The notes under the pieces: generated by a model
What the model was told of the DNA's origin: nothing
Database searches by the model: none
The model's input: the letters and a program-made list of their open reading frames with translations, nothing else
DNA from: a virus
DNA: 39,573 nucleotides
Strand: one strand, 5' to 3'
IMG/VR virus record: IMGVR_UViG_3300033075_000869
In this document: one piece after another, positions 1 through 39,573 of the stretch
Layout of the letters: each line of letters starts with the position of its first letter
Numbering within the stretch: position 1 is the first letter of the stretch
Program-made: the position numbers and the translations under genes

Positions 1-47
1 TAAAGATGAACCTCAGCACACTTCTTAGATGCCATCATTATAAGGCC

Positions 48-72
48 CCAGTGCCCACCGTGCACTGGTTTT
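48..72 (+). terminator. Intrinsic terminator-like hairpin: 7-bp stem CCAGTGC/GCACTGG, 7-nt loop, then TTTT
   Basis: Perfect inverted repeat at 48-54 and 62-68, followed by T-run 69-72. Lies upstream of the first credible gene, so it likely ends an off-window upstream transcript. Confidence 0.45.
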
Positions 73-175
73 CCCGACATGGCTATCAATCCAATTTTGG
101 TCATATTTGTATATATCTTACGTCAATTGCTTCGAAGTGTTCAATTCTCCCAAAAGGGTATATGATATTGTTATT

Positions 176-652
176 ATGGGCAAGAAAAATAACAAGGATC
201 GTAAAAAGACGATATCATGTGGATGTCTCGTTTATCGACATCCCACCGCCGAATGGAATGATACACAAGTGCTACTCGTAAAACAATTCGAGCACAAAGA
301 AAATTGGGGCGTTCCTAAGGGACATATTGATCGTGGTGAGACCTACGAGCAATGTGCAATGCGAGAAACTCGTGAAGAAACTGGAATCGAAGTTGAACTA
401 GGACTACGACTACCGGATGCTCGAGCAGTCTACAAAAAGGAAGACAAAACTGTTATAACGTATCTTGCTGTTCAAAGTTGCAATAACACGTTGAACTCTG
501 GTCATCCTGATTCTGAAGTGTTTGCTGCTGAATGGTTTAGTGTTGTTGAGTTGCCACAAATTCATTCATACCAACAGGAACTTGTTCGAAATGGTCTAGA
601 CGTTATTAGACTTCAATTTGAGGCTGCTAAGAAATGTTCGACGACAGAATAG
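176..652 (+). CDS. Nudix hydrolase
   Basis: Nudix box GHIDRGETYEQCAMRETREETGIE (Gx5Ex7REUxEExGU). Start taken at internal ATG 176 (MGKKNN...); the track ORF begins at 107. Confidence 0.75.
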   Translation: MGKKNNKDRKKTISCGCLVYRHPTAEWNDTQVLLVKQFEHKENWGVPKGHIDRGETYEQCAMRETREETGIEVELGLRLPDARAVYKKEDKTVITYLAVQSCNNTLNSGHPDSEVFAAEWFSVVELPQIHSYQQELVRNGLDVIRLQFEAAKKCSTTE

Positions 653-888
653 AAGACGCAATTCAAGCAGTGTTCAAATATGCCGGTCATGTTGATTCTT
701 GGATTGTTATCAAGAAAGAGCTTCTGAAACAACTATCGCATAATGACCGTACGGCATTTTCAACGCGACATCCTATTACGAAAAAACAACAAACAAATGA
801 CTTTGAAAGAACAATTGCTCAACGTTGGGAAGAATTGTCTGGGCGGAAGGTACTATTTAGTTCTGATGAAATCAGTTCAGGATCATAA
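634..888 (+). CDS. hypothetical small protein (84 aa)
   Basis: Protein-like ORF filling the gap between the Nudix gene and the next gene. No recognisable motif. Confidence 0.35.
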   Translation: MFDDRIEDAIQAVFKYAGHVDSWIVIKKELLKQLSHNDRTAFSTRHPITKKQQTNDFERTIAQRWEELSGRKVLFSSDEISSGS

Positions 889-1915
889 AGTACTACGTGA
901 ATACGTTAAGCAAATTTTGCGTGAAGATGATTACGGTGGCATGATGATGGCTGCTGGTGATATGAATCCGTACGGTGTTCATATTGCATCAAACGACGCA
1001 CTATACAAAACTTTCATTAAGCCATTTGTTGATGTTGTTGATGTTGCTGCGGGCAAAACAAAAGAGCTGAGTCAAAAAGCACAAACGCTTGGGAAAATTG
1101 CATTCGAAACAATCGGATCAACAATTTTCCCGTGGTTGTCATCTGACTATGCAGAAATCTTTCAAGAAGAAAAATCTCAGATCGACAAGATTAAATCGCA
1201 ATACGCTGAAGTGTATCAAGCGACTTGGGACGCATTCCAAACAAATGACGTTGCTTGGACAGCATTCTTTTGTTATCCTGGTGCTGTGTTTGCGTCGTCG
1301 CTTGCTCGCAAAACGCCACTTGTAACTCTAAAAATGTTGAGTGTGTTTTCTGGTGGGACTATGGACAGTTTCTTGTCTCGGGCACAACAGAAATTTTCAA
1401 CTGACGGCAAAAAGAGCACTAACAATAGTGACAGCATTGATAAATTGCCGTCACCTACTTGGGAATCTGTGTTGCGCGAAGACGATGAGAAAAAACATCA
1501 ACCCAAGAAAAAGATAACATTGGCTGATGTTCTCACCAATGAAAAAGTTATTAAGAAAGCTCTTAGTTCTCCAACTGCACAACGTATACAAAAAGAAACA
1601 CGAGAAGTTGTTCGTGGAACATTGCAGTCTGTGTTTGAACATGCACAAGCAGTTATGTCATCAAAATCTTTTGAAGAGCTTCAGAAGAAAATTGGCAAAC
1701 CCCTCAAGGGACTAGAAAAGCTAAAGGGTATGCAGCCTGAGGCACGTCAAGCAGCCGAAGCACAAGTTTTGACTACACTCAAGAAGTCAATGACTGCTTT
1801 TTACGTAAAGAACCTAGAAGCACAGGTGAAACAAGCACTTGATGCCGGGATTCCACAAAACAGTGGTTACGTTAAAGATTATGCAGCTGTGATCCAGAAG
1901 ATTAAAAGCCTCTAA
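866..1915 (+). CDS. hypothetical helical protein (350 aa) with N-terminal MKSVQDHKVLREYVKQILRE motif
   Basis: Long ORF. Start chosen at ATG 866 (verified), which puts the shared LREYV..ILRE motif at the N-terminus. The track ORF starts at 743. Confidence 0.55.
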   Translation: MKSVQDHKVLREYVKQILREDDYGGMMMAAGDMNPYGVHIASNDALYKTFIKPFVDVVDVAAGKTKELSQKAQTLGKIAFETIGSTIFPWLSSDYAEIFQEEKSQIDKIKSQYAEVYQATWDAFQTNDVAWTAFFCYPGAVFASSLARKTPLVTLKMLSVFSGGTMDSFLSRAQQKFSTDGKKSTNNSDSIDKLPSPTWESVLREDDEKKHQPKKKITLADVLTNEKVIKKALSSPTAQRIQKETREVVRGTLQSVFEHAQAVMSSKSFEELQKKIGKPLKGLEKLKGMQPEARQAAEAQVLTTLKKSMTAFYVKNLEAQVKQALDAGIPQNSGYVKDYAAVIQKIKSL

Positions 1916-1929
1916 ACAAATTCTACTAA

Positions 1930-2232
1930 TTGTTGTATTATGAATTTATGGGTAAATCTCCTGAAAAACAATATAACATTGCTGATAAACAACCTGACGA
2001 AGTTAATGAACTTCGTGAACTTGTTAAGGAATTTGTAAAGAAAATCGAAACAGTTGATGGTGAAATTGAGCTCCTAAAGGGTGATCGTAAAGAGATCATT
2101 GAAGAGTATAGTGACAAACTTGATATGAAAGTTTTGACTGCTGCACTTCGTGTTGTAAAGATTACGCAAGGTGTCGCGCATCGTGATACGTTCGACCTCT
2201 TTCTAGAATGTTTGGATCCCACGGTTGAATAA
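1930..2232 (+). CDS. hypothetical acidic coiled-coil protein
   Basis: ORF of 100 aa, rich in E/K heptad-like sequence. Confidence 0.45.
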   Translation: MLYYEFMGKSPEKQYNIADKQPDEVNELRELVKEFVKKIETVDGEIELLKGDRKEIIEEYSDKLDMKVLTAALRVVKITQGVAHRDTFDLFLECLDPTVE

Positions 2233-2605
2233 CATGGCAACCAACACAAAGAAGAAAGTTTCATCTGAAAAATCGGGTGAATACGGACTAAGTCTGACTG
2301 TTACGGAACTGACACATCTACGTGATCTGATGTCAATTATGTTGCCACCAGAAGGTAAAGTAACAATGAGTGCAGCATTGGCCCAACTTGAATCTCGTGA
2401 TGACGTTGATGACACTTTGTGGGATAAAGTTTGCTCACGTTGTGAGCTTGCTGGTGTTCATATTGGTGATTCTGCGCCAAATTTGATTGTCGCACCATCT
2501 GATATTGTTCCACTTTCGGTATTTCGTTTCGAACCTCACGAGCAACCTGAAGTGGTTGAGCCTAAGGTTGCACCACGAAGCAATTCTAAAAAGAAAGCAA
2601 GGTAA
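2225..2605 (+). CDS. hypothetical protein
   Basis: ORF of 126 aa packed tightly in the plus-strand block. Confidence 0.45.
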   Translation: MNNMATNTKKKVSSEKSGEYGLSLTVTELTHLRDLMSIMLPPEGKVTMSAALAQLESRDDVDDTLWDKVCSRCELAGVHIGDSAPNLIVAPSDIVPLSVFRFEPHEQPEVVEPKVAPRSNSKKKAR

Positions 2606-2608
2606 CAA

Positions 2609-3037
2609 ATGGCGTATAAAGTTGGACAAGTACTGTACGTTGTTTTGCAGAAGCAAACAACTGTATATCCAATGCAAATCGTTGAAGAAATTACCAAGAA
2701 AACGCTTGAGGGTTCTGTTACAGATTATGTTCTACAGGCAGGTGCACAAGAAGAAAAAATTCGCCTGAAAGATATTCAGGGTGAAGTGTTCGAAACACCT
2801 GAGCAAACAAAAAAGGTTCTCATTGAACGTGTTGTGAAACAGATTGAGAGACTTGTTGATACAGCGGTTAAGAAATCACAAGAATGGTATCCAACACAAA
2901 CAACAGAGAGTCATCGTCCTAGCCCGGCACCGACACCGGGTACGTCAAATATAAATTCTGTCGACATTCCAACGTTGGAACTTCCTGATGGAACAACTGT
3001 TCGTGTTAAATTGCCTGAAATATTGATGAATGACTAG
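2609..3037 (+). CDS. hypothetical protein
   Basis: ORF of 142 aa. It starts 4 nt after the previous stop. Confidence 0.5.
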   Translation: MAYKVGQVLYVVLQKQTTVYPMQIVEEITKKTLEGSVTDYVLQAGAQEEKIRLKDIQGEVFETPEQTKKVLIERVVKQIERLVDTAVKKSQEWYPTQTTESHRPSPAPTPGTSNINSVDIPTLELPDGTTVRVKLPEILMND

Positions 3038-3452
3038 TCAAGTTTTCCCAAAACAAACAGATCAAATTTATCCGACATATTCTAAGATCAAGTACCAAAT
3101 TGATCAATTGGAATGTTTTCCAACGTGGGAAGAATTTCTAGAATATGAATGTGTTAGATGTTCTGGTAAATTTAATATGTTTGAACGAAACAATATTCAA
3201 CGTTATGCATATGACGTTGGCCTATATAGTCTCGTGAACTGGCTTCAACGGTGTAAAGAGCTCGGGCATTCATATACAAAAATGTATGATCCAGCATTGA
3301 AACATTATTCCAGACTTCATGGCCCACGTGAAGGGTGGATAACATCGGATCTAAAGAAAAAGTTGTTTGTTCGTGAACTTGAAGCACAACGCTCTGAACT
3401 TGAGCTAAAGCTACAAGCTATTCAAGACAAACTTGAAGAAGTTAAACCATGA
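3030..3452 (+). CDS. hypothetical protein
   Basis: ORF of 140 aa. Its stop overlaps the next start (ATGA). Confidence 0.5.
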   Translation: MTSQVFPKQTDQIYPTYSKIKYQIDQLECFPTWEEFLEYECVRCSGKFNMFERNNIQRYAYDVGLYSLVNWLQRCKELGHSYTKMYDPALKHYSRLHGPREGWITSDLKKKLFVRELEAQRSELELKLQAIQDKLEEVKP

Positions 3453-3712
3453 AATATGGTTCTTTTACGCCTCGACCTGGCGATCTATTCACATGGCATT
3501 ATAACGATAACGACAAACAGTGTGTGGCAGATTTGTGGATTATTGGCGGTTACGTTCCGTCTGTAGAGGTAAATTTGCTCATTGCCTTGACTGATCGATT
3601 TATTTGGTGGGTTCAAAATGGCAGCTTTTTGTTCAGGGTTATCGATCAGCCAGCGCAAACAAGTGCAGAACCTTATTTGAGAAAAATTCATCCACGAATT
3701 CAGGTTGTGTAA
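3449..3712 (+). CDS. family A small paralog (MKxGxFTPRPGDLFTWHY...IHPR)
   Basis: One of 5 paralogs sharing N-terminal FTP(K/R)PGDLFxWHYDxDD and C-terminal F(I/L)xxRxD...HPR. The paralogs differ at synonymous sites, which indicates purifying selection. Confidence 0.6.
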   Translation: MKYGSFTPRPGDLFTWHYNDNDKQCVADLWIIGGYVPSVEVNLLIALTDRFIWWVQNGSFLFRVIDQPAQTSAEPYLRKIHPRIQVV

Positions 3713-3743
3713 TGATGTTACGTAATGAGGTACCATTGTATCA

Positions 3744-4304
3744 ATGGACTTGGCTGAGGCACAGAATATTGGCGATAGAATCGTTGATTCATTGTTGAAT
3801 TGTACAGCTCGAGCAGTCGTTGCCGGGTCTGTTCGACGGTGTAAACCCACCGTCAAAGACATTGAAATCGTCGTTATTGTTACTGATTACGATAAGTTGT
3901 TTACGCAGCTGCGGCAACACGGTCGATTTATTAAGCCGGGTGTTCCACAAGTCATTGACTGGCCACCCAAGAAAAATTCGAAATATATTCGAATGTACCT
4001 CAATGAGGGAATTAAGCTTGATTTGTTTGTGGGCTCGAGTGATAACTGGGGAGCCCTCCTGTGTATGCGAACAGGTAGTGGCGTTGGTCCTGATGGGAAT
4101 GTTCACCATGGATTCATACCTGCGATGTTTCGCCGCTGGAAGCGAGTTTCTGGCGGTGGGAAGATGTCCGGTTGCATGCCAACCATGCCCGACGGACTTC
4201 AACTAAACGTTCCTGAAGAACGTGATTATTTTGACTTGTTGGGTGTTCAGTGGGTTGAACCAAACAAGCGAATTTCTAGCTCGGACGTGAAAGGAATCTC
4301 ATGA
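3744..4304 (+). CDS. minimal DNA polymerase X-family nucleotidyltransferase (ASFV PolX-like size)
   Basis: GSVRR...DIEIVVIV (Pol beta NT motif GS..R...D.D), LDLFV, and overall layout like 174-aa minimal PolX. Confidence 0.65.
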   Translation: MDLAEAQNIGDRIVDSLLNCTARAVVAGSVRRCKPTVKDIEIVVIVTDYDKLFTQLRQHGRFIKPGVPQVIDWPPKKNSKYIRMYLNEGIKLDLFVGSSDNWGALLCMRTGSGVGPDGNVHHGFIPAMFRRWKRVSGGGKMSGCMPTMPDGLQLNVPEERDYFDLLGVQWVEPNKRISSSDVKGIS

Positions 4305-4621
4305 AAACGATTTATTATCTTTCAGATTACAATTGGCAGCGTGGCGAAATTGTGGGTGGTGGGAAAAAGAATCATAAGATCCGTGATCATTACGGAAATG
4401 AATTTTACGTGTCGAAAGACAAATGTGCAGTTGAAGGCGAATCTGTTTGCGTTGTTTGGGAAATGTGGCGTGGTGTAAATGGTCGTGGCGGATATCGAGT
4501 TGAAAGGGTTCTTTACCCAGAACATCGTGTTCCGGCAGAAAAAGTGTATCGTCAGTCAAGTGGCGATGGTCGAGTTAATGAAAATGCAAATCCATTTAAC
4601 GGGAATGGTACTCCCAAATGA
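4301..4621 (+). CDS. hypothetical protein
   Basis: ORF of 106 aa, with ATGA overlap to the previous gene. Confidence 0.45.
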   Translation: MKTIYYLSDYNWQRGEIVGGGKKNHKIRDHYGNEFYVSKDKCAVEGESVCVVWEMWRGVNGRGGYRVERVLYPEHRVPAEKVYRQSSGDGRVNENANPFNGNGTPK

Positions 4622-4917
4622 ACTCAAAACGTGTTTGGGAGTTTGATGACGCTGTTTCTCTTATTCGTGAGATTGAACCTCATTTCCAAAACATTGGACT
4701 ACATGTTGGTTTTACAGGGTCTGTTCTACGACAAGGATTTTCGTCGAAAGACATGTCTTCTCGCGTACTTGAATTGCTAACGTCATTGGGGTGGAAACGA
4801 ATTCGAAATCGACAGGAAATGCTCCAGTGTTGGAGATCATTGTCCAATGAAGAAGTAAAGTGGGTTGAAGTTTACAGTTTCAAACATCGTCGAATTGACG
4901 TTATGTTTCTACAATAA
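4618..4917 (+). CDS. hypothetical protein
   Basis: ORF of 99 aa. Confidence 0.45.
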   Translation: MNSKRVWEFDDAVSLIREIEPHFQNIGLHVGFTGSVLRQGFSSKDMSSRVLELLTSLGWKRIRNRQEMLQCWRSLSNEEVKWVEVYSFKHRRIDVMFLQ

Positions 4918-5190
4918 ATGAAAACGGGTCCTTTTACACCAAAACCGGGTGATTTGTTCAGTTGGTATTATGACACAGATGATACGCCATGTCATAGTTA
5001 TGATCAACTATTCTCAATGTCTATGCGTCTCTGGGTACCTTGTGCAGGCGTTAATACGCTTATTTCATTGACTAATAGCAATATATTTTGGTTGAATGAT
5101 ACGCATATTTTTAATGCACGTATTGATAATACGTCACCATGGCCGAATACGAAGCAAGGTCGTTCGATTTATCCGCGAAAACTAACATGA
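4918..5190 (+). CDS. family A small paralog
   Basis: MKTGPFTPKPGDLFSWYYDTDD...IFNARID...SIYPRKLT. Confidence 0.6.
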   Translation: MKTGPFTPKPGDLFSWYYDTDDTPCHSYDQLFSMSMRLWVPCAGVNTLISLTNSNIFWLNDTHIFNARIDNTSPWPNTKQGRSIYPRKLT

Positions 5191-5579
5191 AAACAAATCC
5201 GAATAACTGGGGGTCTACAAGCGTCGTAAATTACAACTGGTTTCACACTGATGTTGATCATGCTGACATTGAAAAATATGTTCGTTCACCTGAAGAAGAT
5301 GCTGCGCTACAATTCTTGTCACGTGATATTCATTTCGTTATGAGACCATGTCTAGAGAAGTTTAAGAAGTTCTTTGGACGTCAGACATATACATGGGTTG
5401 GTTCAGATTGTAGGTTTTGGGTTTGGGAATTTGACGAACAGATTCGTGTATTTGTTAATTCCCATAAAGGTATTTGTGTTGAACTACGACATGACCTGCA
5501 ACCAAAAGCTGCATATGCAGCAATGATCAAATTTGTAAAGGAAATCAAGGAAAACCAAGAAAGTGAGCTATATGCTTGA
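5187..5579 (+). CDS. hypothetical protein
   Basis: ATG at 5187 overlaps the previous stop (ATGA). The track ORF starts at 5139. Confidence 0.45.
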   Translation: MKTNPNNWGSTSVVNYNWFHTDVDHADIEKYVRSPEEDAALQFLSRDIHFVMRPCLEKFKKFFGRQTYTWVGSDCRFWVWEFDEQIRVFVNSHKGICVELRHDLQPKAAYAAMIKFVKEIKENQESELYA

Positions 5580-5844
5580 AAAGATTGATGAAATTATTTT
5601 GCGTGCTTTTGTTCTATTTGCGCTTATTACGTGTATCGTCATTGGATACAAAATAACATTTGCAAATGGACAAATTGAGTATTGTTATGTTGTTTCGCAC
5701 GTTGATTCTGGAGGTCAAATACATGTTCTTTATGGTAGTCGAGATTGGAGACCTGATCATACCATCATGCGAGAAACAGTTTATCCGACTCGTTTGACTG
5801 AATATGCAAAGGAAATCGGATGTCCACTGAAGTTAACGATGTGA
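5563..5844 (+). CDS. small membrane protein (1 TM)
   Basis: Hydrophobic segment AFVLFALITCIVIGY. Confidence 0.4.
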   Translation: MSYMLEKIDEIILRAFVLFALITCIVIGYKITFANGQIEYCYVVSHVDSGGQIHVLYGSRDWRPDHTIMRETVYPTRLTEYAKEIGCPLKLTM

Positions 5845-6050
5845 TCGATCTGAACAATCGAGCTCAAATTATTCTTGAAGCAATTGATGAAGAAATCACT
5901 GAGTGGTTTCTAACACCGGGTAATAAGAAAATGTTGCACTTGCATCTGGGAATGTCGCCTCAAGACTATACAACGTTTCTATTTACGCCGAAAAAGTGGG
6001 CAATTGATTACGTGAAGAAGCTTCACGGAGATGAACTTAAGCAGCCTTAA
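5820..6050 (+). CDS. hypothetical protein
   Basis: ORF of 76 aa. Confidence 0.4.
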   Translation: MSTEVNDVIDLNNRAQIILEAIDEEITEWFLTPGNKKMLHLHLGMSPQDYTTFLFTPKKWAIDYVKKLHGDELKQP

Positions 6051-6300
6051 ATTCAATCCCTTTCATCACGTAAAAATCTCTGATGAGTTCGATTGCTTCA
6101 TCCCAATTGTCTTCATCAAGTGCTGCGTCCATTGCGTTGTTCAACATCTTGGGCGGAACTTTCATTTTTTCTGCTGCCCATTTTAGCAGTTTAATAAACG
6201 CTGCACGCTGATCACTTGTTTTTGGTTTTCGTAGTGGAACCGGTGCTTCTGTGAGCATTAGCAGTTCAATGTATTCACGCAACAATTGCAAACGTTTCAT
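6037..6300 (-). CDS. hypothetical small helical protein, lone minus-strand gene inside a plus block; N-term MKRLQLLREYIELL
   Basis: ATG verified at 6298-6300. It fills an otherwise empty 300-bp gap. The N-terminus resembles the shared LREY(I/V) motif. Confidence 0.4.
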   Translation of the reverse strand: MKRLQLLREYIELLMLTEAPVPLRKPKTSDQRAAFIKLLKWAAEKMKVPPKMLNNAMDAALDEDNWDEAIELIRDFYVMKGIEFKAA

Positions 6301-6350
6301 GCTATTACATATGTGTGTAAAGCAAAAATAACCTGTGTTATAGTGTTAAT

Positions 6351-7382
6351 ATGAACAAAGTCATTGAATCTTGGAAGTGGCCTTCCATTGAAAGTTTTTA
6401 CAACGTTCGTAAAACGATTCAAAAATATGGCGTCGCCGCTGGATCGATTGTTACGTATCGTGCAAAGGTGAAATTGCATGGTGCATGCGCTGCTTTTTCA
6501 ATTGATGGCGATAGTGCCCGTGGTGCTACGCTTCAAACGTATTCTCGAACAGCGATTGTTACACCCGAGAGTGATCCCATGGGATTTTCTAGGTGGATCG
6601 AAAATCGTCGTGATCAATTGTTGTCGTTGCATCAACCTGGAACGAGTATCATTGTATACGGCGAGTGGACCGGTCAAGGTATTCAAAAGGGTGTTGCTGC
6701 GAGTCAAGTCGAACGTTTCTTCGCTGTTTTCGCTGCTCGAGTGTCTCGAGTGGAAGACCCAATGAGTGAGGAATTCATTACTGATCCGGATGAACTTAGG
6801 GTCTACGTTCAGGGTGTTCCGGGTTGTTATGTGTTGCCTTGGTTCAATGACGGTGAAGAATTTGTTGTTCCATGGGAGGCAGATTCTGATTCTTTTGAGA
6901 ATGTTATTTCGAGAATGAACTCTCACGTTGCCGCAATTGAGGCATGTGATCCGTTCGTGTCGAAAACTTTTGGTGTTGCAGGTATCGGCGAAGGTCTCGT
7001 ATTTTATCCAGTGTCAGAACAACATTGTTCATTTGGCGATTTTTCTTATCTCTGCTTCAAGGCAAAGGGTGAGAAACACAAAACGATTGTTCATGCTGCA
7101 CCGGTCCAGGCTGAGCCGACAGTCATTGAAGGTCTTGATGAATTTGTTCGCAATGTGTTGCCGTTGTCTAGGCTCGAACAAGGTGTTCGGGCAACAAACG
7201 ACGGGTCTGACATTGCAATGATGGTCAATTTGGGACCGTTCTTGAAATGGATTGGTCTCGATCTAGAAAAGGAAACCGTGGAAGAGCTACGTGTCTCTGG
7301 TCTTGATCGCAAAGTGGTCTTCAAGAAGTGCAATGAATATGCTCGCAATTGGTTCATGAACGAATCGAGGAAACTGTTATGA
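6351..7382 (+). CDS. RNA ligase, Rnl2 family
   Basis: Motif I KLHG (T4 Rnl2 KIHGTN) and motif IV YGEWTGQGIQKGV (Rnl2 FGEFAGPGIQKNV). Confidence 0.75.
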   Translation: MNKVIESWKWPSIESFYNVRKTIQKYGVAAGSIVTYRAKVKLHGACAAFSIDGDSARGATLQTYSRTAIVTPESDPMGFSRWIENRRDQLLSLHQPGTSIIVYGEWTGQGIQKGVAASQVERFFAVFAARVSRVEDPMSEEFITDPDELRVYVQGVPGCYVLPWFNDGEEFVVPWEADSDSFENVISRMNSHVAAIEACDPFVSKTFGVAGIGEGLVFYPVSEQHCSFGDFSYLCFKAKGEKHKTIVHAAPVQAEPTVIEGLDEFVRNVLPLSRLEQGVRATNDGSDIAMMVNLGPFLKWIGLDLEKETVEELRVSGLDRKVVFKKCNEYARNWFMNESRKLL

Positions 7383-7443
7383 AACTTTCTACTTACAACT
7401 GAAATACAGTAGCAGAGGGATATTTCGCTTCATCCACGAAAAT

Positions 7444-7683
7444 ATGTCAATAGAACGTAAATACGAATCAATCATAGCCGACCTAACGCATCAGCTATAT
7501 CGTGCTCGACTTATTTCGCGTGGTTGGAAGAAACTAGCGAAACTTGAGCGAGCAACAATCGTCCAAGCAGCGGTTGAATCTGCTGCTGGTGATTGGGATG
7601 ATGATGGTCAAAGAGATCGCGTTATTCAACATCATCTTGAGAAGTTTTCAAGCATTAGAGAAACATTGCGAAATCCGAAATGA
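7444..7683 (+). CDS. hypothetical protein
   Basis: ORF of 79 aa. Its upstream intergenic region carries a copy of the CTTCATCCACG motif. Confidence 0.45.
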   Translation: MSIERKYESIIADLTHQLYRARLISRGWKKLAKLERATIVQAAVESAAGDWDDDGQRDRVIQHHLEKFSSIRETLRNPK

Positions 7684-7967
7684 AGACCGGTCCTTTCACC
7701 CCGAAACCTGGCGAACTATTCCAATGGCACTATGACATAGACGATAGTATATGTCAACCTGATGATAAACTGTGGGCAAAGTCTCCTTATCGTTGGATCC
7801 CGTGCGTCGACAACAGCAATTTGCTCGTTGCTCTAACCGCTACGGATATTTGGTGGGTGAATAGTCAAGGTTTTATTCATACATACGTTGATTGCTTGCA
7901 ATATCGCGGCGGGCGCGATCAAGCCGCCACAGAAAATGTCTATCATCCACGCATAGTTGAAATATGA
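7680..7967 (+). CDS. family A small paralog
   Basis: MKTGPFTPKPGELFQWHYDIDD...FIHTYVD...YHPRIVEI. Contains a GC-rich insertion-like segment (GGCGG...CCGCC) near the C-terminus. Confidence 0.6.
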   Translation: MKTGPFTPKPGELFQWHYDIDDSICQPDDKLWAKSPYRWIPCVDNSNLLVALTATDIWWVNSQGFIHTYVDCLQYRGGRDQAATENVYHPRIVEI

Positions 7968-8314
7968 AAAAAGGTCTGTATACACCACGTCCTGGAGATC
8001 TGTTCAATTGGCATTATGATCATGATGATTCAAAATGTAAAGATGACGATAAAGTTTGGTCGTCGTCTATGAAATGTTGGGTACTATGCAACGGTATTAA
8101 CATTCTAATCTCACTAACCGAAACTGATATGTGGTGGATTAATAATCAGAGCTTCATCCACGCGCGCGTGGATAAAATTCCGTCGGCCGCCTGGGTAGGC
8201 GTTCCTCGGCGCTGCTTCATCCACGCGCGCGTGGATAAAATGTTTACACCGACTAGTACTCATATCGCCGAGCCTGGCGAGCGAGCTTTGTCTACGCATA
8301 ATGAAATAACATGA
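7964..8314 (+). CDS. family A small paralog with internal 60-bp tandem duplication and aberrant C-terminus (possibly decaying)
   Basis: FIHARVDK is encoded twice by duplicated palindromic DNA. The C-terminus lacks the family's HPR motif. Confidence 0.45.
   Translation: MKKGLYTPRPGDLFNWHYDHDDSKCKDDDKVWSSSMKCWVLCNGINILISLTETDMWWINNQSFIHARVDKIPSAAWVGVPRRCFIHARVDKMFTPTSTHIAEPGERALSTHNEIT
8153..8238. repeat. Tandem direct repeat of TTCATCCACGCGCGCGTGGATAAAAT (2 copies, 34-bp GC-rich spacer), each holding a perfect 18-bp palindrome ATCCACGCGCGCGTGGAT
   Basis: Exact 26-mer at 8153-8178 and 8213-8238. The palindrome is perfect. The segment is locally GC-rich in an AT-rich genome. Confidence 0.7.
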
Positions 8315-9090
8315 CAACCAAAAATCTATTGACTCGCATGAAAGGCTATGAAGAAGCATCAAGGATGATTCTTCCTGGTCGTTCACCTGTTATTCTCCGT
8401 CTCGACGGAAAGTCGTTCTCAACGTATACTCGTTCCCTGGGAACTTTTAATCACTCATTCGCATGGTTGATGAAAGAAACAGCGGTTGCTGTGTGTAAGC
8501 ATATCCAGGGCGCAACGTTCGCTTACACCCAATCTGACGAAATATCAATTTTGATTCACTCTTATAAGAAGCTGAATTCTGAACCGTGGTTTGAAAACTG
8601 TGTTCAGAAGATGGTTTCTGTTTCGTCTTCAATTGCTGCAGTTACATTTACGTTGGGATCACCACAACTTTTTAAGGATGTGTTGGCCGAACCTCGGGCC
8701 GAGGATGCCCGCCCGGCATATTTTGATGCCCGTGTATTTGTCGTTCCAGAAAATGACGTTGTGAATTATTTCGTCTGGCGTCAACAAGATGCAACACGAA
8801 ATGCAATGTCTATGTGGGCTCGTTCACTTTTCTCAGCGAAAGAGATTCATGGGAAAAACTGGCAACAGATGCGTGAGATGTGTGAAACCCGTGGTGTTAA
8901 GTGGGACGCTCTTTCTCCTCAATTTACACGTGGAACCGGAATATCACGCGTCGATGGTCATTGGACAATCGACGATGAAACGCCACTGTTTACTACGAAC
9001 AGGGACTACATCGCTCGGCATCTCGAACTAGAAGAAGGCTTACGTGAAGCTGTATTACGGCCCACGAGATGGCCCACGTATTACCCGTGA
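8311..9090 (+). CDS. Thg1-like protein (tRNA-His guanylyltransferase family, 3'-5' nucleotidyltransferase)
   Basis: RLDGKSFSTYTR and AYTQSDEISIL motifs typical of the Thg1/TLP palm domain; about 260 aa. Confidence 0.7.
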   Translation: MTTKNLLTRMKGYEEASRMILPGRSPVILRLDGKSFSTYTRSLGTFNHSFAWLMKETAVAVCKHIQGATFAYTQSDEISILIHSYKKLNSEPWFENCVQKMVSVSSSIAAVTFTLGSPQLFKDVLAEPRAEDARPAYFDARVFVVPENDVVNYFVWRQQDATRNAMSMWARSLFSAKEIHGKNWQQMREMCETRGVKWDALSPQFTRGTGISRVDGHWTIDDETPLFTTNRDYIARHLELEEGLREAVLRPTRWPTYYP

Positions 9091-9109
9091 TTAATGATGG
9101 TGGTTATAT

Positions 9110-9133
9110 ACCAACTATCATGTTGGTGTTTTT
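9110..9133 (+). terminator. Terminator-like hairpin ACCAAC-tatcat-GTTGGT followed by GTTTTT
   Basis: 6-bp stem, 6-nt loop, T-run. Sits just after the Thg1-like stop. Confidence 0.35.
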
Positions 9134-9135
9134 GT

Positions 9136-9154
9136 GTTTACACTGTGTGTAAAC
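9136..9154. promoter_or_regulatory. Inverted repeat GTTTACAC-tgt-GTGTAAAC upstream of gene 9183
   Basis: Perfect 8-bp arms with a 3-nt spacer in the intergenic region. Candidate operator. Confidence 0.3.
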
Positions 9155-9182
9155 GTAACCCAATGAGGAATAATATAGAACT

Positions 9183-9641
9183 ATGAATGAGAAAAATTTG
9201 ATTAATTTGGTTATTGGTGACTGGAGTGGCGATGGGCATTGCCAAACTGAAACGATTCAGGTCGAATCATCATTGAATAAAAATGAGTTGCAAGTTGCTT
9301 ATGAAGCTGCCGCAAAGAAGACAAAAGTTCGCCTTGTTGAGGCTGTTGTGTCAGACTATGAAGACAATATGATTTCAGAGACAGATTTCAAAAAGTTGCA
9401 AAAGGCCGGCATTGTTATGGATGAAATCTTCTTCAAAGACGAAGAGGGGAATTGGGATTATTCACTTGATGCAACAAGTTTTGCTATGTTGTATCTAGAA
9501 ATGATCAAGATTGTCAATCCGGCATTTAAATATGCATTCCCAGACGTTCCTACGATTCGGATTGGTGGATATGGATTGTTCCCGTTATGTTTAAATATAA
9601 ATTTGTTCGATCAATTTTGTCCGGACGAGCGATGGGTCTGA
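9183..9641 (+). CDS. hypothetical protein
   Basis: ORF of 152 aa. Confidence 0.5.
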   Translation: MNEKNLINLVIGDWSGDGHCQTETIQVESSLNKNELQVAYEAAAKKTKVRLVEAVVSDYEDNMISETDFKKLQKAGIVMDEIFFKDEEGNWDYSLDATSFAMLYLEMIKIVNPAFKYAFPDVPTIRIGGYGLFPLCLNINLFDQFCPDERWV

Positions 9642-9808
9642 TTTTTCTATGGTTCGTGACAATCGTGGTAATTGATATTATTGCGTTTCAAAATGAACCG
9701 TGGTCATTGATTGCAGCTTTTATTTGCGACGTTGTCGTTTTGTTCATGTGGTTTTATCATCCCGAAGAGAAAAAATTACATTATGAATCGTCATGTTCTA
9801 ATCATTGA
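9587..9808 (+). CDS. small 2-TM membrane protein
   Basis: Two hydrophobic helices (LIFLWFVTIVVIDIIAF and LIAAFICDVVVLFMWF). Confidence 0.35.
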   Translation: MFKYKFVRSILSGRAMGLIFLWFVTIVVIDIIAFQNEPWSLIAAFICDVVVLFMWFYHPEEKKLHYESSCSNH

Positions 9809-10661
9809 TGGTATGAATTTCTTGCATCGGGCTCGTAGTGGATTTGCTATGGGCCCTGCACCTGTTGTATACAATTTCATGCGAAACTTCCGTGCAATTG
9901 TTGAACAGTTCGCGCCTGATTACATTTATTTCGTTCTTGAGGGTCATCCTCAGCAACGAATTGATGCCCTTCCACAATACAAAGCGAATCGGCAGGTTGA
10001 AGCAGACAGTGCAGCACATGAAGAACAGAAGAAGTTTTTCAAGCAAGTTGATCATATCATCGAACTTCTTGGTGTATCGTTTCCTGTTAGAGTTGTTCGT
10101 CATCCTGAACTAGAGTGTGATGATGTAATTTATGACCTGGTAAGTGATCCGACCTGGATTATTGACGACAGTTATCCAGATCCATATGAACTAAAGTATA
10201 CTGTCGTATCTAACGATTCAGATTTTACGCAATTGCTTTGCGAGTTTGACAATGTTTCTGTGTATAATCCTATGTTGAAGAAATATGTTGAGAAGCCGGA
10301 TTACGATTACGTAACGTGGAAAGCTCTACGTGGTGACGGGTCTGACAACATCCCTGGAATCCCTGGTATTGGTGACGTGACTGCAACGAAAGCGATGGAT
10401 GATCCTGAATTGTTGCGAGAAATTCTGTCTCGTAATGGTGCTGCAGAGATTTTTCAACGTAATGTAAATCTGATCAAATTTATCACGATCAAAGACACTG
10501 AAAAAGGCAAGGTTGAACACCTGGGTGTAATGTGGAATACCCACAAAAGTTGGGAACCACTACGACAAGCGTTTGAAAAATATGGATTTCAGTCGCTACT
10601 GAAGCCTGAAGCTTGGCAGAAATATATTGGAACGTTTCATCATCAATTGCACGTTGCGTAA
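9783..10661 (+). CDS. 5'-3' exonuclease / flap endonuclease (T5 exo / T4 RNase H type)
   Basis: N-terminal LIIDGMNFLHRA (compare LLVDGNNLAYR) and acidic clusters. ATG 9783 verified; the track ORF starts at 9711. Confidence 0.7.
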   Translation: MNRHVLIIDGMNFLHRARSGFAMGPAPVVYNFMRNFRAIVEQFAPDYIYFVLEGHPQQRIDALPQYKANRQVEADSAAHEEQKKFFKQVDHIIELLGVSFPVRVVRHPELECDDVIYDLVSDPTWIIDDSYPDPYELKYTVVSNDSDFTQLLCEFDNVSVYNPMLKKYVEKPDYDYVTWKALRGDGSDNIPGIPGIGDVTATKAMDDPELLREILSRNGAAEIFQRNVNLIKFITIKDTEKGKVEHLGVMWNTHKSWEPLRQAFEKYGFQSLLKPEAWQKYIGTFHHQLHVA

Positions 10662-10667
10662 TCGATT

Positions 10668-10922
10668 ATGAAAACCGGTCTATTTACTCCGCGACCGGGA
10701 GATTTGTTCACTTGGCATCATGATTCAGACGATGGTTTGTGTCGTCGTGGTGAAAAGATTTGGTCTTCATCTAAGAATGATTGGGTGTCATGTGTTGGCA
10801 TCAATATTCTAATCTCACTAACTGAAACTGATGTGTGGTGGATTGATAAAATTAATCTTATTCACTCGCGATATGGTGAAATTGATATCAATCATCTTCA
10901 TCCACGTACGAATAAAACTTGA
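10668..10922 (+). CDS. family A small paralog
   Basis: MKTGLFTPRPGDLFTWHHDSDD...LIHSRYGEID...HLHPRTNKT. Confidence 0.6.
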   Translation: MKTGLFTPRPGDLFTWHHDSDDGLCRRGEKIWSSSKNDWVSCVGINILISLTETDVWWIDKINLIHSRYGEIDINHLHPRTNKT

Positions 10923-10973
10923 TATCAATTTGAGTTAGACTTACGATATAGTTACTCTTAGCAAGAGGGTAAC

Positions 10974-11477
10974 ATGTCGTCAAAACTTTTCAAATTGTTG
11001 GGTTACATTTGGTCAGCACCAGTCACGGCGTTTGGCCTATTGTACGTTCTGTTCATGTCACTAATGGGTTGGTATCGTTGGTGGGGAGTTGAAAGTGACG
11101 CGCTAGTCTGGATTGTCAATGTTGAAAAGGCGCCTGATTGGGTCTTGAAACGTTGGGAAAAATGGGGCGGACACACTGTTGGTAACGTTGTCGTTCTGAT
11201 TAAAGATCCGGATGAGAAACACGTTATCTTGACGCATGAACTTGTACACGTTCGTCAATGTATGATTCTAGGTGTGTTTCAGCCAATCATGTATGCGTTG
11301 ATTTACTTGTCAATCAAGACGTCATGCAAGCATAGTGATGCATATTTTGATAATTCATTCGAAATTGATGCACGTCGCGGGTGTGGCCAAACAATTGATA
11401 TTGTTGGCGCACAAAAGAAAAAAGAAGAAGCTGCTAAAAAAGCAGTCGAAGAGGCAGCAAATGCATCCGATCGTTAA
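10974..11477 (+). CDS. membrane protein with HExxH zinc-peptidase-like motif
   Basis: N-terminal TM segment, then THELVHVRQ (HExxH). SD-like AAGAGGG lies 4 nt upstream. Confidence 0.45.
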   Translation: MSSKLFKLLGYIWSAPVTAFGLLYVLFMSLMGWYRWWGVESDALVWIVNVEKAPDWVLKRWEKWGGHTVGNVVVLIKDPDEKHVILTHELVHVRQCMILGVFQPIMYALIYLSIKTSCKHSDAYFDNSFEIDARRGCGQTIDIVGAQKKKEEAAKKAVEEAANASDR

Positions 11478-12285
11478 GAGTGTATTTAGCAACTTTACTG
11501 CAAATTTTGAAGGCAGCGTAAGTCACATGTACTTGGACGTTTTGGGCCTTGTAACTGTTGCTCGAGGAAATCTAATTGATCCGATCACAATGGCACTTGG
11601 TTTGCCTTTTGAACGTAATGGCATTAGAGTTTCAAGAGATGAAATTGCTGCTGAGTGGCGAACAGTTAAGGCACGTCAAGATCTTGCAAAGGTTGGCGCC
11701 CGTTCGTTTAAATCAATTACATCGCTACGCCTGTCGACAAAGGGAATTGATGATCTTGTTATTTCTAAGTTGCTAGAAACAGAAGCATATCTCAAGAAGC
11801 GATTTCCAGAATTTGATACGTGGCCGGCAGATGCTCAACTCGGTGTTCTTAGCATGGCATGGGCGATGGGCGCAGGATTCAAATTCAAGACTTTTGAAGC
11901 TGCAGTTCTAAAACGTGATTTCGTTGGTGCAGCGGCTGCATGCAAAATGAATGAAACCGGTAATCCCGGGTTGATTCCTCGAAATGCAGCCAACAAATTG
12001 CTCTTTTTGAATGCTGCTCGTGTTCTAGAGTCTCCGGAAGCATACAAGATCGAAACGTTGTATTGGCCGGATCGCCTTCCAGATGTTCCGGTGCAAAAGG
12101 AACCTGATCATATCGATGTTACGTTTGTTGATGAAGTTCCACAAGTCGATTCGGGTGATGCTGTTACAAATCCTCGTGTAGATATTGTCGTACCAGAAGA
12201 TACGGGTGTTGTAAAATCACCTGGGCTGTTTGATCTAGTTATGGGATTCTTTAAATTTCTACTTTCACTTCTAGGTAAAAAATGA
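11461..12285 (+). CDS. T4-type (GH24) lysozyme with C-terminal extension ending in an amphipathic/hydrophobic helix
   Basis: FEGSVSHMYLDVLGLVTVARG aligns residue-for-residue with T4 lysozyme E11/D20/T26 ([20 protein letters not shown]). C-terminus GLFDLVMGFFKFLLSLLGKK. ATG 11461 verified. Confidence 0.65.
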   Translation: MHPIVKSVFSNFTANFEGSVSHMYLDVLGLVTVARGNLIDPITMALGLPFERNGIRVSRDEIAAEWRTVKARQDLAKVGARSFKSITSLRLSTKGIDDLVISKLLETEAYLKKRFPEFDTWPADAQLGVLSMAWAMGAGFKFKTFEAAVLKRDFVGAAAACKMNETGNPGLIPRNAANKLLFLNAARVLESPEAYKIETLYWPDRLPDVPVQKEPDHIDVTFVDEVPQVDSGDAVTNPRVDIVVPEDTGVVKSPGLFDLVMGFFKFLLSLLGKK

Positions 12286-13106
12286 TAGACATAAAACTTG
12301 GTGGTTGGCGACCAGATTCTACGCTTGCAGAGCATAATCCCAATGACAATTACATGTTTGATGATCATGAGACAAAAATTCTCTCTGCAGGTTCAAACGT
12401 ATATGATCCTGGCATTGAACACAACGGGATTCTTGATCTTCGAAAGTGGTGTTCACCCGTTGAACACCAGAGTGCTGCTGGGTCTTGTGTTGGCAATGGC
12501 GTCGTTGGTGCTCTAGAATTTCTACAGATTCGAAACGGTCAACCATATCAAGACTTGTCACGCTTGTTCGTATACTACAATTCACGATTGATGCACAAAA
12601 GTCAAGAGAAAGATGAAGGAACTTATATTCATCTTGCTTTTGGAACATTGTCTTCATTGGGTACGTGTTCAGAAGAAAAATGGCCTTATGATCTCACGAA
12701 ATTGTTTATTAGACCGTCATGGGGATCATATCGAGAAGCATATCCTAACAAAATCGACAGTTATTACAGCATCGGTGGCACCGGTCAAACACGAATTGAT
12801 TTTATCAAGCGTGCCCTAAGAGCTCAACACGTTGTTGTGTTCGGAATGATTGTTGATCAAGCATATATGAATTATGCCGGCGGACGAGTTGATATGCCAC
12901 AGAAAACCCGAGTGAATTCTGGAGGGCATTGTCAAGTTATTGTTGGTTATGATGACAATACGCAGTGTTGGATTGTACGAAATTCGTGGGGCACAGGTTG
13001 GGGCGACAAGGGATATGCATATGTTCCATATGCATATCTAGATGCATCTGATGCCAATGATTTTTGGGTTCCCTTTTTGCCCGGTTCGTCAATGGAGAAC
13101 GGTTGA
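12282..13106 (+). CDS. papain-like (C1 family) cysteine peptidase
   Basis: QSAAGSCVGNG (Q...GSCW catalytic Cys), GGHCQVIVGYD (catalytic His) and NSWGTGWGDKGY (papain NSWGTGWGENGY). Confidence 0.75.
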   Translation: MIDIKLGGWRPDSTLAEHNPNDNYMFDDHETKILSAGSNVYDPGIEHNGILDLRKWCSPVEHQSAAGSCVGNGVVGALEFLQIRNGQPYQDLSRLFVYYNSRLMHKSQEKDEGTYIHLAFGTLSSLGTCSEEKWPYDLTKLFIRPSWGSYREAYPNKIDSYYSIGGTGQTRIDFIKRALRAQHVVVFGMIVDQAYMNYAGGRVDMPQKTRVNSGGHCQVIVGYDDNTQCWIVRNSWGTGWGDKGYAYVPYAYLDASDANDFWVPFLPGSSMENG

Positions 13107-13109
13107 GAT

Positions 13110-13436
13110 ATGAAAATGAATAGTCTGCTCATTGAATACGTTAAAACGATCATAGGTGAATTGAAACTTGATCGTGCCTACATAAACAGTCTCATTAGCA
13201 AAAATCCACAACTAACAATAAGTGCTGAACGTGTTGCAAAACAGTGGTTGAAGGATGTAGAATCATATTCAGGCAAGAGACTATCTCCAGGTGAGAAGAA
13301 ATCTATCATGAATTTTTGTATGACACAATATCCAAAGATTCTTAAACAAACCGATAATGACACGATTGAAGCCAATGAAGAGCTTCATTATTTGCTTGAC
13401 TTGAAGTTCTCGGCCCTCAAACTAAGGTTAGAATAA
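13110..13436 (+). CDS. hypothetical protein with N-terminal MKMNSLLIEYVKTIIGE motif
   Basis: ORF of 108 aa. Its N-terminus resembles the shared LxEY(V)..I.E motif. Confidence 0.5.
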   Translation: MKMNSLLIEYVKTIIGELKLDRAYINSLISKNPQLTISAERVAKQWLKDVESYSGKRLSPGEKKSIMNFCMTQYPKILKQTDNDTIEANEELHYLLDLKFSALKLRLE

Positions 13437-13804
13437 TGTTTCGAAAATATACTGCAGTAGCAATTGTCCTAATATCGATAATATTCGTGGGATGCCCACA
13501 GAATCCGGGTGTGACACCACAGCCGCCAGTCGTTACCGACCAAATGTTGTGCCCGGCAGCGTGTGAACATATTGGACCACGTGGTCTAAATTGTGAAGAT
13601 GGCAAGCCAATTGATATGAAAATTGTATGCAAATCAACAGATGATTGTAAAAAGGGAACGTGTGTTGGTAATACATGTCTCGTTTCATGTGAACAGTTTT
13701 GTGTTGATACTGAAAATGTTGGTGTTTGGCTTGATCCTGGCTGTGTTTCCAATATTCATTCATGTTCTGAAATTGAATCTTGTCCGCTAGCTCGACAAAA
13801 GTAA
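13436..13804 (+). CDS. secreted Cys-rich small protein, probable lipoprotein
   Basis: Signal peptide with lipobox-like IFVGC, followed by about 14 Cys in CxxxC / CKxxxDC patterns. Confidence 0.55.
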   Translation: MFRKYTAVAIVLISIIFVGCPQNPGVTPQPPVVTDQMLCPAACEHIGPRGLNCEDGKPIDMKIVCKSTDDCKKGTCVGNTCLVSCEQFCVDTENVGVWLDPGCVSNIHSCSEIESCPLARQK

Positions 13805-13811
13805 AATACAA

Positions 13812-14033
13812 ATGAAACCAAAGCCTTTTCCAAAAGTTTCACTAGATTCAACACGTGTTTATGATCACACAGTGTGTATCGATTATGGGTGGTTTATGGA
13901 ACAACACAATGATGCAGCATGTAAACATGGTCGGGGTGAATGTGAAACATGCGGAACGTCTGGGAGGCGAGATGTGCTTCACCATACAATTGGTGGTCGT
14001 GGTAAAATTGCACGCTTGATGAAGCGATTATGA
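13812..14033 (+). CDS. small Cys/His-rich protein (possible zinc ribbon / truncated HNH-like)
   Basis: CKHGRGECETCG...DVLHHTIGG resembles the CxxC + DHhhP..GG core of HNH, but the protein ends before the second half. Confidence 0.35.
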   Translation: MKPKPFPKVSLDSTRVYDHTVCIDYGWFMEQHNDAACKHGRGECETCGTSGRRDVLHHTIGGRGKIARLMKRL

Positions 14034-14269
14034 AAACACGTCTCAAATTTCATGTATTTCCGGGTGATATTCCTAAACGTAACAAAATTGCGATGATGGA
14101 AAATCAGGATGCTGAACTTGCTATTGAAACATACGGTGGATTGAAAACACAGAAGAAGCGTCGTAAATCATATAAACGAATGATTCTGAGTAAAGAACGC
14201 GCAGTGTTGAAACGTCGAGAACAAAATGAAATCAAAAATTCGACATCTTCTGAAGAATTACGTTACTGA
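14030..14269 (+). CDS. small basic protein
   Basis: K/R-rich 79-aa ORF (KKRRKSYKRMILSKERAVLKRREQ). Confidence 0.4.
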   Translation: MKTRLKFHVFPGDIPKRNKIAMMENQDAELAIETYGGLKTQKKRRKSYKRMILSKERAVLKRREQNEIKNSTSSEELRY

Positions 14270-14759
14270 AATTGTCAAAGGAACCGAAGGTCATACAACG
14301 GGTCTGCTTCAAGGTTCAGTATCGACGTCAGTATATGCAGGTAATGTGCTGCGTGATGAAGAAGAAAATGAAAAGAAACTAAAGCGAGCTGTATGTCTGC
14401 TGGTTAAACATCCATCATTGCCAAATATATACCTTGCTGTTTCCCGCAAAGATGATCCCAACGATATGGGCCTTCCTGGTGGGAAAGTAGACGATACTGA
14501 TGTGTCTCTTGAAGACGCTGCTGCAAGAGAACTTCAAGAAGAAACTGGCTTGATAGCAACACATATTTCAAGTCCTATTTTTGTTCGATCGGCTGATGGT
14601 GAATATACTTGCACCACATTTGCAGCAACAGTTGCTGGGAATATTGAAACAGAAGAATCTGGCGTTGTTCGTTGGGTATCACCTGAAGAACTTGTTGCGG
14701 GTTGTTTTGGTGAATATAATAAGTTGATGTTTAAGAAATTGGGAATCAAATATGAATAA
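14226..14759 (+). CDS. Nudix hydrolase with N-terminal MKSKIRHLLKNYVTEIVKGTE motif
   Basis: Nudix box GGKVDDTDVSLEDAAARELQEETGL, nearly identical to MutT GGKIEMGETPEQAVVRELQEEVGI. Confidence 0.75.
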   Translation: MKSKIRHLLKNYVTEIVKGTEGHTTGLLQGSVSTSVYAGNVLRDEEENEKKLKRAVCLLVKHPSLPNIYLAVSRKDDPNDMGLPGGKVDDTDVSLEDAAARELQEETGLIATHISSPIFVRSADGEYTCTTFAATVAGNIETEESGVVRWVSPEELVAGCFGEYNKLMFKKLGIKYE

Positions 14760-15153
14760 CGCCAAAAACATTAATGATCGCAAGAAATCAAAGCCAGACA
14801 GAGAGCCTAGATCTCCTAAACCAAAAATCAATATGGAGACTGCGCCTGACGCAATTGTTGATGGTAAACTTGTTGTTCCTGTTGGTACACGAGTTGTTAT
14901 TCCACGTATTCGATCAAATAAGAAGATTCTATCATTTGGTCTCATTGATAGGGTTGAACGTGGCGCTGTGTATGTCTGGGATGAAACTCTAACACAATGG
15001 TTTGTGTTCAAGTTGTCTGATCCTGTTGTTGTGAAAGTATATTCGTTGCCGCTCAAGTCAACTATTGAAGCGACTACAAAACCGGTCGTTGAAGCAGTGT
15101 CTGAAAAACAACTGTCATATGTAATTTCACAAGATGCTTCTTCAGAAACTTGA
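14752..15153 (+). CDS. hypothetical basic protein
   Basis: ORF of 133 aa. It overlaps the convergent protease gene by 80 nt. Confidence 0.45.
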   Translation: MNNAKNINDRKKSKPDREPRSPKPKINMETAPDAIVDGKLVVPVGTRVVIPRIRSNKKILSFGLIDRVERGAVYVWDETLTQWFVFKLSDPVVVKVYSLPLKSTIEATTKPVVEAVSEKQLSYVISQDASSET

Positions 15154-15889
15154 TAAGCTCATCATGATGTATAAAGAATGAAATGTTTGGACCTTGTGGT
15201 GCAACCCAAGAGGCAATTCCAACGAGATTTCCGTCATCATCAAATGCACCGCCACCACTATTACCACGCCATGTTGCAGATGAAATTTGCATTGCATGTG
15301 TAGTGATCTGATCTGGCCCTTTAATACTGCCCCACGAAGTTGAAACAGTACCTTCGCAATATGACCACCATAGGCCAATTGTATGACCTACGATGTGAAC
15401 TCGCGTACCATCTGGTACAGAATCGATTCCTTTTACATTCGCAACTAGGTGACCTCGAGGCGTATCTTTTGCTAGAATCAATGCAAGATCTTGTGTGTGA
15501 CTCACCGCAATAACTGTTCCTCTTCGAACAGATACTGGAAAATTATTTGGTGTTGATAGATTAACATCGCCTTTGACAACATATTGTAGTTCAACACCGA
15601 CGGAATCAAATTCATCAGATTCAATTTCGAATATGCTACCAACAAGTGCTCGACCATACATTTCAACACAGTGATTCGCAGTTAGGATCTTATCATCAGA
15701 AATCCAGACGCCTGTACAATATGGAGAATGATCACCATCACCATCAGTTTTTGTTAGAGCTACAGTTACAGACTTTAGATTTTCAACCAGTGCGACTCGG
15801 CTGGGTTGAACGGGTGGTTGTGTCAATGAACCTTGCATCGCGCAACCAAACAAAACGATTGCCAACAACCACAAGAAAAATTTTTTCAT
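15074..15889 (-). CDS. trypsin-like (S1 family) serine protease, lipoprotein
   Basis: Signal peptide MKKFFLWLLAIVLFGC (lipobox LFGC). Catalytic His in TANHC, Asp in DLALI, Ser in GNSGGGAF. AAGAGG sits 9 nt upstream of the ATG. Confidence 0.8.
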   Translation of the reverse strand: MKKFFLWLLAIVLFGCAMQGSLTQPPVQPSRVALVENLKSVTVALTKTDGDGDHSPYCTGVWISDDKILTANHCVEMYGRALVGSIFEIESDEFDSVGVELQYVVKGDVNLSTPNNFPVSVRRGTVIAVSHTQDLALILAKDTPRGHLVANVKGIDSVPDGTRVHIVGHTIGLWWSYCEGTVSTSWGSIKGPDQITTHAMQISSATWRGNSGGGAFDDDGNLVGIASWVAPQGPNISFFIHHDELIKFLKKHLVKLHMTVVFQTLLQRPVL

Positions 15890-15991
15890 TGACGTAACCT
15901 CTTATTAATAAGCTATAAGGTGCGATAATGAAAATTGTATATGTCATGCATTATGTTCATAATCACATTTGAATACATGTGTTAACATCTG

Positions 15992-16003
15992 TGCAACGTT
16001 GCA
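15992..16003. promoter_or_regulatory. Perfect 12-bp palindrome TGCAACGTTGCA in the 145-bp divergent intergenic region
   Basis: Located between the divergent protease gene (-) and gene 16035 (+). The region is AT-rich with TTGCAA/TATAGT-like hexamers. Confidence 0.35.
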
Positions 16004-16034
16004 ATAAATGTGTATATAGTTAAGTTACAGTAAC

Positions 16035-16418
16035 ATGAAATATACAGCAAATGGCGTCAAAGAGAGTGTTGACGCAAATCGTGAGCACCTAATGGGTGCA
16101 TGGGCTCTCGGAAGACCTGAAAATTGGAGTTGTAATCAACAGACGAAAGATCTGATTTGCATAGGAAACTGGCTTGACGAAGAAATGCGACGACTTTGGC
16201 TCGATGATCTTGGTCGAGTTATGCAAACGCAGCAGTTTAACAGGCGATCACGTTCAGAACATGATTTGTGGGAATTGGCTGCATTTATTATGAATGAAGT
16301 TATCGATAACAAAATTGATCGACAACGTAAACCATTGCGTCGATGGGGATTAAATGACACCAGAATTTGTGTGGCCGCAGGTGAAATGTTCGCGTTGCGG
16401 ACACAATCATTGTCTTGA
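16035..16418 (+). CDS. hypothetical protein
   Basis: ORF of 127 aa. Confidence 0.5.
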   Translation: MKYTANGVKESVDANREHLMGAWALGRPENWSCNQQTKDLICIGNWLDEEMRRLWLDDLGRVMQTQQFNRRSRSEHDLWELAAFIMNEVIDNKIDRQRKPLRRWGLNDTRICVAAGEMFALRTQSLS

Positions 16419-16674
16419 GGTTGAACAGATTAAGCCTCAACATCCAGAAGCTATTGAAGCCGCAAGAGTGATATTTGAAAAACGTTGGGCAAACGTTGAA
16501 GAAATTCGAGAAACACATCCCGAATGGCTTGAGATTGAGTTGACACGAGCAGATCGTGCTACAGATGCACTTGTTGCTGCAACCCAAGATTACAATCGTT
16601 GGGTATTTCCAAACACAGTGACAACGTCAAAAACTGCCGCCGGTTACGTGATTCACTGTATTGATTGTCCATGA
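16354..16674 (+). CDS. zinc-ribbon protein (CxxC...CxxC)
   Basis: CSRCGHNHC ... HCIDCP. Confidence 0.45.
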   Translation: MTPEFVWPQVKCSRCGHNHCLEVEQIKPQHPEAIEAARVIFEKRWANVEEIRETHPEWLEIELTRADRATDALVAATQDYNRWVFPNTVTTSKTAAGYVIHCIDCP

Positions 16675-16699
16675 TGATGGAAATTAGGTTTATTGAAAC

Positions 16700-16996
16700 A
16701 TGATCCAACACGATCTAGTTCCAGGAACGTTGTGTTGCGTTATAACCGACGGAATGAGTTTGTTTCTGAAACCTGTTCATGGGATGGCCAAAACTGGCAA
16801 GTTGAAAGAAGGTGATATTTTCATGATATTGTCTCAAATATCTCAAATTGACAATGTTATCTTGGGTGAAACAGTTTACCTTGTAATATCCAACACCAAT
16901 TTGATAGGATGGACTTTGTGGCGAGGTAGTCATTACATGAAATCTTCAGACATTCAATGGTTATTGCTCCTGGAACGTTGTGTTATGCTACTCTAA
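16700..16996 (+). CDS. PGT-motif small paralog (LVPGTLCCV...IGWTLWRG)
   Basis: Tandem paralog of the next gene; PGTL motif shared with 23793-24005 and 37874-38155. Confidence 0.5.
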   Translation: MIQHDLVPGTLCCVITDGMSLFLKPVHGMAKTGKLKEGDIFMILSQISQIDNVILGETVYLVISNTNLIGWTLWRGSHYMKSSDIQWLLLLERCVMLL

Positions 16997-17226
16997 TTGA
17001 ATTTACTGGATCTAATCCACGTGTTCCTCTGTACAGATATTCTGAAGGAGATCCATCTGGAGGACCAGAACATGATTTCTATTTGTACATGAATACAACT
17101 TTCATGATTGTTTCGGCAGTAAATACAACCCATCGTGAATCACACGTAGATTACTTTGTAATAACTGAAGGTGGTGGTATGGGTTGGACAATGTGGTATC
17201 CTAAAAATTTCAAGATTATCAAATGA
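16957..17226 (+). CDS. PGT-motif small paralog (IAPGTLCYA...MGWTMWYPK)
   Basis: Paralogous to 16700-16996. Confidence 0.5.
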   Translation: MVIAPGTLCYATLIEFTGSNPRVPLYRYSEGDPSGGPEHDFYLYMNTTFMIVSAVNTTHRESHVDYFVITEGGGMGWTMWYPKNFKIIK

Positions 17227-18179
17227 AACATCCAAATCCAAATATGTTGTTGCACATTGCCATGGGCGATGCATATGCTACTGCAGTCGAATATGTTAAG
17301 CGAGAAAAACACGCTCAACTGTATGATGCTGCACTGCGATTTCAAACATATCTACAACACCCTACGCACCTAAAACTCAAACCGGGTATGTATACCGATG
17401 ACACACAGCAAAGTATTGCTGTCGTAGAAGTTTTGTTGGGAACACAAGCACCACGTGTTCCAGATTTTCTAAATGCATTTTACGACGTATTCAAACGTGA
17501 CCCTCGTGATGGATATGCTCGTGGATTTCAAGGTCTAATTGAATCTGTTGAATCACGTGATGAATTTCGTTCGAGGATCATTCCAAACTCTAATAAAAAT
17601 GGCGCAGCAATGCGCTCTGTCCCAATTGGCGTCATTAAAGACGTAAATCAACTTGTCGATATCGCTGGGGTTCAAGCCACTGCTACCCATGCAACATGGG
17701 GTGGAATCAACAGTGCAGTCGCTGTTGCTCTTATGTCGCATTTTGCGCTATATGATCATCGTAATTTTCTATACATGAGAGAATGGTGTGCACGATATTC
17801 GTCTGCATTTCAGTTTTTTGGGTCACCATGGTCTGGTCCGGTCGTTAGTGACCCAAAAAATCCCAAAGACATGGGTGTTGGTATGAATACTGCATGGGCT
17901 GTTTGCACATTGCTCGAACAAGAAACATCATTGATGGGAATAATGCGGCGCGTAATTGAATGGGGCGGTGATACTGATTCTGTTGCAGCAATCGCGTGGG
18001 GAATAGCGGGAGCTCGTTACGGTCATGAAATTCTACCAAGCTTCCTAGAACACGATCTTGAACCAGGTTCTCGATATGGCGTTCAATTTCTAAAAGACCT
18101 AGGTGAACGCTTGATGACGGTTGAAAAATTGTCTTATGTAAAACACCCATTATTTGTGGTAAAGTTACTTATACTCTAA
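17223..18179 (+). CDS. ADP-ribosylglycohydrolase (ARH/DraG family)
   Basis: N-terminal GDAYATAVE, TDDTQQS and C-terminal GGDTDSVAAIAWGIAGARYG signature motifs. Confidence 0.8.
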   Translation: MKHPNPNMLLHIAMGDAYATAVEYVKREKHAQLYDAALRFQTYLQHPTHLKLKPGMYTDDTQQSIAVVEVLLGTQAPRVPDFLNAFYDVFKRDPRDGYARGFQGLIESVESRDEFRSRIIPNSNKNGAAMRSVPIGVIKDVNQLVDIAGVQATATHATWGGINSAVAVALMSHFALYDHRNFLYMREWCARYSSAFQFFGSPWSGPVVSDPKNPKDMGVGMNTAWAVCTLLEQETSLMGIMRRVIEWGGDTDSVAAIAWGIAGARYGHEILPSFLEHDLEPGSRYGVQFLKDLGERLMTVEKLSYVKHPLFVVKLLIL

Positions 18180-18197
18180 CGTAGTGCCAATAAAACA

Positions 18198-19526
18198 ATG
18201 AAAAAACGACGTTACAAAAGTGCGAAGATTAAGTCGGTACCGGGCGCAATTGAAATTGAAAAGTCCTTCCTGACACAGGTCAAAGAGTTGATGAACCTGG
18301 GCCAAGTTAAGAAAACAATTCATGTCGGAACCGAATTGTTTGGTGCTATTTCACCGTTTCTTGACAAACCTGACTGGTGGAACGGTTGTAAAGCCGCGTT
18401 TGCAGTTGGTAAAGTTTTGATTGACGAAGTTGAAATTTGGTCAGATGATTATTTCTCTGGCGAAGAGTGGAGTATGCCATATTCGCGAGATTTTAATCAA
18501 ACGATTCTTTCAGCTATTTCTGGTTACCCGTTTCAAGTTGTTCGAACGAGTGACGAAAATAGTATGATCAAACTTGTTGACCTTGAAGGCATCAAAGTTG
18601 GTTATACTGTTAATACACGCTCTTCGCATATTGACAATATTTTTGTTGAAACTGCAAAGCTAAAAGAGGCGCGCGATCACATCAAAAAGTTGCTTTGGGA
18701 ATCCTTGAAAGATTCAAATATTGTGATGCGTCAAAATAAGCGTATGCTTCTTCAAGAAGAAGAGTCTCGTGTTATTTTTGAATCAGATGATGCATTTCAT
18801 CCGCTAAAGTCTGCTCGAGCAACAGATTATTCTTCTTACTTGAAACGTTGCATTGACGCAAACGTCTCTAGGTCTGTGATGTTGTATGGTCCTCCCGGAA
18901 CTGGTAAGTCGACGATGGCACGAACGATCGTCGACACTTTGAATATGCGTTCGTTCAGAATTCGTGTTGAGGACGTTGCTGGAATCGAAAGTTCGACGCT
19001 TTTTGAAGCTGTTAGCATCTTTGAGCCAGACGCAATCATCTTGGATGATTTTGACCGGGCACATGCGCAGGCCCAATTGCTCGAAACGCTTGAGTTTTTC
19101 CAGCGTCATGTTAAGATTGTTATTGCAACAGTCAATGATCGAAATAGTTTGGATGAAGCTATTCTACGACCTGGTCGATTTGACGAGCTTGTGTTTGTCA
19201 AGCAAATGGACGAAGACGTTGTCAAGCACGTCCTTGGGCCTGCGCTTGAAGATGCATTTGACATTGTCAAAGATTGGCCAATTGCATTCATTCAGGAATA
19301 CGCAAAGAGGCGACGTTTCATGAGCGCTGAAGAGGCGGCGGTTTCTACAGCCGAACTAGCTGATCGAGTTAAGCGTCTTCAAAAATACGATGACTTGTCC
19401 GATGTTGAGCGAATGCTAGCTGCTAGGAAACGTCTTGGTATTGCTACAGAAGACAACGTTGACGACCTAGATGATTCTGACCCAGACCTTGAAGATGGTG
19501 AAACCCCTTTTGTAGAGCCGGCATAA
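18198..19526 (+). CDS. AAA ATPase (classic clade), with a possible -1 frameshift extension to 19750
   Basis: Walker A GPPGTGKST, Walker B IILDDFD and the second region of homology ILRPGRFDELVFV. Confidence 0.85.
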   Translation: MKKRRYKSAKIKSVPGAIEIEKSFLTQVKELMNLGQVKKTIHVGTELFGAISPFLDKPDWWNGCKAAFAVGKVLIDEVEIWSDDYFSGEEWSMPYSRDFNQTILSAISGYPFQVVRTSDENSMIKLVDLEGIKVGYTVNTRSSHIDNIFVETAKLKEARDHIKKLLWESLKDSNIVMRQNKRMLLQEEESRVIFESDDAFHPLKSARATDYSSYLKRCIDANVSRSVMLYGPPGTGKSTMARTIVDTLNMRSFRIRVEDVAGIESSTLFEAVSIFEPDAIILDDFDRAHAQAQLLETLEFFQRHVKIVIATVNDRNSLDEAILRPGRFDELVFVKQMDEDVVKHVLGPALEDAFDIVKDWPIAFIQEYAKRRRFMSAEEAAVSTAELADRVKRLQKYDDLSDVERMLAARKRLGIATEDNVDDLDDSDPDLEDGETPFVEPA

Positions 19527-19537
19527 ATAATGCCGGC
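19505..19537 (+). other. Candidate -1 programmed frameshift cassette: slippery C_CCT_TTT, 5-nt spacer, 8-bp GC hairpin GCCGGCAT-aaata-ATGCCGGC
   Basis: The heptamer sits in the zero frame of the AAA gene. The -1 frame stays open from 19502 to 19750 (83 codons) and ends in an ATGA overlap with uvdE. Confidence 0.35.
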
Positions 19538-19746
19538 GTTGTCCTAACAGAACAACAGAGACGTGTAAGACGTGAAGCTGCATTGCAGTGGGCTGATAAA
19601 ATAACCAAAAAATCAGGTGATATAAGTGTATTTTCACTGAGTGAAAATGGTAAACTAAAGTCAGGTGCACTTGAACGTAAAATTGCCGCAGCAATTAAGG
19701 CTGCGACAAAAATTAATTATTCAACTGTGCCAAAGAAACGGGCAAA

Positions 19747-20682
19747 ATGATTGGTGTTTGTTGTCAGTGGCTTGAGCGTATTAAACGTCCAAGATCTGGT
19801 GATTATCAATATGTGAACGTTGTCGATGAACGTTCACTTCAACTTGGTAGGTACATAGCAGGAAAATATACACCTGAGCAAATTAGTGCTACGTACTTGC
19901 ATAACATCAATAATTTGATACGTATGTTGCCACGAATTTCACGTTCTGGCATACGTTTGTTTCGAATATCTTCTTCGTTGTTTCCCCTCGCTGACAAAGT
20001 TGATCGTGCGCATTGGGATAATGATGCTGTTCGAACACAATTGAAATGTGTTGGTGATATTATTAAGTCACTTCAACTACGTGTTACAACGCATCCTGGC
20101 CAATTTTGTGTTTTGTCGTCAGATTCTGATCGCGTAGTTGAAAATTCATTCAATGAATTGGCGCTTCATGGTTGGATATTTGACGTTATGGGTCTTGATC
20201 GTTCACCACAATATGCTATCAATATTCACGGTGGTAAGTCAGACAGGTCGTCTAGGCTTATTGAACAGATCAAATCTTTGCCACAGTCTGTTTCGTCACG
20301 ATTGACACTTGAAAATGACGAGTCTGCATATTCACTTATTGATTTGTTGACTGTACACAAAGAAACCGGTGTTCCTGTCGTTTGGGATTCGCATCATCAT
20401 ACATTCAATGATGACGGAATTTCTCTTAGCGATGCCTATACATTGTCAAGGCTAACGTGGCCATCTGGCGTTATGCCACTGCAACATATTAGCAATACCG
20501 AGCCGAGTTCAAGTGATGGTTCATTTACAGAACGTCGTAAACACAGTAATATGATTCATTATATTCCGGATGCTCAACTTCAAGGTCTGCGTGATGGCAA
20601 CGTTGCGTGTGAAATTGAGGCAAAAATGAAAAATATCGCTGTTGACCATATGGTTAATATCTTTGGTCTGACACGATTATAA
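19747..20682 (+). CDS. uvdE: UV damage endonuclease (UvdE)
   Basis: TTHPGQFCVLSS, INIHGG, RLTLENDE and VVWDSHHH match the UvdE TIM-barrel signature. Confidence 0.75.
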   Translation: MIGVCCQWLERIKRPRSGDYQYVNVVDERSLQLGRYIAGKYTPEQISATYLHNINNLIRMLPRISRSGIRLFRISSSLFPLADKVDRAHWDNDAVRTQLKCVGDIIKSLQLRVTTHPGQFCVLSSDSDRVVENSFNELALHGWIFDVMGLDRSPQYAINIHGGKSDRSSRLIEQIKSLPQSVSSRLTLENDESAYSLIDLLTVHKETGVPVVWDSHHHTFNDDGISLSDAYTLSRLTWPSGVMPLQHISNTEPSSSDGSFTERRKHSNMIHYIPDAQLQGLRDGNVACEIEAKMKNIAVDHMVNIFGLTRL

Positions 20683-20703
20683 GTCAATATTAGAAAGGTA
20701 CTT

Positions 20704-20988
20704 ATGCTTAAGCCGATTGTGACAAAACTTATGAAGACCAAGACATCTTCGATACATGAGAGTACTGCATATCAATTGCATAAGTCACAAATGACAATTT
20801 TTTCTGGTATCATGCATAAGGTTATTGATTTTACCGAACATAAACTACGACAATATGCAGAATCTGTTGATGATCAACAACAAAAAACTATTTTGATTGA
20901 CCTGATTAAGAAATATAAAAAAGGGCAAGTTGTAATTGCCTGGCGTGCTGGGCGACCAATTTGGCTGCCCGTTACAAAAGAAATTTGA
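20704..20988 (+). CDS. hypothetical 94-aa protein directly upstream of groEL (possible co-chaperonin analog)
   Basis: Position and size are like GroES or T4 gp31. Weak resemblance MLKPIVTKL / KKGQVVIAW to GroES IRPLHDRV / KVGDIVIF. Confidence 0.45.
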   Translation: MLKPIVTKLMKTKTSSIHESTAYQLHKSQMTIFSGIMHKVIDFTEHKLRQYAESVDDQQQKTILIDLIKKYKKGQVVIAWRAGRPIWLPVTKEI

Positions 20989-21025
20989 CATATACATTAC
21001 GTAGCTTTGTTAGTAATATTGACGT

Positions 21026-22687
21026 ATGTTTAATGACATTGACGTTCCCAATACAACAAAAGTACTATTTCATAATGAAGCTAGAAGAAAATTGTATGTT
21101 GGACTTTGTGTTGCTGCTGAAGCAGTTACATGTACACTTGGACCACGTGGTCGAACAGTGCTAATTCAAAGCAAGGGCGGTCCACCAACTGTGACCAAGG
21201 ACGGTGTTACAGTTATTAAGTCAATTAGGCTCAAAGATCCTATTGAAAAAATGGGTGCTGAACTAATACGAGAAGCAGCGTCACAAACCAATGAAGTGGC
21301 TGGTGATGGGACTACAACGGCTACGGTTCTGACCCACTCGATGGTCAAGGAAGGCCTCAAACTATTGGAAGCTGGGTATTCTGCCAAGGAGTTGTGCGAG
21401 GGTATTCAATGGGCTCGAGAGTTGGTTGATAACGAACTAAAGAAATCTGCACGTGTTTTGAACACTTCAGCTGAAATTGCTCAGGTAGGAACTATCAGTG
21501 CGAACGGTGATACGAAAATTGGTGAATTGATCGCTGAAGCAATGGAAAAAGTTGGCCGTGACGGTATCATTACCGTTGAAGACGCAAAAGGAATGGCAAC
21601 GACCCTTGAAGTTGTAGAAGGTATGCAATTTGAACGTGGGTATATGAGCCCATATTTTGTAACCAATCCAGAACGAATGAATGTTTCATATCAAGAAGCA
21701 CTAGTTCTTGTAACTGACAAGAAACTATCTGGATTGCGAGAGCTAGTTCCAGTTCTAGAAAAGGTTGCAGGTTCGCGTAAACCGTTGCTCATTATTGCAG
21801 ATGACGTTGAAGGTGAAGCACTTCAGGGTTTGGTCATCAACCGTGTTAACGGTAATCTACCGCTAGTTGCCGTGAAAGCACCGGGATATGGTAAACATCG
21901 TGACGAGTTGCTAGCCGATATTTGTACATTGACAGGTGCTAAACTAGTTTCGTCTTCAACTGGCGTTAAGTTTGATACGTTGACACTAGCTGATTTGGGT
22001 GTTGTAAAACGCCTGGTTGTTGATGCGAAGTCAACAACCCTTGTGGGCTCAGGTGCAACCAAATCGAAAATTGATGAACATGTTGCAAATTTGCGCACTC
22101 AACTAGAAGATGTTACTATTTCCACAGAAGAAGTTGTGAAGCTAAAGACGAGAATCGCGAAGCTGGCGTCGGGTGTTGCGGTCATTCGTGTCGGCGGTGC
22201 AACAGAAGTTGAAATGATTGAGCGTAAATACCGTATTGAAGACGCACTAAATGCAACACGAGCAGCCGCAGAAGAAGGCATTGTAAAGGGCGGTGGAATG
22301 GCACTTGTTGATGCGTATCATAGTCTTGCGTCAACCCTTGCTGGTCTTTCATCTAATACAACTGTGCTAGCAGGTGCAAATATTGTTATGGCGGCTTGTC
22401 TTGCACCACTTAGCAAGATTGCGGCAAATGCCGGGAAGACGCCTGAAGTCATTCTAGAACGTGTTGATTCTGGACGCTTCCTATCTGATATTCAATACCG
22501 CGGTTGGGATGCTTCGTCTGGAAAAGACGTGGATATGTTCCAGGCAGGGATTATCGATCCTGTTAAGGTTACACGTACAGCTCTTAAAAATGCTGCATCT
22601 GTTGCAATTACGTTTCTAACACTTGATGCAGTTGTAGTTGAAGAACAATCGTCTAACAAAGAAGATAATCTTGAAAAACACGCCTGA
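21026..22687 (+). CDS. groEL: chaperonin GroEL
   Basis: Full-length collinear match to GroEL: [45 protein letters not shown] and others. Confidence 0.95.
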
Positions 22688-22796
22688 TCAATCTGTTGAT
22701 GATGTAAGTTTTTGTTTGCGCAATATTGACTGGAAGTCTTTGTCGTCCTCTGAAAAAGAGGAGTTCGAAGAGGTCGTTTCTGGTTTTCAGTCAAAT

Positions 22797-23054
22797 ATGA
22801 CTTTGTATGCAAAAACGCTAGGAATGAACAGCGCATATATGTTTTTTGCTACGATTGCTTGTATTGCATTGCTGCTAATGATGTTGTTCAGCTGTACGTA
22901 CAAGTCAATGGTGATTGCAATAATTGCAGCTTTGGTAGGACTTATCTGTCTGACGTCCTTTGCTAAATTTGGTGCAAAACTTCTTTATGAAGAACAACTT
23001 CAAAAAATTCATGAAGTTGTAGCACTTTACAATAGGAAACATCATAAGGAATAG
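22797..23054 (+). CDS. small membrane protein (start uncertain; track ORF from TTG 22638)
   Basis: Two hydrophobic helices. The first ATG is at 22797. The upstream in-frame region also looks coding and may use a non-ATG start. Confidence 0.4.
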   Translation: MTLYAKTLGMNSAYMFFATIACIALLLMMLFSCTYKSMVIAIIAALVGLICLTSFAKFGAKLLYEEQLQKIHEVVALYNRKHHKE

Positions 23055-23067
23055 TTATCGATAATAT

Positions 23068-23310
23068 ATGAACGTCAATCATTTGATTGGTGAGTTTGTA
23101 ATCATAACGGGAGAATCTTGTACAGGATTGATTATAGCTGCTTCTCAATCAAATACAAATCCGCTTAACAATTGTCAAATTGACAACAGTTATCCTCTCG
23201 TATATTATGTTCTAATTTCTGATGGCCTTATAAAGGGTCCGTTGTTCTCATCAGAAATTAGAACATTGTGTTTATTCTATTCGTTCAAGTTGATTAATGT
23301 GAACTCGTAG
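23068..23310 (+). CDS. hypothetical protein
   Basis: ORF of 80 aa. Its end overlaps the convergent minus-strand gene. Confidence 0.3.
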   Translation: MNVNHLIGEFVIITGESCTGLIIAASQSNTNPLNNCQIDNSYPLVYYVLISDGLIKGPLFSSEIRTLCLFYSFKLINVNS

Positions 23311-23529
23311 CATACGTCCAACACGTGAAAATATAACAGACACCGTGTCATCTTTCGACATAGACGAAGAAACATCTGATCCTACGTGAATAACAAGACC
23401 ACGATCACCTGGCCACAACTCGTGCCACGTATTGTTATTTTGATTATTTGACGTTGCAAGTTGAGCAAGGTACGTTGACCAAAATTTGAATACAACAAGA
23501 TCACCCGGTCTTATTGAAGTGTGAGGCAT
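23272..23529 (-). CDS. PGD-motif small paralog
   Basis: N-terminal IRPGDLVVF. Confidence 0.45.
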   Translation of the reverse strand: MPHTSIRPGDLVVFKFWSTYLAQLATSNNQNNNTWHELWPGDRGLVIHVGSDVSSSMSKDDTVSVIFSRVGRMLRVHINQLERIE

Positions 23530-23535
23530 TCACCC

Positions 23536-23814
23536 TTAAATAAGGGAAATGATTGACCAATTACGTCTTAGATTTGAAAGTTTACATGAAAAAATTCGAA
23601 TCGAACCCGAATGTATCGTGATCAATCTGACGTTGTTCCCAACCATCCAGCGTTGAAGAACAATCGCATGCTCATTTTTAAGTATTTGTCCGGGTGATGG
23701 CGCATATACGTTAACAGAGTTCCATGACAACATATCATGAAGCGCAATAATCATATCTCCGGGACATGGCATCAATATTTCTCTTAGTTGTTTTACGTCG
23801 TAAGAATTTGCCAT
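23536..23814 (-). CDS. PGD-motif small paralog
   Basis: MPCPGDMIIAL. Confidence 0.45.
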   Translation of the reverse strand: MANSYDVKQLREILMPCPGDMIIALHDMLSWNSVNVYAPSPGQILKNEHAIVLQRWMVGNNVRLITIHSGSIRIFSCKLSNLRRNWSIISLI

Positions 23815-24005
23815 GTTCTTTCAAATGTATATGATTCCATTGAGAATTCTCCTACGTTATTCCCAACGCTCAATATTTTAAGTTCTATCCAATTTTTGGG
23901 ATACACTACGATTGAACACTGTATTACAAGTCTGATTTGATTATCACTCTTACGAATAATCAATGTTCCGGGTAGAATCGCTGTCATCCAGCTTGGAAAC
24001 GTCAT
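23793..24005 (-). CDS. PGT-motif small paralog
   Basis: ILPGTLIIRK. Confidence 0.4.
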   Translation of the reverse strand: MTFPSWMTAILPGTLIIRKSDNQIRLVIQCSIVVYPKNWIELKILSVGNNVGEFSMESYTFERTWQILTT

Positions 24006-24391
24006 TCACTTATGATGTGCCACTTAATGTTTCTATCTGTTTCCCACAATAGGATAGAAAATACTTCTCGATTTTTTAGCACTACAAATTCAGTTGCTTC
24101 TTCCCTGTTTTTGTAGAACACTTGGTACGATATTATCGTTCCGACCATTTGCTTGGGTCGATCAGGCGAACCGGACAGCAATATGCTACCTGCTCGTATA
24201 TGTGTTTTTCCAGGTTGAATTTTGAACGTGGATTCGCAACTTGTAACCACATTTATTGCACGAAAAATTTGACCAAAAATTGCCATTGATCCGACTGTCA
24301 ATGTATTCAACGTTGTTTGAGCCGCATTTTGTGCAAGGTTCACGGTCCAGCCGGTTGAAAGTTTTTTCAACAATCGAATTGATTCGGTCAT
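24002..24391 (-). CDS. hypothetical protein (start uncertain; overlaps 24186-24473)
   Basis: ORF of 129 aa in a different frame from the Zn-ribbon ORF. The real start is probably internal. Confidence 0.25.
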   Translation of the reverse strand: MTESIRLLKKLSTGWTVNLAQNAAQTTLNTLTVGSMAIFGQIFRAINVVTSCESTFKIQPGKTHIRAGSILLSGSPDRPKQMVGTIISYQVFYKNREEATEFVVLKNREVFSILLWETDRNIKWHIISE

Positions 24392-24473
24392 TATCTATTC
24401 GTTTCCACACTATTGAAGCGATAATACAAAAGACGATGCATATAAGAAACAACGTAATGAATATTGCAATCAT
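24186..24473 (-). CDS. membrane-anchored zinc-ribbon protein
   Basis: N-terminal TM segment IAIFITLFLICIVFCIIASIV, then CTKCG...CNKCG. Confidence 0.45.
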   Translation of the reverse strand: MIAIFITLFLICIVFCIIASIVWKRIDNDRINSIVEKTFNRLDREPCTKCGSNNVEYIDSRINGNFWSNFSCNKCGYKLRIHVQNSTWKNTYTSR

Positions 24474-24584
24474 AAAATGACTACGCTTATCATAGATATG
24501 GTACCCAATGTTGTCCTGTCAGGCTGCCATGGGAGCCCACTCGAGACATTGGAATAAAACACTTGATAATAACCATATGTTTCC

Positions 24585-24863
24585 TTATACAATTTTAATG
24601 CAATTATCTCTGACCCACCAATGCGCAATATCGATCAAATTTGATCGATATAGAATTTTCACCATGATATCATCTGATTTGATAAAATGATGTGTTGGAA
24701 TATCAGGATAACATGGAATATCTTGATAACAACAAACGACTATGAACAGTTCACCTTCGCCAATGATTGTCGACACGCTGTTTATTTTAAAACAGCGATA
24801 TACGCGGTTCGTTTTGTAATACGAACCTGGTGAAATGTATGAATTCATAATGAAATTATACAC
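24585..24863 (-). CDS. small paralog-like protein (ISPGSYY)
   Basis: ORF of 92 aa with a PG motif near the N-terminus. Confidence 0.35.
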   Translation of the reverse strand: MYNFIMNSYISPGSYYKTNRVYRCFKINSVSTIIGEGELFIVVCCYQDIPCYPDIPTHHFIKSDDIMVKILYRSNLIDIAHWWVRDNCIKIV

Positions 24864-24891
24864 CGTACAGCATCAAAAGTACATTTAGAAC

Positions 24892-25242
24892 ATGGGTTTT
24901 GAAATTGATCTTGGTGATGATGCAACTGTTCAAATAATTTGCGATGAATTCGAAATAGAAATACCGCAGCATTTTATTTGCTTGAATTCAACAGAGATTA
25001 ATAATATTCCACACAATGAAAAACCCGGAGCGCGCATTATAGGATGTGGAAGGTGTAGCAATGGAAATATTGACTTGCTAACAAATGATGGGAAACTACT
25101 AACATTCTCTGCAAAGAAATATGATATCCCGCCGGGCATAGTTGAACCAATTTTGTCCGGTCTTAAGTTGAACATCGGTAACACACATACAGTTGCATCT
25201 AGCTGGGTAATTGAACGTGCTGAATGTTTGATACGTACCTAG
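24892..25242 (+). CDS. hypothetical protein
   Basis: ORF of 116 aa. Confidence 0.45.
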   Translation: MGFEIDLGDDATVQIICDEFEIEIPQHFICLNSTEINNIPHNEKPGARIIGCGRCSNGNIDLLTNDGKLLTFSAKKYDIPPGIVEPILSGLKLNIGNTHTVASSWVIERAECLIRT

Positions 25243-25252
25243 TTATCGATGT

Positions 25253-25510
25253 ATGCTAACAATAAGCGTTGGTCAACTACGCAAGCTAATCAAAGAAGAA
25301 GTATTTCGTAATCTTGCATGGTCTGCAGGATTCTTTGGAAGTGGTCTAAATGGTGCAAGTAGTAATACGTCAAGTGGGACAGCAACTGTTCCACCTGGTC
25401 TTGGTGACGAAGAAGAAAACATAGAAAATGAAGAAAAAGAACAAGAAGAACTCGAATACCTCAGTCAACGTGGCGCAGCAGCAAATTCTCGAAAGGGAGG
25501 ACGCTATTGA
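25253..25510 (+). CDS. small acidic protein with N-terminal [15 protein letters not shown] motif (internal-protein-like)
   Basis: 85 aa with a Gly/Ser-rich middle and an acidic E-rich tail. The N-terminus carries the shared LRKLIxE motif. Confidence 0.5.
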
Positions 25511-25772
25511 ACTTCACGGAATCATTGAAGAGGCTCTGCCGGGAACATGGTTTCGTGTAACATGTGACAATGGTCACAGTGTGTTGGCGACACTGTCTGG
25601 TAAGTTGCGGATAAATCATATCCGCTTGCTGCCTGGTGATAAGGTGTCTGTTGAAGTTTCGCCTTATGATCTATCTCGTGGTCGTGTTACATACCGACGT
25701 TTAGATAGGCACATATGCGCCTCCAAAGAATCATTGCATTTGTTGGAGGCGTTTTTGTATTTAATGTTCTAA
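25428..25772 (+). CDS. infA: translation initiation factor IF-1 homolog with N- and C-terminal extensions
   Basis: [64 protein letters not shown] is near-collinear with E. coli IF1 ([64 protein letters not shown]). The exact start is uncertain. Confidence 0.8.
25719..25762 (+). terminator. Intrinsic terminator: 8-bp stem GCCTCCAA/TTGGAGGC followed by GTTTTTGTATTT, lying inside the last codons of the IF-1 ORF
   Basis: Perfect inverted repeat at 25719-25726 and 25743-25750, then a T-rich run. Confidence 0.5.
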
Positions 25773-25786
25773 TATACGACGGATAC

Positions 25787-25854
25787 GCCAATTGTCTATT
25801 GGCAATACTCATGACACAACTAGCCATATGGCTAAGTTCACCAATTCTAGAATT
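25787..25854. repeat. Cluster of three palindromes in a convergent intergenic region: GCCAAT-tgtct-ATTGGC, TAGCCATATGGCTA, AATTCTAGAATT
   Basis: Found at 25787-25803, 25821-25834 and 25843-25854, between convergent IF-1 (+) and the minus-strand gene. Confidence 0.4.
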
Positions 25855-26689
25855 ACGCTGCGCTCTCTTCTTTGTTCATGTAATTAACATGAGCTAGCAC
25901 TTCTTTATGACGTGCTTGAAGCGTTGTGTATATAATTTTTGATTCAGCTTTCCATTCAGCAGAAAGTTGTTTCATGCCATGTCCTTGTAGCTCATCATAA
26001 ATTTCGTCAGAAGTTGAACTCAAAATTGAGCTAATGGTCGACCATGGAACTGATGAAAAAGTTGCACCAGCTTCCTGTAGATCTCCATATTGAAACACTT
26101 TGCCAGAACCACCAAAATCAGGCTTAAGCATTGTCTCAAGTTCACCAGGCTTGTTTCCAAATTTTGAGCCCTTACGACCACCTTGTGCTCTAAATGTAAG
26201 TGAACCACCAGGATCGATGCGGGTTGCAACATCTTTATCAACAATGATATTGCCTGAACCAGTTCCTATTACGTCCCAATTTGCCAAGAAGATATCTACG
26301 TATATACCTGCTGTCAACATTTTTGCTAGTTTCTTAGGATCTGTTCGAACGTCACCTGCCATCTTGCCCGGAATAGCAGACGTTGCCAGTCCAACTTTTG
26401 CACCTTTGGTGTCATAAACTAGTTCGATTTTAGGAATGTTAACGCCTTCATAAAGTGAATATACCTTATAAGCAAGGTATTCAACCAAGATTTGCAATGA
26501 AGGATTAACATCGTCAATCAGACTTTCGTCTGTGAACTTAAGATAATATTTGTCTCCACCAATTGAACACGTTTTCATAATGTGTGTTGAACCGGTTGCA
26601 AAACATACATCACCAACATCTTCAATGTTGATTTCATTCAAAATCGATTCTCTAATTAGTTGACGTAGTGTTTCAATATTTATATACAT
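25853..26689 (-). CDS. hypothetical protein with N-terminal MYINIETLRQLIRE motif; possible atypical kinase-like fold
   Basis: ATG 26687-26689 verified; the track ORF uses TTG at 26719. Motifs GSTHIMK...YYLKF, DIFLANWDVIGTGSGNIIVD and RIDPGG vaguely resemble PI3/4K- or HipA-like catalytic and DFG loops. Confidence 0.5.
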   Translation of the reverse strand: MYINIETLRQLIRESILNEINIEDVGDVCFATGSTHIMKTCSIGGDKYYLKFTDESLIDDVNPSLQILVEYLAYKVYSLYEGVNIPKIELVYDTKGAKVGLATSAIPGKMAGDVRTDPKKLAKMLTAGIYVDIFLANWDVIGTGSGNIIVDKDVATRIDPGGSLTFRAQGGRKGSKFGNKPGELETMLKPDFGGSGKVFQYGDLQEAGATFSSVPWSTISSILSSTSDEIYDELQGHGMKQLSAEWKAESKIIYTTLQARHKEVLAHVNYMNKEESAA

Positions 26690-26715
26690 TTGACGTGTGT
26701 TCCTTTTTGATTTAA

Positions 26716-29115
26716 TCAAAAACTGTGTTCTTGAAACCCAAATTTTGATTTCAACTTAGATTTTGATGTTGACCAATAAATTTGTGTAACTTTTATCTGA
26801 CCAATTCCAATAGCTTCATCTTCTTGAGTATGAGAATCAAATCCCGGGACTTTATAAAGTCCACCTGGGCCAAGAACAAACTTGTTAGGATTATCATCTG
26901 TTGCGGCAACAAGAAATATTGAATAACCGTCATCACTATTTGCAAAGCTCAAAGCTTGTTCACGGCTAATAGACCAACTTGTTACACCACGATTTTCTTT
27001 AGGCGTAAATGTAAAAGATGCTTCTTTGTGACCATTTTCATCAAGATCGTCTTGATTGTCAATTTTTAGTGCAGACATTAGCCATTTTTTATTAACACTC
27101 ATTCCCCTATAAACGAATTCTTGTGTTGGTTTTTTAAAGATTGAATCATATTGATCAGTTGCCAAAATTTGGCTTATTTCATTTGCAAGTTCTTGTTTGA
27201 TCGGGGTGTTATCCTTGAAGTGAGCAACTAGTGCAGTATAAAGTTCTTGTTCTCGCGCAGTATCAACTTCAATTGGCAATTGAAAACGCTTTTCTGCAAA
27301 TGCATATTGATTTAGAATTGCGTCTTCAGGTGCTTCAGGTGGATTCTTTTTTATTATTTTTCTTTTTTCTACTTCAAATTCTTTAATATAAGGCTCTAGA
27401 ATTTTTTCAATTTTTTCAATTACATTTTGTCGTTCTGATTCTGATGTTGAATTCCACGCAGATACTAGATCATTTTTATGATCAACAGGATAGTGTTTAT
27501 CACTACCCGATGACATTGAATACACAATTGTAAACCAGTTAGAGTCAATATCATTGTCAAAAAATTTATTCCGCAGTTCAGTTTTTTTATCGTATTTGAT
27601 ATTTGCTGATACAGCAAGTTTTCGCAATGTTGACATTGTTTCTAGAAACAATGGATCTTTAAGTACTGTATTAGTCGAAATGATTTTATCGACTTTGTCT
27701 TCAAGCATCTTTAGAGAATGCATTCCTTCATCAGTATCATGATCCACATTTCCAATTTTAAATGCACTTTCAAGCGTTTTATAAAAATTTTCTGTGATTT
27801 CACTTGGTTGAGTTCTAAGCAAACTTGCAATCTTTGCTCCAAATTTCCATACAGGTATTTTATTGTATTCATCAGCATCGAGTGTTATAAGTTTTCGAAT
27901 AATGCTAATTATGAGCAAAAATCTATCTTTTTGATTATTACTCAATGAATATGATTCAATTTTTTTCAAATCAGATTTGACTTGATCAATGTTTGTTTTT
28001 AGAGTTTGTATAAACGATTGTGATTTACTACGCTCGGCACAAGCATCAGTATATGTCTTTGTAAATGAACGTGGTGATTCTGAAAATGCACTAGAAATTA
28101 GTTTTCTTGTAAAGCTATCGCCAACACTATTTGTAATCAAAGAAACAAATGTTGGATCAGAAGGTGAATTTTTAATCAATTCAAAAATTTGGGTCAAGTC
28201 GTTCTGAATTGACCAAGTTTTAATGGCAACTATTTCGTTGGCAATGTTGTTTAGAATTTGTTCAGTATCATTTAGTAGAACTTCATATGCTTTTGTAGCA
28301 TTTTTACTGCCCGGCGATTTTGCAACTGCACGAACCAAATTATTCCAAGTATTACGTGATTCATTATGATTCTTAGAATTTAGTGTTAGCTCATGAATGA
28401 ACTCATGAAAAAAATCTACAAGACGCCAACTAAGATTATTTTCATGCTCAACACGTATAACATTTGATAGTTTTAGTTCTTCAGCAACATCTGGGGTTAT
28501 GTTTTTTGTTCTTTTAACAATTTCGTCAAATATTTGTTTTTGAAGTTTTGGATCGTTTTGATCTGATAGATCAACTGAATTGTTGAATTTTTCAAAAAAT
28601 TCATCAAGTTGTGCATCACTTAGTTTGTTCAAAATGTTATGAAAAACATGATCGACTTCATATATCGAAGCACCACTCTCATGCCAAATTTCATATGCAT
28701 CACGAAATTCATCAATAATATCACTTGATATTCCGTCAAGCGAATCTAGAATCTTAAAAACAATGCGTGGCTTTATTGCAGTGATATCCTGCTTAATCCA
28801 ATTCATGAATTTATATGTCGACATTTCAAGCAGCAGCATTGCTGTTTGGACTTTTACGCGCTTCATATGAATAATTAGGCTAAACGCATCTAAAACTTCA
28901 TAATCGTGTATTGAACGTGACGGTGCCTCTGTACAAACTTCAATTCCTGTACAACCAGATTCACATGTATGCGAATAAACCACACAGGACGTTTCAGCGC
29001 GGGAATTACGAACTTCTAGAACAGATGCAATATAAGTCCTAAGACTAGGTATCACCAAACCCGTATACCAAAATACATTCGAACATACACGAAAAAATTT
29101 TGCTTTGATTGGCAT
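26716..29115 (-). CDS. large (799 aa) protein with N-terminal Cys cluster and C-terminal R-S-E ADP-ribosyltransferase-like domain
   Basis: C-terminal about 180 aa: FVYRG (Arg), about 44 aa later TSWSISREQALSFA (STS-like region), about 50 aa later PGFDSHTQEDE (ARTT loop + ExE). The spacing is typical of C3/iota/Alt-type mARTs. Confidence 0.55.
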   Translation of the reverse strand: MPIKAKFFRVCSNVFWYTGLVIPSLRTYIASVLEVRNSRAETSCVVYSHTCESGCTGIEVCTEAPSRSIHDYEVLDAFSLIIHMKRVKVQTAMLLLEMSTYKFMNWIKQDITAIKPRIVFKILDSLDGISSDIIDEFRDAYEIWHESGASIYEVDHVFHNILNKLSDAQLDEFFEKFNNSVDLSDQNDPKLQKQIFDEIVKRTKNITPDVAEELKLSNVIRVEHENNLSWRLVDFFHEFIHELTLNSKNHNESRNTWNNLVRAVAKSPGSKNATKAYEVLLNDTEQILNNIANEIVAIKTWSIQNDLTQIFELIKNSPSDPTFVSLITNSVGDSFTRKLISSAFSESPRSFTKTYTDACAERSKSQSFIQTLKTNIDQVKSDLKKIESYSLSNNQKDRFLLIISIIRKLITLDADEYNKIPVWKFGAKIASLLRTQPSEITENFYKTLESAFKIGNVDHDTDEGMHSLKMLEDKVDKIISTNTVLKDPLFLETMSTLRKLAVSANIKYDKKTELRNKFFDNDIDSNWFTIVYSMSSGSDKHYPVDHKNDLVSAWNSTSESERQNVIEKIEKILEPYIKEFEVEKRKIIKKNPPEAPEDAILNQYAFAEKRFQLPIEVDTAREQELYTALVAHFKDNTPIKQELANEISQILATDQYDSIFKKPTQEFVYRGMSVNKKWLMSALKIDNQDDLDENGHKEASFTFTPKENRGVTSWSISREQALSFANSDDGYSIFLVAATDDNPNKFVLGPGGLYKVPGFDSHTQEDEAIGIGQIKVTQIYWSTSKSKLKSKFGFQEHSF

Positions 29116-29163
29116 AAATGAATAATACTATACGTTCTGCTAGAAGTACTAGCTACATATAAT

Positions 29164-29463
29164 ATGAAAATCAGATTGGGTACGCTAAGAAAAATAATAC
29201 GTGAAGCTGGAGGTTGGGCCTCGCCACCACAACCAGCAGGCAGGAATTCTTTTTCTTCCGATATCACCAATCGTGAACAAATTGATCGTCTAGATATAGT
29301 CGATAATGACCGCCAACAAATAACATCACATCTGGAAGACCCTACAGAAGATCCTGAGGACTGCTTTGGTCCCGTTCCGCCGATTTCAGATCAAATTGAT
29401 ATACATCAAGACCCATTTTCCAGGGACTATGGGCCAATCCCACATCCAAATGTGGGTAGATGA
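29164..29463 (+). CDS. small acidic protein with N-terminal MKIRLGTLRKIIRE motif (internal-protein-like)
   Basis: 99 aa with acidic Asp/Glu-rich stretches (e.g. EDPTEDPED, pI estimated low). The N-terminus carries the shared motif. Confidence 0.5.
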   Translation: MKIRLGTLRKIIREAGGWASPPQPAGRNSFSSDITNREQIDRLDIVDNDRQQITSHLEDPTEDPEDCFGPVPPISDQIDIHQDPFSRDYGPIPHPNVGR

Positions 29464-29766
29464 TTAACACGAACGTTTACGAACAATTTCAGTAATCAAT
29501 TGATCAATTTGTAGACGAGTTGTTGCAAGGTCAACAATGTCAACATGTCGTACTTGATGCCATAGAGCCCAACGTTTATTTCCGATCGGACCCGTTCCAT
29601 TTACTTCGTTAGGTTTCACAAAAAAGAAAACTGGTTCTAGGAACACACTATCTTCACGAGTTTCTATAATTCGCCATATTGCGCTCTCTGTTGATTTTGG
29701 CGTAAAATAATCAGTAATGAAATTTACGTAATCTCCTAGCGCAAATTGTTCACTAATCTTGTTCAT
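29464..29766 (-). CDS. hypothetical protein
   Basis: ORF of 100 aa. Confidence 0.4.
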   Translation of the reverse strand: MNKISEQFALGDYVNFITDYFTPKSTESAIWRIIETREDSVFLEPVFFFVKPNEVNGTGPIGNKRWALWHQVRHVDIVDLATTRLQIDQLITEIVRKRSC

Positions 29767-30076
29767 AACATGTTGACGTCCACGTTATATCAAGTTTGCG
29801 TGGCACGCTATATTCAATATCAAATCTTTGAATATTCATTTGTGTATACATTAGAATAATTTCCGGAACAGTTTTCCACAACACATATGATTCATGCAAA
29901 TCATTGTTAACAGATATTATCATGCCATGATGGTTTTTAACCTTGTTACTTATTGATGTATGTTCTGCTTGAAAGATTTGTTTGCCCGGAACATACTTTC
30001 CTTTTTCTAGCCATTCGTGTTTGCACAAAATAAGTTTAGGCATTGTTTGACACCGCAAAATCATCAATTGGATCAC
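29753..30076 (-). CDS. hypothetical protein
   Basis: ORF of 107 aa. Confidence 0.4.
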   Translation of the reverse strand: MIQLMILRCQTMPKLILCKHEWLEKGKYVPGKQIFQAEHTSISNKVKNHHGMIISVNNDLHESYVLWKTVPEIILMYTQMNIQRFDIEYSVPRKLDITWTSTCYEQD

Positions 30077-30320
30077 AGTAGTTGGCTAGTTGATCCCAAC
30101 GCATTTGTGCAATATTAGCAATATTCGCTGAAGAATACACAAATGTCGCTATCCAGTTTTTCATATTAACGATCGACCTCTCATTGGGAACCCACGTTTT
30201 TACATAAACGTTTGACCAGCCGATTATCATACACACACAAAAACTACCGGGCAAACCAGTAAAACGGGGGATAAACAACGTCCCAGGACAATATGTTCGC
30301 TGTGTTTCTCTTCTATTCAC
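30036..30320 (-). CDS. hypothetical protein
   Basis: ORF of 94 aa. Confidence 0.35.
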   Translation of the reverse strand: MNRRETQRTYCPGTLFIPRFTGLPGSFCVCMIIGWSNVYVKTWVPNERSIVNMKNWIATFVYSSANIANIAQMRWDQLANYCDPIDDFAVSNNA

Positions 30321-30801
30321 CAGATAGACTCTTTAGTTCGTTATTAATGAATTCTTGATATTTTGTAAATGTTATTCCAAGTTCAACCAACCCAACTTTA
30401 GTAAGTCTTTTCTTAATTTGATTATATGGAACAGATTTTGTTGATGATTTTCCTTTATACGGCATAAAAGAAAATACGGGTTTAAGTGTTATGCACCCAT
30501 AAAGATATAGTTGTCGAACGTGTTTATTTTTCTTGTCGACCCAACCCATTCTTGAAGATACATTTATGTTTTTACGACGTCCAGGACCAGCAGAATAACG
30601 ATACATTCTTTCAGTGTATGAACCCCATGTTGAATCAACAGCAACGGGATAATCCTTTACAATTTTGTAAATGATCCCGCCAGAATTTAGACCATGAGCA
30701 CTTAGTGAAACCAAATCACCAATTGCATAGCCATAATCACTTAGTGTGGGTATTTTACCAACATATACATCGCTAAATTTTGTACCAAATTCATAGCCCA
30801 T
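30313..30801 (-). CDS. hypothetical protein
   Basis: ORF of 162 aa. Confidence 0.45.
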   Translation of the reverse strand: MGYEFGTKFSDVYVGKIPTLSDYGYAIGDLVSLSAHGLNSGGIIYKIVKDYPVAVDSTWGSYTERMYRYSAGPGRRKNINVSSRMGWVDKKNKHVRQLYLYGCITLKPVFSFMPYKGKSSTKSVPYNQIKKRLTKVGLVELGITFTKYQEFINNELKSLSGE

Positions 30802-30841
30802 ATTGCTATATTAATACACAATATTGTGATGTATTATGTCA

Positions 30842-31093
30842 TCATTTATTGTCTTTCAAGACAATCATAATTCCATGGCGTGTATAGATGTAATACGTAT
30901 ATACGTTACCCGTCAGCATAACACCAATAATAAAAAAGGCTGCATGAGCTAGTTGACGTTGTTGTGTAACGTCACCATCAGTCACATGCCAGGCAGTAAC
31001 ACCGGGTGAAATGGCTGCGTCGCCAGGAAATATATCTCCCGATGGCCAGTAATTTCTGTTAAGAACATGAAATTTTGGTGGGCGTTCCACCAA
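30842..31093 (-). CDS. PGD-motif small paralog
   Basis: GDIFPGDAAISPGVTAWHV. Confidence 0.4.
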   Translation of the reverse strand: MVERPPKFHVLNRNYWPSGDIFPGDAAISPGVTAWHVTDGDVTQQRQLAHAAFFIIGVMLTGNVYTYYIYTRHGIMIVLKDNK

Positions 31094-31105
31094 AATACAT
31101 ATTCG

Positions 31106-31378
31106 TTAGTGAACTGCTGCTTTTCGAAAAGTAATTAGACGGGGATTGTTTTTCTCTGATGTCAACAACGTAATAAACAATCCCCAACCATATTGTGTTT
31201 CACGATTCTGAACGGCAATTATGACTGTTTGAATACCGGTTCCGTCAGGTGGAGCAATCGTAACTGTTTTATTTGTGACCAAATCTGAAAATTGTCGCCA
31301 TGTATGAATGTACAAAATGTCTCCGGGATTTAGACGCGCCCAAGAGAATGATGTGTTATATAGATGGTATGTTTCCAT
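31106..31378 (-). CDS. PGD-motif small paralog
   Basis: LNPGDILYIHTW (compare family A PGDLFTWHY). Confidence 0.45.
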   Translation of the reverse strand: METYHLYNTSFSWARLNPGDILYIHTWRQFSDLVTNKTVTIAPPDGTGIQTVIIAVQNRETQYGWGLFITLLTSEKNNPRLITFRKAAVH

Positions 31379-31410
31379 TGTTATTTTTCAGAAATATATT
31401 CGTGGGCTTT

Positions 31411-32121
31411 TTAAGAGCCGTCTGAGGTCATGTGCAAGTTACCATCATGCCACTTGATGACATGAGATTCATATGACAACAAATAAATCCGATTGTCGTT
31501 ACGAATCATAACCATGTCATTACAAAAAGCCTTTTTATCATAATTGTTCTGAAACCAAGACAAAACTCGTAGATTAATTGCTTCTTGAAATGCACTACGA
31601 AAAACTCGTGCACGTGACAACATTGTTTTACGACGAGAATAAAGTTTTCTATGCATGTCAAGTTCGTCGCCTTGAACATGATAACCTCGTTTCGTGGTTG
31701 ATGTTTTGACGTTTTCAAAAATTTCTTGAAATGTGGTCGACGTCAAAATATTTGGTTCATTATGCCGAATCAACAAATAGTAACTCGGTCCACAATCGAT
31801 CATGTCGCCAGTCGGAATCCACGTTTCAACTGCACCTGCAGCAATTCCTTTTGCAACCAAATGTCGGATAAAATCCCAATACTTGGTTGATGCTCGATCA
31901 TAATCTTTATTTAGAGTCGAATATCGACGTTCAAGACGTCGCCAATCAAACAATGCTTTTGTTGAATAACCAACTGCTGGAAAGTCTGAACTATATCGAC
32001 GATAATGATATGTTGAAAAATATTTCTTATTTGACAAACCTTCATAGTCGTTATAATTCATAACGTTTAGAAGCGCAACAGGCTGCAAAGCGTCAATATC
32101 AAAATCAATGATTGATGACAT
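31411..32121 (-). CDS. family D paralog (IDFDIDAL...WRRLERR)
   Basis: Tandem paralog of 32105-32824. Confidence 0.5.
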   Translation of the reverse strand: MSSIIDFDIDALQPVALLNVMNYNDYEGLSNKKYFSTYHYRRYSSDFPAVGYSTKALFDWRRLERRYSTLNKDYDRASTKYWDFIRHLVAKGIAAGAVETWIPTGDMIDCGPSYYLLIRHNEPNILTSTTFQEIFENVKTSTTKRGYHVQGDELDMHRKLYSRRKTMLSRARVFRSAFQEAINLRVLSWFQNNYDKKAFCNDMVMIRNDNRIYLLSYESHVIKWHDGNLHMTSDGS

Positions 32122-32824
32122 GGATGATTAAAGCGTTAGGAGTGATAAGAATATTTGATTCAGACCACAAAAATTCACCAGATTTGTATGTGATCACGTA
32201 AATTCGATCATCATTGCGTAGAATGATTGTGTCGTTAAATGATTGACCAATAGCAAGTCCAAGCTCCATATTTCGTTTCTGAAGCCCGAGCTTAATACGA
32301 GTTTCAATCGCGAGAAAAAATGCAGTTTTAAACACATAATATCGATTACGTGAAATTGCATAACGTTGAAGTAGCTTGTAATACGTATTTGTCTCATCTT
32401 CATTCAATTGATAACCAAATTTGGAAGATGAGTTCACATATTGTGCAATAATGTCTTTAAGAGATCTTGATGATGTTCCCCCACTAATACTAATTGTATC
32501 AACAAGACCATTTTCGCCACGAAGAACCCAGGCTTCAGAAGCACCACGTTTCTGAAGTTCTTGACCTATCATTTTGCAAAAATTCCAAAATGCCGTATAT
32601 TTTTGCGAATATTGCAAATTAATTTGATGTGTTCTACGTTCAAGAGAACGCCAGTTACGCAATTTTTTTACATCATATCCAACATTGTGTTTTTCATGAA
32701 AACAAAAGTCATTATTTACTTTGAAATGACGTTTTATGCCATGGCTCTTAAGTTGATAATATTCGTGCTCATCAAATATACGAGTAGGAAGTGCATCGAT
32801 ATCAAAATCAATCAAATTAGCCAT
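32105..32824 (-). CDS. family D paralog
   Basis: MANLIDFDIDAL...WRSLERR. ATG 32822-32824 verified; the track ORF uses an upstream TTG. Confidence 0.5.
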   Translation of the reverse strand: MANLIDFDIDALPTRIFDEHEYYQLKSHGIKRHFKVNNDFCFHEKHNVGYDVKKLRNWRSLERRTHQINLQYSQKYTAFWNFCKMIGQELQKRGASEAWVLRGENGLVDTISISGGTSSRSLKDIIAQYVNSSSKFGYQLNEDETNTYYKLLQRYAISRNRYYVFKTAFFLAIETRIKLGLQKRNMELGLAIGQSFNDTIILRNDDRIYVITYKSGEFLWSESNILITPNALIIHVINH

Positions 32825-32873
32825 TGCAGATAATATTACTGTAATACATTCATAAATTAAGTTGCACAAACGT

Positions 32874-32911
32874 CAACAAGGAAGATTCTCCGAAGAAAAT
32901 CTTCCTTGTTG
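32874..32911 (-). terminator. Strong hairpin immediately 3' of the MVP-like gene: 13-bp perfect stem CAACAAGGAAGAT/ATCTTCCTTGTTG, 12-nt loop
   Basis: Perfect inverted repeat at 32874-32886 and 32899-32911. It starts 2 nt after the MVP stop codon on the minus strand. The T-run after it is weak. Confidence 0.45.
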
Positions 32912-32913
32912 AT

Positions 32914-39573: not shown

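Follow-up and report, generated by a model that had tools for sequence, protein, structure and literature searches.

Within the 39,573-nt stretch of viral DNA analyzed here (the window), a gene for translation initiation factor IF-1 is overlapped at both ends by other reading frames, and an RNA hairpin lies across its 3′ part (Table 1). An upstream ORF with an acidic tail runs into its beginning, while a small hydrophobic ORF opens before its stop codon and is itself overlapped, by 45 nt, by the 3′ end of a convergent gene on the opposite strand.

Table 1. Features of the IF-1 locus, with positions in the window
Feature	Position	Strand	Basis and remarks
Upstream 85-aa ORF with N-terminal leader (16 aa) and acidic tail	25253..25510	+	Homologues in 16/16 K-rich loci
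IF-1 (infA-type) gene	25428..25772	+	114 codons plus TAA; ATG start; ORF list, profiles, PDB matches, dN/dS
Basic disordered N-terminal extension of IF-1, 22 aa	25428..25493	+	Homologues, kept ATG, K/R swaps, pLDDT
SD-like AAGGGAGGA	25493..25501	+	Codons GAA AGG GAG GAC of conserved E-R-E-D; not a ribosome-binding site
IF-1 OB-fold core (R23-L92)	25494..25703	+	infA profile positions 1-68 = residues 23-90
Nonconserved C-terminal run-on tail of IF-1, 22 aa	25704..25769	+	Overlaps small ORF from 25715
Small hydrophobic ORF, 60 aa, two hydrophobic segments	25715..25897	+	-1 frame relative to IF-1
RNA hairpin, 10 + 4 bp	25717..25752	+	Begins at G of small-ORF AUG; followed by U5 at 25752-25756
Convergent 288-aa ORF, likely start ATG 26689, MYINIETLRQLIRES	25853..26719	-	ORF list, shared leader motif

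A sequence-only reading of this DNA had recognized a bacterial IF-1, and sequence profiles and structures all agreed with it. The ORF scored 97 bits against the infA equivalog TIGR00008 (NCBIfam; cutoff, 61.15 bits) over residues 23 to 90, aligned with the full PF01176 profile on residues 27 to 90 (Pfam; E = 8.5e-23, 80.2 bits against a threshold of 30.2), and matched IF-1 chains in the PDB at E values of 1e-25 to 1e-19, including E. coli IF1 (1AH9) at 5e-22. Identity to E. coli IF1, estimated by eye at about 60%, came to ∼55% on alignment; in the family alignment, 18 columns were invariant, E. coli included. The AlphaFold model of the core contains strands at residues 27-36, 42-46, 51-56, 72-77, and 84-90 and a short helix at 58-62, with pLDDT values of 87 to 92, and forms a single S1-like OB fold of ∼70 residues. 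This is the same single fold as that of bacterial IF-1 (InfA; E. coli 1AH9 and T. thermophilus 30S-IF1 1HR0), with ∼55 to 62% identity over 68 residues and with the GK(L/M)R, PYD, and GR motifs kept. The dN/dS values against relatives were 0.07 to 0.10. Judged by homology, the ORF is a real, bacterial-type IF-1 and is predicted to function as an initiation factor. It differs from canonical bacterial IF-1, which has 71 to 75 aa and no terminal extensions, in its length of 114 aa (22 before and 24 after the profile match), its basic N-terminal tail, its lineage-specific C-terminal tail, its location on a phage, and the overlaps at both ends.

The gene order ADP-ribosylglycohydrolase, AAA ATPase, UvdE, GroEL, IF-1, and vault-like protein is shared with contigs of 270 to 340 kb, several of them in IMG/VR, and PHROG matches support the phage context; the window contains neither phage structural hallmark genes nor tRNA genes. 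It is part of a jumbo-phage genome from a widespread uncultured clade, the longest contigs of which reach ∼270 to 370 kb. The best IF-1 matches in bacterial genomes were 51 to 67% identical and scattered across many phyla, and therefore no host could be inferred. An IF-1 gene had been regarded as notable for a virus, a view overtaken by the IF1 genes of huge phages reported in 2020 (Al-Shayeb et al., PMC7162821); the “IF 1A” of Jug phage is another phage IF-1 (PMC12880540), and 36 phage records of GenBank carry IF-1 genes, in some cases annotated as infA, as do at least 459 IMG/VR stretches. Huge-phage IF1, as in Lak phages, Sinorhizobium phage Phosso, and Acinetobacter phage MD-2021a, is likewise phage-borne and has been proposed to redirect host translation initiation. 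The tblastn matches in the 25 listed of the 36 GenBank records start at query residues 16 to 23, and hence none covers the K-rich extension; in the literature, no paper on the IF-1 extension or overlaps of this clade was found.

The K-rich N-terminal extension of some 20 aa, proposed earlier on condition that translation begins at ATG 25428, was upheld by comparison with relatives, which keep it clade-wide. It has 22 aa, with five Lys among the first 10 residues and a net charge of +4, and a K/R-rich segment beginning with a Met at least 15 aa ahead of the core was present in 83 of the 97 close homologues. Moreover, the K-rich ATG is retained in all 16 related jumbo-phage loci (16/16), and in two of these (L012 and L013) it is the sole canonical in-frame start of IF-1, which argues against the ambiguity previously attached to the start codon; we infer that IF-1 starts at ATG 25428. 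Replacement of K by R, or the reverse, preserves the basic tail, also in the loci (L017, L018, and L023) whose overlapping frame has ceased to be acidic. AlphaFold assigned the extension pLDDT values of 43 to 62, and none of the 80 best bacterial-genome IF-1 matches carries it. As judged from these comparisons, the basic tail of ∼22 aa, predicted to be disordered, is a clade-wide trait.

A strong Shine-Dalgarno (SD) sequence had also been described inside the ORF, just upstream of the conserved core. The motif AAGGGAGGA is indeed present, one base higher than first placed, and its GGAGG (25496-25500) is complementary to the anti-SD; its role as a start signal did not hold up, considering that no canonical in-frame ATG, GTG, or TTG occurs within reach 3′ of it and that this genome barely uses SD sequences. 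The only in-frame candidate is ATT 25506, and TTG 25507 is out of frame with IF-1 and opens 17 codons. GGAGG was found upstream of none of the 24 gene starts inspected in the window (partial GAGGA or AGAGG in two), and any SD-like 4-mer preceded 7 of its 40 ORFs; the genes of this window are essentially without SD sequences. ERED or ERQD is conserved throughout the IF-1 family, and the internal “SD” is best read as the codons of E-R-E-D, not as a ribosome-binding site. Initiation at ATT 25506 would give an IF-1 of canonical length and would leave the K-rich region untranslated or a by-product of the upstream acidic tail. In favor of such a start, GGAGG stands 5 nt ahead, the ATT overlaps the TGA of the upstream ORF (ATTGA) in the manner of a coupling junction, and dual K-rich and E-rich coding could arise passively from GAA repeats. 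We nevertheless consider it very unlikely, since the ATT is ATC in L003 and CTA in L012, the upstream stop shifts among relatives, SD sequences are unused by the genes of this genome, and loci without acidity in the other frame still keep the K-rich ATG and, through K/R swaps, the basic composition.

The upstream ORF overlaps the start of IF-1 by 83 nt, IF-1 lying in its +1 frame. Homologous ORFs in the same frame relation precede IF-1 in each of the 16 K-rich loci, with overlaps of 20 to 116 nt. On this contig the ORF is called as protein P0126, and its dN/dS against L003 is 0.22. Searches of Pfam, PHROG, NCBIfam, and PADLOC returned nothing for it, for the small ORF, for the convergent 288-aa protein, or for a 799-aa protein. 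The overlap is GAA-rich in one frame and AAG-rich in the other, and a hand count on one pairwise alignment (window against L003) gave 5 to 6 nonsynonymous changes and 1 synonymous change in each frame over the 83 nt. The basic tail of IF-1 is, on the conservation of both frames, overprinted on the acidic C-terminal tail of the conserved upstream ORF. Neither the conservation of this ORF nor its overlap with the N-terminal extension had been remarked on before.

The N terminus of the upstream ORF carries a leader, M-x-I-x4-LR-x-(L/I)I-(R/K)-E, that recurs at the N termini of two further ORFs of the window (25253+, 26689-, and 29164+ in all) and on several ORFs in L015, L019, L022, and L029. The capsid-targeting motif of T4 is a short peptide ending in (L/I)-x-E. 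The leader in the window is similarly a short N-terminal peptide, is borne by otherwise unrelated proteins, and has the same ending. Considering the capsid-targeting sequence known from T4 (PMC3012670), the upstream ORF is possibly a candidate for capsid targeting and processing by a prohead protease.

At the opposite end, IF-1 extends 24 aa past residue 90, where the infA match ends, and 22 aa past the shared Leu92, whereas 92 of the 97 homologues end 1 to 3 aa after GRxxxR. The window lineage lacks a stop at Leu92, and the frame therefore runs 22 more codons to TAA 25770. Four junction states occur in the sub-clade, namely, a YRR* stop, an extension of 10 aa, the 22 aa past Leu seen in the window, and an in-frame fusion of IF-1 to the small protein in L003. 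In the IF-1 tail frame, the dN/dS between the window and L003 was 1.5. The sequence-only reading had described a C-terminal extension of some 20 aa encoded by the terminator of IF-1; the extension exists and the ORF does cross a real hairpin, but the stop varies between sister lineages, and the tail is, on comparison of these, a lineage-specific run-on into the neighboring small-protein gene that is not conserved. An out-of-frame TAG (25706-25708) was considered as an ancestral stop displaced by a 2-nt insertion, a proposal dropped because L009 has no such TAG.

Sequencing or assembly error was also weighed, whereby a frameshift error near 25704-25712 would have removed the true stop and the N-terminal start would have been overcalled. 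A 2-nt length difference from L003 falls exactly at the junction, and some gene callers begin IF-1 at an internal GTG (P0001 and P0002). However, other runs, assembled independently, show the same frames and the same junction (L009, L010, L011, L178, and L179), and at least six runs contain the fused form. The internal GTG itself shows no conservation, and L012 and L013 offer no alternative canonical start, so that artefactual extensions are scarcely credible.

The small hydrophobic ORF, which had previously been overlooked, has homologues in L003 (fused to IF-1), L180, and L177, with neither stops in its own frame nor indels across the four lineages at 63% nucleotide identity. Its dN/dS was 0.11 to 0.23 in pairs with estimable dS, against 0.4 to 2.8 in the other frames; within the window lineage (against L009), the values were 0.29 for 46 codons and 0.66 for the full 60, the substitutions being too few to demonstrate continued constraint. 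The ORF is, on these ratios, under purifying selection, and its product (GRAVY, 1.30) is predicted from its hydrophobicity to be a small membrane protein. It is called as a gene in L179; a protein search with it came back empty, as gene callers do not list the ORF separately. A small hydrophobic ORF stands 3′ of IF-1 in most clade loci; those from distant loci align at only 14 to 21% identity, and therefore homology beyond the sub-clade is not claimed. The ORF in the window has no SD sequence, and in L180 no AUG occurs at the homologous position. Syntenic counterparts of the convergent ORF (276 to 289 aa) were found in L003, L013, L177, and L178.

Across the beginning of the small ORF, the inverted repeat GCCTCCAA (25719-25726) and TTGGAGGC (25743-25750) forms a hairpin of -19 kcal/mol (z = -4.3 against shuffles), followed by TTTTT at 25752-25756. 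Equivalent hairpins occur in L003 (-23.9 kcal/mol), L180 (-12.6), and L177 (-12.9), with z-scores from -2.2 to -4.3 across the four lineages; GU intermediates and two double changes of a compensatory kind preserve the pairing, and L177 has its 5′ arm shifted in register by 3 nt. Hairpin and T-run together make up codons 1 to 14 of the small ORF, the T-run providing Val-Phe-Val-Phe codons, and the small-ORF AUG and first codons pair with the codons for (V/I)-G-G-x-F, the AUG being fully paired in L003 and L177. In addition, L021 has an independent 18-bp hairpin, without a U-run, around the small-ORF start. Each lineage places its IF-1 stop within the hairpin, beyond it, or ∼10 nt upstream of it. 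Rfam had no match in 24800-26200 at E ≤ 1. As the folds and the retained pairs indicate, the hairpin is a conserved RNA structure burying the small-ORF AUG.

The stem-loop and T-run (25719-25762) had been taken for the intrinsic terminator of IF-1. The stable hairpin and the U5 are real; both arms and the T-run are coding within 25715..25897, and a terminator scan of 24000-27000 called none, because the loop exceeds the limit of the scan. Termination or attenuation of the IF-1 unit at this site, with an incidental tail and a small ORF expressed from read-through transcripts only, is a possibility that we regard as appreciable but rather unlikely. The GC-rich, stable stem-loop lies directly before U5, hairpins followed by U4 to U5 occur in four lineages, and the site is at the end of the plus-strand gene block, just ahead of convergent genes. 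In L180, where the order is IF-1 stop, hairpin, and U-run, this reading fits well, and only there does the hairpin follow the stop; in the window it lies inside both the IF-1 and the small ORF. Transcripts terminated at ∼25757-25762 would end ahead of the IF-1 stop at 25770 and hence carry a nonstop IF-1 message, as they would in L177 and L003, so that the message would lack a stop codon in three of the four lineages. Furthermore, translation across the stem would itself suppress folding of the hairpin, the U-run consists of a conserved Phe codon and its neighbors, the U-tract past the full stem is U5 in the window and L180 but only three U in L003 and L177, and the analogous L021 hairpin lacks a U-run. 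The selection on the small ORF likewise speaks against a hairpin that serves as the terminator of IF-1 itself.

Translational coupling suits the hairpin better, as far as the sequences of these lineages indicate, and the two readings are not exclusive. In phage MS2, the replicase is coupled to the coat gene through a start-occluding hairpin. The downstream start there is buried in a stem opened only by ribosomes on the upstream ORF. In the present clade, by comparison, the situation of the upstream stop varies between a site ∼10 nt short of the hairpin and complete fusion in frame, and the coupling is deduced from sequence. The hairpin would keep the small membrane protein off until ribosomes translating IF-1 melt the stem, and such coupling could account for the freedom of the IF-1 stop to change position. 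In the window, that stop follows the small-ORF AUG at a distance of 55 nt, which is long for termination-reinitiation and counts against it.

Programmed frameshifting was considered at both junctions, either as an RF2-like +1 shift at AGGGAGGA-CGC-UAU-UGA (25494-25510) between the leader ORF and the IF-1 core or as a -1 shift from IF-1 into the small ORF, giving a fusion such as L003 has, and it is highly improbable. For the former, an SD-like element lies 4 nt ahead of UAU UGA, IF-1 is the +1 frame there, and the +1 relation is found in all 16 loci. However, the leader stop is placed differently in L003, L012, L013, and L015, without the SD-stop geometry, a tRNA on UAU would be unable to re-pair on AUU, and no in-frame fusion of leader and IF-1 occurs among the homologues; the RF2-type shift was rejected, its geometry being confined to the window. 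For the latter, the small ORF lies at -1 with a strong hairpin beside it, and a sister lineage has the two genes fused in frame, but the absence of a slippery heptamer before the hairpin and of a spacer, together with the intervening -1-frame TAG at 25706-25708, led to its rejection as well.

In composition, the basic tail resembles the N-terminal tail of eIF1A, as both comprise ∼20 aa, are unstructured and basic (K/R/G/N-rich in eIF1A), and stand ahead of a homologous OB fold. In yeast, basic residues of the eIF1A tail contact mRNA, tRNAi, and rRNA and favor weak start sites (PMC5756025). The likeness is compositional only, for the core in the window is bacterial-type and there is no acidic C-terminal tail (that of the window IF-1 is hydrophobic) or helical subdomain; the eIF1A/aIF1A models scored far below cutoff (TIGR00523, 23.6 against 102.9 bits; NF003086, 26.1 against 202 bits). 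Ribosomal protein S21 of phages (PMC7162821) is likewise a small initiation-related factor that has acquired a basic extension at its N terminus, for which RNA binding is predicted, although it is a different protein at a different ribosomal site. The basic tail may help the phage IF-1 to hold mRNA, tRNA, or rRNA on the A site of the host 30S subunit and may favor the SD-less messages of the phage.

In summary, a functional bacterial-type IF-1 started at 25428, with a basic tail kept across the clade, a run-on C-terminal tail, and a small ORF coupled through the hairpin, is the probable account of this locus, and the original framing of a terminator-encoded tail and an ambiguous start is mostly explained away. 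More speculatively, and with little confidence in the whole, the clade may have built an “eIF1A-like” bacterial IF-1, whose selected, disordered basic tail would, by analogy with that of eIF1A, reach mRNA and initiator tRNA near the P site, stabilize initiation on weak, SD-less starts, and retune the start choice of the host; this tail would be overprinted on a possibly capsid-targeted gene, and translation of IF-1 would gate a small membrane protein through the hairpin. Three successive overlapping genes, with an acidic tail over a basic one and a drifting stop over a start-occluding hairpin, offer a natural example of overprinting and coupling. Caution in annotation is also advised, as gene callers variably omit or truncate IF-1 or omit the small ORF. 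Phage-borne initiation factors have been catalogued, none of those found has been characterized, and this clade provides a compact case, its IF-1 departing systematically from the host factor in nothing but a basic tail of 20 aa and its genome making no use of Shine-Dalgarno sequences. Should that tail alter start-site choice, it would show a virus retuning bacterial initiation, a convergent parallel to the tail of eIF1A.

The ORF that the sequence-only reading had assigned to a bacterial initiation factor IF-1 is present from ATG to TAA, and every test of homology run here agreed with that assignment. PF01176 (Pfam) matched at E = 8.5e-23, with all 64 profile positions falling on residues 27-90, and alignment to the infA equivalog TIGR00008 (NCBIfam), a check that had been proposed, gave 97 bits for residues 23-90 (cut-off, 61.15); against the eIF-1A and aIF-1A models of NCBIfam, the protein scored far under the cut-offs. 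Solved IF-1 chains, including those of E. coli (1AH9) and 30S-bound T. thermophilus (1HR0), were matched at E = 1e-25 to 1e-19, and the AlphaFold model (48 homologues) showed a five-stranded OB core (pLDDT ~90), disordered residues 1-22 (pLDDT 43-62), and a helix predicted with moderate confidence at residues 100-113. The window gene is a true bacterial-type IF-1, and its product would bind the 30S A site in the ordinary way. Such a gene had been regarded as notable for a virus, but phage IF-1 is already known: huge-phage translation genes include IF1 and IF3 (Al-Shayeb et al. 2020, PMC7162821), "IF 1A" is among the core genes of Jug phages (PMC12880540), 36 GenBank phage records carry it (some labelled infA; Lak phages, Phosso, and Acinetobacter phage MD-2021a are among them), it is encoded in at least 459 IMG/VR stretches, and the window protein matches PHROG 30201. 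What is new here is a clade-wide basic tail and the overlap of IF-1 by genes at both ends.

The window, a complete 39,573-bp metagenomic contig (P0126), further encodes GroEL, RNA ligase, a Thg1-like guanylyltransferase, two NUDIX hydrolases, an ADP-ribosylglycohydrolase, an AAA ATPase, UvdE, a 5'-3' exonuclease, papain-like and trypsin-like proteases, and a major-vault-protein-like gene; no capsid or terminase gene was found within it. Considering that its ADP-ribosylglycohydrolase-GroEL-IF-1-vault-like block is syntenic with 270- to 340-kb contigs and that relatives in IMG/VR reach 340 kb, a jumbo phage was accepted as the probable source. The RNA/nucleotide repair or modification genes listed in the table form a cluster, and the window holds no tRNA genes. 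The vault-like protein, unusual for a phage, is kept in related jumbo-phage contigs, including the ends of L013 and L014. Near IF-1 in two related loci (L013 16187-17344 and L012 12154-12519, both on the minus strand), proteins of 111-121 aa show short stretches of similarity to the T4 Gp23 major-capsid profile (E = 2e-8 to 8e-7); their window counterparts gave no match.

Features of the window and of related loci
Feature	Position	Strand	Description
IF-1 ORF	25428..25772	+	114 codons, ATG start, TAA stop
Upstream ORF	25253..25510	+	85 aa; leader, conserved RN-x-xWSAG-x-F block, PPGLG motif, acidic tail
Small ORF	25715..25897	+	ATG, 60 codons, -1 frame to IF-1, GRAVY 1.30, two hydrophobic segments
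SD-like AAGGGAGGA	25493-25501	+	codons GAA AGG GAG GAC (E-R-E-D)
Inverted repeat	25719-25726 / 25743-25750		T-run 25752-25756
Thg1-like tRNA-His guanylyltransferase	8311-9090		PHROG E = 2e-69
RNA ligase	6351-7382		
NUDIX hydrolases	107-652, 14226-14759		
ADP-ribosylglycohydrolase	17223-18179		
Vault-like protein	32914-35520	-	868 aa; MVP_shoulder (E = 1.5e-30), Vault_3, SPFH/Band 7 domains
Leader-bearing starts, window	25253, 26689, 29164	+, -, +	
Leader-bearing starts, other loci	L015 10484, 10868; L019 3483; L022 3399; L029 3385		
Hairpin, window			dG -19 kcal/mol, z -4.3
Hairpin, L003			dG -23.9 kcal/mol, z -3.8
Hairpin, L180			dG -12.6 kcal/mol, z -3.3
Hairpin, L177			dG -12.9 kcal/mol, z -2.2
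IF-1 end, L180, L181			...YRR* (canonical stop)
IF-1 end, L177			...YRRL + 9 residues (LITIDVPSIN)
IF-1 end, window, L009-L011, L178, L179			...YRRL + 22 residues
IF-1 end, L003-L008			no stop; in-frame fusion to 60 further codons (P0002)

The K-rich N-terminal extension is genuine and runs through the clade. Close homologues start with M(A)KKNKKN, followed by ~12 polar residues and ERED-x-ELxG; a K/R-rich Met lies at least 15 residues ahead of the core in 83 of the 97 analysable top matches, and in L012 and L013 the K-rich ATG is the sole canonical in-frame start ahead of the OB fold. The extension was absent from the 80 best bacterial-genome IF-1s, where only Myxococcota show a short basic one, and was not covered in the 25 listed of the 36 GenBank phage records, whose tblastn matches start at query residue 16-23. 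The sequence-only reading missed the conserved ORF ahead of IF-1: in each of the 16 K-rich loci inspected, a homologue precedes IF-1, always one frame behind, and overlaps its start by 20-116 nt with a varying stop position. The shared purine-rich DNA reads E-E-x-E in the upstream frame and K-K-N-K in the IF-1 frame, so that the acidic and basic tails look like a case of overprinting. Since L017, L018, and L023 replace K with R (via CGN and AGG codons) where the overlapping frame is no longer acidic, the basic tail appears to be selected in its own right. It may add nucleic-acid contacts at the 30S A site; eIF1A offers the nearest precedent, as basic residues in its N-terminal tail touch mRNA, tRNAi, and rRNA and promote the use of poor start sites (PMC5756025), and the basic N-terminal extension of huge-phage rpS21 is a parallel (PMC7162821). 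E. coli IF1 with an uncleavable N-terminal His6 tag served for biochemistry and structures in PMC13345285, where the effect of the tag was not tested.

The leader of the upstream ORF, M-x-I-x4-LR-x-(L/I)I-(R/K)-E, is common to several otherwise unrelated proteins around IF-1, one family of which has an EDC(Y/F)GPVPP motif in common. This leader resembles the N-termini of T4 proteins that are targeted to the capsid or processed by the prohead protease. A T4 capsid-targeting sequence is on record (PMC3012670).

At the other end, IF-1 stops 1-3 residues past GRxxxR in 92 of 97 homologues, and intermediate lineages, found by searching with the upstream ORF, revealed four states of the junction with the small ORF. 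Assembly error was ruled out as the source of any state, because each recurs in independent sequencing runs. The C-terminal extension claimed earlier is thus real, but rather than a terminator-encoded tail it is a lineage-specific run-on into neighbouring coding sequence. In a sister lineage represented in at least six sequencing runs (L003-L008; e.g., L003 9956-10423), the in-frame fusion of IF-1 to the 60-aa hydrophobic peptide would yield an IF-1 of ~155 aa, potentially tethered to the membrane. Each of the four lineages has a homologue of the small ORF; DNA identity between the window and L003 is only 63% across it, yet neither indels nor stops intervene. Six lineage pairs were compared, four of them with estimable dS (saturated in the other two); in these four, its frame has a dN/dS of 0.11-0.23, against 0.4-2.8, with stops, in other frames. 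Across the 19 codons where it overlaps the IF-1 tail, the values are 0.13 in the small-ORF frame and 1.5 in the IF-1 frame. Six more distant loci carry a small hydrophobic ORF 0-14 nt after IF-1, with no demonstrable homology to that of the window. The small ORF and a convergent 288-aa gene (minus strand) overlap at their 3' ends by 45 nt (25853-25897), leaving no intergenic space, and this strand switch coincides with the cumulative GC skew peak. Automatic gene calls omitted IF-1 in L177, L178, and L180, cut it to an internal GTG in others, and called the small ORF in L179 only; standard gene callers fail on the double overlap.

The inverted repeat and T-run, described earlier as IF-1's own terminator, are present and lie in overlapping coding sequence: the T-run (GTT TTT GTA TTT) forms Val-Phe-Val-Phe codons of the small ORF, and the stem pairs its AUG and codons 2-4 with the (V/I)-G-G-x-F codons. 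Numbered along the 3' arm, positions +4 to +13 remain paired; GU intermediates maintain the pairing, as do two compensatory double changes, in which A-U became G-C (L003) and G-C became A-U (L177). Because the L177 5' arm, shifted by one codon and reading YHRS in place of RLQR, still pairs, the comparison points to selection on RNA structure. Termination would fit a conserved hairpin with a U-run and suits L180 only, where stop, hairpin, and U-run follow in this order; in the window, L177, and L003, however, IF-1 would sit on a non-stop message, and a translating ribosome would keep the stem from forming. With somewhat less than even confidence, we favour translational coupling, whereby the stem would conceal the small-ORF start (in L003 and L177, all of the AUG is paired) and ribosomes translating IF-1 would open it. 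Since under coupling these ribosomes reach or cover the stem in all four lineages, the IF-1 stop would be free to drift, from ~10 nt before the stem to full fusion, with the arrangement kept. L021 (3265-3310), a distant member of the clade, has a perfect 18-bp hairpin (z = -5.6) around the start of its small hydrophobic ORF after IF-1, unrelated to that of the window and followed by no U-run. The two functions would not be exclusive.

The strong SD motif reported within IF-1, AAGGGAGGA, exists one base away from where it had been placed, and its proposed role as a ribosome-binding site did not hold: the E-R-E-D that it encodes aligns with K-E-D at the E. coli IF1 N-terminus and is conserved family-wide. 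No ATG, GTG, or TTG follows it in frame, the sole candidate being ATT 25506 (ATC in L003 and CTA in L012). GGAGG precedes none of the 24 gene starts inspected in the window, and any SD-like 4-mer precedes only 7 of its 40 long ORFs; therefore, the IF-1 start is not ambiguous on SD grounds. In the window alone, AAGGGAGGA lies 4 nt before the UAU UGA of the upstream ORF, the geometry of an RF2-like +1 shift into IF-1; this geometry was dismissed as coincidence, as all other lineages have the stop elsewhere and re-pairing of UAU in the +1 frame is impossible. The C-terminal tail, the terminator, and the SD motif of the sequence-only reading are for the most part accounted for by neighbouring and overlapping coding sequence. 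The bases before the 24 gene starts are A/T-rich, and the genes are essentially without Shine-Dalgarno sequences. This suggests an SD-independent mode of initiation in the host or the phage, which is relevant to the presence of a phage-borne IF-1.

Follow-up and report, generated by a model that had tools for sequence, protein, structure and literature searches.

The C-terminal ~200 residues of a protein encoded on the minus strand of an uncultivated phage (positions 26716–29115 of the window, the whole 39,573-nt stretch of DNA analysed here) are likely to be a catalytically competent R-S-E mono-ADP-ribosyltransferase (ART) of a large unannotated family. The gene is an accessory insertion in this phage, and its product is most likely a host-takeover effector, possibly delivered in the virion alongside the 278-aa protein encoded next to it. 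The coordinates of the features discussed below are collected in Table 1.

Table 1. Features of the ART locus and of the distant ADP-ribosylglycohydrolase gene; residues are numbered along the 799-aa frame.
Feature	Position	Strand	Remarks
ADP-ribosylglycohydrolase (ARH/DraG superfamily)	17223..18179	+	PF03747 ADP_ribosyl_GH, E=2.1e-32
278-aa gene	25853..26689	-	Conserved lineage gene; starts 26 nt past the ART stop codon
ART domain, residues 588-799	26719..27354	-	N-terminal conserved segment, two helices, then six-strand core (model)
Putative ARTT-type motif D760-S-H762-T-Q-E765-D-E767	26815..26838	-	Start of model strand 180-184
T712-S713-W714-S715, version [ST]-S-W-[ST] of the STS motif	26971..26982	-	Model strand 124-128, then helix 131-136
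R670 codon, candidate 'R' of R-S-E, in F-V-Y-R-G-M (QEFVYRG)	27106..27108	-	Model strand 80-87
N-terminal region, ~500 aa, residues 84-587	27355..28866	-	Lineage-specific, no assigned function
First 83 codons, small Cys-rich segment, C-x6-C-x3-C-x5-C	28867..29115	-	In frame here; separate 79-aa ORF in locus L001

Fold and motifs of the C-terminal domain

The AF2 model of the domain (pLDDT 94.2) contains the split β-sheet core with an NAD+ cleft of the ART fold. The R is placed on the first core strand, the S-W pair lies on the next strand and is followed by a helix, and the E-x-E opens a later strand. A model built from a four-sequence alignment had a pLDDT of 44.6 and was set aside. The earlier note had called an ART domain from its motifs, with a missing fold as the risk to that call; an ART fold is predicted, and the R, S and E-x-E positions are invariant or nearly so in 152 family representatives. 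We consider the domain to be, very probably, an R-S-E enzyme that has an ART fold and uses NAD+, and by fold and motifs we place it in the R-S-E (cholera-toxin-like, ARTC) clade as a predicted mono-ADP-ribosyltransferase.

The motif series had been read from the interval 26716–27330, which encodes residues 596–799 and the stop codon. FVYRG, TSWS and QEDE were all found in the C-terminal part of the 799-aa frame with the spacing claimed. Conservation was counted in the best 152 of 724 family representatives, which share ≤50% pairwise identity. R670 is kept in 152/152 and G671 in 151/152 of these, and the residue before R670 is Y or F in 138/152; its place on the first core strand after an aromatic residue is that of the conserved Arg of the R-S-E clade. 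The stretch VTSWSISREQALSFA holds S713 (codon 26977–26979), 43 residues past R670. S713 is present in 141/152 representatives and W714 in all 152, and the strand-then-helix arrangement of [ST]-S-W-[ST] corresponds to that of an STS-type motif. The central Trp is a family-specific variation on STS, and the earlier doubt that a divergent SWS might undo the ART call is dispelled by its being the family signature, with W714 invariant.

The third element, KVPGFDSHTQEDE, holds E765 (26821–26823) and E767 (26815–26817), 54 residues past S713. The ARTT motif has been defined as X-X-phi-X-X-E/Q-X-E, with the last residue as the catalytic Glu (PMC8120803), and D-S-H-T-Q-E765-D-E767 follows this pattern. 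E765 is kept in 149/152 and E767, the predicted catalytic glutamate, in 151/152 representatives, and the phi position 762 is taken by Y (60), F (46) or H (23), together 129/152. Two tyrosines are conserved to a similar degree (Y656 in 152/152, Y754 in 150/152); the conserved N-terminal segment carries A605, F606, R610, P614, E616 and E622. When all window ORFs of ≥100 aa were scanned with the relaxed R-S-E pattern [FYW]RG-x(30-60)-[ST]S.[ST]-x(35-70)-E.E, a single match was obtained, against 0.003 expected by chance from 300 residue shuffles.

Start site and distribution of the family

The 799-aa ORF, counted from the first ATG, is present as reported, and this part of the earlier description stands; the protein itself is probably smaller. 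Because its orthologues P0004, P0007 and P0008 begin at the equivalent of M84 (ATG 28864–28866), and because the first ~80 codons form an ORF of their own in L001 (79 aa, 556–795, with its stop 12 nt ahead of the main ATG), the mature ART-bearing protein is probably of 716 aa with its true start at M84. The first 83 codons probably belong to a small gene of their own. Between the window and locus L002, substitutions in this segment number 11/6/28 at codon positions 1/2/3, a third-position bias which indicates that the segment is coding sequence. We rejected a non-coding RNA as an explanation for the conserved 250 nt at the head of the frame, given this bias and the lack of a tRNA or Rfam match. 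A promoter and terminator scan of 25600–29600 gave a result no better than shuffled sequence, and an invariant 48-nt intergenic motif had no second copy elsewhere within the window. Residues 84–587 are common only to P0002–P0004, P0007 and P0008, with a weak partial match in P0009, and had no match in Pfam, PHROG or NCBIfam.

For the ART domain, a total of 724 representatives match at E≤1e-3, which puts the family at no fewer than 724 clusters (50% identity). Neither the 799-aa protein nor its C-terminal domain had a hit in Pfam, PHROGs, NCBIfam or PADLOC, two sequence-profile searches of the PDB were without any match, and no significant sequence match to a characterised ART was found in Pfam, PDB or NCBIfam. 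When 49 family members were searched against Pfam and PHROGs, no consistent family emerged and each chance-level match was confined to one member; PF18760 (ART-PolyVal) matched neither the window domain nor any of the 49. Megablast of the locus against GenBank phages gave no match, and none of 50,697 GenBank phage records was hit by tblastn when the window protein, the consensus of the family and the relatives P0052 and P0162 served as queries. This is a large ART family, so far metagenome-only, in phage-like contexts and without a model in the libraries searched.

Some family members stand alone, some are C-terminal domains or parts of double-domain proteins, and others form tandem arrays in which up to five genes lie side by side. 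P0052 and P0162 sit just upstream of T4 gp13-like neck and sheath genes. The phage context includes a GroEL phrog (5e-152) and an RNA ligase phrog (1e-35), and the phage is uncultivated and of a lineage that has contigs of up to ~290 kb and encodes GroEL. An ART in a phage is as such unsurprising, because T4 Alt (packaged and injected) and Mod (early) are the classic phage ARTs of host takeover and surveys have found ARTs to be common in large phages. What is new is a large family unrecognised by Pfam, PHROGs, NCBIfam, PADLOC and PDB sequences, absent from ~50,700 deposited phage genomes and multiplied into tandem arrays in other phages. A model of this family would turn hundreds of metagenomic phage 'hypothetical proteins' into testable enzymes.

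Neighbouring genes and the ADP-ribosylglycohydrolase

The ART gene is inserted between the 278-aa gene and a 99-aa divergent gene. The 278-aa protein has 205 homologues, and its core domain is also found inside virion-associated polyvalent ART proteins of cultured phages: the HMM of its family (A8) matches Pseudomonas phage Dolphis gp117, Aeromonas phage ST4_109 and Yersinia phage fHe-Yen8-01_129 at 1e-19 to 1e-22. Dolphis gp117 carries PF03496 at its C-terminus besides the 278-aa-type domain, other proteins fuse this domain with NUDIX (P0209) or with an ART-PolyVal-like domain (P0269), and among those that contain it are some annotated as 'phage particle associated' ART toxin. As in the window, an R-S-E ART and a 278-aa-type domain come together in the three polyvalent proteins, which are adjoined by NUDIX genes. 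They are single polypeptides, whereas the window has two neighbouring genes with the companion domain in a separate protein, and their ART is of another family that the present family's HMM does not match. The repeated pairing of R-S-E ARTs with this domain and with NUDIX points to an effector module.

In contrast to the polyvalent proteins, the 278-aa gene of loci L014 and L015 has no neighbouring ART. Its conservation there, together with the insertion of the ART gene, led us to reject the idea that it encodes a dedicated partner or immunity protein of the window ART; a looser functional link survives. PDB searches with the 278-aa protein and with its family profile gave nothing significant. 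Its D/N-rich motifs left an impression of being kinase-like.

Packaging in the virion is reported to be frequent among phage ARTs (PMC9503650), and because the companion domain is common to virion-associated polyvalent ARTs, an injected host-takeover effector is favoured. Near the ART gene, neither structural nor packaging genes were recognised in the window, so the case for virion delivery in this phage, which is a possibility, is drawn from analogy and from the domain of the neighbouring gene.

The ARH gene reported at a distance from the ART proved sound, with its PF03747 match and both metal-site motifs (YTDDT and GGDTDS) intact. Its similarity to the DraG (3e-15) and Tri1 (7e-11) models is weak, both falling under the cut-off, and the nearest solved structures are ARH3 (1e-13) and DraG (2e-8). 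Judged by its sequence, the product is a real hydrolase that is probably active. The gene belongs to a separate plus-strand cluster, in which an AAA ATPase gene starts 19 nt downstream of it.

The earlier note had joined the two genes into a phage-controlled ADP-ribosylation cycle, a proposal that is not supported, as they lie 8.5 kb apart on opposite strands in different clusters and no ARH was found within 10 kb of five other family loci. A writer-eraser or toxin-immunity pair, in which the ARH would reverse or limit the arginine marks of the ART to protect phage proteins or to run a timed cycle, could draw on several observations. The window and two related contigs carry both genes; in L014 the ART slot is empty and the ARH slot is held by a VWA protein; and the ARH, its metal motifs intact, weakly resembles DraG and Tri1, which are arginine-specific. 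The three contigs with both genes, the only ones in which the two were seen together, however, count as one observation because they are syntenic throughout, and the ARH is closely linked to the AAA ATPase gene instead. In DraT-DraG and Tre1-Tri1, the ART and the ARH are encoded together. The window resembles these systems in having an R-S-E ART and a DraG-superfamily hydrolase in one genome, but its two genes are neither adjacent nor co-oriented, and show no clear co-variation in the loci examined. Such a pair is in our view unlikely, and no observation links the ARH to the window ART in particular.

Predicted activity and comparison with known ARTs

If the domain works as characterised R-S-E enzymes do, R670 and the S713-W714-[ST] motif would bind NAD+ and E767 would drive nicotinamide release, and the ARTT-type loop with E765, two residues before E767, would present the acceptor. 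The E-x-E arrangement most often goes with a protein arginine side chain as acceptor, and by this precedent arginine would be the acceptor here. SdeA is a glutamate-containing R-S-E enzyme that makes ADP-ribose adducts for a different chemistry, and Scabin and SCO5461 are guanine-specific Q-x-E enzymes that modify DNA. We give an even chance to the specific proposal that the domain modifies arginines of host proteins as a takeover effector.

The domain might instead modify nucleic acid, attach NAD-capped RNA or act on RNA ends as a Tpt1/KptA-like member of an RNA-repair set in the window. Precedents are the action of Scabin and pierisin on DNA guanine and RNAylation by ModB, with which the domain aligns in register together with ModA, and the window has genes for an RNA ligase, for a Thg1-like enzyme and for a 2H phosphoesterase. 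These RNA-repair genes, however, are 20 kb off on the other strand, and the first position of the E-x-E is E in 149/152 representatives whereas the guanine-specific Scabin and SCO5461 have Q-x-E. The family also retains R-G, S-W and E-x-E without the Arg-His-Arg-Arg catalytic tetrad of the Tpt1/KptA RNA 2'-phosphotransferases (PMC8120803). The tetrad is missing because residue 671 is an invariant Gly, and membership of Tpt1/KptA (Arg-His-Arg-Arg, no E-x-E) was rejected. We hold action on nucleic acid to be very unlikely.

The conserved ARTT-type loop, with its aromatic residue and first glutamate, is the acceptor-recognition feature of transferases, and it argues against a domain that acts mainly as an NAD+ glycohydrolase and depletes or reshapes the NAD+ pool of the host, for instance to counter NAD-dependent defences. 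Within the ART superfamily, KptA and RES domains pass ADP-ribose to phosphate or are proposed NADases (PMC9503650) and would provide precedents for such hydrolysis, and free ADP-ribose derivatives could be processed by the products of two NUDIX genes and by the ARH, all encoded in the window. Tandem arrays of diverged paralogues nevertheless fit target diversification better than one small-molecule substrate, and we regard a principal NADase role as highly improbable.

A protein-modifying takeover effector is the reading that we prefer. In its most ambitious form, this reading would make the family a major, previously undescribed group of R-S-E ARTs that belongs to large uncultivated tailed phages and comprises no fewer than 724 clusters (50% identity). 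Its diversification into tandem arrays (up to five genes per locus) and double-domain proteins would then give these phages a host-reprogramming arsenal with multiple targets, one that exceeds T4 Alt/ModA/ModB in size. In this lineage it would work with the 278-aa companion domain that also occurs in virion-borne polyvalent ART effectors, and a co-acquired ARH would erase the same mark. Taken as a whole, this extended version is doubtful.

Among characterised enzymes, the ARTC toxins (heat-labile enterotoxin, pertussis S1, CARDS, Vis, C3, Tre1 and TreX) share the R-S-E triad and the ARTT-type E-x-E with the window family. They differ in sequence, with 9–20% identity over ~100–125 aligned residues, and in setting: the window family has no secretion, Rhs or B-subunit context and, at the loci examined, was seen in phage-like contexts only.

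The comparison with T4 Alt/Mod made in the earlier note is apt as an analogy of mechanism and fails as a statement of family membership. Hhalign against T4 Alt gave a probability of 0.3%, with no detectable relation. Against ModA and ModB the probability was 5.7% (pairwise E=0.0067), and the similarity is in register over 103 columns (YRG/WRG, SSW/SAS, A..F, ExE/EQE) but not significant. PF03496 (Alt/ModA/ModB, Alt-VIP2) matched neither the window protein nor the 49 family members, and membership of that family was rejected on this and on the hhalign result; a BFVD fold search did not place T4 proteins among its top 50 matches. Like ModA and ModB, the window domain is phage-encoded, ~200 aa long and alike in the order and spacing of R-S-E, and members of its family, like modA-modB, are also found as neighbouring paralogues in tandem arrays. 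As in T4 Alt, the ART domain of the window protein is C-terminal in a large protein. Unlike the T4 enzymes, the window family has an invariant Trp at the STS position and adds the N-terminal segment A-F-x3-R-x3-P-x-E-x5-E, and this Trp and the conserved R/E segment offer handles on what the family modifies.

Sequence, fold and reading frame of the ART domain

The window has a G+C content of 40% and tightly packed ORFs (table). The earlier note had read an R-S-E ADP-ribosyltransferase (ART) domain at the C-terminus of its 799-aa protein, and the three motifs on which that reading relied were all found: QEFVYRG, which contains R670; VTSWSISREQALSFA, with S713 at R670 + 43 residues; and KVPGFDSHTQEDE, with E765 and E767 (54 residues past S713). 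A relaxed R-S-E pattern had a single match in the window's ORFs of 100 aa or longer, against a mean of 0.003 matches in 300 residue shuffles.

Neither the 799-aa protein nor its C-terminus matched anything in Pfam, PHROGs, NCBIfam, PADLOC or PDB sequences, and a word-indexed search returned only three orthologues (84, 57 and 46% identity). HMMER, run exhaustively with a profile built from the last 212 residues, recovered 724 cluster representatives at E ≤ 1e-3, 135 of them at E ≤ 1e-30. In an alignment of the best 152 of these 724, with pairwise identity of at most 50%, R670, W714 and Y656 were invariant (152/152), followed by G671 and E767 (151 each), Y754 (150), E765 (149), N742 (147) and S713 (141). 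The position three residues before E765 was Y, F or H in 129 of the same 152. This aromatic residue or histidine, together with E765 and E767, matches the ARTT motif X-X-phi-X-X-E/Q-X-E, which in ARTs of the cholera-toxin type defines how the substrate is recognised (PMC8120803). A further conserved segment of the family is N-terminal (A605, F606, R610, P614, E616 and E622). Four different tblastn queries for the family found nothing in 50,697 GenBank phage records; judged from sequence searches, the family is so far known only from metagenomes.

AlphaFold2 gave a pLDDT of 44.6 with four sequences and 94.2 (pTM 0.88) with 49 standalone homologues. In the latter model, R670 lies within a strand, S713-W714 in the next core strand with a helix after it, and a long loop precedes a later strand opened by E765 and E767; this predicted order of strands and helices is the canonical R-S-E layout. 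The best 50 Foldseek matches in the PDB were all ART-fold proteins, with weak E-values (3e-3 or worse). In BFVD, the top matches were uncharacterised proteins, one of them from the jumbo Ralstonia phage RP12, and further matches (E=2e-5 to 2e-3) bear portal, minor capsid or head morphogenesis annotations and apparently include an ART-like region; neither T4 Alt nor Mod was among the best 50. The model and the fold searches therefore indicate an ART-fold domain of the R-S-E type with no close characterised relative, and the earlier ART call is borne out by the predicted fold and the family-wide conservation.

The N-terminal end of the frame is probably a small independent gene, here fused in frame. 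The orthologues P0004, P0007 and P0008 start at the equivalent of M84, and in the related locus L001 the segment ahead of it is a separate 79-aa ORF (556-795) with its own stop codon. The first 83 codons are nearly identical between orthologues that are otherwise 57% identical, and we consider this segment coding because its substitutions are biased to the third codon position (11/6/28 by position). The adjoining 48-nt intergenic region was identical in 3/3 loci, where identity between the proteins on either side is 46-84%. Within it lie an inverted repeat (GCTAG...CTAGC) and a TATAGT element; the region has no second copy elsewhere in the window and matched no Rfam family.

Features of the window
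Feature	Coordinates	Strand	Remarks
NUDIX hydrolase	107-652	+	best PF00293 match
RNA ligase	6351-7382	+	phrog_548
Thg1-like tRNA-His guanylyltransferase domain	8311-9090	+	PF04446, 7e-26
5'-3' exonuclease	9711-10661	+	
Papain-like C1 peptidase	12282-13106	+	
Second NUDIX hydrolase	14226-14759	+	placed by its Nudix box
Trypsin-like protease	15074-15889	-	
ADP-ribosylglycohydrolase (ARH)	17223-18179	+	PF03747, E=2.1e-32
ARH and AAA ATPase genes	17223-19526	+	ATPase gene begins 19 nt after ARH gene
UvdE UV endonuclease	19747-20682	+	
GroEL	21026-22687	+	
IF-1 homologue	25428-25772	+	
278-aa gene	25853-26689	-	starts 26 nt past ART stop codon; AAGGA motif ahead
ART-bearing ORF	26716-29115	-	799 aa from first ATG
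E767	26815-26817	-	
E765	26821-26823	-	
S713	26977-26979	-	
R670	27106-27108	-	
M84 (ATG)	28864-28866	-	
First 83 codons	28867-29115	-	C-x6-C-x3-C-x5-C motif
48-nt intergenic region	29116-29163		between divergent 99-aa gene and ART frame
868-aa vault-like protein	32914-35520	-	PF11978, 1.5e-30
2H phosphoesterase candidate	37190-37684	-	assigned from HxT motifs

The ARH gene and other genes of the window

The second enzyme named in the earlier note, an ARH, is real: both metal-site motifs, YTDDT and GGDTDS, are intact. Its nearest solved structures are ARH3 (1e-13), MJ1187 and DraG (2e-8), and matches to the DraG and Tri1 equivalog models were weak and under the cut-off. The proposed coupling of ART and ARH was unsupported by genomic context. 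The two genes, on opposite strands, are separated by 8.5 kb and were seen together only in three contigs that are syntenic throughout; the order ART, 278-aa gene, IF-1, GroEL, UvdE, AAA, ARH is the same in two related contigs. In the more distant relative L014, the divergent 99-aa gene (54% identical) directly adjoins a 277-aa gene, and thus the ART gene is either an accessory insertion or was lost there. L014 also has a VWA-domain protein in the ARH slot beside the AAA ATPase (15228-17531), and in L015, where a standalone ART-family member lies 5 kb off, no ARH occurs inside 10 kb. Both ART and ARH are thus variable genes. The ARH gene is in tight linkage with the AAA ATPase gene instead of with ART, and its replacement by the VWA protein suggests that ARH may partner the ATPase rather than ART. 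A dedicated ART-ARH cycle is possible but unsupported.

PF00293 matched 2 of 51 scanned ORFs (best E=3.9e-22), giving two NUDIX hydrolase genes, and PF22547 (2H-SAK) matched one scanned ORF (1.6e-4), which we assigned to the 2H candidate by its HxT motifs. With ART and ARH, several parts of an NAD+/ADP-ribose network are present in the window. The clustered RNA ligase, Thg1-like and exonuclease genes look like an RNA-repair set. The 868-aa protein, with matches to a major vault protein shoulder domain, to vault repeats and to SPFH/Band 7, is unusual for a phage and is kept in L014 (870 aa).

Relatives and the 278-aa companion

Among the best 152 representatives, 48 are standalone proteins of at most 250 aa, 92 carry the ART domain C-terminally on longer proteins and four have two ART domains in one chain (P0005, P0006, P0040 and P0079). 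The contexts of the examined relatives are phage-like. P0052 and P0162, two unrelated members, are each encoded directly upstream of genes for T4 gp13-like neck, gp15-like and sheath proteins. In locus L004, five paralogous ART genes stand side by side (7523-11250), with a sixth nearby (2212-3315), and adjacent pairs occur in L006 (594-3060) and L012 (1651-3026); homing-endonuclease genes (HNH, GIY-YIG) are close by in L004 and L012. The window itself carries a phage-type GroEL (phrog E=5e-152), whose closest GenBank matches are just ~48% identical, and a phage-type RNA ligase (phrog E=1e-35). Contigs bearing relatives of window genes reach ~290 kb.

The 278-aa protein matched nothing in Pfam, PHROGs, NCBIfam, PADLOC or PDB. 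Its family is strongly conserved (205 matches, 45-96% identity), with LKF and EYLAY motifs and, in the core, YVDxFLANWD, GN, RIDPGG and RAQGGRKG; these motifs may be kinase-like. The core recurs as a domain inside proteins of 1177-2146 aa in three cultured phages (tblastn E=1e-9 to 1e-12; HMM E=1e-19 to 1e-22): Pseudomonas phage Dolphis gp117, Aeromonas phage ST4_109 and Yersinia phage fHe-Yen8-01_129. All three are annotated 'ADP-ribosyltransferase (toxin)', and the Yersinia phage protein also 'phage particle associated protein'. Besides the core, Dolphis gp117 has a PF03496 R-S-E ART at its C-terminus; the Dolphis gene is followed by an annotated nucleotide phosphatase and the ST4 gene by an annotated NUDIX hydrolase. 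In metagenomic proteins, the fusion partner of the domain is NUDIX (P0209) or an ART-PolyVal-like domain (P0269, E=0.0017); P0285 and P0269 have the same N-terminal domain. The cultured-phage proteins and the metagenomic fusions therefore make the 278-aa-type domain a recurrent ART companion in virion-borne effectors. This companion is the best argument, an indirect one, for the ART protein as a delivered host-takeover effector.

Proposed function and comparison with known ARTs

The ART domain most likely catalyses NAD+-dependent mono-ADP-ribosylation. The acceptor would probably be arginine in host proteins, and the ART protein may be an accessory, possibly injected, phage effector. Delivery of this kind would match published surveys of phage ARTs, in which ~44% were in packaging-associated contexts (PMC9503650).

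A KptA/Tpt1 identity was rejected on the catalytic residues, as the Arg has no following His and ExE is invariant. Profile comparison with T4 Alt gave no similarity. Alignment with a ModA+ModB profile spanned 103 columns and kept R, S, A..F and ExE in register, at a probability of only 5.7% and a pairwise E of 0.0067. We therefore treat the ART family and ModA/ModB as one mechanism class, with membership in Alt/Mod (PF03496) unsupported. The family is new, and the R-S-E kind of ART to which it belongs is already well known.
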